Numbered from the stretch's first letter, positions 1-64,000 are shown. The stretch is 64,000 nt of DNA from Opitutales bacterium (GCA_963676215.2 CAXXVT010000016.1:45689-109688); one strand, 5' to 3'. Program-made: numbers and translations. The notes: a model not told the origin generated them from the letters alone.

Positions 1-952
1 GCATCGATGAAGCCCTCGGTAGTGTGGAAGACCTTGTTGGGGCGGAACGATATCGATGCTATGTGAGCATCATCGTCCCCAACAAGTTCCATGCACCGCT
101 TTCTATACAGGCATTGAAGGCGGGAAAACATGTCTTTTGCGAAAAACCTCCGGCAATGAATGCTAAGGAAGTGAAAGAAATGATCGAAGTGGCTGAAGCG
201 TCAGGAAAAACCCTGATGTTTAACTTCAACAATCGAGCGCGGCCTCTTTGCGCTGCACTGAAATCAGAAATCGATTCCGGACGAATGGGTGAGATCCGTT
301 CTTCTCAAGCCAAATGGATTCGACGTCGGGGGATTCCCGGATTTGGAGGCTGGTTTACTCAGAAGCGACTCTCAGGTGGAGGCCCATTGATTGACCTTTT
401 GCATATGCTCGACCTGGCGCTCTATTACATGGGTTATCCTGAGCCTAATTGTGTGGTTGCCCGAACTTTTGATGACCTCATTCAGAATAAAGAATTTAAA
501 GGACCATGGGGCATCCCCGACGTGAAAGGCGTTACGAACGATGTCTGAGAGCGCTACGCATGGAGTCATCACTTTCGATGATGGCCAAATCCTTACGTTC
601 CAGAATTCCTGGGCAGAAATGGTAAAACGTGAAGAAGTTTCTGTTACCCTCCAAGGCTCGAAAGCAGGAGGCATGGTTCGCCGGCTGTTTTGAAGTGGAT
701 GGAGACGACGACACTTCTATTGATGAGGCGAGAGTTGTATGTGCAGGAAAACGGGGAACAAGCAGATATCCCTATAACGGTAGAGCTTGACCCTGAAATG
801 GGCAGAATTCATTCCGCAGCTAATTTCATTGAAAGCATCGAGGGCAAAGCGGCCTCCATTGAACAATCTCCGCGAGGCTTTGATAATTGATGAAAGTTAT
901 CGATGCAGCCTACGAATCCGCAGAAACCGGTAAGCCTGTTTCTATCAAATGA
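1..952 (+). pseudogene. Gfo/Idh/MocA-family oxidoreductase, 5' end cut by window edge, reading frame broken several times
   Basis: ORF 24..548 carries the family N-terminal signature (VPNKFHAPLSIQALKAGKHVFCEKPPAMN...MFNFNNR). The protein continues in other frames: ESATHGVITFDDGQILTFQNSWAEM after 549, ORF 690..890 (ELYVQENGE...AANFIESIEGK), and a last piece MKVIDAAYESAETGKPVSIK with stop at 950-952. A further shift is visible near 55-66 (NDIDA / VSIIVPN). Confidence 0.7.
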
Positions 953-1019
953 ATTTTTCCGAAATATTAAACGACATAGTTTTTAAAGGTTATCCAACAA
1001 CGAACATCCCAAGGTCATT

Positions 1020-1529
1020 ATGAGTCAGTCACCTGAAACCACCCCCACCTATTTCTCCTGGAGCACACGCTCTCATTTTTGTTAATGCGAGTTTGGCTTG
1101 CAGTCAGAGCCATTATCACCGGCTTAGAAAAATTTTCAGCCAACGTTACGGTACAGAAGCCATTGCTCGATGAAATGGGGAATCCCGACCCAAGTGGAAT
1201 TATGCTCAGTGTTGAGCAAAAAGTATATGGCCTGAGTCACTATCACGGAGTTCCTGATTCATTGTCTGAGGAAATTCCAATCAGAACCCCTGCTTCCTGG
1301 ATTTTTGCTCGCGCCCTATGAATTTTTACTAGGGCCTATTCTTATTATTTTGGGTCTTACCCTTCTCTTGGGTGTTGCGACTCGGATCAGGTCTATTCGT
1401 GATGGGATTGGTGTATGTCAGTCTCACTTTTGGACTGATCTTAAATCGGCCAGGATGGCGGAATCGCTTGGTTGGCCGCACCACACAATTATGATTGCCT
1501 ACGCCCTGACCACTGGTCCGCTACAATAA
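1020..1529 (+). pseudogene. DoxX-like small membrane protein, frameshifted
   Basis: ATG at 1020 (MSQSPETTPTYFSWSTRSHF) hits a stop at 1083-1085 after a T-run. The protein continues in ORF 1079..1321 and then ORF 1305..1529 (LLGPILIILGLTLLLGVATRI...HTIMIAYALTTG), with another shift inside the last piece. The family call rests on hydrophobic pattern only. Confidence 0.4.
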
Positions 1530-1580
1530 GTTCGGCATCATGAAGAAATTTTAATTTTCAAGAGAAAGAATTGAACCGAA

Positions 1581-2936
1581 ATGAACGAAACTAACGAATC
1601 CGGATACAGTCCGTTTTTCATCAATCGTCGCGACTTTGTTAAGAAGAGCGCGATGCTCGGGGCAGCGGGTCTGACCCTGGGAGCAGTGAGTCCTTTGAAA
1701 GCAGCGGCAGCCGCTGGGAATGAAATCAATATTGCCGTCATCGGAAACGGGGCAGAAAGGGCAGTATTGCTCAATTCTTTGAAGAACATTCCAGGGATTC
1801 GCTTTGTCGCCCTCTGTGACATCTGGAATACAATTTAAAGAAAGGCATGAGTGCGCTGCGCGCAACCGGCCAACGTCCAGCAGTCTACGAAAACTACGAA
1901 GAAATGTTGGAAAAGGAGCCGAGCATCGAAGCGGTGATCATCGCAACTCCGGACTTCTGGCATGCTCCGCACACCATCGCCTGTCTCCGGCGGGGGAAAC
2001 ATGTGTATTGCGAAAAAAATGATGTCCAATACCCTCGAAGGCGCAAAATCGATGGTAGTGGCAGCGCGTGAGACGGGCAAACTGTTGCAGATTGGGCACC
2101 AACGCCCGCGAGCAATCCTCGTTATCGATTTGTATTGGATCGGTTTGTCAACAAGGCCGAGCTTTGTGGACGTATCGTCAATGTGAATGGTCAATGGAAT
2201 CGGTCCCTTTCCAAATCGCAGGATATCACGATCAAAAAAGCGAGTCTCCTACCGCCTGCTGGCACGTTGAAAAAGTATGGATTTGAGAACGTACACGAAT
2301 TCCTAAATTGGCGTTGGTATAAGGACCTCTCCGGGGTGTCCGATTTCTGACCTTGGAGCTCATCAGATTGATGTGTTCAACTGGTATTTGGACGCGGTTC
2401 CTACCAGCGTTACGGCGTCGGGTGGACGAGATTATTTCACGAAGCGTGAGCACTTTGACAACGTAATGGCGATTTTCGAGTATCAGAATGCTGCCAAAGG
2501 AGGTGCGCGTGCTTTTTACCAAGTTTTAACGACGACCAGTGCAGGAGGGGGGATACTTTGAGCGTTTCATGGGAACAGAGGGTTGTATTAAGATCTCTGA
2601 AAATCCAAGTTTCACCAAAATCTACCGTGAACCAGAGGTGGATCTTGATAAATGGATAACCATTGGTTATCCCAAGGACTCTTGAGGCAAGATTCTCCGG
2701 CGCCAAAAGCAGCTACAAGTGCTGCGGCAACTATGGATGTGCGAGAATCGGCTCCGTTGGCAGCTTACGATGTCCCAGTTGTTTTGAACAAGCCTGCCCA
2801 CCAACCGCATTTGGAAAATTTCTTTGCAGCAATTCGTGGGGATGCAGAACTGAACTGCCCCCGCAGAACACGCCTATCGGGACGAGTTTGCGATCTATCA
2901 CGTGAACCAAGCGGCGGAAACAAACCAACGTATTGA
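1581..2936 (+). pseudogene. Tat-signal Gfo/Idh/MocA oxidoreductase disrupted by multiple frameshifts
   Basis: Twin-arginine leader and Rossmann start in ORF 1581..1838 (FINRRDFVKKSAMLGAAGLTLGA...INIAVIGNGAERA). Collinear pieces follow in alternating frames: 1847..2071 (AVIIATPDFWHAPHTIACLRRGKHVYCEK), 1962..2186 (MSNTLEGAKSMVVAARETGKLLQIGHQR), 2135..2350, 2373..2561, about 2560..2685 (FERFMGTEGCIKISEN) and 2652..2936. At least one shift lies in a G-run at 2546-2552. Confidence 0.75.
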
Positions 2937-3018
2937 GTTTAAGCCGGAGGATTACGAAATCTAAACGAATCGAGTCGAACGGACTCCAATACTTTACAAA
3001 GAGCTAATTTGAAAAAAA

Positions 3019-3685
3019 ATGATGAACACAAAATTTATCGGTGGCGCTATGCACATTGCTGGTGACTCTTATGAGCGCAAGTGCGGGCATGATTGACCTC
3101 AAGACAGACATACCCCCAGCAGAGATCAGTGGAACTCCAGTTCCGATCAAACTCTCCAACCTAGAGCCGTTGCAGCAAACTGCTCCTACGTTGAAAGTCC
3201 CGGAAGGAACGATATTATTGTCCGCTGGCAAGTCAGTGACTTCCAGTGATGATTGGCCATTGATCGGAGATATCGAATATCTCACCGATGGCGACAAGGA
3301 AACTGGCGAAGGCTATTATGTGGAATTGATCCCGGGACTGCAGTGGATGCAGATCGATCCTCGAAGCGGAAGCAGCCATTGAGGCGATTTGGATGTGGCA
3401 CTACACACGCTCAAAAACGGGCTTATCATGACGTGATCGTTCAGTTGAGTAATGATCCTGATTTTGAAGAGGATGTTACAACGGTATATTATACAACGAT
3501 TTTTGATGACTCTGCAGGATTCGGAGTGGGTGAGGGATATGCCTTATGTTGAAACCAATTACGGAAAGCTTATTAATGTGAAAACAGTGAAGGCTCAGTA
3601 CATCCGTTTTTACAGCAATGGCAGTACCAGCAATGATGCCAACCACTACATCGAAGCCGAAGTCTATGGATCGGTTTCTGAGTAG
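3019..3685 (+). pseudogene. Secreted discoidin / F5-8 type C-like (galactose-binding-like) domain protein, frameshifted
   Basis: Signal-peptide-like start (MMNTKFI / ALCTLLVTLMSASAG) is split between frames. The body is spread over ORFs 3041..3382, 3253..3552 and 3452..3685 (LQWMQID...VIVQLSNDPDFEEDVTTVYY...VKAQYIRFYSNGSTSNDANHYIEAEVYG), a pattern typical of discoidin domains. Confidence 0.5.
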
Positions 3686-3727
3686 AATTTGACAACGCCA
3701 ACGCTTTTTTTGGTGCGATTTTGAAAA

Positions 3728-3756
3728 CGTGCGAACCTTCGGGTCGCACGTTTTTT
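3728..3756 (+). terminator. Rho-independent terminator candidate
   Basis: cgtgcgaacc-ttc-gggtcgcacg stem-loop followed by TTTTTT, directly after the discoidin-like pseudogene. Confidence 0.6.
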
Positions 3757-3841
3757 GTGCCGATTCGGCTTTGTTCGGGACGCAATGCCTGGTCGTTTTG
3801 TAACGACTTGCGATTAAATCACGACCCATTCGAACCGATCC

Positions 3842-3898
3842 CGTAGGGGATTGCCTTGGCAAATCCGAACGAACGGAGGGTTTCGTGAGCGGAATCCC
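3842..3898. repeat. REP-like intergenic element, family B (gtaggggNttgccttggcaaatccgaa core)
   Basis: cgtaggggattgccttggcaaatccgaa recurs in inverted orientation at 15471..15497 (ttcggatttgccaaggcaaacccctac), and the flanking sequence is also similar. Confidence 0.6.
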
Positions 3899-3958
3899 TT
3901 GTTCAACGATAAATAGCACCGAAAACGCGAATTGGTATCTAGCCTCATCTACCGTAGT

Positions 3959-3978
3959 ATCTCATGCTCGCATGAGAT
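3959..3978. repeat. REP-like palindrome, family A (gtagtATCTCATGcNcgCATGAGAT)
   Basis: atctcatgctcgcatgagat preceded by cgtagt. The reverse complement occurs at 9349..9373 (atctcatgcgagcatgagatactac). Related cgtagtatcgtatgcttgcatgcgat units occur at 10737 and at 13879-14124. Confidence 0.65.
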
Positions 3979-4062
3979 TTGGCTCTACATGAAGTCATTT
4001 CAGCGGGAGCGAGTAGAGGGAGTCGATCCTTCCGACCATTGATCCAAATCGAGTGGAATCGA

Positions 4063-4500
4063 CTAGATTGCTGACTGGAACCCGAGTTCGGCAATAAGAA
4101 GACCGACTTGAATCTCGATTGCCGGTAGCGTTTGCGTAGGCTTCCATACGTCGAGATCGTGCACATCCCAATAGCGAATTTTTTCTGCCCAGTCTGGGAA
4201 CTGCTTCTGCATCATGGAATAGTGTTCATCGCGTTTGAGTGCGATTGCCAAATCCGCGGAAAGAAAATCTGTGTAGTCCAGCGCTATCGGTTCTTTCTGG
4301 TAGCATTCTTCCGGAATCCCATTTCGCTCGATGGCATCCAAAGTGTGACAGGAGATGGCATTGGGTGCGCATTCAATCATTAAGCCGCGCGATACGGCTC
4401 TCCAATCTTTGAGCTTTGGACCTTTCTTGGCATTGAACCACGCCTCTGCAAACCGGCTTCGATAGTAGTTTCCGGTGCAGATGAACATCACAGTTTTCAT
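4063..4500 (-). CDS. Low-molecular-weight protein-tyrosine/arsenate phosphatase family protein
   Basis: N-terminal P-loop MFICTGNYYRS matches the C-X5-R-S signature of LMW-PTP/ArsC(LMWP) enzymes. Size is 145 aa. Confidence 0.8.
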   Translation of the reverse strand: MKTVMFICTGNYYRSRFAEAWFNAKKGPKLKDWRAVSRGLMIECAPNAISCHTLDAIERNGIPEECYQKEPIALDYTDFLSADLAIALKRDEHYSMMQKQFPDWAEKIRYWDVHDLDVWKPTQTLPAIEIQVGLLIAELGFQSAI

Positions 4501-4521
4501 AAAAAATGCATTTCTTATTTG

Positions 4522-4542
4522 TAATTAGAATGATTCTAATTA
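4522..4542. promoter_or_regulatory. Fur-box-like perfect palindrome in the divergent promoter region
   Basis: TAATTAGAAT-G-ATTCTAATTA is a perfect 10-1-10 inverted repeat. It is AT-rich and lies 41 nt upstream of the Fur-family gene and 22 nt from the divergent phosphatase start. Confidence 0.55.
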
Positions 4543-4582
4543 TAAACTAGCAATCACTCCCATACTATAGAATCGTTCATTT

Positions 4583-5020
4583 ATGATGCAACTTGAACCA
4601 CAGGCGAAAGAAAAACTCGATTCCGCTCTCGCGAGAAAAGGATTACGATCCACTCGTCAGCGGGAACAGGTGTATACGATTGTGATGGATTCTGATGATC
4701 ATCCTTCTGCAGATGTCGTCTACTCTAGAGTAACGGCAAATTATCCGGGTATTTCGATGGCAACAGTCTACAATTGCTTGGAGACTCTGGTGGAGTGTGA
4801 ACTGATTCGGCAAGTCAACTTCGAAAGACAGCCCTCACGCTTTTGCCAGGCAAAGGATAAAAACATCCACCATGCCCATTTCCATTGTCAGGAAACAGGC
4901 AAAGTCATTGATGTTGACCTCCCTACGGTCTTTATTGAGAATCTTTCTCAATACCTTCCGGAAGGGTATTCGATCGATAAAGTTGACCTAACGCTCAGTG
5001 GTCGTTGTCGCTCTGCGTGA
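4583..5020 (+). CDS. fur: Fur-family transcriptional regulator
   Basis: LRSTRQREQVYTIVMDSDDHPSADVVYSRV...ISMATVYNCLETLVECELI forms a winged helix, and HHAHFHCQETGKVIDV matches the metal-site region typical of Fur/PerR/Zur. The paralog type is unknown. Confidence 0.8.
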   Translation: MMQLEPQAKEKLDSALARKGLRSTRQREQVYTIVMDSDDHPSADVVYSRVTANYPGISMATVYNCLETLVECELIRQVNFERQPSRFCQAKDKNIHHAHFHCQETGKVIDVDLPTVFIENLSQYLPEGYSIDKVDLTLSGRCRSA

Positions 5021-5089
5021 TTATTATTCGAACAAACCCGACTCCGCAAATTTCGTGATTAATTTAACTTGAATTGGAAACAGAAAATT

Positions 5090-5848
5090 ATGTCTAACCA
5101 ACTAGAAATTCGTAACCTTAACGCAAGCGTCGCAGGAAAACCAATCCTGAAGGACTTTTCTCTTGTTGTGCCGAAAGGAGAAGTGCATGCCCTTATGGGT
5201 CCAAACGGTACCGGAAAGAGCACCTTGGCAAAGGTTATCGCGGGCCATGAGGATTATGAGGTACAATCCGGTGAAGTCCTGGTCGATGGTGAGAATGTCC
5301 TTGGTATGGAGCCAGATGAAATCGCCCACAAGGGAATTTTCCTCGCATTCCAGTATCCGATGGAAATACCAGGTGTAACGATTGCCAATTTTATCCGAGC
5401 TGCGCTTCAGGCCCGCATGGAAGAAGGGCAGAAATTTGATGCCCCCGGTTACTATCGCTCGTTGTATGAGAAGATGGATCTCCTTAAAATGGATCGCAAA
5501 TTCACTTCCCGTTCTCTGAATGAAGGATTTTCTGGAGGAGAGAAGAAACGCTGTGAGATTCTCCAAATGGCAATGCTTGAACCAAGTTATTGTATCATGG
5601 ACGAGACAGATAGTGGTTTGGATATCGATGCGCTTCGCATCGTCTCCAACGGGGTCAACCTCATGCGCAGCCCAGATCGCGGCACTCTCGTGATCACTCA
5701 CTACCAACGGCTTTTGGACTACATCGTTCCCGATAAGGTTCACGTCATGTGGGATGGCCGTATCGTAAAAACAGGCGACAAAGAACTTGCCAAGGAGCTA
5801 GAAGTAAAAGGCTACGATTGGGTTAAGGAAGAGCTGGTTAGCGCCTAA
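5090..5848 (+). CDS. sufC: Fe-S cluster assembly ATPase SufC
   Basis: [49 protein letters not shown] (Walker A), [12 protein letters not shown] (ABC signature), [11 protein letters not shown] (Walker B). I moved the start to ATG 5090; the track start 5069 is TTG. Confidence 0.93.
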
Positions 5849-5873
5849 GTATTAACCTCAAAGAAAGGTTCAC

Positions 5874-7298
5874 ATGAGTGAAGAAGAAATGAGTGAGGAA
5901 CAAACGGTAACGACGATCGATACCGAAAAAGGCAATTTCAGCTATGATACTAGTTATGAGTATGATGCTGGGGTCGGTCTGAACGAAGGCGTTGTTAATT
6001 ACATTTCCGATGTAAAAGGGGAAGACCAGTGGATAAGGGATTTTCGGTTGAAAGCATTGGATGTTTTTAACCGCAAAGACAACCCAACCCATTGGGCAAG
6101 TAAAGATCTCGACAATATCGACTTTGAAAAGATTCGCTATTATCTTTCGAAGGGTCAGCAACCAAGTCGTACATGGGACGAGGTGCCCGATGATGTGAAA
6201 GAAACTTTCGAACGATTGGGTATTCCTGAGCAGGAACGCAAATTCCTTGCTGGAGTTGAGGCTCAATTCGACAGTGAGGCTGCTTATTCTCACATGAAGG
6301 AGGGCCTCGAGAAAGAAGGCGTTATCTTCATGGGTTCTAGCGAAGCTTTGAAGGAGCATCCGGAAATTTTCCGAAAATATTTTGGAAAAGTGATCCCAAC
6401 CAACGATAACAAATATTCTGCCCTGAACTCGGCTGTGTTCAGTGGAGGTAGTTTCATCTACGTGCCTCCGGGTGTAAAGGTGTCGCAACCATTGCAGGCC
6501 TATTTTCGGATCAATGCCGAGAATTTTGGACAATTTGAGCGCACGCTAATTATTGTCGATGAAGGTTCGGAACTAACTTACATGGAGGGGTGCACTGCTC
6601 CCAAATTTGAGACTGCAACCTTGCACAGCGCAGTGGTGGAACTTGTGGCACTCAAGAATGCAAAGATCCAGTATATCACGGTACAAAACTGGTCCAACAA
6701 CGTGTTTAATCTGGTGACTAAACGCGCTTTGGCGGAAGAAGGGGCCGAAGTGAAGTGGATTGACTGTAACATCGGTTCTCGACTGACGGTCAAATATCCT
6801 GGAGTGATTCTCAACGGTGAAGGCGCTCGGGGCGAAGTGCTCTCTATTGCTTTGGCCAATGATGGTCAGCATCAGGATACGGGTGCGAAGATGATTCACC
6901 GGGCCAACAATACCAGTAGTAACATCATTTCTAAGAGTATCTCGATCGGGGAAGGGCGTTCCACATACCGTGGACAGGTTCATATTCCCAGTCATTTGAA
7001 AAACTGTAAGAACAATACCGAGTGTGATGCTTTGTTGATCAATACCAACAGCCAAACCGATACGTTCCCCGCCATTACCGTGCGAGGAGAAGGGAATTCG
7101 GTGCAGCATGAAGCGAGCGTCTCGAAAGTAAGCGCCGAGCAGATTTTCTATATGATGCAGCGAGGTTTAAGTGAAGGGGAAGCCATGAGCTTGAGTGTGA
7201 ATGGGTTTGTGAACGATCTCGTGAAGTTTTTTCCGATGGAATACTCGGTGGAACTAAAGCGCCTGATCGATCTGGAAATGGAAGGCTCAGTGGGATAA
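5874..7298 (+). CDS. sufB: Fe-S cluster assembly scaffold SufB
   Basis: 474 aa with conserved SufB blocks ([73 protein letters not shown]). Confidence 0.93.
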
Positions 7299-7338
7299 TC
7301 GACGAAGTCGTCTGACAACATTCGAAAAACAGAATAAA

Positions 7339-8682
7339 ATGAGTACAACTTTAGCGAATACTCCAAACTCAGTTCCAAGTGGACCGATTGGAGAATCATC
7401 GACCTTTCAATCATTCATCGATTCACATGCGGGAGAAAATTCCTGGATTGAAGGGAAACGAAAAGAGGCTTGGAAGCAGTTTAACGAACTTGAGCTCCCC
7501 CGGCGAAAAGATGAGAGTTGGCGCTTTGCAACCAGAGTTAATCTGGATTTTGCAGATTACCATCTCGTGGAAGCTCCATCTGAGCAGGTGATCCAAGAGG
7601 TGGTCGAAAAATCCAACTTTCATTCCAAAACGGAAGCTCGGTTGATTTTTGCAGACAACCATCTTGTGCATGCCGATCCGATCTCTGAAGAGCTGCAATC
7701 CAAGGGAGTGATCCTTGAGTCACTGGCGGATGCGATTACGAAACACGGTGATCTGATTGAGAAACACTTGTTTCAGGAAGAAGCCCATCTTGGAAGTGAA
7801 AAGTTCATGGCGCTCCATCAGGCTCTCTCTCATTGTGGTGGTGTCGTTTACGTTCCGAAAGGAGTAGTGATTGATGATTCAATTCTCATCTACCATTGGA
7901 CGACGCAGGCAAATGTGGCGGTTTTCCCTCACACTTTGATCATTGCAGAGGAGTCCTCGAAGGTAAACGTCATCGATGTTTACCAATCTCTGGACAGCAA
8001 ATTGCCAGCTCTCGCTATTGCTTCGGGTAACATTTATGCGGGACAAAACTCTCAGGTCCTCCGTAAATGTGTGCAGAATTGGAGTGATGAAACACTCTCT
8101 TTTCAGGCAGATGCGACCGCAGTGAAGCGCGATGGTGTTACAAAGACACTTTCGGTCAACCTGGGTGGCAAACGATCTCGGTTTGAAAATCAGGTTCGTA
8201 TGGCGGAAGCTGGTTCGCATGCTACGCTCTATTCTTTGACTGTCGCCCAACGCGACCAGGAGTTCGACCAACGCACCTTCCAGGCGCATGATGCGCCTCA
8301 CGCGGTATCCGATCTCCTCTATAAGAATGCATTGCTGGATGATAGCCGCACGATTTTTTCCGGTATGATTAAAGTCGCCAAGGATGCGCAACAGACCGAC
8401 GCATACCAGACCAATCGCAACTTGCTTCTCAGCCCAACTGCAGATGCAAATTCACTCCCCGGCTTGGAAATTCAAGCCAACGATGTGAAGTGCAGTCATG
8501 GAGCCACTACGGGCCAATTGGACCCTGAAGAATTGTTCTATATGATGCAGCGTGGCATTCCTAAACGCACAGCGCAGCAGCTACTGGTGTTTGGATTCTT
8601 CGAAGAAGTGATCGAAAAGTTCGATGATGAAGAAATTCAGGAAAGTGTGCGCAAACTTGTGCACTCGAAGTTTCATCTCTAA
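7339..8682 (+). CDS. sufD: Fe-S cluster assembly protein SufD
   Basis: 447 aa. The C-terminal beta-helix region is SufB/D-like (FSGMIKV..DAQQTDAYQTNRNLLLS, VKCSHGATTGQLDPEELFYMMQRGIP). It lies directly downstream of sufB. Confidence 0.88.
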   Translation: MSTTLANTPNSVPSGPIGESSTFQSFIDSHAGENSWIEGKRKEAWKQFNELELPRRKDESWRFATRVNLDFADYHLVEAPSEQVIQEVVEKSNFHSKTEARLIFADNHLVHADPISEELQSKGVILESLADAITKHGDLIEKHLFQEEAHLGSEKFMALHQALSHCGGVVYVPKGVVIDDSILIYHWTTQANVAVFPHTLIIAEESSKVNVIDVYQSLDSKLPALAIASGNIYAGQNSQVLRKCVQNWSDETLSFQADATAVKRDGVTKTLSVNLGGKRSRFENQVRMAEAGSHATLYSLTVAQRDQEFDQRTFQAHDAPHAVSDLLYKNALLDDSRTIFSGMIKVAKDAQQTDAYQTNRNLLLSPTADANSLPGLEIQANDVKCSHGATTGQLDPEELFYMMQRGIPKRTAQQLLVFGFFEEVIEKFDDEEIQESVRKLVHSKFHL

Positions 8683-8759
8683 TCTTTATCCAATCAACCG
8701 GGGGATGGCACTTTCCCTCGGTTTGATTCTCTTTAAACCACACGAAATTTTAAGACATT

Positions 8760-9311
8760 ATGGAAGATGATCGCACGCTCACTCGCGATGTAGAGGCTAC
8801 CTTGATCCCGCAAGGTGAACCCTTCACCTTGAATGAAGGAACTCAAGTCGTGATTACTCACCGCTTGGGTGGAAACTTCACGGTAATGACCTCCAACGGG
8901 ATGTTTCGAATTTCCCGGCAAAACGCGGATGCTCTCGGTGAAACCCCCGAAGAGGTGACTCCCGTTGAAAGCACTGCCAAAAAGTCCAGTGCCGGAGCAG
9001 AACCAGAAATTGAAGATATTTGGGCGGCTCTAAAAGGGGTATTTGATCCAGAAATTCCAGTGAACATCGTGGATTTGGGTCTGGTTTATAGCGTGAATTT
9101 TCAGAAAAAAGACGATGCAAATCACGTGGAAGTGGCTATGTCATTGACTGCTCCCGGATGTGGAATGGGTCCTGTCATCGCAGAAGATGCAAAATTTCGC
9201 ATCCTCGAATTGGATGGAGTTGATACCTCCAATGTAGAGATCGTATGGGACCCACCCTGGCATCAGGATATGATCTCCGAAGAGGGAAAAATGGAATTGG
9301 GACTGATTTAG
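8760..9311 (+). CDS. sufT: SufT-type Fe-S assembly protein (N-terminal SufT domain + DUF59/MIP18)
   Basis: DUF59 core [24 protein letters not shown]...[12 protein letters not shown]...VWDPPW. It is the last gene of the suf cluster, and its 183-aa length fits long SufT proteins. Confidence 0.75.
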
Positions 9312-9348
9312 GTATTATTTGCGTTTAAAAGACTCCAATCTGAAACAG

Positions 9349-9373
9349 ATCTCATGCGAGCATGAGATACTAC
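9349..9373. repeat. REP-like palindrome, family A (inverted copy)
   Basis: atctcatgcgagcatgagatactac is the reverse complement of the unit at 3953..3978. Confidence 0.65.
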
Positions 9374-9495
9374 ATTCAGGTTGCGAAGTTGTGTATTCAA
9401 CAGTCGCATCGGAAATTGTACCGCATGGTATGATGAATAGCAGTTGGCAAAAACAACTTTTGTAACGAAAGAAGAATTTACGTGCTGTCTATAAA

Positions 9496-9637
9496 CCCAT
9501 GAATGAATTCATGGGCTCCAGAACACGATGACGGAGGCAATGATTTTCGTTTGGGTTGAAGTGAGGGATTAGCTTGAGCTAGAGCATTCTGCGTTTACTT
9601 CTGCCAAACGTGTCAGCTTAAATGCAGGAAGCTCTAA
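9496..9637. repeat. Dispersed intergenic repeat, family D (Y unit 9496-9549, X unit 9596-9637)
   Basis: cccatgaatgaattcatgggctccagaacacgatgacggaggcaatgatttt and tacttctgccaaacgtgtcagcttaaatgcaggaagctctaa both recur at 54675..54777 with few mismatches, but with the unit order swapped. The X unit also resembles the reverse complement of 25300-25345. Confidence 0.7.
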
Positions 9638-9657
9638 AGGGTCCATTTGGCAGATTC

Positions 9658-10158
9658 TCAGTCTTTCCCACGGAAGGGCACAACGTATTGAAGGGCCATG
9701 TCCCACGGAAAAAAGATCCAGGTGTCCTGGCTCACTTCGGTGACATAGGTGTCGATCGTGTCACATCCGTCCGGTTTTGCGTAAATGGTTGCATAATGAG
9801 CTTTGGGATAAAGTTTGCGCACATATCGCAGGGTCTTTCCTGAGTCGACGAGGTCATCGACAATCAAGACATCTTCACCATCTCCCATGAGTTCACTATT
9901 GGGCATCTTCAAAACTCGGATCTCAGATTGGTCCTGGTGGTCGTAGGACTTCACGCAAATGGTTTCGACCGTGCGGATATCAAGTTCACGAGCAACAATT
10001 TGGGATGGCACCATTCCCCCCCGCGTAACTGCAACAACCGCTTTGTATTGTCCTTTGCCGTCGCCGTTAGCCAGTCTCCATGCGAGCGCCCTTGAGTCGC
10101 GGTGCAGTTGCTCCCAGCTAATATGAAACCCTTTTTCGTGTGGTAGTTGAACGCTCAT
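9658..10158 (-). CDS. gpt: Xanthine-guanine phosphoribosyltransferase
   Basis: From [29 protein letters not shown]... through [13 protein letters not shown] (PRPP-binding motif) to WIFFPWD, matching the short Gpt-type PRTases. I trimmed the start to ATG 10158, because the upstream part of the track ORF overlaps the next gene. Confidence 0.85.
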
Positions 10159-10220
10159 CTTTTGAATAGTAAGAATCTTGGCACAATAGTGAAATTTCCG
10201 TGTTTGGACTAAATTCTGCC

Positions 10221-10571
10221 TTATGTTAAATGGGCTTTCCATTCGGCTTCTTTGAAGCCAACAGCATTCCATTTTTGTGATAGAAGGAATGGACGTTTCA
10301 CCAAATTTCCATTCGAGTGCAACAGATCAATTGCTTCTGACTCAGTCATAGTGGGAAGTTTGTCTTTGAGGCCCTGACCGCGATAGTCCATGCCGGAAGT
10401 GTTGAAGAGTTTCCGGATATCACCTTCATAGGATGACAGCATCTCCTTGAGTTCTGGGATGCTTGGAGGGGTGTCCCTGATGGGCATTTCATCGTATGCG
10501 ATCCCTTCGCTATCGAGCCATTTCGTCGCTTTGCGACAGGTGCTACATTTTTGATAAGTGTAAACCTTCAT
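10221..10571 (-). CDS. ArsC/Spx/YffB-family thioredoxin-fold protein
   Basis: [31 protein letters not shown]...[10 protein letters not shown] gives a CxxC near the N-terminus and the family-typical C-terminal block. Confidence 0.75.
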
Positions 10572-10736
10572 TGTTCGAGATTCCTACAGTGGGTGAGTGG
10601 GAAGGTCAATAAGCCAATGTTGCAGATGATGGGATTCGTGCTTTCTTGAGAAGAAGATGATCCGTATGAAAGTTTGTGAACCGATGTAGTCTGGGTATTT
10701 CGGAGACAAAATTTTTCGCATTTAGTTAACATGGAA

Positions 10737-10827
10737 CGTAGTATCGTATGCTTGCATGCGATCTCTTTTGTGCGGGTGCATACTTATCGTGATAATAGAA
10801 CATTCGATGACGAGCATCGAATACTAC
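10737..10827. repeat. REP-like palindromes, family A (two hairpin units)
   Basis: cgtagtatcgtatgcttgcatgcgat (10737-10762) and cattcgatgacgagcatcgaatactac (10801-10827). Both unit types recur at 13879-14124. Confidence 0.65.
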
Positions 10828-10886
10828 AACCCAGAATCTCTTCTTTTACGATTTACGGAACTGATCCTTGGAGATTACTATTTGTT

Positions 10887-11582
10887 GTGCTGGAGGTGAT
10901 TTACGAGGATTCCCATTTGATCGCAATTAACAAGCCCTCGGGTTTGTTGGTGCATCGATCGATGATGGATTCAGCAGCGACAGAATTTGCCATACAGCTG
11001 TTGCGGGATCAGATCGGAAAGTGGGTGCAACCAGTGCACCGTTTGGACCGTCCCACTTCTGGGGTATTGCTCTTTGCGTTGGATAAAACAGTGGCGAACC
11101 AGATGATGGAGCAGTTTGCCGAGCATCTCCCCTGCAAGAAATATCTGGCGATTGTTAGAGGGTATTGTGAAGGGGATGGAACGCTCGACTATGAACTAAA
11201 GCGGGAAGTTGATAAATATACTCAGGCTTCCACTTCGGTGCTGCAGGAAGCCGTCACTCACTGGAATTGCAAGAAGACAGTCGAACTGCCCTATGCTGTG
11301 GGAAAATTTGAAACGGCTCGGTTTTCACTAATGGAGTTGCGTCCCGAAACGGGAAGAAAGCATCAACTTCGCCGGCACATGGCCCACCTGCGGCATCCCA
11401 TTATCGGGGATACCCGTCATGGTGATGGCATACAAAATCGGTTTGCCAGAAAAACTTTTGAGGTTCATCGGCTATTGTTGCACGCAAATTATTTGGAATT
11501 CGACCATCCTGTTTCAGGCGAAAAGGTAACGATCAATGCCGGTCTGGATGAAGTCTTTGAGAGGATGATCAATCTGTTTTGA
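10887..11582 (+). CDS. truC: tRNA pseudouridine synthase C (RluA/TruC family)
   Basis: VLEVIYEDSHLIAINKPSGLLVHRS...VHRLDRPTSGVLLFALDK...KKYLAIVRGY, close to the TruC pattern. I placed the start at GTG 10887, because the upstream part of track ORF 10731.. consists of REP units. Confidence 0.8.
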   Translation: MLEVIYEDSHLIAINKPSGLLVHRSMMDSAATEFAIQLLRDQIGKWVQPVHRLDRPTSGVLLFALDKTVANQMMEQFAEHLPCKKYLAIVRGYCEGDGTLDYELKREVDKYTQASTSVLQEAVTHWNCKKTVELPYAVGKFETARFSLMELRPETGRKHQLRRHMAHLRHPIIGDTRHGDGIQNRFARKTFEVHRLLLHANYLEFDHPVSGEKVTINAGLDEVFERMINLF

Positions 11583-11647
11583 TTGCAAAAAAAGCGCCCC
11601 TTACAGGACGCTTTTTCCATGCAAATTTAACTGATGGGTTAGGGGAT

Positions 11648-12040
11648 TTAGAGCGAGTTCGCTGCCAACAATGTTGGAAATTCATTGTCGGCTTCAAAAA
11701 TGATGGGCTGAAGCGCAGTGACATGCCCGCCTGGATTTTCGAATGCCCAACGGCGAACCATTGCTTTTGAGTATTTCGCCAATTTGTCATTAGAAGAACG
11801 AATGACCTGGATATCTGATACTCTGCCTGCTTCGGAGATATTGAACTGTAACAATACATGGCCATCTACTCCAGAAATTGAGTTCGGCATTTCTGGAACC
11901 GACTGATCGATGAGTGCCGGAATGGCACCGTAGTGGATTTCTTGGGCGGGGAGATCGATAATGGCTGTGGTTTGCTCTGCGGCATTGGCGGCTATGGAGA
12001 GGATTCCAATCAAAGCGGCGATGGTGATCTTTTTTTTCAT
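11648..12040 (-). CDS. Secreted TonB C-terminal domain protein
   Basis: Signal peptide MKKKITIAALIGILSIAANA, and a C-terminus GHVLLQFNISEAGRVSDIQVIRSS...AMVRRWAFE resembling the TonB_C fold. Confidence 0.6.
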   Translation of the reverse strand: MKKKITIAALIGILSIAANAAEQTTAIIDLPAQEIHYGAIPALIDQSVPEMPNSISGVDGHVLLQFNISEAGRVSDIQVIRSSNDKLAKYSKAMVRRWAFENPGGHVTALQPIIFEADNEFPTLLAANSL

Positions 12041-12250
12041 ACTATTTCCTCCGAGGGTAAGTGTTTTATTCGAAAAGCGAGTAATTTGGTGTAACTGAAA
12101 ATTCGGCTTAAAGTTACAGAACTGTAACTTTGTGACAGTAATGTAACCTTAGGGGATCTAATATTGAAGTGCGAAGTGGCCTTAAACTGAAATTGTAACA
12201 TTTCTCCTGTTAAAGTTTCTTTTCTGAGTGGAATGTGTAGAGTTAGGTCC

Positions 12251-12919
12251 ATGAAAACTATCCTTGTGACAGGTGCGAATCGAGGTATTGGCGAAGCCAT
12301 CGCGAACATTTTGTCGGAGAAAGGACACCGAGTCATTCGAGCAGCCAGGACATTGCCCGAAGTCGCCACTGAAGATTGGGTGCAACTCGACCTTCTGGAC
12401 CCTGGCTCGATCGATCATATGGTTGCCAATGTGGAACGTTTGTGTGGTGCGCGGGGACTGGATGTATTGATTAACAATGCTGCAATCCTTTTGGGTGCGG
12501 AAATGGCCATGGAAGAATTGACGGTCGATTGCTTGCAGCAAACGTTGGATGTCAATTTGTTCGGAGTTCTTCGGGTCAGTAATGCCTTCTTTCCATTGCT
12601 TAAATTGAATCGACGGGCGCATGTCATTAACATGAGCAGTCTGGCGGGGCAACTGAGTGAACCCATCCATGTGAACCCAGCTTATTGTATTTCGAAAACG
12701 GCCTTGAACGGACTGACGGTGCAGCAGGCGATGGCTTGGGAGCGCTATGGTATTCGGGTGAACTGCTTGAGCCCAGGGTGGGTGAAAACAGAAATGGGAG
12801 GATCGCAGGCACCACTCACGGTTGAAGAGGGTGCAGATACCCCAGTGTGGTTGGCCACCGAGGCGCCGGAGCATCTTACAGGAAAATTTTTCACCGAACG
12901 CACGATCATAGATTGGTGA
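12251..12919 (+). CDS. Short-chain dehydrogenase/reductase (carbonyl-reductase-like SDR)
   Basis: MKTILVTGANRGIGEAIA (TGxxxGIG), NNAA, and catalytic YCISKTALN (YxxxK). Confidence 0.85.
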   Translation: MKTILVTGANRGIGEAIANILSEKGHRVIRAARTLPEVATEDWVQLDLLDPGSIDHMVANVERLCGARGLDVLINNAAILLGAEMAMEELTVDCLQQTLDVNLFGVLRVSNAFFPLLKLNRRAHVINMSSLAGQLSEPIHVNPAYCISKTALNGLTVQQAMAWERYGIRVNCLSPGWVKTEMGGSQAPLTVEEGADTPVWLATEAPEHLTGKFFTERTIIDW

Positions 12920-13842
12920 TGGATGCGGAATCTAGAGAAGGGTTTCCCAACGACATTGTGAAAGTTGGGACCTATCGAAGTCCTCGCCAGGCGAACGATG
13001 ATACGTTACTGATTTTGTCGATGGGGCTTTCTTATTGGATGGTCCCGACTGAAGAGGGCTACGAAGTGAGAGTCGAAACGGCGGTGGCAGAGGATGTGAT
13101 CTTGCAGCTCGAACGCTCTCGATCAGAAAACCGTTTCTGGCCAAGGGCAGGATGGGGCATTGGAGATGCTGAATCGCGGGAAGCTGGGTCAGCTGCCAGT
13201 GTTTGGGGTTTTCTGACTTATGCATTGGTTTTGTGTCTGACCTATCTTGCGCAGTTGCATTGGGCGAGAAGTTTTGTGGAAGCGGGGCGAATGGATGTTC
13301 AGGCTGTGTGGAAAGGGCATGAATGGTGGCGCGTTATAACTGCGCTGACTTTACATGCTGACATCCCTCACTTACTAGGGAATTTGGGGTTAGGGTGTTT
13401 TTTTGCGATATTCGTTGCCCAAGCTTTTGGATCCCGACTGGGGTGGAGTTTGATCTTGTGGAGTGGAGCGTTGGGAAACCTGTTTAATGCTGGCATCCAT
13501 TCGGGGGAAGCCTATTTTTCGATTGGTGCGTCTACAGCTGTATTTGCCGCGGTAGGAATCCTTTCAGGCAATGCCATGGCACGAATGATTCAGTATCGAA
13601 GTTTTCTACTGTTGAGGGATGTGATGATCCCAGTGTTTGTTGCCTTTGTGGTTCTGGCTTGGTGGGGAAGCTCAGGTGAGAATACAGACATCATCGGGCA
13701 TTTGATGGGTTTACTTTCTGGATTATTACTGGGTTATCTTTTCAAAAAAAACTCTCTTCCGTCGAATGGTTGGGTGATGGGTGGCGTGGCGATCTTTTCC
13801 CTGGCGATGATCCCGATTGCCTGGTGGTTCGCGATCAGATAG
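12919..13842 (+). CDS. Rhomboid-family intramembrane serine protease
   Basis: WWRVITALTLHADIPHLLGNL (HxxxN), GASTAVFAAVG (GxSxxxF serine motif) and IGHLMGLLSG (catalytic His helix). Its start ATG overlaps the SDR stop (TGATG), which suggests translational coupling. Confidence 0.8.
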   Translation: MDAESREGFPNDIVKVGTYRSPRQANDDTLLILSMGLSYWMVPTEEGYEVRVETAVAEDVILQLERSRSENRFWPRAGWGIGDAESREAGSAASVWGFLTYALVLCLTYLAQLHWARSFVEAGRMDVQAVWKGHEWWRVITALTLHADIPHLLGNLGLGCFFAIFVAQAFGSRLGWSLILWSGALGNLFNAGIHSGEAYFSIGASTAVFAAVGILSGNAMARMIQYRSFLLLRDVMIPVFVAFVVLAWWGSSGENTDIIGHLMGLLSGLLLGYLFKKNSLPSNGWVMGGVAIFSLAMIPIAWWFAIR

Positions 13843-13878
13843 AGGAATTTCTCGATTTTTAAAGGGCTGTTCCCTGTT

Positions 13879-14124
13879 CGTAGTATCGTATGCTTGTTGA
13901 TGATCGTGAGCTAGTCGAACGGCATGCGATTTGTTTGATTTTGAGGATACCTATAATTCGATGGCGAGCATCGAATGCTACAAGTGAATACGTTGCGGAC
14001 AGGAATGTCCGCGTTCCTCTCGAGGCAGCCGTAGCATCGCATGCTTGCATGCGATTTATTTAGATGGAAAAGAGTTCGCGAGGGCAGGGTAATTCGATGG
14101 CGAGCATCGCATGCTTGCTACAGG
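13879..14124. repeat. Cluster of family A REP-like palindromic units
   Basis: Units seen: cgtagtatcgtatgcttg, attcgatggcgagcatcgaatgctac, gcggacaggaatgtccgc, ccgtagcatcgcatgcttgcatgcgat and aattcgatggcgagcatcgcatgcttgctac, packed into the gap between the rhomboid and SIMPL genes. Confidence 0.7.
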
Positions 14125-14283
14125 ATTGTCGGAACCCAAACTCCCCCACCTTTACAACTTATTCACATTCGACCTTTCTTGTTTGTGAAAACAATTCATG
14201 TTGGGCACGCTTAATCTCGATTGATTAGTGCATCCTGTCCGCTCGGGATGCATCGCTTATAAAAACCTAATTGTTCTCGCAAG

Positions 14284-15009
14284 ATGAACCAAAAGACAGT
14301 TGTCGCTGTCGCCATCTCTATGATGGTGACCGGGGTCGTTGTGGCCCTTATTATATCGCGACCGTGGATTGCGTTTCGCAATGTACAGCCGCTCCGGGTA
14401 ACCGGATATGCAGAAATTCCGGTAAAGGCTAACATTGGCATCATGAGTGCCACCGTTACCGTTACCGGGGAAACTACCAAATATGCCTATGAAACCGCCG
14501 AGCATCAACTCGATCGGATTCGGGCGTTGTTGATCGAGGAGGATTCGAAAGAATTCGAGATCGTTGAATCCGCTTCTGATATTTCCGAGGTGCTCAAAAT
14601 TGGGCCTGATGGAAAACGGACGAACAAGATCGATTATTATGCTGTTCGAAGAACGCTTCGTATCGAATCCACTAATGTGGAAATGATGGAAATGCTTTCT
14701 CGATCGATCTTTGACCTTAATGCCGATGGCATGAGGGTCAAAGTGTCTGGGCCGCGGTATCTCATCACAGATTTGGGCGAAACGAAGCTCAAATTAGTGA
14801 AAGAGGCGACCCTCAATGGGATGGAACGTGCCAAAACCATCGCCAAAAACGCGAAGGCAGGGCTCGGAGATTTGGTGTCCGCTCGTCAGGGCGTCATTCA
14901 AATCACCCAACCCAATTCCACGGATACATCCGATTGGGGAACCTATGATACTTCCACTATCGCAAAGGTAGCGAAGATCACGGTTCACCTCGAATTGGGG
15001 ATTAAATAG
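14284..15009 (+). CDS. SIMPL (DUF541) domain protein with N-terminal membrane anchor
   Basis: Single N-terminal TM (VVAVAISMMVTGVVVALII) and a C-terminal block SARQGVIQITQPNSTDTSDWG...AKITVHLELG typical of SIMPL/DUF541 proteins. Confidence 0.6.
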   Translation: MNQKTVVAVAISMMVTGVVVALIISRPWIAFRNVQPLRVTGYAEIPVKANIGIMSATVTVTGETTKYAYETAEHQLDRIRALLIEEDSKEFEIVESASDISEVLKIGPDGKRTNKIDYYAVRRTLRIESTNVEMMEMLSRSIFDLNADGMRVKVSGPRYLITDLGETKLKLVKEATLNGMERAKTIAKNAKAGLGDLVSARQGVIQITQPNSTDTSDWGTYDTSTIAKVAKITVHLELGIK

Positions 15010-15070
15010 ATCTCAAGGTTGGGTCTGGAAGGAGAAAAACCTTTGGAGATACCCCAGACTCAATAAAAAA

Positions 15071-15118
15071 GGAAGGGATGATCGCGACAGCATAGCATGA
15101 AGGGCGATCATTCCTTCC
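15071..15118. terminator. Long stem-loop downstream of the SIMPL gene (terminator or REP)
   Basis: ggaagggatgatcgc ... gcgatcattccttcc forms a 15-bp stem with one mismatch, preceded by an A-run. Confidence 0.4.
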
Positions 15119-15341
15119 GATTGTTTCCTCCTTCCAAATATCAGTTACAGAATGGATTCTTTATGATCGCAGGCTCGATATTTGGAGGCAGGTTTAGTTT
15201 TAACAGATGATCGCCCGATTTATTTGGCTGTTTGAGGGAGAGCGAAGTGCCCTCGCTGAGCGGTTGATCGGCAACTGTTTGATGTGACAACTATTTCAAT
15301 TGCGGGGTAGTTTTATGTTTTTCCTCCTAACGAAGAATGCT

Positions 15342-15394
15342 CAAGGGAATGTATGGAAATTTCAACGTTGTTCGAATTTCCAGACATTCCCTTG
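15342..15394. repeat. 20-bp-stem inverted repeat between convergent genes
   Basis: caagggaatgtatggaaatt - 13 nt - aatttccagacattcccttg, with one mismatch in 20 bp. Confidence 0.6.
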
Positions 15395-15430
15395 TTCTAC
15401 TGAGTTAAATGGAATCTGCATTGCGTAGGA

Positions 15431-15497
15431 GGTAGGGGTTCCGCTTGCGGAATTCGCGGTCAGTGAGGATTTCGGATTTGCCAAGGCAAACCCCTAC
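15431..15497. repeat. REP-like element, family B (inverted copy)
   Basis: ttcggatttgccaaggcaaacccctac is the reverse complement of the 3842-3869 core. The adjacent ggttccgcttgcggaattcgcgg resembles the flank at 3870-3898. Confidence 0.6.
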
Positions 15498-15616
15498 AAA
15501 AAATGTCATACCTATGAATTCGAATCATTCATTTGTCGCGTATCTGAGTATCATTGCTGTCTATTTAACTAAGTAGAACTAGACGGACTGACAGTCCTCG
15601 ATACTTTCATCGGGCA

Positions 15617-16396
15617 CTACCATTTATCGCTAGCTTTGTCGTATATTCGGAGACGTTTTTTGAGCTTCTGGATATCTCGAAGCATCTTCCATCCATCCCG
15701 TAGGGATCGCACTGTGCTCGTGGGAGACTCAACCCAGGGGAGTTCTTGTTCTACAATCTGTAATCCTTGTTGCATCGCGAGCGCCAGAAGTTCTCCATCG
15801 AACGCAAAACGATCAATTTTGAAGCGTCGTCGCAGGCGTCGATAAGTGGAAGCTGGGATCATTTTGAACCCGCATTGTGGATCCGAAACATCCAGCTTCA
15901 GTTGCTTTCGAACATAGTTGGCAAACAAGCTTCCCATGATTCTTCGTTTGAAAGATCGAGTTTCTTTGGATGGTTTGGGACGAACTCCGCAACGGATTTG
16001 CTCCGGGTTTTGTAGTGATTCCAGCAGTTGCTCTGCGACCGATTGGGCGGGAACACTGCCATCTGCATCCACAAATGCGAGGACTTTGATGGTTTCTGGG
16101 GCGGTGTTCCATGCTTGCCGGATCGCGTAACCCTTTCCAAAGTTTTGCTCTAGGAGCATAGGAGATGAGAGTATCGCATGCTCTGAATGGAGCCGGGAAA
16201 CCCAGCTAGCGAGCAATTTTTGCAATAAGCGTGAGGACCCATCATCGACGATAACCACTTCTACGGGGACTTGATAAGATTCAAGCGTCTGCAATAGAAT
16301 TGGAAGGTAGCTTTTTAGAGAATCCAGACTCTGAAAGTGGGGCAGCGCCAACCGGATTATTGGCTCATGGTGGGCGTTGGTTTCAATGGGGTGCAT
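15617..16396 (-). CDS. Family 2 glycosyltransferase (polyprenol-phosphate glycosyltransferase-like)
   Basis: VEVVIVDDGSS, FVDADGS (DxD region) and PQCGFKMI, typical of DPM1/GtrB-like GT2 enzymes. The start is ambiguous (16396 or 16456). Confidence 0.75.
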   Translation of the reverse strand: MHPIETNAHHEPIIRLALPHFQSLDSLKSYLPILLQTLESYQVPVEVVIVDDGSSRLLQKLLASWVSRLHSEHAILSSPMLLEQNFGKGYAIRQAWNTAPETIKVLAFVDADGSVPAQSVAEQLLESLQNPEQIRCGVRPKPSKETRSFKRRIMGSLFANYVRKQLKLDVSDPQCGFKMIPASTYRRLRRRFKIDRFAFDGELLALAMQQGLQIVEQELPWVESPTSTVRSLRDGWKMLRDIQKLKKRLRIYDKASDKW

Positions 16397-16450
16397 GAAG
16401 TCTGTGGAATTTGGTTTTGTAAATGGAGTTTTAAAGACTACGATTGGAAT

Positions 16451-18010
16451 ATGCAACTCACTCCCGTTAAAGCTGAAGACTCGAAAATTTTTCGAGTTTC
16501 CTTATGGCTGGGATTTCTGCTTTTGCTATTCGGAATTGCCGGGTTCCGTTGGCAGTACATAGATTTGCGACCGGTTCATACGGATGAGTCAGAGAATGCC
16601 TATCTGTTGGCAGAAGATTTGGCGGGGGATTCCTACACCTTCAACCCTGAACACCATCATGGACCCACCCTGAACTGGTGGTTGAAACTACCGTGCAATT
16701 TTCTGGGCTATTCCAAGTATTCAGACATGAACATGGTGCCCCTGCGGGCTGCGATGTGGGTGCTAGGGTTGGCGACATTAGCGAGTTTTTGGTTTTTCAG
16801 ACGCGTGCTTGGAGTGGAGGGGATGCTGTGCGCTGCTTCACTCGCAGGCGTGTCTGCTTTTCTTACTTACTACGGGAACTACGTCATCCACGAAACCTTG
16901 TTGGGTGCATTGGCGGTACTGGCTCTCTCTTTTATGGTTTCATTCGCATCGAAACCGACGGGACTGAAGGCGGCGGGAATCGGTGCCATTGCCGGACTCA
17001 TGTTTGCCACCAAAATCACCTCACTCATCTATTTTTCGTCGTGGGGCATCGGAGCCGGAGCGGTATGGTTCATGACCAGAGAATGGGCAACCCAGTATCG
17101 GATGCAGCAATGGTTGCTCTGGGGTGTTTTGGCGTTGGTTGCGGGTATGGTCGTTTCCACATTGCTCTATACAAGTTTCCTTCAGCATCCAAGTGGTATT
17201 TGGGATGCGATTCGTTCCCTCTGGGCGTATAAGACGGAAATGGGGCACGAAAAACCAGGGACTTATTTCTTATTTGATTTTGTTTTTCCTATTCATCACC
17301 CCCCCTATGGCAGCTACGAATGGGGGCTGTGGGGATTTGCGTTTGTCGCGTTGCTTGCGTTGGGAATCCCTACATTTCGAAAAAATCTCGATCGATCGAC
17401 TCAGCGTTTCACGGTGTTTTTGTTTGCGAGTGCCTCGGTTCAAGTTCTTTTGTATTCAATGGTGTCCTACAAAACTCCCTGGTTGCTGTTGGTAACCTGG
17501 CTGCAGGTGGCGATGATCGCAGGCATTGGGTTTTCTGGTATCTGGAGATTTCATCGACGGTGGTTACAGGTTGGCGTTGTTTTGGCGTTGTTCATTGGAC
17601 TGGGGGTGCAGATCCGGAGCACGGCTATGTTAAATGGCATCCAGCATTCGGACCCGCGCAATCCATTGGCCTATGCTCCCACTTCTGCGAACATTGAACG
17701 ACTCCCGGAGTTTTTGAACCAACAACTCCATGATTTTCCGGGGTCAGTTGAGATCGCGGTGTATGGTTCTTTCACTTGGCCGATTCCCTGGTATTTGCGA
17801 ACATTTACTAATGTCAGCTATGAGGTGAACACACCGACGTCTCCGTCCGAAACGGTGGTAATACTGACCGATTCTTCGTATGAGAAGGTGAACCCGAAGC
17901 GAATCGCTGAAAGGGTGATTTATCCCTTCACGCTTCGTCCCAATTTCCCAGTATACGTTTGTATTTCAAATCCTAATCAAATGAGTCACGATCTTCCCAT
18001 TCATGAGTGA
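16451..18010 (+). CDS. GT-C fold integral-membrane glycosyltransferase (ArnT/PMT-like, family 39/83-type)
   Basis: More than 10 predicted TM helices and a first-loop acidic motif RPVHTDESENAY followed by HHHGP. It is divergent from the GT2 gene, the usual lipid-carrier donor/transferase pairing. I trimmed the start to ATG 16451. Confidence 0.6.
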   Translation: MQLTPVKAEDSKIFRVSLWLGFLLLLFGIAGFRWQYIDLRPVHTDESENAYLLAEDLAGDSYTFNPEHHHGPTLNWWLKLPCNFLGYSKYSDMNMVPLRAAMWVLGLATLASFWFFRRVLGVEGMLCAASLAGVSAFLTYYGNYVIHETLLGALAVLALSFMVSFASKPTGLKAAGIGAIAGLMFATKITSLIYFSSWGIGAGAVWFMTREWATQYRMQQWLLWGVLALVAGMVVSTLLYTSFLQHPSGIWDAIRSLWAYKTEMGHEKPGTYFLFDFVFPIHHPPYGSYEWGLWGFAFVALLALGIPTFRKNLDRSTQRFTVFLFASASVQVLLYSMVSYKTPWLLLVTWLQVAMIAGIGFSGIWRFHRRWLQVGVVLALFIGLGVQIRSTAMLNGIQHSDPRNPLAYAPTSANIERLPEFLNQQLHDFPGSVEIAVYGSFTWPIPWYLRTFTNVSYEVNTPTSPSETVVILTDSSYEKVNPKRIAERVIYPFTLRPNFPVYVCISNPNQMSHDLPIHE

Positions 18011-18926
18011 ACAATTACAGAATAAGCCCGAGCGGCATCGATATCGTGAAGAGATGATGGCGACTCACTTTGAAATCTACATCGTTCATCTTGAGAAACA
18101 AGTCGCTGATAGTGTGGCAGGAATGGCCTTTCGTGAGCTTGATCGGCTGGAAGATCTTTTAAGCCGATTTCGTGATGGCAGTGATATTGTACGGATTAAT
18201 CAGATGCTCGAAGGAGAAACAATCTTGATAAGTCCGGAGTGCCATGAATGTCTGCGACAGGGTATGGAGGTGCAAATGTTGACAAACGCACGCTTCGACA
18301 TCGCGACTGGAGGTTTTATGGAACTGCTACGTGATCCTGAAGGCAATCCGGTGCAGGCCGAAGAGGCGGAGTGGGATCGCGCGCGGTCGACTAGAGAACA
18401 GGGCGCATTGAAGATCGATCCGGATGAAGCGCGGGTGTCATGCGTAAAGCAAGGGCTGCAGTTGGATCTCGGGGGTATCGGTAAGGGGTATGCCCTGGAA
18501 GCTTTGACGGCACTGTTTGAAGAACTGGAGGTGACGGATTATTTATTGAGTTCGGGGGGGAGCACCTTATTGGCTCGTGGCAAAGATGAATGCGGAAATC
18601 CCTGGACGACTGGCTTGTCCGGTGCCCAGCAATCTTTTGATGTTGAACTCACAGATCAAAGTGTGAGTGGTTCTGGCTTTGAAGTGAAGGGAGCCCACAT
18701 TATCGCCGCTGGCTCCAAAATGGAGGAAGCACTCTGGCGGCGAGTATGGATTACAGGTCCACACGCAGCATTGGTGGATGGACTCTCGACCGCTTGTTTT
18801 CAAATGAACAAGAGTGAAATCGAGACAATGCTGGAATCTTTTGAAGATCAAGTGCGAGTATGGGTGGAAACGTACGAGGGGGAAATAAAGGAAATCCGAA
18901 GGAACCAGGCACCACCAATCTTATGA
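18003..18926 (+). CDS. apbE: FAD:protein FMN transferase (ApbE family)
   Basis: MATHFEIYIV..., SDIVRIN, FDIATGG and LDLGGIGKGYALEA are ApbE family blocks. It overlaps the upstream gene by 8 nt. Confidence 0.8.
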   Translation: MSEQLQNKPERHRYREEMMATHFEIYIVHLEKQVADSVAGMAFRELDRLEDLLSRFRDGSDIVRINQMLEGETILISPECHECLRQGMEVQMLTNARFDIATGGFMELLRDPEGNPVQAEEAEWDRARSTREQGALKIDPDEARVSCVKQGLQLDLGGIGKGYALEALTALFEELEVTDYLLSSGGSTLLARGKDECGNPWTTGLSGAQQSFDVELTDQSVSGSGFEVKGAHIIAAGSKMEEALWRRVWITGPHAALVDGLSTACFQMNKSEIETMLESFEDQVRVWVETYEGEIKEIRRNQAPPIL

Positions 18927-18956
18927 ATCTATGTGTAGGATCGATTTTCTGGAGCA

Positions 18957-18972
18957 CATGACTTTAGTCGTG
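18957..18972. repeat. REP-like hairpin, family C (catgactttagtcgtg)
   Basis: ggagcacatgactttagtcgtg. Copies occur at 20083..20100 and, inverted, at 50242..50259. Confidence 0.55.
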
Positions 18973-19269
18973 TGACTTTTTGCTCGCTGAATGGTTAGAA
19001 AGGGGGTCGCTTTGAAGTGCCCGAAAAACAAGGAGACTGCGGGCTCGTCAAGTCGAGCTCCTACAACAAGTGTTGGTTCGATTTCGTATAAAATCCATCT
19101 CCAATAGTCTAAGATCAAATCCCAATTTGGGATTTTTTGTCGAGGGAACGTTCATTATGACAAGACGACGACTGAAGTTATCGCCTTCGAAAGTCCAGTG
19201 AGCTCGATTCTGGTATGGCGTCGGTTTTGATGGATTGAACTTTTCCATGAAAACTGTAGTCTTGTAAGT

Positions 19270-20043
19270 ATGGAAAGCTCCTCTTCAGGAAACGACAGCA
19301 TTGCGCTGTTGATCGACGCAGATAACGCGCCGGCAGCAAAAATTGATTTTATTATCGCTGAACTTGCCAGTTATGGCGTGGTCAACATTCGCCGGGCTTA
19401 CGGCAATTGGAAAAAACGTGGCCTCGTGGGTTGGGAACAGGCGCTGCACGAATACGCCATCCAACCAGTGCAGAATTTTGATATCATCAAGGGTAAGAAT
19501 GCGACGGATATGTCCCTCGCCATTGATGCGATGGATATACTCTATACCAAGCAGGTCGAAACATTCTGTCTCGTGTCTTCGGATGCGGATTTTACGCCGC
19601 TCATTCTTCGACTACGGGCGGATGGGAAAAAGGTGATTGGATTTGGAGGCAAACAGACCCCAGAGCCCTTTATGAATAGTTGTTCGCATTTTCTATATCT
19701 CGATGACAGCAAGGCTGCGGAGTCGGATCGCAAACAGAAAGCGTCGAGTGTGGATTCTTTGAAACGCGACACCAAACTAGTCAAGATTTTGCGAACCGCG
19801 ATTAATGCAGTGGAAGATGACGATGGTTGGGCTGCACTGGGTCCCGTTGGATCTCATATTTCGAATCAAGGTTCTTTTGATTCCCGAAATTACGGTTTTT
19901 CAAAACTGAGTGATCTTTTCCGTGCCATCGATTTGTTTGAAGTTCGTAGGACTGACAACGAAAACGGCGGTAGAATACTCAAGGTCCGAAACAAAAAACG
20001 GATTCGTTTGGGTAACAGAAATGATGGATCAGAGAAGAATTAG
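19270..20043 (+). CDS. NYN (LabA-like) ribonuclease domain protein with C-terminal OST-HTH/LOTUS domain
   Basis: IALLIDADNA...RRAYGNW...KNATDMSLAIDAMD...CLVSSDADFTPLILRLR is the NYN core. The C-terminus LVKILRTAINAVEDDDGWAALGPVGSHISN...FSKLSDLF is LOTUS-like. Confidence 0.8.
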   Translation: MESSSSGNDSIALLIDADNAPAAKIDFIIAELASYGVVNIRRAYGNWKKRGLVGWEQALHEYAIQPVQNFDIIKGKNATDMSLAIDAMDILYTKQVETFCLVSSDADFTPLILRLRADGKKVIGFGGKQTPEPFMNSCSHFLYLDDSKAAESDRKQKASSVDSLKRDTKLVKILRTAINAVEDDDGWAALGPVGSHISNQGSFDSRNYGFSKLSDLFRAIDLFEVRRTDNENGGRILKVRNKKRIRLGNRNDGSEKN

Positions 20044-20082
20044 TCCTTCCAGAATTCAGTGCCGATAGAATCCTCCCGGAGG

Positions 20083-20100
20083 TCATGACTTTAGTCGTGA
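20083..20100. repeat. REP-like hairpin, family C
   Basis: tcatgactttagtcgtga preceded by ggagg, the same unit as at 18957 and 50242. Confidence 0.55.
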
Positions 20101-20520
20101 CTTGGAGTAATTGCGAAAATTAATGGGCTCACGGTTTCATTCGTGCGTTCTGTTTGAACATGGATAGAAGAGTGCGAATTCCGATTCTGAGCGGATTGAT
20201 CACAAATTCTGTGACGTGTCTCTAAATGACTCCTTGTCTCGCTATTGGGAACACGAGTTTCGATTTTGAAACTTACATCGTGTGATAACGATGTTTAGGA
20301 GGTGAAAACGACCCGGAAGTTGTTAATTTTCGCCAAATGGCTGAATGATTCAGCTTTTTGCAAAATATGCTAATTTTTAAGTTGTTGATAATGAGAAGTA
20401 TAGGAATTTCAATGTAACATTGGCACGTTGCTAGCGTATGTAATAGTATCAACCGAGTGATTCGAAAGATAACATCAACGACAACAACATCACTAGCATC
20501 AACATCAACAACATCGCATC

Positions 20521-20610
20521 ATGACACTCATCATATACAGCATCATAACAGCAGTCGCTCTTTCGGCTTATGCCATTCAAGAATATAAGATGGCCGATTC
20601 CGAGTTCTGA
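20521..20610 (+). CDS. 29-aa hydrophobic mini-protein, paralog 1 (not in ORF track)
   Basis: The ATG-to-TGA ORF translates to MTLIIYSIITAVALSAYAIQEYKMADSEF. It is preceded by about 50 nt of CA-rich leader (aacatcaacgacaacaacatcactagcatcaacatcaacaacatc). Two paralogs of identical length lie at 20693 and 25644. Confidence 0.6.
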   Translation: MTLIIYSIITAVALSAYAIQEYKMADSEF

Positions 20611-20692
20611 TCGAAAAGTCCATCTTAGCATCATCCCATCAATTTCAAGACATCAACAACATCAATATTAACATCATCAACATCATCACATC

Positions 20693-20782
20693 ATGACACT
20701 CATCATATTCACAACCACAGTAGCAGTAACTCTCCTGGCGTTTGCCGTTCAGGAATTCACCCTGTCACTTAGCGAAAGCTAA
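20693..20782 (+). CDS. 29-aa hydrophobic mini-protein, paralog 2 (not in ORF track)
   Basis: MTLIIFTTTVAVTLLAFAVQEFTLSLSES, with a CA-rich leader (catcaacaacatcaatattaacatcatcaacatcatcacatc) and a terminator at 20828-20862. Confidence 0.6.
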   Translation: MTLIIFTTTVAVTLLAFAVQEFTLSLSES

Positions 20783-20827
20783 TTACCAACGCCTCTTTTT
20801 AGATACAGTGCGTTTTTCAAACAGCTA

Positions 20828-20862
20828 AACCGGGACTTCTTCGAAGGAGTTCCGGTTTTTTT
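20828..20862 (+). terminator. Rho-independent terminator of the mini-ORF pair
   Basis: aaccgggacttc-ttcg-aaggagttccggtt followed by a T-run. The terminator of the third paralog at 25834 is homologous. Confidence 0.75.
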
Positions 20863-21217
20863 GTGTTATGAGGGTTCATATGAATCCGTTTTTGCTGAAT
20901 GCCAAGCTGCGACGGGCTCACGGGATGATCCGATTTACTTATACTGTAAATTGCTCCGATGTTCGTCGGTGTGATTCAACTTGCTCATTTTCCGTGGTTC
21001 AAGCGGAGTTTTTCTCTACCTCTACTTATACTAAGACGAGATTCGGTTCGGTTTCGCATTTTCGATATAGAAGCAAGAGCTGAAGAATCCCACTGCTCGG
21101 CGGCGGGCTGTAGGTTTTTGAGGTGTATCCTTCAATTATAGGGCCACTCACGGACTGTAATGCCTGTTCAATGGCTTAGGATTGATATTCCGATCTCGTA
21201 GCCAACAAAATGAAACG

Positions 21218-22333
21218 ATGAAGACCCTGTTATCCCTGATGCTATTGACTCTAACCCTGAACCTCCTGCAAGCCGGAAGCAACCCGAACGGGTTTAGCTT
21301 GAACAAGGGAGTGAACATCAGCCATTGGCTCTCACAGAGAGGCGAACGTCCGCGAGAGGACATTCAGACCTTTTTTACTGAGTTCGATGTGATTATGCTC
21401 AAAAAAGCAGGGTTTGATCATCTAAGAATTCCGATGGATGAGTTCGAGTTTTGGGACGACGCCGGAAATCCTATGGAGGATGCTTGGGCGGCGCTTGACC
21501 GTGGGCTCACCTGGTGCCAACGTCACGATCTGAATGTGATTGTGGACCTTCACATCATTCGCTCCCACTATTTCAATGCCGTGAACGAAGAAGGAGGAGA
21601 TGGAGGCAATACGCTTTGGAAAGACGCCAAGGAGCAAGAAAAATTCGTGGAACTTTGGGATGAAATTTCCGACCGTATCGGACATTATCCTGTCGATCGG
21701 GTTGCCTATGAGTTTATGAATGAGGCTGTCGGGGATGATCCCGAAGATTGGAATCATCTGGTGCAAAAGGTTTACACTTTCATGCGGGAAAAAGAACCGA
21801 CACGAACCTTTGTGATTGGTAGTTTTCAGTTCCAATCGATCGATACCTTGGAGTATCTATGGGTGCCTGAAAATGACCAAAACCTAGTGATTAGCTTCCA
21901 TACCTACGATCCCTTTGTTGTGACTCATTATAGGGCTCAATGGACGGGATTCCGCGACTATGATGGGCCAATTCAGTATCCTGGTTTCCCGTACCCAGAA
22001 GATTTGGATGTATCAAATTACGATAAAGAACTACAGGGAATGATTCGGGATAATCGGAAATCATTTGATTATGCAGCAGCTTTGGAACGACTCAAACCTG
22101 TGGTTGAATTTCAGAAGAAATACAATCTGCCACTTTACTGTGGAGAGTGGGGCTGTTATCTAGCTGTTCCTCGAGAAATGCGATTAGACTATTACAGGGA
22201 CTGGATTCGTGCCTTCGAAACTCTCAACATGGCTCAGGCGATTTGGGACTACAAAGGTGGATTTCGCATCGTCAACGACGAGACTCGTGAAATTGACCAC
22301 GAATTGATCAAAATACTGACCCAAGAGTTTTAG
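21218..22333 (+). CDS. GH5 glycoside hydrolase (endoglucanase/cellulase family), secreted
   Basis: Signal peptide MKTLLSLMLLTLTLNLLQAG. GVNISHWL, LRIPMD, YEFMNEA (acid/base NE) and YCGEWG (nucleophile E) fit GH5. I placed the start at ATG 21218. Confidence 0.8.
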   Translation: MKTLLSLMLLTLTLNLLQAGSNPNGFSLNKGVNISHWLSQRGERPREDIQTFFTEFDVIMLKKAGFDHLRIPMDEFEFWDDAGNPMEDAWAALDRGLTWCQRHDLNVIVDLHIIRSHYFNAVNEEGGDGGNTLWKDAKEQEKFVELWDEISDRIGHYPVDRVAYEFMNEAVGDDPEDWNHLVQKVYTFMREKEPTRTFVIGSFQFQSIDTLEYLWVPENDQNLVISFHTYDPFVVTHYRAQWTGFRDYDGPIQYPGFPYPEDLDVSNYDKELQGMIRDNRKSFDYAAALERLKPVVEFQKKYNLPLYCGEWGCYLAVPREMRLDYYRDWIRAFETLNMAQAIWDYKGGFRIVNDETREIDHELIKILTQEF

Positions 22334-22713
22334 GATTTTGGAATCGAAGGGCCGTAGTTTTGGTCTTTAAGCCATCACTATTTGAGTTGCTGAAATGCAA
22401 TACTCCCTCGTATCTGATGCTATAAATAATATGGTTTTTTGATTCCCAACTGAAACGTGAATGAGGGTTAAGTTGTTTACAGAGAAATTGCCGCTGTTTT
22501 TTTGATAAACTGCTCTTGGACTTCTTCGACGTGTTGGATCGTCAGTTCCGACACTATTGGAAGTCGAATTTGGGATGCGCGCTGCTCGCACATCCTACAA
22601 CCAATTGATCAGGACAAAAAAGCAGTATTCGCTACAACTGGGATCGCTCCTTTTTCAGTTATTGAGACCTCATTGGCCCTTCACCAGTGTCCAATGAGCT
22701 GTCATCTACAAAG

Positions 22714-25095
22714 TTATTCAGAGACGACAGCAAATTCATCCTTTAATCGAATATCGTCGGACGAACTGCCAATCATGACCTCAAAAGTTCCCGGTTCTAC
22801 AACTTTGAAGAAACTGCGGTTCCACAGTGCCAAGTCCTCAAAATCAATCGTAAACTCCACGCGTTTTGAGCCGCCGGGCTGGAGGTCTATTTTTTGAAAT
22901 CCTTTGAGTAGTTTTACGGGGGTAGTGACGGAGCTCACTTTGTCATTAAGATAAAGCTGCACGACCTCTTTTCCCCTGCGATTTCCTATGTTTTTTACTT
23001 CAAGTGAAACATGAAAAGACTGTCCCTCACTCAAGTTTTTACTTTCTATATGCAGGTTTGAATACTCGAATTGGGTATAGCTTAGTCCGTGTCCAAAACA
23101 ATACAGCGGATCAGGAGTGGAAAAAACGTAATCCCGTCCCGGTTGTTCGGGTGTGCCCGGCTTGTGGTAGTATCCACGCCCCGAGGGTTTGTGATCATAA
23201 ACGCTTTGAATGTGACCGACGCTTCTCGGCACAGACAGAGGCAACTTTCCCGAAGGGTTTACTTCTCCAAACAACACCGAGGCAAGCGCATGCCCGCCCT
23301 CTTCTCCGGGATACCAGGCTTCCACAATGGCAGGTAGGTTTTCTTTTTCCCATGGAATGGAATAGGGGCGACCATGAATCATGACCAGGACCACAGGTTT
23401 CCCTGTTGCTTCAATGGCACGGATCAGATCGGACTGAACCCCCGGAGGATCCAGAGTCGTGCGGTCCATTCCCTCTCCGCAGGTATTGTGTTTATCGAGC
23501 TGGTCATTTCCCCAACCGATGCCGGAATAGATAATACTCGTTCCTCCGATAGCGAGTACCACCACATCGCTTCTTTCTGCAACTTCAATGGCCTCCTCAA
23601 ATCCACTTTTGTCCAAATCAGTGATGCCGCATCCCCGCGCATAGGTAATCTTTGTCTTGTTTCCAACCAAATCCCTCATCCCCTGCAAAAGAGTGACCCC
23701 ATAGTCATTGCTTTTGGTGACGGAGTAATCTCCAAACTGAACTTGATCGGCATTTGGGCCAATGACTGCGATGGACTTGAGCTTGTCCGGATCAAGTGGC
23801 AAAAGGTTTTGATGGTTTTGAAGCAACACAATGGATTCTTCTGCCATTTTTCGGGCATGCTGGATGTGTTCCGGCGTGTGAATGCTGCTCTCACGGTTTG
23901 CTGGAACCTTGAAGGGTCTGTCGAATAAACCAGCTTTGATTTTCGCCAGTAATATTCGTTTCACCGCTCTGTCTACAACGGCCTCATCTAGTGCTCCACT
24001 TTCAACCAAGTTTTTCAATTCCCCATACGCATACTGTGAAGGTGCCTCCAGATCCACCCCTGCCTGAATAGCCTGAAGGGCTGTTTCCTTCTTGTCTGCT
24101 GCTGTGTGGTGAAAATTCTGCAACATCTCAATGGCGGTGTAGTCCGAAAAAACATACCCCTCAAAACCCCATTCTTTCCGAAGGACATCGTTGAGTAGCC
24201 AGCTGCTGGCATGGACCGGAATCCCATCGATTTCATGATACCCAGGCATGATCGAATAAATATTTGCTTCTTTCACCGCCGCTTCAAAAGGAGGCATATG
24301 CAGGCTTCGCAGATCTCTTTCACCAATCACTGCGGGGGCGATATTGATTCCTGACTGCGGGATTCCATAGGCCACAAAATGTTTGGCTGTAGCCATCAAA
24401 TGATTTTCTGGAATGTTGGTTTGAGTGACTTTTGGGTCTCCCTGTATTCCAGTTACAAATGCAACTCCCATTTTGGAAACCAGAAAGGCATCTTCGCCAT
24501 AACACTCTTCCACTCGGCCGTAGCGGGGATCGCGGGCAAGATCAAAAAGAGGAGACAAGGCCTGGTCTACACCGGAAGCCGACGCTTCTTTGGCAATGAT
24601 TTCACCCATTTTATGGATGAGTTCAGGATTCCAAGTGCTGCCTTGTGCGATGGCCTGTGGGAAAATAGTAGCCCCCAATGCCATTTGTCCGTGTAGGCAT
24701 TCCGCGATTTGAATCGCTGGAATCCCAAGCCGGGTATGCTCTCTCAGGTAGCGGTCGGCAGCTTCCGAAAATTTGGCAATTTTCTCGTGTTCAACGAAGG
24801 GACTTTCAAGGCAACCAATACTTCTACCCTTGAACAGTTGCTCCAGCGAATCTTGTGTGACTTCTCCTTGGTCATCCAATTCCAGATCATTGAGGCTGAG
24901 CATCGACAACTGATCGATCTTCTCCTCTAACGTCATTTTGGATAAAAGTTCCTCAACCCGCAGCTCAGTTTCCTGTGCCTGGATATGTGTGAAAACCCCT
25001 ACTAACGCGCACAAGAAAAATCCTGCTTTATATATTGATTGTTTCTTTTGCTCAATGATTGGGAGAAGTCGCATACTTGATCTCAACAGGTGCAA
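22714..25095 (-). CDS. bglX: GH3 beta-glucosidase (BglX-like)
   Basis: 793 aa with GH3 blocks (KHFVAYG, GFEGYVFSDYTAIE with the nucleophile Asp, GGTS...GEGMDR) and a C-terminal FnIII-like domain (VSLEVKNIGNRRGKEVVQLYL). The exact start is uncertain (25095 or 25074). Confidence 0.88.
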   Translation of the reverse strand: MHLLRSSMRLLPIIEQKKQSIYKAGFFLCALVGVFTHIQAQETELRVEELLSKMTLEEKIDQLSMLSLNDLELDDQGEVTQDSLEQLFKGRSIGCLESPFVEHEKIAKFSEAADRYLREHTRLGIPAIQIAECLHGQMALGATIFPQAIAQGSTWNPELIHKMGEIIAKEASASGVDQALSPLFDLARDPRYGRVEECYGEDAFLVSKMGVAFVTGIQGDPKVTQTNIPENHLMATAKHFVAYGIPQSGINIAPAVIGERDLRSLHMPPFEAAVKEANIYSIMPGYHEIDGIPVHASSWLLNDVLRKEWGFEGYVFSDYTAIEMLQNFHHTAADKKETALQAIQAGVDLEAPSQYAYGELKNLVESGALDEAVVDRAVKRILLAKIKAGLFDRPFKVPANRESSIHTPEHIQHARKMAEESIVLLQNHQNLLPLDPDKLKSIAVIGPNADQVQFGDYSVTKSNDYGVTLLQGMRDLVGNKTKITYARGCGITDLDKSGFEEAIEVAERSDVVVLAIGGTSIIYSGIGWGNDQLDKHNTCGEGMDRTTLDPPGVQSDLIRAIEATGKPVVLVMIHGRPYSIPWEKENLPAIVEAWYPGEEGGHALASVLFGEVNPSGKLPLSVPRSVGHIQSVYDHKPSGRGYYHKPGTPEQPGRDYVFSTPDPLYCFGHGLSYTQFEYSNLHIESKNLSEGQSFHVSLEVKNIGNRRGKEVVQLYLNDKVSSVTTPVKLLKGFQKIDLQPGGSKRVEFTIDFEDLALWNRSFFKVVEPGTFEVMIGSSSDDIRLKDEFAVVSE

Positions 25096-25227
25096 AGCTC
25101 TCCGTCAATTTGATCCAACCTGCTTTGCTGAAGCGAAATGGGAATCAGGTGTAACTACGAGTCCCATATGGGAGGACAGGAGGAGTATTCTTTGATACAA
25201 AGGACCATCGTTTGAATGGATCGTGGG

Positions 25228-25343
25228 TTTTTCTGTGAGGCAGGGGCTTTGTTTGACCACAGATGACTCAGATATTCGCAGATGGTTTTTGAAATATGAA
25301 TCCAGCTTTGCTTTAAGCTGAGCCGCGACAGGTTGGCAGAATG
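25228..25343. repeat. Direct repeat, left copy (about 116 bp; contains tgaccacagatgactcagatat and the family D-related end)
   Basis: Aligns with 26605..26720 in the same orientation (tttttctgtgag...tgaccacagatgactcagatat...tggtttttgaaatatgaa.ccagc.ttgct..aagct.agccgcgacaggttggcagaatg), with scattered mismatches. Confidence 0.7.
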
Positions 25344-25643
25344 CTCTAGGCTGGCAAACTAACTTCGCAATCTCAGAGTGATCGTACGTAACAATGCCGT
25401 ACGTAGACTCTATAAGCCCGGAGATTCCCTTCAGATGAGAGCTCCTGTTTTGGGTGTGCGGTCTGTTAGCCTGGAGGAGTATTTTTAAAAAAAATTAAAA
25501 ATCTTGTCACCTTTTACTTCAAAACGGGCACCTATATACAAATACATCAAATTTGGATGCAGATTGCGAGACACTCACTTTGGTGACTCGGACAACAATC
25601 AAGCTATCCATCAACAAAACAACAACATCAACATTACATCATC

Positions 25644-25733
25644 ATGACACTCATCATCTTCACATTAACAGTAGCCGTAACTCTGTTGGCCTTTGGAGCC
25701 TACGAATTGACTCAAGAATTCAATCAGGGTTAA
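25644..25733 (+). CDS. 29-aa hydrophobic mini-protein, paralog 3 (not in ORF track)
   Basis: MTLIIFTLTVAVTLLAFGAYELTQEFNQG, with a CA-rich leader (atcaacaaaacaacaacatcaacattacatcatc) and a terminator at 25834-25869. Confidence 0.6.
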   Translation: MTLIIFTLTVAVTLLAFGAYELTQEFNQG

Positions 25734-25833
25734 CCGGGACAGTCCCATCGACAACACATCATCGCTACCATCGAATCATAATGATTATGTTATCTAAAAC
25801 ATAGGAATCTAGTGCGTTATTCAAAAAACCAAT

Positions 25834-25869
25834 AAAACCGGAGTGTCCGATAAGGAGCTCCGGTTTTTT
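25834..25869 (+). terminator. Rho-independent terminator of mini-ORF paralog 3
   Basis: aaaaccggag - loop - ctccggtttttt, sharing the aaccgg...aaggag.tccggtttttt pattern with 20828-20862. Confidence 0.7.
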
Positions 25870-26128
25870 GTTTGTACAAATCTCATTGATTGACACAGAG
25901 CACTGAGTGCAGGAGTTGAATGGCGGAAGAAATGATTAGCCACTGAGGGACGAGGATTTTTTGGATTCACCTGAAGTGATTGAGATTGAAATCCCAAGCA
26001 ATCATCCGCGTTTTGAGTTTGTTGAATCGAGGTGAGCCTTATTTCACTTTTTGAAACAAGTCTGTTCTTTATTTCAAAATATTGACAAAAATGAAATAAA
26101 GGATCAGCTGGACGAATGGTGAGTCCGA

Positions 26129-26359
26129 TTGCTGGGCCAGCGTCCGACCATCCTGCCACGCGTTCTCGAGTTAATTGCCACTAATCCCTACATCACTGCC
26201 CGTAAAATCGAATCGAGCTTCGATGTTGCCTATAATACCGCCTCCAAAGCGATTAGCGTGCTGCAACAGAACGACATCCTCATTCCCGTCGATGAGCGTC
26301 AACGCGATCGCGTCTACGTCGCACCCCGCCTGCTCGAGATCCTCGAAGATCCCATTTGA
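26129..26359 (+). pseudogene. C-terminal winged-helix remnant of a Fic/DOC-family-type protein
   Basis: LGQRPTILPRVLELIATNPYITARKIESSFDVAYNTASKAISVLQQNDILIPVDERQRDRVYVAPRLLEILE resembles the C-terminal wHTH tail of Fic proteins. No Fic core (HxFx[D/E]GNGR) lies upstream, and a stop codon sits immediately before it. Confidence 0.45.
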
Positions 26360-26604
26360 TATTATGTATAAACCCGTTGCAGAAGCGCGGATTCGTAGGT
26401 GTCGTTTTACTCTGTACTCAAATCCGAGTTAGAACCCTCGGGGCAAGCCCGGGAGGCATTTGAAATCACAAATAGTCGCGAGCCATACGATGAATGTGTT
26501 TCGATCATTGAGGGAATTTTTAAAGAAGAAGAATACAAAAATGAGGTAACCGAAGAGGGCGCAGGAAAAAAATGGCGCTCCGCTTCAAAAACTAGAATCG
26601 TAGA

Positions 26605-26720
26605 TTTTTCTGTGAGACTAAAGCTGTTCTTGACCACAGATGACTCAGATATCCACAGTTGGTTTTTGAAATATGAACCCAGCATTGCTAAAAGCTAAGC
26701 CGCGACAGGTTGGCAGAATG
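26605..26720. repeat. Direct repeat, right copy of 25228..25343
   Basis: See the left copy; same orientation. Confidence 0.7.
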
Positions 26721-26812
26721 AAAAAGGATTGAGTTTGTGGGGCCGGGTGGAAGTTTAACCTACTGATAGACGGGAACGAATAAGCTCCGGAGGATTGAAG
26801 GCAGTTGGTTGC

Positions 26813-27286
26813 CTAGGAAGGTAGATTTCGCCATTTATGAGTGATCGTAAGTAACAGTAATGTGCGGAGACTCCATAAAACCGTGCGGATCCAATTTGAA
26901 GCCACAAGACTCTCCCATGTTTCCACACTCCAGTCATTTGTTAACGCCTGATGGAGTGGAACCTGAATCGCAAATGTGGAAGCCCAGATGATAGCCAACA
27001 GCAGCAGATTCAACCATAACCAAGGTCTTGTCTTTTTATTCGCGAAAACTCCTAACATTACTGCTGTTGCGAGTTCGATCAACATCAGCGGTGCGATCAC
27101 CCAACCCGCTCTTCGAGTGTAATCTTGTTCAAACGCTGTCCAGTTTTCCACCCCGACCGACGCAAACAGGGGGTATTGTACCAGTTGCACATACCACACG
27201 ATTCCCAGCATGGCGAAAGTTGCCAGACACTGAACCAGAAACGTATGACTGAACCAACTTTTCCGGAATTTCGAAATGGTATCCAT
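26813..27286 (-). CDS. Four-TM membrane protein, DUF1772-like
   Basis: MDTISKFRKSWFSHTFLVQCLATFAMLGIVWYVQLVQYPLF...; four hydrophobic helices in about 157 aa. The family call is by pattern only. I trimmed the start to ATG 27286 because the track ORF start lies inside repeat copy A. Confidence 0.45.
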   Translation of the reverse strand: MDTISKFRKSWFSHTFLVQCLATFAMLGIVWYVQLVQYPLFASVGVENWTAFEQDYTRRAGWVIAPLMLIELATAVMLGVFANKKTRPWLWLNLLLLAIIWASTFAIQVPLHQALTNDWSVETWESLVASNWIRTVLWSLRTLLLLTITHKWRNLPS

Positions 27287-27310
27287 TGGTTTTTGAATTA
27301 AGGGTGGTGA

Positions 27311-27585
27311 CGTTCGCCCGATAAGCAACGGGGCTTTTTCAATTTTATTGTCTTTTAGGGATAGAACGGAATATTTAAAGGAAATGGGATTGGGAGAACC
27401 CGGTCGGCGTCGCGGCTTCGGTGAGAAACATCGGGGCCTTTCGCATTTTAGGGCATTTCACGATTAACTTGAATTTAGTGGTAAATTGGACGATTTTTTC
27501 TCCTAAAATTTAAAGGTTCCGACCCGGTGATAAGAGCCCAGGGGGCTCTTCACAAGCAATTGGGATAGCCGGGTTGGTCAGTTTT
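27311..27585. repeat. Island repeat, copy A (5'-truncated, with an internal insertion; conserved 75-bp 3' core at 27511-27585)
   Basis: cgttcgcccgataagcaacgggg ... attaacttgaattt ... taaaggttccgacccggtgataagagcccagggggctcttcacaagcaattgggatagccgggttggtcagtttt. The 75-bp core differs from copy C (39546-39620) at 3 positions by my alignment. Confidence 0.8.
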
Positions 27586-27677
27586 GAAGTCTGAGGAGAT
27601 CAGTCATAGTTAGTAGTTACCATTTGAAAGATATTAAACTCACTACGGATGACTGGCTATTTCAACGGACTGAATTT

Positions 27678-28745
27678 TCATTTCTGGGGTTCTCCATCTT
27701 CCTTCGAAGATTCGTTTCGTTTCAGCATCCGGTCAAAGTCGCTCACAAACAGGCGATCCTGAATAATCCGGTATTTTTCAAACTCACTTTCGGCGTGGGC
27801 CTTGGCAATTTCCGCTGTCACTCTCCCCGCGTCCTGAAGGATCTCCCGGTCGGTGGCTTCAATGAACCGGTTCAGTCGAGTTTCCCAGTCCTGCATCGTC
27901 ATGGGTATCTCACGAAGTGCCATATCTTCTGCAATATCCAAATAGGCCGAAACCAGCCGTTGCAATTGCGCCATCTCGCTTCCGGTAAGATAGTTTTTTG
28001 CTACACTGACATCGAAGTTCTGGATTTTACCTTGGGGAGCGTCTTTCCAGGTAGTGAGGCCCATGTTTTGTTTTTTGTGATCGGCCCGATCTACAATCAC
28101 TTCTGCAGCAGTCTGACCATGAATGGCCCAATGCAGCTTGTTCTGTACCGTCGCAAAAAATCGATTCGTGGCTTGAGCTGTTACATCATAATCGATTGAG
28201 CTCGTATAGATATCGGTAACCTTCTGATAAAACTTGCGCTCACTCAGACGGATTTCCCGGATGCGCTGCAACTGTTCTTCAAAATATTTCTTACCGAGAA
28301 CCGTGCCGTCATTCTTCAGACGCTCGTCGTCCATGGTGTAACCCTTGATGGTGAACTCCTGAATAATCTGGGTCGCCCATTTCCGGAACTGCACAGCTCG
28401 TTCTGAGTTGACCTTGTAGCCGACAGCAATGATCGCCGACAAATGGTAGTGGTTCGTATTGTATTTTTTTCCGTCGGTGGCAGTTATCCGAAAATTTCGG
28501 ATAACTGAAACTTCTTCTAACTCGCTGTCACTGAAGATCTTTTTCAAATGATAGTTAACCGTTCTGACATCAACATCATAAAGCGTTGCCATCATTTTCT
28601 GGGTCAGCCAGATATTTTCATCCATGTAAATTGCTTCGACACCGCTTTCACCGGTGGCCGCAACAAAGGTGAGGTATTCCGCAGCGGAGGAACGGACAAT
28701 AGAGGTCTTTTGCTTTTGGGATGGTGATTTCTTTTTTGCAGTCAT
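27678..28745 (-). CDS. rhuM: RhuM-family virulence/DNA-binding protein
   Basis: Near full-length match to the RhuM pattern: WLTQKMMATLYDVDVRTVNYHLKKIF, HYHLSAIIAVGYKVNSERAVQFRKWATQI, YFEEQLQRIREIRLSERKFYQKVTDIY, HWAIHGQTAAEVI. Confidence 0.85.
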   Translation of the reverse strand: MTAKKKSPSQKQKTSIVRSSAAEYLTFVAATGESGVEAIYMDENIWLTQKMMATLYDVDVRTVNYHLKKIFSDSELEEVSVIRNFRITATDGKKYNTNHYHLSAIIAVGYKVNSERAVQFRKWATQIIQEFTIKGYTMDDERLKNDGTVLGKKYFEEQLQRIREIRLSERKFYQKVTDIYTSSIDYDVTAQATNRFFATVQNKLHWAIHGQTAAEVIVDRADHKKQNMGLTTWKDAPQGKIQNFDVSVAKNYLTGSEMAQLQRLVSAYLDIAEDMALREIPMTMQDWETRLNRFIEATDREILQDAGRVTAEIAKAHAESEFEKYRIIQDRLFVSDFDRMLKRNESSKEDGEPQK

Positions 28746-28932
28746 GATACAATCCTACTTTTTCAGGACTTCGCGGATAATGCGGATTTTTGCGGCGTCC
28801 GGCAACGTATAGGCACCAGACGCAAGTGCTGATGAAACGGGAGAGGTTAAGATGCTTTAAGTGAACGCTTGTTTAGTAGTATTGCAAGTCCGAAAAAAGC
28901 AGTGTTCTTTGTCTGTGCCATCGTAGAAACGT

Positions 28933-30096
28933 TTAAGACGACAACGCGTCATAGTAGGCCCGTGCATCCATCGGGCCAATACTCAGAATGCCTGAGAGTG
29001 TGCTCGGGCTGGGTTCGCGTTCGCGAATATACTGACCGAACGCTTTGAAGAAATCGGTGCCAAATTGCTCCTGGGCAACGCGGATGAACTGATCGGCGGT
29101 TGGATGTTCGTCATCGAATAAAAACTCGCTCAGCGTCGGAAGTTTTTTGTTAAACTTGGTGATCTCGGAGTGAAGATGTTTGTCGTCTATTTCAACAAAG
29201 GGTAGCTGATGTGCCTTGGCATAGCTTTTCAACTCAAGATAGATACTGAGTGGTGAAATCATGAATTTCTTTGCCTCAGTCAAGATGTGCCGAATACGGC
29301 TATCGTCGCTTCGCAGCCGACGATAATATAAAAAACCTGCCTTTGCGGCGTCTTCGGGAAAGAGGAGTGCACCTGCAAAAGCATCGGCGAAGTCTTCTGC
29401 GTCGTCGTATAAATTCGCCTCCAGAAGATTGATCGTCATGACATGGCCCAATTCGTGTGCCATCCAAAACTTAAAATCATGAATCTCAACATCGAGGTTC
29501 AAATAAATCCAGGTTGTTTTGGAATCACGCAAATGGATATGCAGGGCATTTTCGTGCTTTGATTTTTTACCCCATAACACCGGTACAATGACGGCCTGAT
29601 AGTTATGGAAACAATCGATGAGGTGATCGAATTCCAATGGTGCATCACTGGGTAGATTCATGTCACGGCGAAACTTTGCGACGAGATTTTGTAGGTAGCG
29701 ATAGTCCGTTTTCGGGCTTTTCAGTGCGGGTGGCCCTAGGAAGGGGTCAAAGTCGAGATAACCGACAAGCGGACGCAGCAATTGTCCCATGTCCTTTGCA
29801 CGTGCGACATGCGCTTCTGTGGTTTTGCAGCCAGCACGTTTACGAAATGCAACAAGGGGTTCCTGAACGGACATTGTAGTCTCAACCAGTTCATTGTGGC
29901 GTAAACCCAATAATCTTCCGAGTTTCAGAAGTTCCGGAGGGCGAGGGAGAGATTTCCCGGTAAACCATTTCGAAACGGCTGCTCTGGTAAGCCCAAGTTT
30001 CCCCGCAATTGAGGTTTGCGTTAAACCAAGTTCCGCACATCTGGCCTCTATACTGGCTTGATTTAGATGTTTCTCCAAAGGGAAGGAGTTGATCAA
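28933..30096 (-). CDS. XRE-family HTH fused to ImmA/IrrE (COG2856) zinc metallopeptidase
   Basis: N-terminal HTH LGLTQTSIAGKLGLTRAAVSKWFTG, a central HEXXH (FWMAHELGHVM), and about 150 aa of uncharacterised C-terminus. Confidence 0.8.
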   Translation of the reverse strand: MINSFPLEKHLNQASIEARCAELGLTQTSIAGKLGLTRAAVSKWFTGKSLPRPPELLKLGRLLGLRHNELVETTMSVQEPLVAFRKRAGCKTTEAHVARAKDMGQLLRPLVGYLDFDPFLGPPALKSPKTDYRYLQNLVAKFRRDMNLPSDAPLEFDHLIDCFHNYQAVIVPVLWGKKSKHENALHIHLRDSKTTWIYLNLDVEIHDFKFWMAHELGHVMTINLLEANLYDDAEDFADAFAGALLFPEDAAKAGFLYYRRLRSDDSRIRHILTEAKKFMISPLSIYLELKSYAKAHQLPFVEIDDKHLHSEITKFNKKLPTLSEFLFDDEHPTADQFIRVAQEQFGTDFFKAFGQYIREREPSPSTLSGILSIGPMDARAYYDALSS

Positions 30097-30296
30097 AAAT
30101 CGATGTCAACTTTTGTTGACTTATTTGTTTTTTGGACGAATGCAAGCCTAGTTGATCAAATCAGAATCTAAGATCTTCATCTTACCGGAGAAACCGGTTT
30201 GGGTGCCTCTTCCAACTCAGACGCCAGAATTCTAAAAATTGAACGAATGACTTGCTAATCAACATCACAGGATCTGTTATATTGGCAATGTCTCAG

Positions 30297-30368
30297 GACA
30301 GATCCTCCGAGCCTAATGGCTTAGGATATGGCTTTCGCCTCGTTCGTCCGATAAGCAACGGGGCATTT
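30297..30368. repeat. Island repeat, copy B (5' module only)
   Basis: gacagatcctccgagcctaatggcttaggatatggctttcgcctcgttcgtccgataagcaacggggcatt differs from 39404-39475 at 3 positions. It translates to ..SEPNGLGYGFRLVRPISNGAF. Confidence 0.8.
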
Positions 30369-30447
30369 CTAATTTCGCATACACAGGAAAAAGCTGACTC
30401 GTGTGTTTCTTTGATGGCCTTCTCAGGTGGTTTCATCTGAAGATTTC

Positions 30448-30858
30448 TCACAACTGCAATTGTCGAAATTTTGGACCGGGATATTCCAAAACATAACCAA
30501 ATGGACGTTCTCCTCTTCGACAAAACTCCTTCAGCTCTTCCCAATGCTTTACGGTGAGTTGTATCATCTTCCAATAATTCCATGGGTTCTTTTTAGATGG
30601 ACGGAAAATGATCAATCCCAGTTTATGGTAGCTCCATAAGTCCTTTTGAGCCTGGATCCTGTAGATATTTACGTCCTGAGTGATCGCTATTCCATGTGCT
30701 TGAGCAACTTTCGGAATCCATTCTTCATCTTTAGCACCTCTTCCAAATTCCTCTCTCACTGAAAGAACATCAAAACCTTCTCTTAAACGTCCGTTTTGAA
30801 ATTCACGCATTCCACGAATGAGGCGGGGAGAAAAGTTTTCGTCAAAATAGAGTCTCAT
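30448..30858 (-). CDS. DUF5615 (PIN-like/Mut7-C-like) putative toxin
   Basis: MRLYFDENFSPRLIRGM...DEEWIPKVAQAHGIAITQD matches the DUF5615 pattern. It overlaps the upstream DUF433 gene by 4 nt. Confidence 0.7.
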   Translation of the reverse strand: MRLYFDENFSPRLIRGMREFQNGRLREGFDVLSVREEFGRGAKDEEWIPKVAQAHGIAITQDVNIYRIQAQKDLWSYHKLGLIIFRPSKKNPWNYWKMIQLTVKHWEELKEFCRRGERPFGYVLEYPGPKFRQLQL

Positions 30859-31538
30859 GCAGCATTTCGGCTTTCAAATTCGATAGCCGAAGCGACTTGA
30901 TCCATTGAAAGCTCATAATCATTGGCGAGGTCTTCGGGAAGTTCACCCGAAGAATGGAGGGAAAAAAGAGTTTCGGTTGTGATATTGGTGCCATATATCA
31001 CGGGGCGACCGAAGGAGTGTTTAGGGTCTACGACAACCAGACGGTTGTCACCTAGTGGAAAATACCGCTCAGCATGTTGAGTATGCTTGTCGAAATCGAT
31101 TCGAGTACAAAACGGTTCAACGATTTTTTCAAATGCTTGTTGTCCGTTCGTTCCCAGTTCAAGCAATGCTTCATCACCCAACTGCCTGAGCATTTTCCGC
31201 CCATTTACTAACAAACCTTCCAACGCAAATGGAAACTCAGTTTCATAGCGTTCGCCCAATTCCTGACGAACCTTCCGTAATGTTGCTGGAGTGACACCAA
31301 ACTCACGAAGTTCTGCGATGGTGAAAACCTCGATGAGCGTTAGGAAATTGAAATGACGTCTTGGCCCGGACTCTTCAACCGCCAACTTCCCAAATGAGTA
31401 TTTCCGCTGCTCTGATTCTGACACGGTATAACCAGCTACCCAACGTCTGAGTTTAGACAAAGGTAGGTTCAGAATCTTTGAGGCATCTGGAATCGTATAA
31501 ACTCCTGAGCTCAAAACATTTGGATTTATTGAGGACAA
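30855..31538 (-). CDS. DUF433 putative antitoxin with N-terminal HTH extension
   Basis: C-terminus HSFGRPVIYGTNITTETLFSLHSSGELPEDLANDYELSMDQVASAIEF is DUF433. N-terminus VYTIPDASKILNLPLSKLRRWVAGY is a MerR/excisionase-like HTH. Confidence 0.7.
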   Translation of the reverse strand: MSSINPNVLSSGVYTIPDASKILNLPLSKLRRWVAGYTVSESEQRKYSFGKLAVEESGPRRHFNFLTLIEVFTIAELREFGVTPATLRKVRQELGERYETEFPFALEGLLVNGRKMLRQLGDEALLELGTNGQQAFEKIVEPFCTRIDFDKHTQHAERYFPLGDNRLVVVDPKHSFGRPVIYGTNITTETLFSLHSSGELPEDLANDYELSMDQVASAIEFESRNAA

Positions 31539-31823
31539 TTTGAAAGTAATGAACGCTTGTTTATCTAAAAATTACTATCTTCAATTCCAGAGAAAGGTCA
31601 AGATCACGAATGGTTCAATTACATGCACATTTGGTTCAACAAATCCAGTAACCGGCTCAAAACGCTGAAATCGGTGGGTTGAATCATGGGATAGTTAGTT
31701 CAGAAAACAGTTGTTTTACGTAACAACGTGATTACTGGCTTTTTTGTCTTATACCGATCCTTCAACTTTAGAATCCATCGAGAGAACCCAAACAAACTCC
31801 AATTAGTTTGGAGATTCCAGCTA

Positions 31824-32936
31824 CTAGCGATTCTCAAATTTAAATCTTTTTTTCAGTGGTCGATTTAAGGGTGAGGCAAACGAAACCAGACCACGATGCT
31901 GAAGTTGTCCCAAAACGACACCGGGAGTCACATTCAATTCCTTTGCAAAATGTCTAATTTCAAAAGCTCCTGGATTCGGATTAGTCGCAACAAATCGATG
32001 ATAACTCTGGGCGTCTATTAACTTCGTAGCCGCATAGTTGTTTGCTTCTATTTCTTTTGGATCTTCAACAGCTTCACCAGGGTTGTCGATAAAGAGCTTT
32101 TTCTTCACCTCCTGCAGGACATGTTTCGCTTCATGAAAGAAATTGAACCAGATATGGTCATCTGAATTCCAACGCAAACTCAACACAATCACAGGCATTC
32201 CATTTTGCCAAAAAGTGACTCCCCCAATAGCCATTTTTGGCATTTGAGGTAAGAATAACAGCAATACACCGGCTTCTGCACACAGCGTTATCATCTGTTT
32301 CTGATACTGAATTAAATCTTCTGTTACACTTGCACGAATGTCATCCAACACCTCCACAAATCTCATTTTGTTGTAAGCAGGCAACTCAGCTTTAGACGCA
32401 ATTCTCTCGGCTTGACGTACCCAGCAGGCGACTGATTTTGGACAGGTCTCAAGTTTCCCTGAAGCTTTGAAAGCAGGAATCCTTTCATCCCAAAAAGAGC
32501 TAAAGACCGCAGGGGAGCCTATTCCAAAAAACGAAAGTAGTTCCTCTAACTTCTTCTCTGCTTTTCCACCAACATCAGGAAGCCAATCTTCCTGAACAAG
32601 TGCAGGATATGGAAAACTACGCGCCCAATCCAAAGACTCTGCGAAACTCTCTTGTTCCTTCTTTTTCGCAGTGAACTCATCAAATTGGTTTTGCATGTTG
32701 TTCCAAAAACGAGCGGGCACATCGAATACCTTTTCTAAAACCAACGCAAATTCGTGTGAAATTCTAGAGGTGCCATTAAGAATCTTGTGGATATGCGGTT
32801 CAGTCCAACCGGTGCGCTTTGTAAATTCGGCAACAGACATCCCCGCCTCTTCGATGTATTCGCGCAAAGCTGATCCAGGATATTCTACGATATCGGGTTG
32901 ATATTCGTTTTGGTAAAGTTTTTCTGAGCTAGCCAT
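31824..32936 (-). CDS. higA: HigA-type XRE antitoxin fused to ImmA/IrrE metallopeptidase
   Basis: N-terminus GSALREYIEEAGMSVAEFTKRTGWTEPHIHKILNGTSRISHEFALVLEKVFDVPARFWNNMQ is HigA-like. HEXXH lies in FFHEAKHVLQ. The start ATG overlaps the higB-like stop. Confidence 0.8.
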   Translation of the reverse strand: MASSEKLYQNEYQPDIVEYPGSALREYIEEAGMSVAEFTKRTGWTEPHIHKILNGTSRISHEFALVLEKVFDVPARFWNNMQNQFDEFTAKKKEQESFAESLDWARSFPYPALVQEDWLPDVGGKAEKKLEELLSFFGIGSPAVFSSFWDERIPAFKASGKLETCPKSVACWVRQAERIASKAELPAYNKMRFVEVLDDIRASVTEDLIQYQKQMITLCAEAGVLLLFLPQMPKMAIGGVTFWQNGMPVIVLSLRWNSDDHIWFNFFHEAKHVLQEVKKKLFIDNPGEAVEDPKEIEANNYAATKLIDAQSYHRFVATNPNPGAFEIRHFAKELNVTPGVVLGQLQHRGLVSFASPLNRPLKKRFKFENR

Positions 32937-33236
32937 GGTAATCTACGATTTCTTGTATGCAAACAACCTCGATCGCAGACCAAACGATATTTTTCGAATC
33001 ATCGATAGCTTTGGGTTTGAAAACGAGACGGTAGGGGTGATCCAAGTTACAAGCAAAGGTTCCACTTCGGTCACCCTTGAGTTGATGATATTTTGCGCCG
33101 GGAATATGTCTGAGATCCTCGAGACATTGAGCATTTTTCGGTATAATCCTGCCCGTTTCGCTCCCAACTTCTTATCTGCTTTCCGAGCATTGTTCGCGAA
33201 GGTTTTGAGTTGATTGTTCTTAAAGAGGATATCCAT
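32929..33236 (-). pseudogene. higB: HigB-like (plasmid-maintenance killer family) toxin, frameshifted
   Basis: Frame 1 from ATG 33236 gives MDILFKNNQLKTFANNARKADKKLGAKRAGLYRK. The conserved C-terminal half (LEDLRHIPGAKYHQLKGDRSGTFACNLDHPYRLVFKP...IEVVCIQEIVDYHG, stop 32931-32929) lies in another frame. The switch maps near the A5 run (minus-strand cgaaaaatg, about 33130). Confidence 0.7.
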
Positions 33237-33315
33237 GGAAGAGGGTCAAGTCAAATATCACTAAACAAATTATTTAGTCATTTAATAGTTTTGTTAATTA
33301 TAATCAGAATAGAAT

Positions 33316-33546
33316 TCATCTCATCTTAGGCAATTGCTTTGGCAGACAGGCAGTCGGTGAGTTTGAGTTGAGGTTCTGGGCTGACTTGAGGTTTGTTTTG
33401 AGTTGTTCGCAAAGCGCCATGAGTCCATCGACCTTGGCTACGATGGGGAGTTGTTCGGAAAAGGGAGGAATGAGAATTGGGAGTTTACTCATGGTTTGTC
33501 TGCTAACATTTTTCATTGAGGTAATGGTTCCCGAAGCATTCTTCAT
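33316..33546 (-). pseudogene. hsdS: Orphan C-terminal fragment of a type I restriction specificity subunit (HsdS)
   Basis: LPILIPPFSEQLPIVAKVDGLMALCEQLKTNLKSAQ parallels the conserved repeats of the intact hsdS (LPPENEQHRIVAKVDELMALCDQLKANL). No target-recognition domain is present. Confidence 0.75.
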
Positions 33547-33575
33547 ATGCTATTCCCATGGTATGCGTAGAACTC

Positions 33576-33604
33576 ACCTAAATTTCCTCACCCAGAATTT
33601 AGGT
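33576..33604. promoter_or_regulatory. 9-bp-arm inverted repeat upstream of the SIR2-like gene (candidate operator)
   Basis: acctaaatt - 11 nt - aatttaggt, about 90 nt upstream of the GTG start at 33693. Its function is not established. Confidence 0.2.
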
Positions 33605-33692
33605 AATTAGAACAATTCACACATGTTCAGTTAAGCTGTAACATTAAAATTTCATTCCTATCCTCTTCTATTCTGTCTGACCACTCTATCCC

Positions 33693-34688
33693 GTGCCCTC
33701 TGACTTAGATTCTCTTGTTCGATTTCTCAAAACCTCAACGGGATTTGTGCTTTTTGTGGGGTCTGGCATTAACTATGGATACGTTCCTCTCTGGAAACAG
33801 CTTTGTTCCAACCTGCTTGATGTTTCTTTGCCGCTTTTGATTTCGCCAAACGGACCCGATCCGCGGAAAATCAAAAAACAAATAGAGCAGAGTTACGATA
33901 TCTATAATCTGCCCTTTTTGGTGAAGTCCTTAATCGGAGACCGTTATTCAGGATTGCTGCGCAATATCATCTATGAGAACTACCGTGGTCCTTATCAAGT
34001 TCATCAAATAAATAAAAATGCACCAAGTCAAAAGGTGGAGGACACCACGCTTTATCAGGTGGTTAAGCTGTGTCAGCTTCCGACTGTTAAAGCAGTCGTA
34101 ACCTATAATTATGATACGCTTCTCGAAGATGCGCTTCGGGTGGAAACCGATGGGAGAGACTTTGTAAGTATCGTGGACAATCACGAAATCGAATCAAATA
34201 TGCCCACTCTCGGAAGGGAATTGGTAACATTACCGATTTACCATGTGCACGGATTTCTCCCGCGCAGGAACGACATCAATTATCCGGTCAATTGTGAAGT
34301 GGTGCTGGCGATGGATGAATATTTAAACTCCTTTCGACAACAGGATTCCTGGAACAATACCACCCAAATTTTCTTCCTCAGGAACCATCCATGTTTATTC
34401 ATTGGGACCTCGCTGAAGGACATCAATATGCTTCGGCATCTCTTTTCTACCCGGGAAAATAAAACGCCTCATTCTTCAATCAGACTTTCCAGGCTTCTTG
34501 AAAAAACTCCTGATCCATCAAATAAAACAAGTCCGATGACTTTGGATGAAATTCGTGAAAATGCTGTCCTCCAGAAACTGGAATCGCACATGTTAAACCA
34601 CTACAACATCAGGGCGATCTACCAGGACAGCATTCCCGACTTTTTGATGAAACTGAATGAACAATTGAGAAATCGAAGCCCCTGCTAA
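33693..34688 (+). CDS. SIR2-like (SIR2_2 family) protein, putative NAD-consuming effector
   Basis: FVLFVGSGINYGYVPLWKQL (GAGxS-like NAD loop), VVTYNYDTLLEDAL, PIYHVHGFL (catalytic His region) and LFIGTSLKDINM follow the order and spacing of the SIR2_2 domain. The start is GTG. Confidence 0.8.
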   Translation: MPSDLDSLVRFLKTSTGFVLFVGSGINYGYVPLWKQLCSNLLDVSLPLLISPNGPDPRKIKKQIEQSYDIYNLPFLVKSLIGDRYSGLLRNIIYENYRGPYQVHQINKNAPSQKVEDTTLYQVVKLCQLPTVKAVVTYNYDTLLEDALRVETDGRDFVSIVDNHEIESNMPTLGRELVTLPIYHVHGFLPRRNDINYPVNCEVVLAMDEYLNSFRQQDSWNNTTQIFFLRNHPCLFIGTSLKDINMLRHLFSTRENKTPHSSIRLSRLLEKTPDPSNKTSPMTLDEIRENAVLQKLESHMLNHYNIRAIYQDSIPDFLMKLNEQLRNRSPC

Positions 34689-34707
34689 ACAACCCCCCTG
34701 TAATCTC

Positions 34708-37548
34708 ATGAGCAAACCGCGAAAAGATCCTTCCATTATCGAACTCAAAACCGGAAATGACACGCTTGACGAATTGTTAAGGGGGGGATTACACATCAAC
34801 TCCGATCTTGGAAAACATGGTATTGTCGTTGTGATTCGTGGTGAAGGAGGAACTGGGAAAACGACCCTTGCACTGCAGATGACGCACGCGCTCAGTTACA
34901 GCTATCGCAACATTGTTACAACCGAAAAAAAAGATGAGATTGAACAAGCCAAGAAGGATCTAGAGGTCGAGACAAAAGAAGGGAACCCCATAGTCGAGCA
35001 GAAGGAAGAAATTGCACCGAATATTGGATATATCAAACATGCAAAATGGTTTCCGATTAAAGAGACTCAGGAGAAGCTAAACGAGTATCATGAAAAGTGG
35101 AATGAATACAAGGAGGAGCAAGATTCATTCAAGGAAAATCCAGAACAGAAGAAGCCAGAACGTGGTTATAAAGAGATTCCGAAGCCTCCCCCTCGATATG
35201 GCTTGTTTTCCAGCACAGAGAATACGTCGGACGACATCCTCAAGCGTTTGAGTCGGCTCATTGTGGCAAAAGATCTTGAAGATAGCTGTCAAGCGTTGGG
35301 GTATCCATATGCATTGCCCGAGCCAGTGGTGGAGGAAAGTGAAGAGTTTAACAAAGTCCTCGTTCGATGGGATTTTCAAGAAAAGCAACACATCTTGCGG
35401 TGCTGGGAGGTGAAGGATCTGCTGGTCCTGGAAATGAATAAATCGTGTTCAGAAAAATGCTATCACCTCGCGGCTTCAAAAAAGGACAGGATTCGGGCCC
35501 GCAAATTCCAGATTTTCTATAGAAAAAAATCTTATGTAGATGAAAACAAAAAGGAGATCAAATTAACTCCTCCGATCAGCATTGACTATCCTACATATGA
35601 TACGACAAAAGGTTCGCTAGATCCTCAATACGATCGCTTTACAGCTTTCTGTCATTTGTTTTCGAGATTTCTTACTGCACCAAACTGCAAAGAAACCTTC
35701 AAGCACAAGGGTCCTAAAAAAGATAAGAAAGATACTAAACGGCGTCTGAGAGAAATCCGAAACAAAATTGAAGAGGAAAAATCTGCTGTCATCAATGAAA
35801 TCGCCAAGCATTACGAAAAGGATATTGTAGAACCTCTAATTCAATTCGGTGGAATCGGTTCCCAAGTTCAGGATATTGAAATTCAACCCACAGATACGGC
35901 CACAGCGGTTCATCACATCCAAACGCGTATCAACACATTTCGTGAAAAAAGCAAATCTGCGCTGAGAGAGACTCCTTTAGTATTCACGATTGATGGGCTT
36001 GGAGCCATGGTGCCCGAAGAGCGTAATAATCAGTTGTTTTCATCGTTGATTAGCAATCTAAGGGCAACGGTTCCACTGACCATTATCACGCTTGAGGACT
36101 CTGGAGCTCCCTCCAATTACATTGATCATCAGGCAGATCTGGTGATCCTGATGCGGGCAAATGAAACAACAAAACCGATTCATTATCTAATTCATGAGAT
36201 GCAGATCACCAAGTCCCGCTATCAGACTGTGGCTTACGGTTGGCACCAATACAAAATGAGAAATTGGGGTGCAGTGATTTTTCCATCCAGTCACTTCATG
36301 CTGCATCAATTCAACTATGTTCCTCAACAGTATATCAAGAGCTACAGTCATATCCAAATCAATGAAAAATTCAATTCCAACGAGCAGCGGAAACCTTACG
36401 ACTATTACGTTTCAATCATTGAGGGCATTTTAGGATTCACCTCTGGAAATCGTGAGAAATCATCGGGATCGACCATTGCATTGATGGGGAGTAGGGGTTG
36501 TTTTAAAACCGCACTGTCGATCGATTTTTTGACCTCAGGAGGGATGGGCGTTCAACGTAAACGGGATGCTGAGAATAAGTGGAATTCTTTTCCATCAGAA
36601 TCCGGACTTATTGTATCACTGATCGATGACGAATACTATATTCGGGAAAGCATGATTTGCCAGCGTCGAGGGAGTTGTAAAGAAGCGTGCACCTTCGTGG
36701 ACAGAAATTTTGTTCGGTTCAGCCGTTCTAAAAAACATCCTATTTGTTCCTGTAGGGAATGTGCGAGCCGTATATCCCAATTTTACCAACGAACCGGATG
36801 TATCACTTCTTCCGAACTGCTCTTTAACCTCCGAGCTCGAATCCTGAAAGAAAAGGAATACGAAGATGCTAAAACCGAAGAGGAAACGAAAATGAATGGC
36901 GCTCCACTACAAAAACCAGGAGAAGACATTGATCGCATGGTTTTCTGGGATGTAACGCAACTAGACTATCGTTTTCCATTCCTATCAGATGACCCTCTAT
37001 TCGTTCCCGCTTTATTTGATTTGGTCAAAAAGAAGAAGGGAATGAGAGGTCTCTTCATGGGCTCTATGAATGCCAAAAACTCTGGTGTCATTTCAACGAT
37101 CGCAGACAACATCATTTTCGCATGGAGGGATCGGTTGGAAGTAAAAGAATATGATGAATATAACAATAAAGTAGAAGAGCCCCCAAAAACTGATCCCAAA
37201 ACAGAAGGAATGAAAAGACTGCGATCAGGAGATTGCCTTCTCTTATTTGTCGATCGAACCGAGGGAACGATTGGAAGGGACAACAAAGCTTTGTACTGGT
37301 TCCCGATCGGAACTCGGGTCAAAGCCAAACCATCCATTACTCCAAAAGACGTTGAGCTGCAAAAAGAAGGTGACTCCCTCGCAATTGAAACTGAACCAAC
37401 AGGTGAGAAAGGAAATTCGATCCCCACAATTATTCTCCCCGATATTCCGTGGAAACCTGCCGAATATAAGGTCCCCAGAGAGTTATGGGCCAAATTCTCG
37501 AAGTCTGAAGACATGATCAAAGAAATCGAAAAACTTCAGGGGCTTTAA
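34708..37548 (+). CDS. 946-aa tandem KaiC/RecA-like P-loop ATPase with a large charged insertion and a Cys-rich insert
   Basis: Domain 1: LDELLRGGLHINSDLGKHGIVVVIRGEGGTGKTTLALQM (Walker A at 34840-34863). After a roughly 370-aa K/E-rich insertion come LVFTIDGL (Walker B-like) and ADLVILMRANE...MQITKSRYQ. Domain 2: STIALMGSRGCFKTALSIDFL (degenerate P-loop) and LIVSLIDDE, plus a Cys cluster (CQRRGSCKEAC...CSCRECASR). It starts 19 nt after the SIR2-like stop. Confidence 0.7.
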   Translation: MSKPRKDPSIIELKTGNDTLDELLRGGLHINSDLGKHGIVVVIRGEGGTGKTTLALQMTHALSYSYRNIVTTEKKDEIEQAKKDLEVETKEGNPIVEQKEEIAPNIGYIKHAKWFPIKETQEKLNEYHEKWNEYKEEQDSFKENPEQKKPERGYKEIPKPPPRYGLFSSTENTSDDILKRLSRLIVAKDLEDSCQALGYPYALPEPVVEESEEFNKVLVRWDFQEKQHILRCWEVKDLLVLEMNKSCSEKCYHLAASKKDRIRARKFQIFYRKKSYVDENKKEIKLTPPISIDYPTYDTTKGSLDPQYDRFTAFCHLFSRFLTAPNCKETFKHKGPKKDKKDTKRRLREIRNKIEEEKSAVINEIAKHYEKDIVEPLIQFGGIGSQVQDIEIQPTDTATAVHHIQTRINTFREKSKSALRETPLVFTIDGLGAMVPEERNNQLFSSLISNLRATVPLTIITLEDSGAPSNYIDHQADLVILMRANETTKPIHYLIHEMQITKSRYQTVAYGWHQYKMRNWGAVIFPSSHFMLHQFNYVPQQYIKSYSHIQINEKFNSNEQRKPYDYYVSIIEGILGFTSGNREKSSGSTIALMGSRGCFKTALSIDFLTSGGMGVQRKRDAENKWNSFPSESGLIVSLIDDEYYIRESMICQRRGSCKEACTFVDRNFVRFSRSKKHPICSCRECASRISQFYQRTGCITSSELLFNLRARILKEKEYEDAKTEEETKMNGAPLQKPGEDIDRMVFWDVTQLDYRFPFLSDDPLFVPALFDLVKKKKGMRGLFMGSMNAKNSGVISTIADNIIFAWRDRLEVKEYDEYNNKVEEPPKTDPKTEGMKRLRSGDCLLLFVDRTEGTIGRDNKALYWFPIGTRVKAKPSITPKDVELQKEGDSLAIETEPTGEKGNSIPTIILPDIPWKPAEYKVPRELWAKFSKSEDMIKEIEKLQGL

Positions 37549-37935
37549 CCCTCAATAGTGGATTTTTCTGCATCCATGAAAGGATTCATCGCAGTAAGTG
37601 GAATTGTGGGAGGATTTGTTAAACTCGATTTTTGGGAATTAATTCCTGATTTTCAAGGTTAGGAGTATCATCCGATACGGAAATGTATTTCAGCTGCCAA
37701 TTGATTGCTGAAACATTTACTGAAAAGAATTCGGATTACGACCCCTGCGACACTCCGAAGTTTCCGGCCCTGAATTAACCTCGATGAATTGTTCTCTCAT
37801 TTGGGTTTTGATTTGATTGATGATGGGTTCCTGCTATGATCGTTAAAACTAGAGTTATCCCAAATTATTACTCCAATTCCTTCCAAATACAGCGCTTGAT
37901 TACCTGCGTGTTAAAAAATAACTTTAAAGTTAATC

Positions 37936-38337
37936 TTGAAATATACGATTAAAGATTACATTAGTGGTATTGATTGTACTATCTGCATGTTAGGTATTGA
38001 TGGGAGATACCCAGCACTGGATTTTCTAGAGGAGAACGAACGAAAATATGAAAAAGATGTGGCAGAGGTCCAACGCTATATGGAGCGAATGGCTAAAGCT
38101 GGACAAGTTCGTAACAAGACCAAGTTTAAGGCATTGGAGAATGGACTATTCGAATTCAAATCAGGCACCAACGGATTGCGGGTCACTTGCTTTTGGCACA
38201 AAGGGAAACTTTTGATTTGTGGACATTGTTTCATCAAAAAATCTCAGAAAACGCCCAAAAGACATCTCAAAAAAGCACTAGGAATTAAGAAAAACTTTGA
38301 AGATACACTGAAGACTGAAGGTATTCATCATGAATAA
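37936..38337 (+). CDS. higB: Gp49/HigB-like (RelE-fold) toxin of a TAC module
   Basis: PALDFLEENERKYEKDVAEVQRYMERMAKAG...KFKALENGLFEFKSGTNGLRVTCFWHKGKLLICGHCFIKKSQKTPKRHLKKA matches the phage Gp49-like/DUF891 toxin pattern. The start is uncertain (TTG 37936 or ATG 37987). Confidence 0.7.
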   Translation: MKYTIKDYISGIDCTICMLGIDGRYPALDFLEENERKYEKDVAEVQRYMERMAKAGQVRNKTKFKALENGLFEFKSGTNGLRVTCFWHKGKLLICGHCFIKKSQKTPKRHLKKALGIKKNFEDTLKTEGIHHE

Positions 38338-38815
38338 GATTGAAGACAGAATTGAATCTCAAAAAAGTCGGGTAAAGAACACTTTGACCTACAAAGTGTA
38401 TGGCTTACACGTGGATTTAACTGAGAATTTTCTCGAACAATTGGATGCGCTTAAGCTCACTCAAAAACAGCTCTCCGAACGTGCGGGACTAAAGCCTTCG
38501 TATGTTAATCGGGTGCTGAATAATCCGTCTAACCTCACTATCGAAACGGTAGTGAAACTTGCGGAAGCGCTGGAGATGGACGTGAAGATGCTTCTCAAAA
38601 AGAAAACGGAAAACTCGTGGTTTAAATTTTCGGGTGAAGTTTATGAAGGATTTAAAAAGGTATTGGAGTCGGCCGTTGATGAAGTGATCGAATCCAAATT
38701 GAAAATTTTAAAGGAACAATTGCATTGGGAACTCACATACGAAAATCGAAAAATCGACAGTGATGAACTAGAATCTGAACCATTAACCGACGATGAATTC
38801 CCCTTTGCAGCTTAA
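38330..38815 (+). CDS. higA: XRE-family antitoxin with a C-terminal extension (candidate chaperone-addiction tail)
   Basis: HTH LKLTQKQLSERAGLKPSYVNRVLNNPSNLTIETVVKLAEALEM, followed by about 70 extra acidic residues. It overlaps the toxin by 8 nt. Confidence 0.75.
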   Translation: MNKIEDRIESQKSRVKNTLTYKVYGLHVDLTENFLEQLDALKLTQKQLSERAGLKPSYVNRVLNNPSNLTIETVVKLAEALEMDVKMLLKKKTENSWFKFSGEVYEGFKKVLESAVDEVIESKLKILKEQLHWELTYENRKIDSDELESEPLTDDEFPFAA

Positions 38816-39236
38816 GACCTACCGCTTTTTAAAAACTTTTGTAGAGGCGAACCCGATCCAAGAAGGAGAGGTGAGTATGTCCATTGGTGTCGACTCCGAC
38901 GTTCGCTTGAGCGAAGCAAACGACGGAAAAGACTGGATCGTTATTCTTTCTGTAAAACTGAAGGAAAATGAGGAGGCTAAACAACCGTCCGCTTACAAGG
39001 CGGATATCACGGTATTAGGTCAATTTAGTGTCGACAGTGAATACCCGGTGGAGAAAACACCCCGGATGGTAGCAGTTACTGGAGCGAGTCTGCTCTATGG
39101 AGTGGTCCGGGAAATGGTAGCCAACATCACGGCCAGAAGTATTCATGGTGAATTTACTCTCCCCGTGACCTCATTTGTTGATTTAGATCCCAAGAAAATT
39201 GAATCACAATCAGGGAATTCCTCAACCGAAAGCTAA
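38793..39236 (+). CDS. secB: SecB-like chaperone (TAC-type)
   Basis: LQLKTYRFLKTFVEANP...ADITVLGQFSV...MVAVTGASLLYGVVREMVANITARSIHGEFTLPVTSF parallels the SecB core (CPNILFPYAREaIsdLvtrGgFPpLmLaPvNF). It overlaps the antitoxin 3' end. Confidence 0.7.
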   Translation: MNSPLQLKTYRFLKTFVEANPIQEGEVSMSIGVDSDVRLSEANDGKDWIVILSVKLKENEEAKQPSAYKADITVLGQFSVDSEYPVEKTPRMVAVTGASLLYGVVREMVANITARSIHGEFTLPVTSFVDLDPKKIESQSGNSSTES

Positions 39237-39403
39237 CGGATTGCCCCAGTCGAAAGGCAGTCTGCCGATGGTAGTTGGGTCGTTTATGGTTGTTTTAAGC
39301 CACAGGGGTTCCTTCGTTGTTCTGGCGAATGGACTCCTCATTCTCCCTTGCAATCAAATTGAATTTGGAGGGATATTGCACGATGATCCGTGTAATGTGT
39401 AAC

Positions 39404-39620
39404 GACAGACCCTCCTAGCCTAATGGCTTAGGATATGGCTTTCGCCTCGTTCGCCCGATAAGCAACGGGGCATTCTTGCATTTAAGGATTCTCCACAATT
39501 AACTTGAATTCAAAGGCATTCTCGACGATCTTATTGACAGGACTTTAAAGGTTCCTACCCGGTGACAAGAGCCCAGGGGGCTCTTCCCAAGCAATTGGGA
39601 TAGCCGGGTTGGTCAGTTTT
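39404..39620. repeat. Island repeat, copy C (most complete copy)
   Basis: gacagaccctcctagcctaatggcttaggatatggctttcgcctcgttcgcccgataagcaacggggcatt ... attaacttgaattc ... taaaggttcctacccggtgacaagagcccagggggctcttcccaagcaattgggatagccgggttggtcagtttt, in the same orientation as copies A and B. Confidence 0.8.
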
Positions 39621-39624
39621 TAGA

Positions 39625-40308
39625 CTAATAGTATTTCGTGTTTCCTGTGCGAAAAATGTCAAATTCACTTCGGATGACAGACTTTATCAGATCGTAGGAT
39701 CGAAAATCACCACGGGACCATTTGCGATAAACTCCCCAATTGAAATAGTCCGCTATTTGTAAATCATAGTTCGATTTGCTATCATGATGATAGATTCGGT
39801 AACTAGACGAAGAAGGGATGATGGCTGCTAAAGTCTCCTTAATTGTTTTCTCAACCGATTTTTTCTTTTTCGCGATAGGAATCCGATCGGTAAAGACAAT
39901 GACTTCTTTGTATTTGGTAAGATCGTGACTTTCCAAAACATATTTAAGTAAGTAGCCCAGCATCTTCGGATAGAACTTCACTGGCATTTGCAGGCTTGGG
40001 CCTGTTTTTCGTTTTTCAACTATAACGGCATCATAGTGAACACCCGTCAGATGATCACAAATAACCTTAAAAACTTCATTTCTGGTCGCCTGCTGATCCT
40101 CCGCTGCATGGAAGTACTCAATACCAATACCTTTTTCAACAAGGTCGTATTTGAGCTCATTCAATTCATGACTCGCATCAAACGGACGTTCTTTTGTAAT
40201 ACAACCGAGTAAGAAATACTGAGTTCCTTTTGCTGAAAAATCGAAATTTCCAGCTTCGTCCAAGAAGATATACAGGAAACGGTTTTTATTGTCAGATTGT
40301 GAGAACAT
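39625..40308 (-). CDS. DUF3800 family protein
   Basis: FLYIFLDEAGNFDF (DExG start motif), HAAED, and C-terminal HHDSKSNYDLQIADYF (LQxAD) are the hallmark DUF3800 blocks. I placed the start at ATG 40308; the track start 40329 is TTG. Confidence 0.7.
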   Translation of the reverse strand: MFSQSDNKNRFLYIFLDEAGNFDFSAKGTQYFLLGCITKERPFDASHELNELKYDLVEKGIGIEYFHAAEDQQATRNEVFKVICDHLTGVHYDAVIVEKRKTGPSLQMPVKFYPKMLGYLLKYVLESHDLTKYKEVIVFTDRIPIAKKKKSVEKTIKETLAAIIPSSSSYRIYHHDSKSNYDLQIADYFNWGVYRKWSRGDFRSYDLIKSVIRSEFDIFRTGNTKYY

Positions 40309-40399
40309 ATCGTGCTTGCGGGGCCTCAAAGTTTAGCAAATCCGGAAAACGCTCTTCGCAATAGATATCAAATTGGGTGGCTTGTTTCATATTCAAAAA

Positions 40400-41524
40400 C
40401 TATTTCGTTTTTCGATAGTTAACTTCATTACGAGCGTGCCGGAGAACAGCTTCGACTTTATCGAATTCACCCGCGGGAAACCATATCGGCGTTATACCGA
40501 TGTTCAGCAACTCTGTATTTCGCTTACGAAGATCCTCCAATGTTAGTGGAGCTTGTTCGATGGAGAAATGTTGCGGCAAGATTACATCCCCGATGGATTC
40601 TTTCACAGCTTGGAAAACCTGGATCGTGCGATCGTTATTCAAGCTACAGCCAATGAACAAGAGACTACTGGTTCTGTAATAATACCTCAGTAATTTTGGG
40701 ATGGGACGAGAGAGATCAAGCTCCGGTGCTCCGTAGGCTTCGTCATATTGATTCTTCCCCAAAATACAACGATGAGGATCCCTGATATCCCCATGCAATT
40801 TGATCACGGTAACCTTGTTCGCGTCAGGTGATTCCATTGCATTCAAGCCGTTGACAACTTGAACTTCATCATCTGGACCTACATCAAAACTTTGTTCCAA
40901 CAAACGATCATAGTTCGTTGTGATCAGTGTATCTGAAAACAATTCGGAAATGCGTAGGGTGATATCTTCCAAATTCCCTGTCTTTGAAAATGCATCACGG
41001 ATCTCTTGAGCAAAAACATCCTTCCCGCAGGTGTTTTCAATTTGTTCAATTAGCTCTTCAAATGCCCCGTTTTCCAAAAAAGACTCAATGACAGCAGACT
41101 CGATTCCTGCTGTCTTGCCTTGTTCCCTCAAATGATTCTTCCATGTTGGAAATCCTCCTGCCACTGAAACACCAGCACCGATGAACGGAACAACAGATTC
41201 TTCCATCAAACGGGCAACCATTTGATCAAACCGGGTTTTATTTCTTCTAAACCAATGATCATCACCAAAACTTTCAACAATAGCCTCCTTACTGAGCACA
41301 TCGTGCATTCTTTCAATATGGAATTGCTGGAATGCTTGATCGTATGCCTCCTTGTCACCAGCGTAAAATCCCTTACTCGGGTGTGCTAAGTTATCCAACC
41401 CAAAACGATTACAAAACTGGGCGGCATCACTTTCCCTACTATCGATCCAATCATTAAAATCTCTAAAATTTTCGAACAAATCGTGATTGTCACTATTACA
41501 CCAACTTTCGAGGACTTTTGACAT
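40400..41524 (-). CDS. SIR2-like (SIR2_2 family) protein with a roughly 130-aa unknown N-terminal region
   Basis: VVPFIGAGVSVAGGFPTWKNHL, LITTNYDRLLEQSF, VIKLHGDIRDP, LLFIGCSLNNDRT. I trimmed the start to ATG 41524 (MSKVLESW), 13 nt after the hsdS stop. The longer track ORF would overlap hsdS by 86 nt. Confidence 0.8.
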   Translation of the reverse strand: MSKVLESWCNSDNHDLFENFRDFNDWIDSRESDAAQFCNRFGLDNLAHPSKGFYAGDKEAYDQAFQQFHIERMHDVLSKEAIVESFGDDHWFRRNKTRFDQMVARLMEESVVPFIGAGVSVAGGFPTWKNHLREQGKTAGIESAVIESFLENGAFEELIEQIENTCGKDVFAQEIRDAFSKTGNLEDITLRISELFSDTLITTNYDRLLEQSFDVGPDDEVQVVNGLNAMESPDANKVTVIKLHGDIRDPHRCILGKNQYDEAYGAPELDLSRPIPKLLRYYYRTSSLLFIGCSLNNDRTIQVFQAVKESIGDVILPQHFSIEQAPLTLEDLRKRNTELLNIGITPIWFPAGEFDKVEAVLRHARNEVNYRKTK

Positions 41525-41537
41525 AATGGAGGCCGTT

Positions 41538-43268
41538 TTAGCCAACTGCTTGTTCGACCAAACTGTCGGCGAGCTTGAGTTGGGTGGCTTGGGCGGTGGC
41601 GAGGTTGGCTTTGAGTTGATCACACAGCGCCATCAGCTCATCGACTTTGGCGACGATGCGGTGTTGTTCGTTTTCAGGCGGGAGCGCAAGAGTGATTGAA
41701 TTCATCTTTACCTGGTTCATCTTGGGTTGAGCGGTTCCCGTTACGTAGGGCTCCAGCGAAATCGCGTTGATATGCAGGCACACATAAAGAAGGAGTGTTT
41801 CAGAGATTCCGTCGAGGACGTGAGCGTGATTGTTAACCCAGTATTTCCCTCGGGCCATGAAGGCGATAGGTGTGGATCTATTGATGAGATTCGCTCCATC
41901 TTCCCCAATGAGAAGGAGTGGTTTATCGAACAGGTAATCATCAATTGAGTCGATCACACCGGAAGCGCCGTAGTAATCAAAGTCCCCCTGCCGCGTCTTT
42001 CGGGTATCTACCGAAAGCGGCACTCTCTCAGCGTCACGGTTGTAGACGACATCTCCAAATGGAGCGAGAACCCAACCGCTGGGCACTGCTCTCTCTGTTT
42101 CTCCAGAGGGTGGATTTGCGGTTTTTTTCTGCTTCTTTAGCTTTCCGTCTTCGATGAGCTTCACTCGTTCGACGGAAATTCTCTTGATGAGCTTATCTGC
42201 CGGTTCGTCGTTGGGATTCTGGGGGATGAGTTTTCCCATGACGGCGAGTTGGAGGATGGTTTGTTTGAGTTGGCCGATGCTGCTTTCGGTGGTGAAGAGG
42301 GTGTCGAAGTTGACTTGGATGCGCTGCCAGGCATCGGCAAAGGATGAGGCGTTAGCGGTGGAAGAGGTCAGGGCATCCAGCAATGTGCGAACAAGGGTGT
42401 CATGAGTTTCAAGACTGTTTTCTTGTTCCTGCTCCAATTGATCGCACAACGCCATCAATTCATCCACCTTGGCAACAATGCGTTGTTGTTCGGCGAGGGG
42501 TGGGATCGGGAATTCGAACTTCTCCAGCACCTTTTTACTTAGACCTTCGATAGCCATTCCAACCTGCCTTCCCCAAACGAGCTTTTGTACTAAAGGAGAC
42601 AGGATCCCAAGATGCAAAAACTCGGCCATCTCTGGTTCAACCAAACGAATAATCGTCACGTGTTGGCTAACGTTGGCTGTGACAAGTTCTTCGGGGAATA
42701 TTGTCGATCGGCCAAGCGAGGCTCCTGTGATATTGAGTAGAACATCACGAGGGAACACTTGAGTATTGTTCATTGCCTCATGCGTTTCCTCAGGAATGTA
42801 GGCGGTGTCGTCGAGTCTTAAGCCGTCATTCCATACATTTTGGGACCGCAGAAAAATGATACCTTCAGGGACATATGCGCTTTTACCGCCGCGGGGAGTG
42901 CTGCCAGAGCCGAGTTTCGATGTCAGATTTCCAATTCTTTCAAACATCCAGCCAGGAGGAAGCGGAAACGGAAATTCGTCTTTATCAACAGGCGGTTGCT
43001 TAGGCTGCTTTCTAATTTTTCCATCGTCGATTAGTTGAGCTTTCTGAGTCGCGATTCTCTTTAGTAGTTCTTCGGACGATTCCTCATCTGGGTTCTGCGG
43101 GACAAGCATTCCTCGGACAGCCAACTCAAGAATCAATTCTCGCAGCCTTTGAATCCCGTAAAGCTCCCGCTTGCTACTTGAGCCCCTTCCTACACTCGAC
43201 TTCGCCTTCACCGCCGAGGTCCAGACGTCGAGATTCTCGGTGATGAGTTTTTCAGCGGTCTCCATCAC
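41538..43268 (-). CDS. hsdS: Type I restriction-modification specificity subunit HsdS (two TRDs)
   Basis: 576 aa with two variable target-recognition regions separated by conserved helices (PLAEQQRIVAKVDELMALCDQLEQE and PPENEQHRIVAKVDELMALCDQLKANL). There is a 4-nt overlap with hsdM. Confidence 0.92.
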   Translation of the reverse strand: MMETAEKLITENLDVWTSAVKAKSSVGRGSSSKRELYGIQRLRELILELAVRGMLVPQNPDEESSEELLKRIATQKAQLIDDGKIRKQPKQPPVDKDEFPFPLPPGWMFERIGNLTSKLGSGSTPRGGKSAYVPEGIIFLRSQNVWNDGLRLDDTAYIPEETHEAMNNTQVFPRDVLLNITGASLGRSTIFPEELVTANVSQHVTIIRLVEPEMAEFLHLGILSPLVQKLVWGRQVGMAIEGLSKKVLEKFEFPIPPLAEQQRIVAKVDELMALCDQLEQEQENSLETHDTLVRTLLDALTSSTANASSFADAWQRIQVNFDTLFTTESSIGQLKQTILQLAVMGKLIPQNPNDEPADKLIKRISVERVKLIEDGKLKKQKKTANPPSGETERAVPSGWVLAPFGDVVYNRDAERVPLSVDTRKTRQGDFDYYGASGVIDSIDDYLFDKPLLLIGEDGANLINRSTPIAFMARGKYWVNNHAHVLDGISETLLLYVCLHINAISLEPYVTGTAQPKMNQVKMNSITLALPPENEQHRIVAKVDELMALCDQLKANLATAQATQLKLADSLVEQAVG

Positions 43269-44755
43269 TTTTCTCCCGAGAGGGCGTTTTCAAGAATGGC
43301 TTTGAGCTGGTCACGGAGGCCTTGGATTTGTTTCTGTTGCCCGTTGTATTTGGTCAGCAGTTCCTCTGGATCGTGTGTGATTTGCTCTCCAACATGCGGG
43401 TTGGGAATGTCGAGGTTGTAGTTGCGGGAAATGATGTCCCCAATAACGACTTTCCATGCTTGTTCGGTTTGAACACGGCTTTTGAAATCGTCTTCCTCGG
43501 AGCCCCACCAATCGATCTCGGTTTGGAACTCCTCGAAGCGCATGGGTTTGGTTTTATTGTAGCTGGTTACACCGTCGGGGTAAGGGTGTTCGTAGAACCA
43601 AATGTCTTTGGTGCCCGGTTGCTCGCTCTCCGGCTTTTTGGTGAAGAAAAGGATGTTGGTCTTGATGCCAGTATAGGGAGCGAAGACTCCGTTGGGTAGG
43701 CGAACAATGGTGTGCAGGTTGCACTTTTCGAGCAGTTCTTGCTTGAGTCTTGTTTTCATGCCTTCGCCAAAAAGAAAACCATCGGGCAGGACTACAGCGG
43801 CGCGGCCGTGGTTTTTCAGCAGCTTAATGATAAGCGCCATGAAGAGATCGGCCGTTTCCCGGGTGCGCAGGTTGGCGGGAAAATTGTTCTCGATGCCGTC
43901 TTCTTCGGTGCCACCGAAGGGAGGATTCGTGACGATGGTATCCACCCGATCTTTGTTACTGTAGTCCTTGTAGGGGCGACTGAGGGTGTTGTCGTGGCGG
44001 ATGTTCGTGGGAGTATCGATGCCGTGCAGGATCATGTTGGTCGTGCAGAGCATGTGCGGAAGTGCCTTCTTTTCGACACCGTGGATGCTGTTGATGAGAG
44101 CCTCTTCGTCCTTGGCTGCCTTCACATAGTTGCTGCGCTTGTGGTCGATCGTGCATGCGAGGAAGCCGCCAGTTCCGCAAGCGGGGTCAAGGACGGTTTC
44201 TTCGAGCTTGGGGTCGACGCGGTTGACGATGAATTGAGTGACGGCGCGCGGGGTGTAGAATTCGCCCGCGTTGCCCGCGCTCTGAAGGTCTTTGAGGATT
44301 TGCTCGTAGATACTGCCGAAGGTGTGGCGGTCGGCTGTGTTATTAAAATTGATCTCGCTGATCTTGTTGATGACCTGACGAATTAAGGTGCCCGACTTCA
44401 TATAGTTGTAGGCATCTTCGAACACATTGTGAATGACCTGGGCACGCTTGCCGTTCGGACCTTCCAGTGTGAGTTTGTCTTTTAAGGTCGGGAAGAGCTG
44501 CAAATTGATAAAGTCGCTCAGTGCATCTCCGGTCATGCCCTCTGGGTCGGAGGCCCAGTTGCGCCAGCGCAGGTGTTCGGGCAGCGGGGACTGGTAGTTG
44601 TCTTCGAGGGTTTCAACTTCCACTTCGCGATCGTCGTAGATTTTGAGGAAAAACATCCAAACCAGTTGACTGATGCGCTGGGCGTCACCGTCGACGCCGA
44701 CGTCTTTTCGCATAATGTCCTGAATGGACTTAATGGTTCCACTTACGTTACTCAT
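43265..44755 (-). CDS. hsdM: Type I restriction-modification N6-adenine DNA methyltransferase HsdM
   Basis: HsdM N-terminal domain (IMRKDVGVDGDAQRISQLVWMFFLK), AdoMet motif I (VLDPACGTGGFL) and motif IV (IVTNPPFGG). Confidence 0.93.
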   Translation of the reverse strand: MSNVSGTIKSIQDIMRKDVGVDGDAQRISQLVWMFFLKIYDDREVEVETLEDNYQSPLPEHLRWRNWASDPEGMTGDALSDFINLQLFPTLKDKLTLEGPNGKRAQVIHNVFEDAYNYMKSGTLIRQVINKISEINFNNTADRHTFGSIYEQILKDLQSAGNAGEFYTPRAVTQFIVNRVDPKLEETVLDPACGTGGFLACTIDHKRSNYVKAAKDEEALINSIHGVEKKALPHMLCTTNMILHGIDTPTNIRHDNTLSRPYKDYSNKDRVDTIVTNPPFGGTEEDGIENNFPANLRTRETADLFMALIIKLLKNHGRAAVVLPDGFLFGEGMKTRLKQELLEKCNLHTIVRLPNGVFAPYTGIKTNILFFTKKPESEQPGTKDIWFYEHPYPDGVTSYNKTKPMRFEEFQTEIDWWGSEEDDFKSRVQTEQAWKVVIGDIISRNYNLDIPNPHVGEQITHDPEELLTKYNGQQKQIQGLRDQLKAILENALSGEK

Positions 44756-47109
44756 GCAGGGATATCTTGGTCAAATAGTTCAGACTCCAGTTCCTGGAGT
44801 GCGTTTTCGTAGTTAACTTTTCCGCCAAAGACATCGTTAATGATTTCCACTGGAGTTCCCATTTTGTCGAAAGGGGTCAGTTTCAGCACCTTGGGGCTTT
44901 CGATGGTGAGCACACCTTCGTCGGCATATTTTTCTAAAAGTGCTTCGAGGACGGCGCGAGCTTGTTCGCCATACTTGGTAAAGTAATTGCGCTTCTTGAC
45001 GTTCTCGGCTCGCTCCTTGCGGGTGAGCGGGGGTTGGTCGTAGGCAATATGGCAGATGAGATCGAAGTCGCCGTAGTCTTTGCCGACCTCTTCTGCGAGT
45101 TTCGGAAGCTCGATTCCATATTCCTCCAGCTCATTTACGATGGCTTCTTTTTTGCGAGTGGTTTTCCACGTTTGGATAAAGTCATCCAACGAAGCAAATT
45201 CCTTACGAATGCCTTTCCGACTGTAATCGCGGTAGGACTCGGTGACCATCTGCCCATCTTCACCGCGATATTCGACGTGCTTGGAGAGGATTTTTACGTC
45301 CACCCCGCTGACGCGAAGCTTCTTGGAATGGTATGGGTTGTCCCTATCATCCTCAACGCTGTCTGGATCTTCATCGTCGATTTCTGGATCGGGAGGGACG
45401 GGGTCATCGTCATCCCCTGGTTCATAGATCACAACAGGGTCACCGTCAAAATCGGGGTCGGAAAAGAGCTTAGTGGCATTCTTAAAGTCCATGACCGTGA
45501 AGAAGAATTTGCCAAATTCTTCCTCGATCCGAGTGCCGCGACCCACGATCTGCTTAAAGGTGGTCATCGAGTTGACCGTTTTATCAAGCACAATGAGTTT
45601 GCAGGTCTTCGCATCGACTCCGGTTGTGAGCAGTTCGGAGGTGGTGGCGATGACGGGGTATTTGCATTCTGAGTCGATGAAGTTGTCCAGCTCAGCTTTG
45701 CCCTCAACGCTGTCTCCCGTGATCCGCATCACGTATTTGGAATTGTCGCGCGCTAGTTGTCCGGCTGCATTCGTGATCGCCACTCGCATTCGCTCAGCGT
45801 GATCGATGTCCTCACAGAAAATGATGGTCTTTGCATATGGATCGGTTGCCCGAAGGAGCTCCATTACGCATTTGGCGATTAGCTTGGTGCGCTGGTTTAG
45901 AACCAAAATGCGATCCATGTCGGCCTGGTTGTATTCTCTTTGCGGAATTTCAACGCCAAGATCATCGGTCATGCCTGCTGGGGGTGTCCAACCTTCGAGG
46001 TCTTTGTCCAAATGATAGCGAACGACCTTGTAGGGAGCGAGGAAGCCGTCTTCGATGCCTTGTTTCAGCGTGTAACTGTAAACGGGATCACCAAAGTAAG
46101 TGATATTGGATGTGTATTTCGTTTCCTTGGGAGTAGCGGTGAGGCCAATTTGAGTGGCGCTCGAAAAATACTCCAAAATCTCCCGCCACGCAGAATCTTC
46201 TGACGCACTGCCGCGATGACATTCGTCGATGACGATGAGGTCGAAAAAATCACGGGATACATTTTTGAAGATTTTGTCTTCTTCATCTGGTCCCGTGAGG
46301 GCCTGATAGAGGCCAAGATAGATTTCGTAGGAAGGATCAATCTTCCGGTTTTTGATCTTGGTCATGACCGAGCCGAAGGGCTTGAAGTCGTTCACCAGAG
46401 TTTGATCGGCAAGGATATTTCGATCCACAAGAAACAGCGTGCGTTTGGCTCTTTTTGCCTTCCACAGACGCCAGATGATTTGAAACGTGGTGTAGGTTTT
46501 TCCGGTGCCAGTTGCCATGACTAAAAGCAGCCGATTTTGGCCTTTCGCGATAGCTTCCATGCAACGGTTGATTGCTTCCGATTGATAGTAGCGTGGTTCT
46601 TTCCCGAATGCGTCCTGATAGTATGGTTCGAGTACTAACGCTTCTTCATGATCCTCAATATTCCGGAACTTTTTGTAGCGTTTCCAAAGGACGTCAGGAC
46701 TCGGAAACGCATCCAGAGGGAATTCGCATTCGGTATTTTCAGCGTCTGCCGCCACTTTATTGTGGGAGGCAAAGGCATCTCCATTGGAACTAAATGCGCT
46801 TGGAAGATTCAGATCTTCGGTATAACTGATGGCCTGCTGCAGGCCGTGGCTGACCGAGTGGGTATTGTCCTTTGCCTCAACAACGGCGATGGGCATTCCT
46901 TTTTCACGAAGAAGCGCATAGTCTGCCCGCCGACGTTTCTTCTTATTGCGAGAGGATAGGTTGCCTCGAACGATAACGGGACCTGGAGAAATGGGGTATT
47001 CCCGACGGATTTGTTTAACCTGATCCCAACCGGCTTCCTTGATTGCGGGTGTGATGAAAAGATCGCAGATGTCGATTTCGGTGAGGTCTTTTTTTTCCTT
47101 TGGAGTCAT
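44752..47109 (-). CDS. hsdR: Type I restriction endonuclease/translocase HsdR
   Basis: N-terminal nuclease region (ADYALL...VVEAKD), SF2 helicase motifs (LLVMATGTGKTYT, LIVIDECHRGS, GLTATP, QIVGRGTR) and the C-terminal DUF-type domain common in HsdR. There is a 4-nt overlap with hsdM. Confidence 0.93.
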   Translation of the reverse strand: MTPKEKKDLTEIDICDLFITPAIKEAGWDQVKQIRREYPISPGPVIVRGNLSSRNKKKRRRADYALLREKGMPIAVVEAKDNTHSVSHGLQQAISYTEDLNLPSAFSSNGDAFASHNKVAADAENTECEFPLDAFPSPDVLWKRYKKFRNIEDHEEALVLEPYYQDAFGKEPRYYQSEAINRCMEAIAKGQNRLLLVMATGTGKTYTTFQIIWRLWKAKRAKRTLFLVDRNILADQTLVNDFKPFGSVMTKIKNRKIDPSYEIYLGLYQALTGPDEEDKIFKNVSRDFFDLIVIDECHRGSASEDSAWREILEYFSSATQIGLTATPKETKYTSNITYFGDPVYSYTLKQGIEDGFLAPYKVVRYHLDKDLEGWTPPAGMTDDLGVEIPQREYNQADMDRILVLNQRTKLIAKCVMELLRATDPYAKTIIFCEDIDHAERMRVAITNAAGQLARDNSKYVMRITGDSVEGKAELDNFIDSECKYPVIATTSELLTTGVDAKTCKLIVLDKTVNSMTTFKQIVGRGTRIEEEFGKFFFTVMDFKNATKLFSDPDFDGDPVVIYEPGDDDDPVPPDPEIDDEDPDSVEDDRDNPYHSKKLRVSGVDVKILSKHVEYRGEDGQMVTESYRDYSRKGIRKEFASLDDFIQTWKTTRKKEAIVNELEEYGIELPKLAEEVGKDYGDFDLICHIAYDQPPLTRKERAENVKKRNYFTKYGEQARAVLEALLEKYADEGVLTIESPKVLKLTPFDKMGTPVEIINDVFGGKVNYENALQELESELFDQDIPA

Positions 47110-47115
47110 GGGAGA

Positions 47116-48030
47116 TTATCTTCCTTCATAGGCAGCTTCGAGGTAGGGCTTCGCTTTTTCAAAGTCCTGCAACGATGTCAGTGAGATTTCAGCATTGCCG
47201 GTGCCCCAGTGCCCGACGTTGGAAACGTCTCGCAAGAAACTGTTTGAAGATTCGATGAGGCCGGGGTTGATGTGGAGATAAAGTATAATGCGCTTTTGTT
47301 GGAAAACGACTGTAGCAAAGTTACGGATGCGTTTGTAGGCGATGTAGAGCTTCATGTCTTTGCGTTGTACATCGTCGCCAATGGAAAGCATGAATGTCGT
47401 GAGTTCCTCAAAGATTGGGCTAAGCGGTTTAGGGAGCTCCTTGAGCCATTCAACAACAGGTTTGTCGCTCGAAACACTTTTCCCTTTGGAAGGATTGGTG
47501 GGTTCAGGCCGAGATCCGGTTTTTTCAGAAACAGCATTCACGAGTTCAAATAGAAGCAGATCCTCTCCGAAGCGACGATAGCGAATGAGTTCGATGTTGC
47601 GATTGATCTGTTGAACCGCATGGCTGTCAAATTTGGTGAAGTCTGCGGCGATACATAGGAGTCTTGGTGAAGACCAATCGATTTGATCTGCTGATTTTTT
47701 TCCAAACTCTTCGAGAACCAGCAATTTGAATTCTGCCTGGTGATCCATGAGCCAATCGAGGTAATAAAGACCCTGGTTGATGACATTCTCGGATGAGGTT
47801 CGTTTGTATTCGAGGATAACGGGACAATTATTTTCATCGATACCGAGGGTATCAATGCGGCCGCCGTGGGTTTTACCTGTGGAATATTCAGAAGCTAAAA
47901 AGCGAATGCCAAGTAGTGATTCGAGGTTGGACTCAATAAATGTCTGTAATGTTTTTTCGAGGGAAGAAGCAGAGCCTTTGATTTCAGATGCTTTATCGGT
48001 TTGAATTTTGAACAGCTTGATGTCGCTCAT
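47116..48030 (-). CDS. PD-(D/E)xK (NucS/DUF91-like) nuclease domain + DUF5655-like C-terminal domain protein
   Basis: GGRIDTLGIDENNCPVILEYKR carries the D...ExK motif. The C-terminal half (KDMKLYIAYKRIRNFATVVFQQKRIILYLHINP...HWGTGNAEISL) resembles DUF5655. It ends 6 nt before the hsdR start. Confidence 0.6.
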   Translation of the reverse strand: MSDIKLFKIQTDKASEIKGSASSLEKTLQTFIESNLESLLGIRFLASEYSTGKTHGGRIDTLGIDENNCPVILEYKRTSSENVINQGLYYLDWLMDHQAEFKLLVLEEFGKKSADQIDWSSPRLLCIAADFTKFDSHAVQQINRNIELIRYRRFGEDLLLFELVNAVSEKTGSRPEPTNPSKGKSVSSDKPVVEWLKELPKPLSPIFEELTTFMLSIGDDVQRKDMKLYIAYKRIRNFATVVFQQKRIILYLHINPGLIESSNSFLRDVSNVGHWGTGNAEISLTSLQDFEKAKPYLEAAYEGR

Positions 48031-48100
48031 GGTAGGGGAGTTAAAACAGGATCTTTGCCAATTTTAGATACCTGGTTGCCGCTCAAAGGTCAAGACAGGG

Positions 48101-48613
48101 TCAGTTTCGGGTGATTTGAAATTTTCCTAACGGTTTACAGGCTTTACCCCACTCATTGGGAGTGAAAATAAAGACGCCATTGCGGCGTTCGAAATGAAAT
48201 TTGGTGGCGTGTATGTTGATCCATGGAGGGGATCCATTTTTCCAATCGCCGTAGGTGCCGAGTGATTCTTTTTCCCGATAGACTTCAGATCGGACGATGA
48301 GGTTGAATTTGAGGTCAATGCCGTTCAATCGGTCGGCTTCGGTGATGGGCTGGACTTGCGGTTGCATGGTAAATCCGCGCATTTCATAAAACTTTCGGGT
48401 AAAACCTTCTTTTTCCCAAATGTAGGTGGCTTCACTCCCCTTCATCGTAAAGTGATGGGACATTGATTGAGTGATGAAGGTTTTGAGGGTGCGGTGGCGT
48501 ACATCCTTTTGTTCAAGAAAAGGAGTTGGGTTTTCTGTTGCGCAAACCACGGATTTGAGGGCGACTGAGCAAAGGATGAGACAGATGAAAAGAAGTAGGA
48601 GTTTCTTGATCAT
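48101..48613 (-). CDS. Secreted hypothetical protein
   Basis: Signal peptide MIKKLLLLFICLILCSVALKSVVCA. I recognise no family. Confidence 0.5.
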   Translation of the reverse strand: MIKKLLLLFICLILCSVALKSVVCATENPTPFLEQKDVRHRTLKTFITQSMSHHFTMKGSEATYIWEKEGFTRKFYEMRGFTMQPQVQPITEADRLNGIDLKFNLIVRSEVYREKESLGTYGDWKNGSPPWINIHATKFHFERRNGVFIFTPNEWGKACKPLGKFQITRN

Positions 48614-48718
48614 TGAAGGACGGATTGAAGTGGAGTGAATGAGTTCTGTATTCTTGCAAAGAGACTTAGAAGATCAATGCCGTTTTTGAAAAAACGAATT
48701 ACTTTAAGAATACTTGTT

Positions 48719-49210
48719 TCATTTTTCGAAGATTTGCTGGAGTAGAGGTTTTACAGTTTTAAAAATTTGGGTGCTGGTGTGCCAGTCTTTCAAGTAATCA
48801 AAGGAGGTGTATTGATGAAGCATGACAATGATCCAATACGTTATCTGATATTCCGTTTTTGAGATTTTATGCCAGAAGATTCGTTGGGCTAGAAAGGCCA
48901 TGGGCCAAGCTCCGATAAGTTCGAAAAAGTGAAGGTTTTGCTCTGGAGTCCGCCACTCCTTTTGCTGGGCCTTTCGTTTATCTGAGCCGTAGAGATAAAG
49001 GATTAGCAGTGAAATTACAATGAGGTAGCCAGCGATCCAATTGACATCAATAACGAGGCAAAGCTTTCTGAGTGCGAGGTATGGGAGGAACAGTAATCCA
49101 GCCAGAAGCATTATCCTCAATCCCCAAAACACAGGGTTTCTTTGGGCTTTGGGAGGATTCTGGTTCTGTTGTCTGGAAGACCTTCGTTTGGAATTGGCTG
49201 ACTTTGCCAT
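48719..49210 (-). CDS. DUF1294 membrane protein
   Basis: DKRKAQQKEWRTPEQNLHFFELIGAWPMAFLAQRIFWHK matches the DUF1294 core (RxPE...GGWxG...HK), with a basic N-terminal tail. Confidence 0.65.
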   Translation of the reverse strand: MAKSANSKRRSSRQQNQNPPKAQRNPVFWGLRIMLLAGLLFLPYLALRKLCLVIDVNWIAGYLIVISLLILYLYGSDKRKAQQKEWRTPEQNLHFFELIGAWPMAFLAQRIFWHKISKTEYQITYWIIVMLHQYTSFDYLKDWHTSTQIFKTVKPLLQQIFEK

Positions 49211-49349
49211 GCTAATTTTTAAGATGATACTCTAATTATTAGCGAGGAGTAGTCAGATCTTGTCAAAGTGATCGAGTCGATTTTGAGGAATTTCTAAATC
49301 CTGTTTATCCTGTGAATCCATGTCGAAACTGAACTTGAAGGCAGGAGTG

Positions 49350-49389
49350 AAAAAGGCCTCACAACCATAGTGGGGTGAAGCCTTTTTTC
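49350..49389 (-). terminator. Rho-independent (bidirectional-looking) terminator after satP
   Basis: aaaaaggcctcac - loop - gtgaagcctttttt, with A- and T-runs on both sides, about 40 nt downstream of the satP stop. Confidence 0.6.
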
Positions 49390-49428
49390 AAAAAAAGTTT
49401 AAGATCGTTTCCGTGAAAAAGAATGAAG

Positions 49429-49995
49429 CTAGATGAGGGGTTTGCCCATCGGCAGTACCGGACGTTCGAAGACTTGTGCGTAGATCGAGCCAGCCATCAT
49501 GTAAAGGGCACCAAGGGCGCAACCCATGAGTTCGTAGCCTGCAACTTTGGTGAGTTGGGGGTAGCCAAAATGGGCGAGATCCAAGAGGATAAAACCAATG
49601 AGTAAGAGGAGAAAAGTGATGCCCATTGCAGCGTGAATTCGCAGGGCTGGCACGAGCATAATTGCAGTGTATACAGTATATCCTACCAAAAACCATCCGA
49701 TGTCGTTACCGCTGCTTTGGTAGATTCCTAAATGATTGCAAATGAGGATTACTCCGAAGGATATCCAAAATGCGCCATAGGCTACAAATGCGCTGTATCC
49801 GAAGTTATTTCCGCATTTGAACTCTTGAAAACCTGCGATCAGTTGGGCAAATCCTCCGAAAATTAGAGCGAGAGCGAGTACGGGTCCGACTCCGCACCAT
49901 CCAACGTTGTGAAATTGGAGTAACAGTGTTGTCACTCCAAAGCCTGCTAGCCCTACCACCGCGGGGTTTCCTTGTGTATCTGTGTTTTGAGACAT
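49429..49995 (-). CDS. satP: Acetate/succinate uptake transporter (GPR1/FUN34/YaaH family)
   Basis: NPAVVGLAGFGVTTLLLQFHNVGW (NPAPLGL-type signature) and six TM helices in 188 aa. Confidence 0.85.
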   Translation of the reverse strand: MSQNTDTQGNPAVVGLAGFGVTTLLLQFHNVGWCGVGPVLALALIFGGFAQLIAGFQEFKCGNNFGYSAFVAYGAFWISFGVILICNHLGIYQSSGNDIGWFLVGYTVYTAIMLVPALRIHAAMGITFLLLLIGFILLDLAHFGYPQLTKVAGYELMGCALGALYMMAGSIYAQVFERPVLPMGKPLI

Positions 49996-50241
49996 TGATT
50001 TTTAACTTTAAGTAATATTTGTGTCCGACTCATCGAAAACAAAACTCGCGATGGCAGCTAAATATCGGATGTCTGTCAATTAACTAATAAGCAATATCAA
50101 TATTATTAATAAAACTTATGGGAAAAGAGAGGCGAGAGGCGAGGGGCTATGGGTGAGAGGGTTCGTCAAGTCGAACCCCTACTTTTGAGGTGGTGGTTGT
50201 GGTTGGATCGAACGCCTATTGATTTTCGCAGATATCCTAAA

Positions 50242-50259
50242 TCACGACTGAAGTCATGA
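50242..50259. repeat. REP-like hairpin, family C (inverted copy)
   Basis: tcacgactgaagtcatga followed by tctcc is the reverse complement of the ggag.tcatgactt.agtcgtga units at 18957 and 20083. Confidence 0.55.
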
Positions 50260-50452
50260 TCTCCGTATTGCCCCGTTTCTCAACAATTCTGTGGGGTTCA
50301 AAATCCTGAAAGCATCTCATTCCAGGCAGATAATCAGATCGGAAATACATACTATTATCCCGGTGTCCTCGGCGCCGAAGACGGCGGTAAGATCGATTGG
50401 TTCTCAAATCTGAAATTTGTTACTTCAAATCGGGATAACCGCTAACAGGGGC

Positions 50453-50698
50453 TTATCCTTTGTACTCGCCTTTTTTGGCGCGTTTTTGAGCGTCTTCGCC
50501 TGTGATGAGGGTTTCGTGACCGTCGAGCATGGAAACGGAGCGATAGACAGGGCCAGTCTTGCGGCGACCGCCCGTGCTGCGAGTGCCTGTGGATGCTCTG
50601 CGAGCACCAGATTTCACGTGCTCATACTTCTTTTCAAGGGCTTCACGTTTGGCCTTCTTTTCTTGGATTTTTTTGATGAATTCTGGATCAACTGCCAT
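50453..50698 (-). CDS. Small basic hypothetical protein
   Basis: 81 aa, Lys/Arg-rich (KKIQEKKAKREALEKKYEHVKSGARRASTGTRSTGGRRKTG). I recognise no family. Confidence 0.4.
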   Translation of the reverse strand: MAVDPEFIKKIQEKKAKREALEKKYEHVKSGARRASTGTRSTGGRRKTGPVYRSVSMLDGHETLITGEDAQKRAKKGEYKG

Positions 50699-50801
50699 GG
50701 GAAATATTTTTATTTAAAGAGTTAGATGTCTTTCTCAACAGTGTAAGTCAATTTGTGAATGTAACAAAATTTTCAGGGAGGAAATCTTGGGAGTGTGCGG
50801 T

Positions 50802-51113
50802 TTAGGTGTTCACCTCGCCGATATGGGACTTGATGGAATCTACTTTCTGTTTCATGCGCCCCATCTCACCTTTGCGAATATCAAACTTCAAGGTGGAGTA
50901 GACCCGTTCACAATCGGTTTCGAGTGTTTCGTATGCCTTCTCAACAATGTCGAGTGCTTCCCTCACGGTTGCAGTTTCAATGATGGTGCCCATTGGAGTG
51001 AGTTGATAAGGATGCCCAGAAGCATCGATTTCCTTGATGATTCGGGAAACATAGGTGCTGACAGTTACCCCTTTGTCGGTTGGAAACATCGCGAATTCTA
51101 AAATGACTGACAT
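50802..51113 (-). CDS. MTH1187/YkoF-like (UPF0045, DUF77) thiamine-binding-fold protein
   Basis: MSVILEFAMFPTDKGVTVSTYVSRIIKEIDASGHPYQLTPMGTIIE fits the family N-terminal pattern; about 100 aa. Confidence 0.65.
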   Translation of the reverse strand: MSVILEFAMFPTDKGVTVSTYVSRIIKEIDASGHPYQLTPMGTIIETATVREALDIVEKAYETLETDCERVYSTLKFDIRKGEMGRMKQKVDSIKSHIGEVNT

Positions 51114-51323
51114 AGGAAATATTGAATAGGGAGTTAGGAGTTAGAAGCAAGGAGTTAGAAGCAATTTGGGAAACGGTTATCGTTCGTTGAATGGGTGACG
51201 CTACTTTTTATCCACGTCCAATTGGTTAGTTAAGAGACAAATTCGAGGCCTATGACTTGCGAGCTGGCAGGCAATGGGTAGAGTATTGCGTCCTGATTCT
51301 TCAATGACTTGAGTTGATATCCT

Positions 51324-51782
51324 ATGAGAGTTGAGAATATTTTTATTTCGCCCGGTCACAATTTTTTTGGACGATGGGGGAAAGGTGCCGATAATCACGA
51401 AACACACGAAGTGAGTTCAGTGAACTGTGTATCGGGACGGGGCCTGGAGGGAGATCGTTTTTTTGATTACGAAAAAAACGACAAAAGTCATATTACTCTG
51501 TTCTCAAAGGAAATTTTTGACGATATGTGTCGGGCCTTGGAGATTTTTGACCGGGGTCCAGAAGTTGTGAGGCGTAATGTTATCGTATCGGGCATCGATC
51601 TCAATTCTTTAGTTGGCAAGACGTTTTCATTGCAGGGCATTGAGTTCGAAGGAGTGGAGGAGTGTTCACCCTGCCAATGGATGGACGAAGCTTTTGGGAA
51701 AGGTGCAATGGCCTTTCTTAAAGGCCAGGGCGGATTGCGGTGCCGAATTCTTAACGACGGAGTGTTAGTGAAAGATGGGTGA
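51324..51782 (+). CDS. MOSC domain protein
   Basis: ISPGHNFFGR..., GLEGDRF, RRNVIVSGIDLNSLVGKTFSLQGIEFEGVEECSPCQWM carries the conserved MOSC Cys. Confidence 0.7.
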   Translation: MRVENIFISPGHNFFGRWGKGADNHETHEVSSVNCVSGRGLEGDRFFDYEKNDKSHITLFSKEIFDDMCRALEIFDRGPEVVRRNVIVSGIDLNSLVGKTFSLQGIEFEGVEECSPCQWMDEAFGKGAMAFLKGQGGLRCRILNDGVLVKDG

Positions 51783-52383
51783 TCTAATCCTCAACGGCAT
51801 TGTCCTCGCGGGTGGTAACTCAAGTCGAATGGGAACGAACAAAGCTCTCATCGAGATTTTGGGTGTTCCTATGTTGCTCCGTCAGATTTCCAAGCTAGAG
51901 GTAGTATTAGAGGGTTATCCTGAATCTGAAATCCTGGTTTCTGTGCGGGAGCTCGGAGTATTGGAACTACCGGAGAAAGCTCGGTATGTGGACGATCTTA
52001 CCCCAGGGGAGGGGCCGTTAATGGGAATTTATACTTGTCTGAAAACACTGGAAAGTGGGCATGTGGTGGTATTGGGTGTGGATATGCCAAGAATTGACCC
52101 CATGATTTTGTGCGAATTAGTGGAGTGTTGTGAGCCTGGTATTGGTATTGTGCCTGGGTATCGGAGTTCTGGGTTTTTTGAGCCGCTCGCGGCGATTTAT
52201 CCGATTGAAATGGTGAGTTTAATCGGGAAATACCTGGAGAGTGGGAAACGGTCGCTCCAGGAATTGGTGCGTCTGGGTATCGAAAAGCGTTATTTGAAAA
52301 AGCATGAGATCGCAAAGATGGACGTGACAAAATTCATGAATGTGAATTGTCCGCAGGACTTTGTGGAATACGCAGATGATTGA
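51775..52383 (+). CDS. mobA: Molybdenum cofactor guanylyltransferase MobA
   Basis: GIVLAGGNSSRMGTNKALIE (LAGGxSxRMG), LGVDMP. It overlaps the MOSC gene by 8 nt. Confidence 0.8.
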   Translation: MGDLILNGIVLAGGNSSRMGTNKALIEILGVPMLLRQISKLEVVLEGYPESEILVSVRELGVLELPEKARYVDDLTPGEGPLMGIYTCLKTLESGHVVVLGVDMPRIDPMILCELVECCEPGIGIVPGYRSSGFFEPLAAIYPIEMVSLIGKYLESGKRSLQELVRLGIEKRYLKKHEIAKMDVTKFMNVNCPQDFVEYADD

Positions 52384-52416
52384 CGTATTCATGCTCTGTC
52401 ATCATGCTCTGGTTTC

Positions 52417-53184
52417 ATGAGTAACGATTCCCTCTATCACATTGGTTTTGGCGCTTCGGATCTAGGCAGGACTCCAGCAACGATTGCACTTTTGTCGGGT
52501 GACCCAGGGCGTGCAAAGCAGATCGCTACGGATCACTTCAAAGACGTGAGATGTCTCTCTGAAAACAGGGGATTGAACAGTTATTTAGGACAGATTGGAC
52601 CGCACCCGGTGATATCAGCCACTAGCGGAATGGGGGCGCCCAGTCTTTCGATCATCGTGAACGAATTAGCTCAAGTGGGTGTAAAGACAATCATTCGAGT
52701 GGGGACGAGTGGATCGATTCAACCTCATGTCAAAGTTGGAAGTGTTGTGATTTCTTCGGGGTCACTTTGTTTACAGGGGGCGGCCAATGATATCGCCCCA
52801 CGGGACTACCCGGCCGTGGCTGATCCTTATTTGACGGTCGCACTAGCAAATACAGCTCAAGCCTTGGGGATTGATGCTCATGTTGGGATCACTGCCAGCG
52901 TGGATACTTTTTACGAAGGCCAGGGAAGAACTGGTAGCGCCAATCCGAAGCTAATGCGCTCGCATACGGGCTTGGTTGATGAATACGTACAGCTCAATGT
53001 TCTCAACTTTGAAATGGAGGCGGGAACCCTGTTTAAGATGGGCAGTGTTTACGGGTTTCGGGCTGCTTGTGTCTGTGCCATCATTGCGGAACGAACAGAT
53101 TCAGAGGAAGTGATCCTCGAGAAGAAAGATCAGGCAGTGAGAAATGCGATTAAAGTTGCGATAAAAAGCGTAGAGGGTCTTTAA
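52417..53184 (+). CDS. udp: Uridine phosphorylase-type nucleoside phosphorylase
   Basis: Collinear with E. coli Udp from memory: LYHIGF..., LLSGDPGRAKQIA, SATSGMGAPSLSIIVNELAQVG..IIRVGTSGSIQPHVKVGSVV, YPAVADP, VGITASVDTFYEGQGR, NFEMEAGTLF. Confidence 0.8.
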   Translation: MSNDSLYHIGFGASDLGRTPATIALLSGDPGRAKQIATDHFKDVRCLSENRGLNSYLGQIGPHPVISATSGMGAPSLSIIVNELAQVGVKTIIRVGTSGSIQPHVKVGSVVISSGSLCLQGAANDIAPRDYPAVADPYLTVALANTAQALGIDAHVGITASVDTFYEGQGRTGSANPKLMRSHTGLVDEYVQLNVLNFEMEAGTLFKMGSVYGFRAACVCAIIAERTDSEEVILEKKDQAVRNAIKVAIKSVEGL

Positions 53185-53211
53185 GAAAGTCGCACAAGGT
53201 CCGATCTTGAA

Positions 53212-54519
53212 TTGAGGGATCGAATGTACAAAGGAGAGAAAACAAGAAGAGCTTTACTAACATTTTGTTGTGGAATCGCATCTGTCTGCCTGACGATGGG
53301 GTCAGACGATGAAGAGGGGTCGACCACTCATGCCGCACAGGAACACCATGAGGCTCCGAGGCATGAGGATCTGCCCACAAATTATGAGGAGGGTCTAGAT
53401 TTTGTTGAGCATCACACTGAAGCGGTTACCAATGAACACGGTCATCTCGATAGTGCAGAGGATCATCTTATTAAAAGTGAGGATGAGGAGACTGACCACT
53501 CTGGGGCGCCTGAATCCGCACCTGCAAAAAAGTTGAAACTTTCCGTCAGCAAAGAACATCCGATCACAGATGAAACTCATGGCATGATGGAACAGACCTA
53601 TATCGATTTAGGCATGGGTCCCCCTGTGGGCAATCCGAATTCGCATCATGATAGCGGAGAGGGGAAGAACAAACGTTACGCATTGGAATCTCATGGAGAG
53701 GACCCGCACTCGGCTTTGGTATCGCATGTGCGAGCTGAGCCTTCTGAGGAACCCGCGACCAACTTTCATGATAACCCAAAGCCGCATCATGCTGAGGTTA
53801 ATGTGGAGGCAGTTACAGATATCAGTGCTGCAGAGCCTCCTAGTCATAGCCATTCAACAGAAACCCATTCCCCAGCCGAAGTAACATTGCACGCGTCCGA
53901 AGAGATTCATCCTTCGCCAACTCATCATGAACCTGCGCCAGTCGAGGTTCATCACCCCATTGTGCAGAATCATAGTTCCAAGCCTGAATCCCATTCGATT
54001 TCGGATGTTCACACGACAGAGTCTGCCCATCATAGTTCAAATTCACATCCTGTGGCTGTACCATCCCATGGGGCGCATTCTGCCGAAGTAGATGAGTTTC
54101 CTTTTCCACACAGTGCTGAGAAAACTTATGGCGAACTCGCGGAGCGCTTGCACGATGGTACCTTTGAGTTGATCAAAGCGGAAATGAGGGATGATGCAGA
54201 AAAAACAACGCAGGCAATTAACGAAATGACAAATCGGTTGCAGGCGATCATCGATCGGTCCTCTCATCCCAAATCTCCCCAACCTTCTCAAGCAGTTGAA
54301 GATGCCGCGCGGGCAATGGCGATTCATATGGATCGTTTGAGCTTTGCTCAGTATCAGGAAAATACTCAGAAAGTGAGTATTCTAGTTGGGAAAGTCGCAA
54401 CAATGGTAAGGGAATTAGAAACGGTGATGGAGAGTGCCGAGGATCATGGGGATTCGAATTCCCATGAAATGCAAAGTCATTCACCGCATGAACAAGAGCC
54501 GAGCGGGCACGGGCATTGA
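53212..54519 (+). CDS. Histidine/acidic-rich low-complexity exported protein
   Basis: N-terminal hydrophobic/Cys segment (RRALLTFCCGIASVCLTMG), then about 300 aa rich in H, E, S, P (HSHSTETHSPAEVTLHASEEIHPSPTHHEPAPVEVHHPIV...), a helical C-terminal region, and a terminal ...HSPHEQEPSGHGH. The start is uncertain. Confidence 0.55.
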   Translation: MRDRMYKGEKTRRALLTFCCGIASVCLTMGSDDEEGSTTHAAQEHHEAPRHEDLPTNYEEGLDFVEHHTEAVTNEHGHLDSAEDHLIKSEDEETDHSGAPESAPAKKLKLSVSKEHPITDETHGMMEQTYIDLGMGPPVGNPNSHHDSGEGKNKRYALESHGEDPHSALVSHVRAEPSEEPATNFHDNPKPHHAEVNVEAVTDISAAEPPSHSHSTETHSPAEVTLHASEEIHPSPTHHEPAPVEVHHPIVQNHSSKPESHSISDVHTTESAHHSSNSHPVAVPSHGAHSAEVDEFPFPHSAEKTYGELAERLHDGTFELIKAEMRDDAEKTTQAINEMTNRLQAIIDRSSHPKSPQPSQAVEDAARAMAIHMDRLSFAQYQENTQKVSILVGKVATMVRELETVMESAEDHGDSNSHEMQSHSPHEQEPSGHGH

Positions 54520-54674
54520 GGATTTGATGACAACAAGGGTAAGGGTGGATCTCTTGCGAGCAAGAGATGCTACGGAGTGGGAGAAGTTGCGGCGTATGAC
54601 TAGGAAGTTGCCAAATATAACTTCCGGTTTTGAAGGAAAATGAACGTATTGTGCGCCTTGCAAAAAAACCCCAT

Positions 54675-54777
54675 TACTTCTGCCAAACGTGTCTGCTTAA
54701 ATGCAGGATGCTCTAACCCACGAATGAATTCATGGGCTCCAGAATAGAATGACGGAGGCGATGATTTCAATCGTCGT
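54675..54777. repeat. Dispersed intergenic repeat, family D (X unit then Y unit)
   Basis: tacttctgccaaacgtgtctgcttaaatgcaggatgctctaa + cccacgaatgaattcatgggctccagaatagaatgacggaggcgatgatttc matches 9596-9637 and 9496-9549. Confidence 0.7.
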
Positions 54778-54916
54778 ACCCAGTATTTCCGATTTCGGCC
54801 TGAGGTCTGTTATTTCAATTCGTTGCGTGTGCTTTGAGGCAGAGAGCGACGGATCGGGGTCGATCCTGCCCTACCATTTTGGAATTGGAGCCAGAGGAGA
54901 ACTGTGAAGGCGTTGA

Positions 54917-57100
54917 CTACTGCTCGGATGGGTCGCCGGGGACGTGGTGGCGTTTGATGGCCTTGTAAAACTCAAGATCATGTTCCGCGGGTTCCACTTT
55001 GGAAGGCCAAGGGAGGTTTGCGAAAGTTTGGAAATAGGTGAGGCATGCATCTTTATATTCGATTGCTTCTCGTTCCTGCCTTTTGAGCAGAACAGCGACG
55101 TGGTGGTGACGTTCCGGATCGATTTTGTCGCTGAGGCTCTCCCATTCTTCCTTCCAGCTACGAACAGCGTCGACACCCATTTGGTAGTGAAGACCGAGTT
55201 CATCCCAGAGTATATTACCACTTTTCATTTCAAAGTTCCACGGTACGTGGTGAAACCAGAGTAGAAGTTCCTCAGGAATTTTCTCTACATCAGACCATTG
55301 GTTGCGGATGGTCGGACTGTATTGCTCAAGCGCGTTCGATCCTGTCGATGTTCTATCAAATCCCAGTCCCTGTTCATCTGCACGATGGTAGTAGAGCGAG
55401 GTCCAGTCTGCACGACCTTCGTCAACCCAAGGTCCGGGTCCGTAATGATGCCCGCGTGCCATGATGTGATGAAGTCCTAATGGCATCGAGTAGTTGACGA
55501 CTGCTTCGCGGGATTCCATGAGCATCGGTATTAGCGTATCGACGATTTCAGGTTCTGCGTTAAAAGTTTGTTGAATCCACTCCGTCGCAATGGTTTCGCT
55601 GGAGAGTTGAGGCTCCCACGCAAGGCGACCAAAAGCATACCAATTGCTTTGAAGGAGAGGATGGCCAGTCCAATTGCGGTCGGTTCCGATATTGGCCACA
55701 CCCGCAATGACGGTGTGCTGCACATCCGAGAATTCGCCTTCGATGATTTTCGCCACCGTTGATCCTTGTCCGTTTGTGAAAGTATCACTGTCGAGCACTT
55801 CTTCGAAAAGGGGGGCGAGATAGGCGAGGTGCACCGCTCCTCCGAGGTATTCCTGCGTGATCTGAAGTTCGAGAGCCAAGGGAGTTTTTGGCATTGCCCC
55901 AAACATTGGGTGAAAGGGTTCACGTGGCATGAAATCAATCGGGCCGTTTTTGGTTTGGATAATGACATTGTCGCGGAAACTTCCGTCCATTGGCACAAAC
56001 TCAGTGTAGGCCTGCTTGGCTCTATCTACAGTATTCTTGTGAGAATAAACAAATGCACGCCACATCACGATACCACTATGCGGGGCAAGGGCATCTGCCA
56101 ATAAATTGGCTCCATCTGCGTGAGAGCGGTCATAATCCTGTGGGCCCGGCTGACCTTCGGAGTTGGCTTTTACTAAAAATCCGCCGAAATCCGGAATAAT
56201 GGAGTAGATTTCATCAATCTTTTTCTTCCACCATTTCGCCACTTCAGCGTTCAGTGGATCGGCGGTTTTCAAGCCCCCTATTTCGATGGGTGCGCTGAAA
56301 CGGGCGGTGAGATAGACCTTAATACCATAGGGTCGAAGCTCATTGGCGATGGCAGCGGTTTTATAAAGATACTCGGTCGTCAAAACCAAGGCGTTTGAAT
56401 TGACGTTGGTCAATACGGTGCCATTGATTCCGACCGATGCATTGGCGCGTGCGTAGTCCCGGTAGCGGGGGGAGACGTAGTCGGGCAGTTGAAACCATTC
56501 CCATATGGATTGGCCAGACTGAACACGTTCGACGGTGCGCGTTAGATTGTCCCAGTGATTGAGAAGTCGGTGTTGAATTTTGGGTTCGCTTACAATCGCA
56601 ATCGTTTGGTTCAGATCTGGGTTCAGTTCCCCGGATTGCACCATTCTTAAAAAAGCAAAAGTTCCGTATAAAACGCCGATATCGGTTTTCCCTGTAACAA
56701 TCCAAGGGTCTCCTTCGATGGCGTCGGAGCGATAGATAAGGTAGCCTTCGTCGTTCAGGGATTGGATTTCATCCCGTAGCGCCCTGGTGTCGGCTGGAGG
56801 GAGTTGATCCAATGGTCCCAACCAGATAGGAGATTGTCCCTTAAAATCACTGTTCCCGAGGAGTCCGCTTATCCCTAATTCCATTTCCGTCTTTGCAGCC
56901 TGGAGAGTTTCGGAAGCACCAAATAATTCTAATTCTCCAATGGAATTCGTCCATGAAAGTGTCATCGCTGACTCTTCCAAAGGAGCGTACCGAAGCCACA
57001 GTTTGTATCCGTCTTCTGCCTGTGAGAAAAACGGTAGAGCGAAGCCTAAAAGTAGAAAAAGAGTATTTTTGATTCTCCTGCGAGCAAGGGAATGCAACAT
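54917..57100 (-). CDS. aguA: GH67 alpha-glucuronidase
   Basis: Signal peptide followed by EDGYKLWLRY (the characteristic GH67 N-terminus), and about 730 aa with family blocks (LNHWDN, GINGTVLTNVN, YGIKVYLTARFSAP, GFLVKANSEGQPGP, EYLGG). I placed the start at ATG 57100. Confidence 0.8.
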   Translation of the reverse strand: MLHSLARRRIKNTLFLLLGFALPFFSQAEDGYKLWLRYAPLEESAMTLSWTNSIGELELFGASETLQAAKTEMELGISGLLGNSDFKGQSPIWLGPLDQLPPADTRALRDEIQSLNDEGYLIYRSDAIEGDPWIVTGKTDIGVLYGTFAFLRMVQSGELNPDLNQTIAIVSEPKIQHRLLNHWDNLTRTVERVQSGQSIWEWFQLPDYVSPRYRDYARANASVGINGTVLTNVNSNALVLTTEYLYKTAAIANELRPYGIKVYLTARFSAPIEIGGLKTADPLNAEVAKWWKKKIDEIYSIIPDFGGFLVKANSEGQPGPQDYDRSHADGANLLADALAPHSGIVMWRAFVYSHKNTVDRAKQAYTEFVPMDGSFRDNVIIQTKNGPIDFMPREPFHPMFGAMPKTPLALELQITQEYLGGAVHLAYLAPLFEEVLDSDTFTNGQGSTVAKIIEGEFSDVQHTVIAGVANIGTDRNWTGHPLLQSNWYAFGRLAWEPQLSSETIATEWIQQTFNAEPEIVDTLIPMLMESREAVVNYSMPLGLHHIMARGHHYGPGPWVDEGRADWTSLYYHRADEQGLGFDRTSTGSNALEQYSPTIRNQWSDVEKIPEELLLWFHHVPWNFEMKSGNILWDELGLHYQMGVDAVRSWKEEWESLSDKIDPERHHHVAVLLKRQEREAIEYKDACLTYFQTFANLPWPSKVEPAEHDLEFYKAIKRHHVPGDPSEQ

Positions 57101-57325
57101 AATGAAATATGGTTTTTGGGTTATCGTTATCTCTAGATGGAACACCCGGTCGGGGTTATTGCTATTTTTGAGCAAGAACCTAAATGGTATCTTCAAAACT
57201 ATTGAGCCCGCTCAGCTAGGGGCAATGCAAAAGGTCTATAGAAATAGTCATACATATTCTGAGACCTTTTCGGTCTTCGAATTTGAATTGCCAATGGATG
57301 AGTGCGGTATATCGTTGATAACAAG

Positions 57326-58591
57326 ATGCTTGGAGAAACGTTACGGTTGTTGCTCTTCAGTTTATCACTAGGAGCGTTGGTAGGACTGGTTCGCCAATGG
57401 GCGGATCACATGGAGTTTAACCTCGAAGAGGAGGATATCACCAGTGCGGGGCTGCGAACTTACGCGTTATGGAGTTTTTTGGGCGCGCTTTCGGTGTATT
57501 GCAGCGTGGAGTTTCACAGTTGGGTGTTTCCGATCGTATTGGTTCTGTTTGGAACCTATCTTACTGCAGGCTATGTGCTTGAGCATTCCGGGAGAGGGGG
57601 TATTGGGCTGACCAGTTATGCCGTGGGGTTGATTACCTTCTTAATGGGCGCGATTGTGATGTGGGGAGAGTCTCGCGTTGCGATTGCGATTGCTGCCGCT
57701 TTGGGAGTGATGATTGCCGCGAAGCAGTCTGCTCATGCGGTGACCACACGCATTCGGCCCGAAGATGTAAGGATTGCCCTGCAGTTTCTGGTGGTGACTG
57801 GCCTTATTTTGCCAATCGTTCCTAATCAGGGGTTTGGCCCTGAGGCCGCAATCAATCCCTATAAGATTTGGTGGATGGTAGTCCTTATTTCCGGGCTTGG
57901 CTTTGGTGGGTATCTTGGGATTCGGTTTCTTGGGGCGCGGGCAGGAATCCTCATGACTGGAGTTGCAGGGGGATTTGCATCCAGCACTGCTACGACTTTA
58001 GCCCTTTCGAGAGCGAGCAGACAGATGCCCGAACTATCTGCGAGCCTGGGCTTGGGAATTCTCTTAGCCTGTACGATAATGTTTGCTCGAGTGTGGGCGA
58101 TTATCCTAACCCTAAATCACGAATTGGCGATGGCGCTTATCCTCCCTTTTGCATTGATGGCGTGTCCAGGAGTATTGACCCTTGTCGTTGTCATGTTGAG
58201 TGGGCGCAAGAAGGAAACGATCGAAACCCCGGAAATTACGAACCCATTGAGTCTTGGGGTCGCTATCAAGTTCGCCCTATTGTATGGAGTGATCGTATTA
58301 TTGGTAACTTTGACCAAAGAGTGGGGTGCCGATAAGGGGCTCTATTTGGTTTCGTTTATCTCCGGATTAACGGATATGGACGCGATTGCACTTTCAATGA
58401 CAGATATGGTAAAACAAGGCAGTGTGGTGCTGGAATTGGCGGCCAAAGGAATTGTCATTGGAGCGATTGCGAACACCCTTTTTAAGGCTGGATTTGCACT
58501 GTATGCGGGATCAAAAGGATTGCGTATCGTGATTACCGTTGGGATGGGAAGCATGATCCTGGCAGGTATCGGAAGTTGGTTTTTAGTATAG
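57326..58591 (+). CDS. MgtC/SapB-family N-terminal domain + DUF4010 polytopic membrane protein
   Basis: About 420 aa with at least 10 TM helices. The N-terminus LGALVGLVRQW...AGLRTYALWSFLGAL resembles the MgtC domain. The assignment rests on architecture and is tentative. Confidence 0.5.
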   Translation: MLGETLRLLLFSLSLGALVGLVRQWADHMEFNLEEEDITSAGLRTYALWSFLGALSVYCSVEFHSWVFPIVLVLFGTYLTAGYVLEHSGRGGIGLTSYAVGLITFLMGAIVMWGESRVAIAIAAALGVMIAAKQSAHAVTTRIRPEDVRIALQFLVVTGLILPIVPNQGFGPEAAINPYKIWWMVVLISGLGFGGYLGIRFLGARAGILMTGVAGGFASSTATTLALSRASRQMPELSASLGLGILLACTIMFARVWAIILTLNHELAMALILPFALMACPGVLTLVVVMLSGRKKETIETPEITNPLSLGVAIKFALLYGVIVLLVTLTKEWGADKGLYLVSFISGLTDMDAIALSMTDMVKQGSVVLELAAKGIVIGAIANTLFKAGFALYAGSKGLRIVITVGMGSMILAGIGSWFLV

Positions 58592-58799
58592 GCGGTGAAG
58601 GGGTAAATAATTGTTCGCACTTCGAAAATTTGATCTAAGCATTTACTTAGATTGATGCTTGAGGGTTTATTTCCAAACACTCCCTAAAACTCAGGAAATG
58701 AGTGCCGGATTCTTTCTGCTAATGCAATGAGGGTGCGATTTTAGTAAAAATGATGAATTGCCATTTCCAATTGAGTAAGTAGACACTTTCTGACTTCGA

Positions 58800-60755
58800 A
58801 TGAATACGACTCCGGAAAAAACGAATAAAAGCTTCAAGCTAAGCGAAGGAACGGTTGCCTGGGCACTTGTAGCCGTCGCTTTGATGACACTTGTAGGTGG
58901 ATTCATCCTTGAAAAAACCGGTGGTTCTTCCGCCTTTTCTATAGGATGTTATGTTCTCGCGTATTTAAGTGGAGGTTACTTCGGAGTCTTGTCTGGATTC
59001 GAATCGCTGAGAAACCGCGAGGTTGATGTGGATCTGCTGATGATACTCGCCGCCCTTGGCGCAGCCTGGGTGGGCGCACCGTTTGAAGGTGGCATGCTTC
59101 TTTTCCTCTTTTCACTTTCCAATGTATTGCAAACCTTCGCCATGGAACGTTCGCATAATGCGATTCATTCCTTGATGAAGCTTCGACCCTCTGAGGTGAT
59201 GTGCAAGGTCGGTCATGAGTGGAAAATGGTCCAGGTAGAGATCGTCGAACTCGATACCGTTGTAAGGGTTCGACCTGGAGAAAGTGTGGCCTTGGACGGT
59301 GTTGTTCTCAAGGGAGAGAGTTCGATCGATGAATCATCGATCACTGGCGAATCCATGCCTCTACACAAGAAACCTGGAGATGAGATTTTTGCTGGAACGA
59401 TGAATCAGAGTGGCAGTCTGGAATATCGGGTTACCAAAAAGGAGGCGGATTCCACGCTCTCGAAAATCGTAAACTTAGTCGATGAAGCGCAGGGGAAAAA
59501 GGCGAAGTCGGAACGCTTCCTGGAAAAAGCGGAACAGCACTATGCACTGGGCGTGATCCTACTTACGCTTGGCCTTATTATTGTGCCACCTCTTGTGGGT
59601 GCCGATTTTTCAGCTAGCTTTTATCGGGCGATGACAGTGATGGTGGTAGCCTCACCCTGTGCGTTGGTGATTAGTACGCCTGCTGCGTTTCTGTCTGCAA
59701 TTGGTGGCGCAGCACGCAGCGGAGTTTTATTCAAAGGGGGAGTGCATCTGGAACGCATGGCTGAGATCAAGACGATTGCCTTTGATAAAACAGGCACGCT
59801 GACCGTTGGAAAGCCGACGGTGAACCGACTGATGACATTCGAAATTCCTGATGAAGCGGGGAGTATTCAAAAAACGGAAGAATCTGAAGCGATTCAGATT
59901 GCCGCTGCACTCGAATCCCATTCGGAACATCCATTGGCACGAGCGGTGGAGCAGTATTCAAAAGCAAAGGGTATCAATACTGTTGATGTGCATGGATTTA
60001 AAGCACTGACAGGAAAAGGTGCTTGGGGGGAAGTGGACGGAAGTCACTATCTCATCGGTAATCCTTCTCTTTTTAGTGATCTATTGGCCTCCAGCGATCG
60101 TTTCGCAGCAGTGCGGACAAATGTGGATGAAATGAGAGAACAGGGTGAAACGCTCATCATGTTGGGTAAATGCGATTCAACAGGTGAAGCAACGAATGTC
60201 ATGGCGATATTTTCTGTGACCGATCGTATTCGTGACAACGCAAAGTCTTCGATTCAAAAGCTTCGGGCGTTAGGGGTGAAACGCATTGTGATGCTAACCG
60301 GCGATCACGCCAAAGTAGCGGAGTCCATTTCGCGTGAGGCAGGATTGGATGATTATTACGCGAGTTTGTTACCCGAGCAGAAAATGGAGACGATCCAGAA
60401 ATTGGAATCTGAGGGACCGGTATTGATGGTCGGTGACGGTGTCAATGATGCTCCGGCTCTTGCGAGTGCTCATGTGGGTGTTGCGATGGGAGCTGCAGGT
60501 ACCGATGTTGCTATGGAGACCGCAGACGTGGTTTTGATGAGCAGTAATCTCGAACATTTGGTTCACGCTCTTGAAAAAGCTCGAAAGAGCCGCCGTATTG
60601 TCCTCCAGAATCTGATATTTGCACTCAGCGTCATAGTGGTGCTGGTCATATGCACCTTAACAATCGGTATTCCCCTTCCTTTGGGTGTGGTTGGGCACGA
60701 AGGCTCGACAGTCCTGGTGTGCCTTAATGGATTGCGACTACTGGCAAAGGCTTAA
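58800..60755 (+). CDS. P1B-4-type heavy-metal (Co/Zn/Cd-class) translocating P-type ATPase
   Basis: TGES, SPC in VASPCALVISTP, FDKTGTLT, GDGVNDAPAL and HEGST in the last TM helix. There is no N-terminal metal-binding domain and the core is short; SPC plus HEG(G/S)T is the P1B-4 signature. Confidence 0.88.
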   Translation: MNTTPEKTNKSFKLSEGTVAWALVAVALMTLVGGFILEKTGGSSAFSIGCYVLAYLSGGYFGVLSGFESLRNREVDVDLLMILAALGAAWVGAPFEGGMLLFLFSLSNVLQTFAMERSHNAIHSLMKLRPSEVMCKVGHEWKMVQVEIVELDTVVRVRPGESVALDGVVLKGESSIDESSITGESMPLHKKPGDEIFAGTMNQSGSLEYRVTKKEADSTLSKIVNLVDEAQGKKAKSERFLEKAEQHYALGVILLTLGLIIVPPLVGADFSASFYRAMTVMVVASPCALVISTPAAFLSAIGGAARSGVLFKGGVHLERMAEIKTIAFDKTGTLTVGKPTVNRLMTFEIPDEAGSIQKTEESEAIQIAAALESHSEHPLARAVEQYSKAKGINTVDVHGFKALTGKGAWGEVDGSHYLIGNPSLFSDLLASSDRFAAVRTNVDEMREQGETLIMLGKCDSTGEATNVMAIFSVTDRIRDNAKSSIQKLRALGVKRIVMLTGDHAKVAESISREAGLDDYYASLLPEQKMETIQKLESEGPVLMVGDGVNDAPALASAHVGVAMGAAGTDVAMETADVVLMSSNLEHLVHALEKARKSRRIVLQNLIFALSVIVVLVICTLTIGIPLPLGVVGHEGSTVLVCLNGLRLLAKA

Positions 60756-60791
60756 GAGAGGGAACCCATCTATTCCTTGTAAAGGCTTTCT

Positions 60792-61451
60792 TTAATTGCC
60801 CTTGACCTGCTGCCAAACCCGCCATGTGTAGCTACCAAGTAACAGGACGATGATCATGTTAAAAAAGGAACGGGTGAGTAGCCAAAGCCCCACGGCCAGG
60901 AGTGCGAGAAAAACGAAGCCTATGATGCAGGTCGCTTTGATGTTTTTGGGGCCAAGAACATCGCGCAGAATCTGACCTCCATCGAGTGGGATCACTGGAA
61001 AGAGATTAATGATCGTCCAAAAGATGTTAATGAACACCATCGTGTTTATAAAATCGGAGAGGAAGAAGCCAACTCTTGTCGTCGTATCAATAGAGGGTCC
61101 GGCGATGTTAACGATAATAATGAATAGGATTGCAAGGAGGATACTGGCGCCCGGCCCTGCTGCGGTTACTAAAATACTCTTGCCGCGACTAAAGCGAGCG
61201 TTTGGGAACACCGCTACTCCTCCCATACTGTGCAGCTGTATGAGTGCGCTGCTTGCGCCCGATTTTATTCCTGTTAGCGCATGACCGAGTTCGTGGATCA
61301 GAATGGAATGAAAAGCGGCCAGCATGAAGATCAACACTCGAAACCAATCATCCGGCTGTTGGGCTCCGATGGCGCCGCCCAAAAAGGCTGTTAACAGGAA
61401 GAAACTCCAGTGGATGGAAATCGGGATTCGAAATAGGCGAAATTCGATCAT
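60792..61451 (-). CDS. M50-family (site-2 protease-like) membrane metalloprotease
   Basis: ILIHELGHAL (HExxH inside a TM helix) and NLFPVIPLDGGQIL (NxxPxxxLDG). Confidence 0.75.
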   Translation of the reverse strand: MIEFRLFRIPISIHWSFFLLTAFLGGAIGAQQPDDWFRVLIFMLAAFHSILIHELGHALTGIKSGASSALIQLHSMGGVAVFPNARFSRGKSILVTAAGPGASILLAILFIIIVNIAGPSIDTTTRVGFFLSDFINTMVFINIFWTIINLFPVIPLDGGQILRDVLGPKNIKATCIIGFVFLALLAVGLWLLTRSFFNMIIVLLLGSYTWRVWQQVKGN

Positions 61452-61580
61452 AGAATAGTTGGAACGGTTGAAAGGTGAAAATTGATGGCAACAGTTTCAG
61501 TTCCTTGTTGCGCCTTTGTTTCACATTTACCCCTTTTAGAAAAGCCTTGAATATGGACTTGATGAAAATAGGATGAAAAT

Positions 61581-62912
61581 ATGTGCAAACGATTGATGGC
61601 TCAAATTCTGATTCTAGTGTTTTTTCTTTGTGAGGTTCACGGGAAAGCTGAGTTGCCTCATGGTGAAGATTTGGTGATCAATCGTGATGTCTATCAGTCG
61701 AGTTTTGAGGGTTTTTGGTTGGGGCAGTGTATTGCGAACTGGACTGGACTTTCCCCTGAAATGGATAAAGTGGAGCCACCATTTTATACAGATGAATCCT
61801 GGGGTGGTCCAGACGAGTTGAGTCTTTGGGGAGGAAAAGGTCCGAGTGATACGCTGGAATTTTATTTCGTGCCACGCGGAACGCCTTGGGGTGCGGATGA
61901 TGATACGGATATAGAATATCTCTATTTGCATTTACTGCACGACTTGGAGGTGACTCGATTAAGTGGCGACCAGATTCGTGAAGGATGGCTGAGGCACATG
62001 TGGTCGGACAATTTCAACAAAGATGGAAATAACTTTCTTTGGGTGTCCAATGAGAATGCGTATGAACTGATGCGGAAAGGGTCGATACCACCCGAAACGA
62101 GTGATCCGGAACTGAACCCGGAATATGATATGATTGATGCGCAGTTAACGACGGAGATTTTTGGCTTATTGGCGCCGGGTCGACCCGATGTCGCACTGGC
62201 GATGGCGAAACTTCCCATCATGACGAGTGCCCGAGCCCACGCCAAGCAAGCTGCTGAGTTTTATGTCGTGATGCACTCACTGGCGGTGACTGCAGAAGGG
62301 AATGATGTATTTGAAAAGCTCGTTTGGATGTCTGCCCAAGCAAGGAAAGGAATTCCTGACGGGAGCTATCTTGCGGATATGTATGATTATATCTGGAATG
62401 ATTATTCGAACAATCCTGACAAGGAGGATTGGGAATCCACCCGAGATAAGGTTTACCAACGCTATCAAATCGAGGGTGCTGGCGGATACGATTATGAGCA
62501 CCCCTATGATGCCGGTATCAATTTTGCAGCGGGATTGGTCAGTTTGTTTTATGGGCAGGGCGATCTGAAACGAACGATACGGATCGGTTCCTTGGTGGGG
62601 TGGGATTGTGATAATCCCACCGCAACCTGGGGTGGGCTGATCGGGTTTATGATGGGAAGGAAAGCCGTGGAAGCAGCTTTTCCGGAAATTGAGCTCTCTG
62701 ATACTTATCAAATTTCCAGAACCAGAAGAGATTTCCCCGATCACACTCCATCGCAGGATGGAGAGGACTCCTTTTTACTGATGGCAGAACGATGCTGTGA
62801 AGTTGTTGAAAGGGTCGTTGTTGCGGAAATGGGCGGCGTTGTTGATCTTGAAAAATTAGAATGGCGCATCCCATTGGGGCATAGAGGAGATCGTTTTCGA
62901 TCTTCGGATTGA
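61581..62912 (+). CDS. Secreted ADP-ribosylglycohydrolase-family-like protein
   Basis: Signal peptide, then WLGQCIANWTG, GADDDTDIEY and GWDCDNPTATWGGLIGFMMG resemble the two metal-binding acidic blocks of the DraG/ARH fold. The last ~13 codons lie inside the repeat shared with 63686-63741. Confidence 0.5.
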   Translation: MCKRLMAQILILVFFLCEVHGKAELPHGEDLVINRDVYQSSFEGFWLGQCIANWTGLSPEMDKVEPPFYTDESWGGPDELSLWGGKGPSDTLEFYFVPRGTPWGADDDTDIEYLYLHLLHDLEVTRLSGDQIREGWLRHMWSDNFNKDGNNFLWVSNENAYELMRKGSIPPETSDPELNPEYDMIDAQLTTEIFGLLAPGRPDVALAMAKLPIMTSARAHAKQAAEFYVVMHSLAVTAEGNDVFEKLVWMSAQARKGIPDGSYLADMYDYIWNDYSNNPDKEDWESTRDKVYQRYQIEGAGGYDYEHPYDAGINFAAGLVSLFYGQGDLKRTIRIGSLVGWDCDNPTATWGGLIGFMMGRKAVEAAFPEIELSDTYQISRTRRDFPDHTPSQDGEDSFLLMAERCCEVVERVVVAEMGGVVDLEKLEWRIPLGHRGDRFRSSD

Positions 62913-62990
62913 AGGATATAAAGCGAGTATTGTCCTTCGGCAGGTTGCTTCGCGTTTCACTTGAGTGTCGTTCTTCTGGAACTCGGAACA

Positions 62991-63145
62991 GGGCATTCGA
63001 TTTCTCTAATTAGAGCACGAGGTTGTTGGTGGCTTTGGAAATGGCCTGCCATGAGCACTTCGACGAGCTCAGTGTGAATTGGAGTGAGGAGAAGAATTCG
63101 ACAAACGAAATCGAATGGCTGCCCGGGCTGGGATCGAACCAGCGA
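62991..63145. repeat. 155-bp direct repeat, copy 1 (identical to 63742..63896 by my alignment)
   Basis: gggcattcgatttctctaattagagcacgagg...gaatggctgcccgggctgggatcgaaccagcga includes the last 30 nt of tRNA-Asn plus its downstream flank. A diverged extension links 62897-62990 to 63686-63741. Confidence 0.85.
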
Positions 63146-63173
63146 TCCGCCTGAGGCGGATTAACAGCCAATC
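63116..63173 (-). pseudogene. Partial tRNA-Asn copy (T-arm, acceptor 3' strand and CCA intact; degenerate anticodon loop)
   Basis: The minus strand reads gattggCTGTTAAtc-cgcctcaggcgga-TCGCTGGTTCGATCCCAGCCCGGGCAGCCA. The last 30 nt are identical to the intact tRNA. There is no D-arm or 5' acceptor strand. Confidence 0.75.
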
Positions 63174-63412
63174 TTTACTTTGAGCCATTGTCGCCCTTGA
63201 CCTGATTTCAGAGCCTTTTCCCGTTTGAGAGCGCTAGAACGATCAGGAAGTGTTTCTTGATAGACAAGAATCCATGGACCTCTGAAGCGTTTGGTGGTGC
63301 GAGTGAGAGTATGTTCGGGATCGTTGTGTTGCTTCAGTCTAATATCGAGTTGAGAGGTTTGTCCGATGTAAATCTTTCCATCGGGATTCTGGATAACGTA
63401 GACTTGGAACAT
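63161..63412 (-). CDS. GIY-YIG nuclease-domain protein (UPF0213-like)
   Basis: MFQVYVIQNPDGKIYIGQTSQLDIRLKQHN...ALKREKALKSGQGR. The stop codon TAA lies inside the tRNA-like CTGTTAA loop. Confidence 0.75.
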   Translation of the reverse strand: MFQVYVIQNPDGKIYIGQTSQLDIRLKQHNDPEHTLTRTTKRFRGPWILVYQETLPDRSSALKREKALKSGQGRQWLKVKIGC

Positions 63413-63446
63413 TTTAGGGAGGAGGGGGGAACGACGAACGAAATTA

Positions 63447-63809
63447 CTAATGGTTGGAACGTGCGAGAAGTTTCAGTTTGACGATATCGTTTTGAATGAG
63501 CGCAATTTTTTTAGCTCGGGACCATTTTTTGATTTGGCGTTCACGAGCAACCGCAGATTCCAATGATGTATATTTTTCAAAAAAGACTAAATTTGGAACC
63601 TTGTGATCCTTGGTAAACTTAGAACCTAGGCCATATTTGTGCTTTCTCAGTCTTTCTTTGAGGTTTTTGCTTTGTCCAACGTATAGTTTCCGATCTTCGG
63701 ATTGAAGGACATAAACCCAGTATAGCCCTTCGACAGGCTCTGGGCATTCGATTTCTCTAATTAGAGCACGAGGTTGTTGGTGGCTTTGGAAATGGCCTGC
63801 CATGAGCAC
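63447..63809 (-). CDS. GIY-YIG nuclease-domain protein (second, divergent copy)
   Basis: LYWVYVLQSEDRKLYVGQSKNLKERLRKHK...AVARERQIKKWSRAKK. The N-terminal ~35 codons lie within the 155-bp repeat, so the true start is uncertain. Confidence 0.7.
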   Translation of the reverse strand: MLMAGHFQSHQQPRALIREIECPEPVEGLYWVYVLQSEDRKLYVGQSKNLKERLRKHKYGLGSKFTKDHKVPNLVFFEKYTSLESAVARERQIKKWSRAKKIALIQNDIVKLKLLARSNH

Positions 63810-63896
63810 TTCGACGAGCTCAGTGTGAATTGGAGTGAGGAGAAGAATTCGACAAACGAAATCGAATGGCTGCCCGGGCTGGGATCGAACCAGCGA
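63742..63896. repeat. 155-bp direct repeat, copy 2
   Basis: Identical to 62991..63145, offset by 751 bp. Confidence 0.85.
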
Positions 63897-63941
63897 CCAA
63901 TCGGTTAACAGCCGATCGCTCTACCGCTGAGCTACCGGGCA
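63867..63941 (-). tRNA. tRNA-Asn (anticodon GTT), CCA encoded
   Basis: Minus strand: TGCCCGG-TA-GCTC-AGCGGTA-GAGC-G-ATCGG-CTGTTAA-CCGAT-TGGTC-GCTGG-TTCGATC-CCAGC-CCGGGCA-G-CCA. This is a perfect 75-nt cloverleaf. Confidence 0.92.
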
Positions 63942-64000
63942 ACACGTGAGTTGTAATAACTCAGAAGGAATGTTTAAAAAGAAAATGAGGAAACTCGTCA

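Follow-up and report, generated by a model that had tools for sequence, protein, structure and literature searches.

Among the described systems that the locus analysed here resembles, SIR2-HerA (Gao_Her_SIR2) is a two-gene operon in which a small stand-alone SIR2 NADase is encoded directly beside a large, ring-forming P-loop ATPase of the ASCE type, the expected logic being that the FtsK-HerA ATPase serves as a scaffold gating NAD+ depletion in abortive infection. Other immune SIR2 domains occur in different settings. Thoeris needs ThsA, which has a SLOG/STALD domain, and an adjoining TIR-domain protein, ThsB; DSR1 and DSR2 are single proteins of ~1000-1200 aa, with SIR2 at the N-terminus and a large sensor at the C-terminus; Kongming KomC has the partners KomA and KomB; and the SIR2 domain of Avs5 is accompanied by a STAND module. 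As regards the ATPase, KaiC and the archaeal KaiC-like proteins (PF06745/COG0467) have a double RecA-like domain fold, while RadA/Sms has one KaiC-like RecA domain and a Lon-like domain, together with an N-terminal zinc finger.

The window, a 64,000-nucleotide stretch of Opitutales DNA, contains a SIR2 gene followed on the same strand by a large ATPase gene, which a sequence-only reading had proposed as a candidate undescribed defence module. The two ORFs were recovered with the order, strand and 19-nt spacing that it gave, as were all of its motifs in the 331-aa protein (VLFVGSGINYG, TYNYDTLLED, YHVHGFL and LFIGTSLKD) and in the 946-aa protein (LDELLRGGL, VVVIRGEGGTGKTTLALQM, LVFTIDGL, ALMGSRGCFKT, LIVSLIDDE and the Cys cluster). 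The features of the locus are as follows.

33316-33546, minus strand: HsdS fragment (E=6.9e-13).
33547..33692, plus strand: upstream intergenic region between the HsdS fragment and the SIR2 start; presumed promoter region of the pair.
33693..34688, plus strand: SIR2_2-family protein, 331 aa, GTG start; SIR2 domain only, predicted NADase effector.
34689..34707, plus strand: intergenic spacer of 19 nt between the SIR2 stop and the ATPase start.
34708..37548, plus strand: tandem KaiC-like (RecA-superfamily) ATPase, 946 aa, ATG start; predicted hexameric sensor/regulator.
34840..34863, plus strand: domain 1 Walker A, GEGGTGKT, residues 45-52; G45, G48, G50 and K51 invariant in 72/72 family members.
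34888..35199, plus strand: variable insertion 1, ~residues 61-164, Lys/Glu-rich and helical.
35200..35295, plus strand: beta-2 strand with the catalytic Glu (FSSTE171N) and the next helix, placed by E171 conservation, BLAST and the AF2 model.
35296..35967, plus strand: variable insertion 2, ~residues 197-420, a hypervariable region.
35980..35997, plus strand: domain 1 Walker B, VFTIDG; D429 invariant in 72/72.
36211..36252, plus strand: KSRYQ...GWHQY motif, residues 502-515; proposed counterpart of the KaiC/RadA K-x-R finger.
36460..37317, plus strand: domain 2, a second, degenerate KaiC-like domain, ~residues 585-870, supported by Foldseek matches spanning both KaiC domains; pLDDT mostly >85.
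36487..36510, plus strand: domain 2 non-canonical P-loop, GSRGCFKT, residues 594-601, defined by conservation in 72 members.
36658..36801, plus strand: Cys cluster C651...C698 in domain 2, defined by column conservation.
36937..36951, plus strand: domain 2 Walker B-like strand, MVFWD748, at the start of a WDxxQLxxRFP signature.

The spacer fits an operon with coupled translation. Upstream of the pair, a weak sigma-70-like match (9/12 positions) lies at 33616-33644, and such matches are no commoner in the 33547..33692 region than in shuffled sequence.

The 331-aa protein scored above the Pfam gathering score for SIR2_2 (PF13289; E=4.5e-13, 49.9 bits vs a cut-off of 24.5 bits) with its catalytic residues intact, which upheld the original assignment. 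Across 47 homologs N139, D141 and H186 are invariant and the glycines of the GxG motif (G23/G25) nearly so. The SIR2 fold covers the whole protein (AF2 model with pLDDT 86.8 and pTM 0.88), and its nearest structures were those of ThsA, DSR2, KomC and Avs5, all of them immune NADases; SIR2-HerA chains were not among the best 50 structural matches. The family profile, searched against PDB sequences, found ThsA with E=5e-18. The PADLOC ThsA model matched with E=2e-8 over profile positions 76-280 of 478, which we read as the SIR2 part of ThsA, whereas the generic 'SIR2' models of PADLOC, which we take to represent HerA-associated SIR2 proteins, matched weakly (E=0.018-0.03). The NCBIfam models for CobB, Dsr1 and Dsr2 gave no match. 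Sequence and modelled structure place the window protein in the SIR2_2 NADase group (ThsA, DSR2, KomC, FAM118B) and not among the CobB/sirtuin deacylases, and NADase activity is predicted; SIR2_2 proteins could in principle be deacylases or ADP-ribosyltransferases instead.

The SIR2 domains of ThsA, DSR2, KomC and Avs5 are thus the closest relatives of the window protein, which keeps their catalytic Asn, Asp and His but lacks the SLOG domain of ThsA, the large C-terminal sensor of DSR2, the KomA/KomB partners of KomC and the STAND module of Avs5. Thoeris was rejected on the size of the protein and on the absence of a TIR gene adjoining SIR2 in the window, and DSR1/DSR2 likewise on size and on the missing Dsr1/Dsr2 match. 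Since the window SIR2 is a bare domain, sensing would have to lie in the separate KaiC-like protein.

In the 946-aa protein, Pfam detected KaiC marginally (PF06745, 29.1 vs 26.6 bits) and at the N-terminus only (residues 14-81), but the Foldseek fold search confirmed the proposed tandem KaiC/RecA-like architecture. The best 50 PDB matches were all full-length KaiC, aligned over ~520 columns spanning both domains with E about 1e-17, at a sequence identity of merely 10-16% (pTM of the AF2 model 0.74). The profile of the ATPase family, which comprises 325 representative clusters at E<=1e-3, matched KaiC, PH0284, FlaH and RadA (the last with E about 2e-5) among PDB sequences, HerA being absent from these matches, and KaiC was a better match than RadA by both sequence and structure. 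Models of HerA, DUF87 and FtsK (Pfam, PADLOC) found nothing in the protein even at E<=1, while the nSTAND, NACHT and NB-ARC matches in Pfam were all below cut-off and confined to the P-loop, on which grounds an Avs-type STAND NTPase was rejected. The view that the partner is not a HerA, STAND or pAgo protein was borne out by these results.

The protein shares with KaiC the double RecA-like fold and, in domain 1, the N-terminal GLDxLLxGG, the Walker A motif, the catalytic Glu strand and the K-x-R motif. It differs from KaiC in its large variable insertions and Cys cluster, in a domain 2 whose P-loop is non-canonical and which lacks the catalytic Glu, and in its strict coupling to SIR2 in place of a nearby kaiA or kaiB. 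A circadian KaiC ortholog was rejected for the non-canonical P-loop, the missing kaiA/kaiB and the score on the NCBIfam KaiC equivalog NF006799 (19.6 bits vs a 408-bit cut-off).

Motif conservation was counted in 72 members of the ATPase family. Domain 1 has the full set of catalytic motifs of an active RecA/KaiC-type ATPase. E171 is Glu in 69/72 members and Asp in 3/72; the surrounding residues 167-187 were aligned by BLAST to the equivalent segment of P0002, and the AF2 model has a strand at 165-169 and a helix at 174-196 (pLDDT about 78-89). In the KSRYQ...GWHQY motif K502 and R504 are each kept in 71/72 and Q506 and G511 in 72/72; from what is known of KaiC and RadA, K502 and R504 are presumably trans-acting finger residues.

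The sequence-only reading had placed one Lys/Glu-rich insertion of roughly 370 residues between Walker A and Walker B. The gap itself stands (377 residues from K51 to D429), but it is not one insertion, as the conserved catalytic-Glu strand splits it in two, and the Lys/Glu-richness holds for insertion 1 (35% Lys+Glu) and not for insertion 2 (22%, close to the protein-wide average). The K51-to-E171 spacing, 118 residues here vs a family median of 29.5, is the longest in the family, and residues 94-118 and 147-160 of insertion 1 have low pLDDT. Between E171 and D429 the spacing comes to 258 residues in this protein (family range 60-482, median 125). Similarity in insertion 2 was detectable in 18 of 2485 insert pairs, vs 2556/2556 for the neighbouring core, and in this pairwise comparison the window's insert resembled no other in the family; most of it was modelled by AF2 with low confidence. 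The long insertion is not peculiar to the window's protein: the whole family has a hypervariable region here (89-551 aa), of which this is the extreme. It could be that the inserts are disordered linkers instead of sensors.

Domain 2 has a P-loop of the pattern GxRxx[FWL]K[TS], with F, W or L in place of the canonical sixth Gly; G594 and K600 are invariant in 72/72 and R596 is kept in 68/72. In the signature that begins with the Walker B-like strand, D748 and P757 are invariant in 72/72 and F756 is found in 71/72. As the domain keeps the P-loop Lys and the Walker B Asp and lacks the canonical Gly and the catalytic Glu, it is probably a nucleotide-binding, regulatory or structural tier. The cluster within it comprises C651, C657, C661, C680, C682, C685 and C698, with column conservation of 61% for C651, 71% for C661, 93% for C682, 96% for C685 and 79% for C698, and with low pLDDT over residues 663-680. 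We read it as a probable zinc knuckle within domain 2, with predicted metal binding.

The earlier proposal had been staked on whether the two genes are neighbours in other genomes, and they are so from both directions. The ATPase gene follows in 6/6 close SIR2 relatives examined, and among the 26 distinct loci with upstream DNA that were fetched through the ATPase alone, 25 have a SIR2 of the same clade directly upstream on the same strand. The gap between SIR2 stop and ATPase start has a median of 6.5 nt (30 distinct loci) and is often a 4-nt overlap. SIR2 and ATPase co-diverge (Mantel r=0.83, p=2e-4), as is also expected for any two co-inherited genes. The loci share no third conserved gene and their flanks are unrelated from one to the next, with no flanking protein cluster common to more than 4 loci. 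The pair is found in over 25 lineages of uncultured bacteria, scattered patchily over at least 11 phylum-level lineages and always in MAGs; no homolog was found on IMG/VR viral contigs. With its conserved operon, variable flanks and patchy distribution, it is a horizontally mobile and self-contained module of two genes.

In the window the pair lies inside a low-GC (41-43%) island that contains RhuM/PDC-S05, two HTH-ImmA genes, a PIN_10/DUF433 pair, the HsdS fragment, a TAC module (HigB/HTH/SecB-like), DUF3800, a second SIR2, a type I R-M operon and PDC-S18. The defence-island setting that had been described was thereby recovered, except that the ORF taken for a 'higB relic' (32943-33236) matched nothing. 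Elsewhere the pair adjoins Cas9-Cas1-Cas2 (L008), another ThsA-like SIR2 (L007) or an FRG/PDC-S15 gene (the L024 lineage), and in L043 a deletion has joined it to a type IIG/ISP restriction gene. Outside the window, most loci have ordinary genes of metabolism or regulation as neighbours, and an ECF sigma factor lies within 3 kb at 4 loci. Recognisable defence neighbours occur in only ~5 of ~30 lineages (a raw count), and the guilt-by-association signal is therefore moderate. The flank census saw no plasmid or conjugation genes beside the pair, no link to repair genes and no conserved partner; kaiA and kaiB were absent from its 25 listed Pfam families.

These surroundings invite a housekeeping or regulatory reading, in which a KaiC-like signalling hub or slow timer would control a SIR2 that deacylates or ADP-ribosylates cellular proteins in a stress or metabolic response. 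Members of the KaiC family of ATPases serve in signalling in cyanobacteria and archaea, and this counts in its favour, as do the setting of most loci, which lie among genes for metabolism, sensor kinases or sigma factors instead of defence genes, and the recurrent ECF sigma factor. We nevertheless consider it unlikely, given a SIR2 of the NADase group with no CobB match and with immune NADases as its only structural neighbours, the rare and phylum-hopping occurrence of the pair amid non-conserved flanks, the lack of a kaiA-/kaiB-like or other conserved partner, a hypervariable insert atypical of housekeeping regulators and, at the window locus, a dense defence island. A toxic NADase with a restraining partner, and the mobility of the pair, would fit equally well a conflict module not aimed at phages, whether for the exclusion of plasmids or mobile elements or as an addiction (toxin-antitoxin-like) cassette whose ATPase restrains the NADase and which stabilises the island; the wealth of TA modules in the window island and the lack of homologs on viral contigs agree with this. 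Against it stand the flank census, in which plasmid and conjugation genes were not seen, and the literature, where every characterised SIR2 two-component system acts against phages, and it seems to us improbable.

An accessory role in DNA repair or recombination, with a RadA/Sms-like hexameric translocase and a SIR2 modifying repair proteins or DNA ends, is suggested by the K-[SA]-R-[FY]-Q motif, which resembles the KNRFG of RadA/Sms, by RadA being among the profile matches and by the Cys knuckle, which recalls the RadA zinc finger. It is very doubtful, however, as KaiC outscores RadA in sequence and structure, the ATPase has no Lon-like C-domain, and the pair is rare, patchy and unlinked to repair genes. 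Membership of SIR2-HerA as a divergent form, to which the shared two-gene logic might point, is effectively refuted and has hardly any probability left, since neither the partner ATPase nor the SIR2 group fits. The ATPase, with no HerA, DUF87 or FtsK match and with KaiC for all of its best 50 structures, has two tandem RecA-like domains of the KaiC family, the second with a degenerate P-loop, and in addition a Cys knuckle and a hypervariable insertion, unlike HerA; the SIR2 is nearer ThsA, DSR2 and KomC than the generic PADLOC models, as its scores and the best 50 structures indicate. The likeness of the ATPase to HerA is one of analogy and not homology.

No named system corresponds to the pair, as the sequence-only reading had anticipated: PADLOC-DB 2.0 lacks a model for the ATPase, its best match to the protein being insignificant (E=0.005), and in openly searchable full text no paper was found linking KaiC-type ATPases with SIR2. 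Within PADLOC-DB 2.0 and searchable full text, and as far as these tools can tell, the SIR2 + KaiC-like ATPase module is undescribed.

We regard it as probable, on balance, that the pair is a new two-gene abortive-infection system directed against phages, and we infer from its features a physical complex, hexamerisation, NADase activity, a trigger and a defence phenotype. In such an anti-phage system SIR2 would act as effector by hydrolysing NAD+ in the manner of ThsA, DSR2 and KomC, and the KaiC-fold ATPase is probably a two-tiered hexamer that binds SIR2 and holds it inactive, with domain 2 as its nucleotide-binding regulatory or structural tier. Candidate surfaces for sensing a nucleic acid or a protein of the phage are the hypervariable insertion of domain 1 and the Cys knuckle of domain 2. 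Detection of infection would lead to an ATP-dependent conformational change in the ATPase that switches the NADase on, and the resulting depletion of NAD+ would stop phage replication; the switching of SIR2 by a KaiC-like hexamer would be analogous, and not homologous, to that in SIR2-HerA. Its recurrence in so many uncultured bacterial lineages makes the pair a good candidate for an anti-virus defence system that has yet to be named.

The sequence-only reading had placed two open reading frames side by side on the same strand, and both were recovered at exactly these positions, together with the 19-nt spacer and all of the quoted motifs. The genes forming the pair are:

33693-34688, + strand, SIR2_2 protein of 331 aa (PF13289), GTG start
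34708-37548, + strand, KaiC-like ATPase of 946 aa, 19 nt after the SIR2 gene

Scanning for promoters and terminators gave match counts no higher than those in shuffled sequence.

The 331-aa protein matched PF13289 (SIR2_2) with an E-value of 4.5e-13 and 49.9 bits (cut-off 24.5), and none of the NCBIfam models, CobB-type deacylases included, matched it. Its AlphaFold2 model (alignment of 47 homologs; pLDDT 86.8, pTM 0.88) is a bare SIR2 fold without any additional domain. Among solved structures, the immune NADases ThsA (Thoeris), DSR2, KomC (Kongming) and Avs5 come closest, and the same set, accompanied by human FAM118B, was found when the sequence profile was compared with the PDB (ThsA with E=5e-18). 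Among homologs, the GxG motif and the catalytic residues Asn139, Asp141 and His186 show little or no variation. Since the catalytic residues are intact and the nearest relatives are all immune NADases, the SIR2 effector is very probably an NADase, as predicted from these comparisons.

For the 946-aa protein, the Pfam KaiC model gave a marginal match (29.1 bits, cut-off 26.6) limited to N-terminal residues 14-81, and the other P-loop families of Pfam were all sub-threshold and confined to the surroundings of the Walker A motif. A direct sequence search against the PDB returned only coiled-coil-like matches originating from the Lys/Glu-rich insert, which were rejected as spurious. The profile of the ATPase family retrieved KaiC (8e-11), the archaeal single-domain KaiC-like proteins PH0284 and PH0186, FlaH and RadA from the PDB sequences, and HerA was not among these matches. 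The AlphaFold2 model, based on 72 family members (pTM 0.74), is confident in its cores, and the insertions, most of them helical, are predicted with low confidence; its best 50 matches in the PDB were all full-length two-domain KaiC chains (E of approximately 1e-17 to 1e-15), aligned over approximately 520 columns with a target-normalised TM of 0.48-0.59. The proposal that this is a tandem KaiC/RecA-like protein and not a HerA thus follows from both the profile and the predicted structure.

The two domains differ in their motifs. In domain 1, the Walker A motif GxxGxGK[TS], the Walker B residue D429 and D477 are present in all 72 members, the strand [FY][ST][LC]-E-Q with the catalytic Glu (E171 in the window protein) in 69 of them, and the K502-x-R504 motif in 71. 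The last of these we take to be the counterpart of the trans-acting K-x-R finger of KaiC and of KNRFG in RadA (RadA/Sms). With these motifs and a GWHQY signature, domain 1 has the complete equipment of a RecA/KaiC-type ATPase. In domain 2, the P-loop Lys K600 and the Walker B Asp D748 are invariant across the 72 members, the P-loop is non-canonical (GxRxx[FWL]K[TS]), and Asp/Asn occupies the position of the catalytic Glu pair of KaiC. Inserted into this domain is, in addition, a Cys cluster (C682 conserved in 93% of members, C685 in 96%, C698 in 79%, C661 in 71% and C651 in 61%), which looks like a zinc knuckle and may bind metal.

Domain 1 had been described as interrupted by an insertion of roughly 370 residues. 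The distance holds (377 residues between K51 and D429), while the region proved to be neither a single insertion nor peculiar to this gene. It is composed of:

residues ~61-164, insertion 1, 35% Lys+Glu
residues ~165-196, conserved catalytic-Glu strand and helix, between the two insertions
residues ~197-420, insertion 2, hypervariable

Among family members, K51 and D429 are separated by 89 to 551 residues (median 171.5). At E<1e-3, insertion 2 showed similarity in 18 of 2485 member pairs, as against 2556 of 2556 for the neighbouring core, and insertion 2 of the window protein matched no insert of any other member. Given this range of spacing and the near absence of similarity among inserts, the window insertion represents the extreme of a family-wide hypervariable region.

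A word-indexed search yielded one relative of the ATPase (P0002), so that the protein seemed almost unique. This was overturned by an exhaustive HMMER scan of 1.84 billion representatives, in which 325 clusters passed E<=1e-3, 197 of them also E<=1e-10 and 75 even E<=1e-30. Most members are 550-1000 aa long (with short natural variants of 560-600 aa) and, if named in databases at all, are annotated as "hypothetical" or "KaiC/GvpD/RAD55 family RecA-like ATPase". The relatives of the SIR2 protein form a tight clade of approximately 16. In all six clade relatives examined (including Cloacimonadaceae, Hydrogenedentota and Bacillota MAGs) a KaiC-like ATPase of 589-1002 aa is encoded 3' of the SIR2 gene on the same strand, and on each of two independent contigs a SIR2_2 gene lies ahead of P0002. 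For the reciprocal census, starting from the ATPase, pattern scans of GTDB species representatives provided 19 loci and those of metagenomes another 18; all ORFs of these loci were scored with HMMs made for this analysis. A clade-type SIR2 gene was found directly 5' of the ATPase gene, on the same strand, in 30 of 31 loci with upstream DNA (25 of 26 after de-duplication); apart from one exception, the ATPase loci without SIR2 are truncated by a contig end. That the two genes are conserved neighbours elsewhere, on which the sequence-only reading had staked its proposal, is therefore borne out from both directions (6/6 from SIR2 and 25/26 from the ATPase). The pairing is near-obligate, bidirectional and spans at least 11 phylum-level lineages.

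The gap between the SIR2 stop and the ATPase start has a median of 6.5 nt (30 distinct loci), 4-nt overlaps being frequent, and the pairwise identities of the two proteins are correlated (Mantel r=0.83, p=2e-4; r=0.73 without near-identical pairs). No third conserved gene was found across the loci: even the commonest family in the flanks, an ECF sigma factor, is present at just 4 of 36, and the remaining flanks are unrelated from locus to locus. The hosts belong to Planctomycetota, Verrucomicrobiota, Myxococcota, Desulfobacterota-like bacteria, Nitrospirota, Hydrogenedentota, Calditrichota, Bacillota, Actinomycetota, Spirochaetota, Bacteroidota, Chloroflexota and Cloacimonadota, and all located host genomes are MAGs. 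Scanning of the IMG/VR viral contigs revealed no relatives. Taken together, the short gap, the co-divergence, the missing third gene, the unrelated flanks, the host spread and the absence from IMG/VR lead us to describe the pair as a small, horizontally mobile two-gene cassette. At three loci the ATPase is split into 2-3 ORFs (L027 4791-7315, L038 806-2571 and L039 1551-3492), and these are either decaying pseudogenes or products of MAG sequencing errors.

The sole exception to the pairing, locus L043, encodes a 722-aa chimera (4852-7020), whose junction was confirmed on a second independent contig with the same sequence (L042 2-1639). Residues 1-384 match a type IIG/ISP restriction-methylase profile of 1646 positions over its positions 2-385 (E=1.5e-148); they comprise an Mrr nuclease and the first helicase lobe, stopping past motif III, and the remainder is the second KaiC-like domain of the ATPase family, joined at the conserved VFPSxHF linker. 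An effector swap, in which an Mrr nuclease and a helicase had replaced SIR2, was considered and rejected, because the N-terminal part is only a partial restriction-modification (R-M) gene with a helicase that ends past motif III. The arrangement is probably a deletion scar, as judged from its sequence, by which the second half of the ATPase became fused to an adjoining restriction gene, and it does show that in this lineage the cassette once adjoined an R-M gene. The upstream 475-aa ORF (3139-4566) has no Pfam or PADLOC match.

In the window, the GC content at approximately 30-41 kb is 41-43%, compared with 45-52% outside, and this dip at 30000-41000 would fit an island gained by horizontal transfer. 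The window has a single tRNA gene (tRNA-Asn, 63867-63941, - strand), which is distant from it. The low-GC stretch around the pair is dense in defence and toxin-antitoxin genes:

27678-28745, - strand, RhuM-family protein at the left edge of the island (PF13310 E=1e-107; PADLOC PDC-S05 E=1.5e-151)
28933-30096, HTH-ImmA/IrrE gene adjoining the RhuM gene, one of two in the island
30448-31538, - strand, PIN_10/DUF433 toxin-antitoxin pair, on one flank of the cassette
32943-33236, ORF of 97 aa beside the HsdS fragment
33316-33546, - strand, orphan 76-aa HsdS C-terminal fragment directly 5' of the SIR2 gene (PADLOC Specificity_I E=6.9e-13)
37936-39236, + strand, HigB(Gp49)/HTH/SecB-like tripartite TAC module, on the other flank
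39625-40329, - strand, DUF3800 gene, after the second SIR2 gene (PADLOC DUF3800_VII E=1.7e-12)
40400-41623, - strand, second SIR2_2 protein, 407 aa, ThsA/LmuA-like (PF13289 E=5e-27; PADLOC ThsA 5e-22, LmuA 4.5e-16)
in the island, type I R-M operon hsdS-hsdM-hsdR
47116-48030, - strand, DUF5655/NucS-like protein directly downstream of hsdR (PADLOC candidate system PDC-S18 E=1.8e-141)

The 97-aa ORF, previously taken for a higB relic, gave no match. The HsdS fragment lies directly 5' of the SIR2 gene, which suggests that the pair was inserted into, or recombined beside, an older R-M locus. The second SIR2 protein is unrelated to that of the cassette; its gene, located where the R-M operon ends downstream, overlaps the hsdS start by 86 nt and, together with the DUF3800 gene (39625-41623), may constitute an R-M-appended module.

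Beyond the window the association with defence genes is weaker. At L008, Cas9-Cas1-Cas2 genes are located approximately 2 kb from the pair, and at L007 an extra 823-aa protein is encoded directly 5' of it (3515-5986), with an N-terminal ThsA-like SIR2 domain (PADLOC ThsA E=7e-20) and approximately 570 uncharacterised C-terminal residues. An FRG/PDC-S15 gene follows the pair in L024, L034 and L044, and an apparent flank enrichment of PDC-S15, FRG, NACHT and MmeI genes was discarded, as it largely reduces to this one related lineage. At most of the remaining loci the neighbours are ordinary genes of metabolism or regulation. The guilt-by-association signal for defence is thus moderate.

Several known systems were considered as a home for the pair. 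The closest in operation is SIR2-HerA, for which an ATPase-gated logic of SIR2 activation is established; the pair would work alike with a non-homologous ring ATPase, and, its partner not being a HerA, it is not a member. Thoeris is excluded, as the pair has neither a SLOG domain nor a TIR gene, and so is DSR, since the SIR2 protein carries no fused sensor; nor does the pair belong to Lamassu, SPARSA or Avs. An orthologous circadian KaiC is equally excluded: the NF006799 model scored 19.6 against a cut-off of 408 bits, domain 2 is degenerate, and kaiA and kaiB are absent nearby. As the sequence-only reading had expected, PADLOC-DB 2.0 gave nothing significant for the ATPase (the best match being mad8, E=0.005). 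The open-access full texts and preprints searched, approximately 8 million in number, do not link KaiC-type ATPases to prokaryotic SIR2/sirtuin proteins or to anti-phage defence, and the pair is not mentioned in a 2026 domain-centric discovery paper (PMC13069673). We rate the pair as a putative SIR2-effector system whose presumably oligomeric ATPase partner comes from a different fold family. The double-ring architecture of KaiC is familiar from the circadian clock and from signalling in archaea.

The near-obligate pairing and the tandem KaiC fold are the best-supported results. Support is weakest for the defence function, which is based on the effector type, on a mobile cassette with a hypervariable insert and on the moderate guilt-by-association signal; on balance, we lean towards a defence/NADase framework for the pair, and our confidence in any specific trigger is much lower. 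Because the SIR2 protein is a bare domain, sensing and regulation are placed in the ATPase. The double-domain KaiC fold and the conserved K-x-R, possibly acting across subunit interfaces as in KaiC and RadA, lead us to expect a two-tiered hexamer, in which the N-terminal ring would be an active ATPase and the C-terminal ring would bind nucleotide, probably without hydrolysing it. The hypervariable insertion of ring 1 and the Cys knuckle of ring 2 are candidate recognition elements, the ligand of which might be a phage protein or a nucleic acid. The ATPase would keep SIR2 inactive, and a trigger would cause an ATP-dependent rearrangement that switches on NAD+ hydrolysis. The full proposal, to which we give roughly even chances, is of an unnamed anti-phage system, so far confined to uncultured bacteria, with a KaiC-fold double-ring ATPase as the immune sensor. 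The insertion would be its diversifying receptor, responding to phage cues, and ATP-driven states would gate the SIR2 NADase, possibly via slow KaiC-like ATPase activity or autophosphorylation.

The hypervariable insertion within a strongly conserved ATPase offers a tractable model for specificity diversification, and the natural variants of 560-600 aa would be handy for cloning and cryo-EM. If the pair is a defence system, its ATPase would be a fourth kind of SIR2 NADase partner, beside SLOG/signal receptors, HerA rings and fused sensors/pAgo, and this would be the first immune role of the KaiC fold in the open-access literature searched. The ATPase family is found almost only in MAGs (e.g. 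of Planctomycetota, Verrucomicrobiota, Hydrogenedentota, Calditrichota and Cloacimonadota), which would explain its escape from isolate-based discovery pipelines and, should the defence function hold, would mean that metagenomic lineages still harbour unnamed immune architectures.
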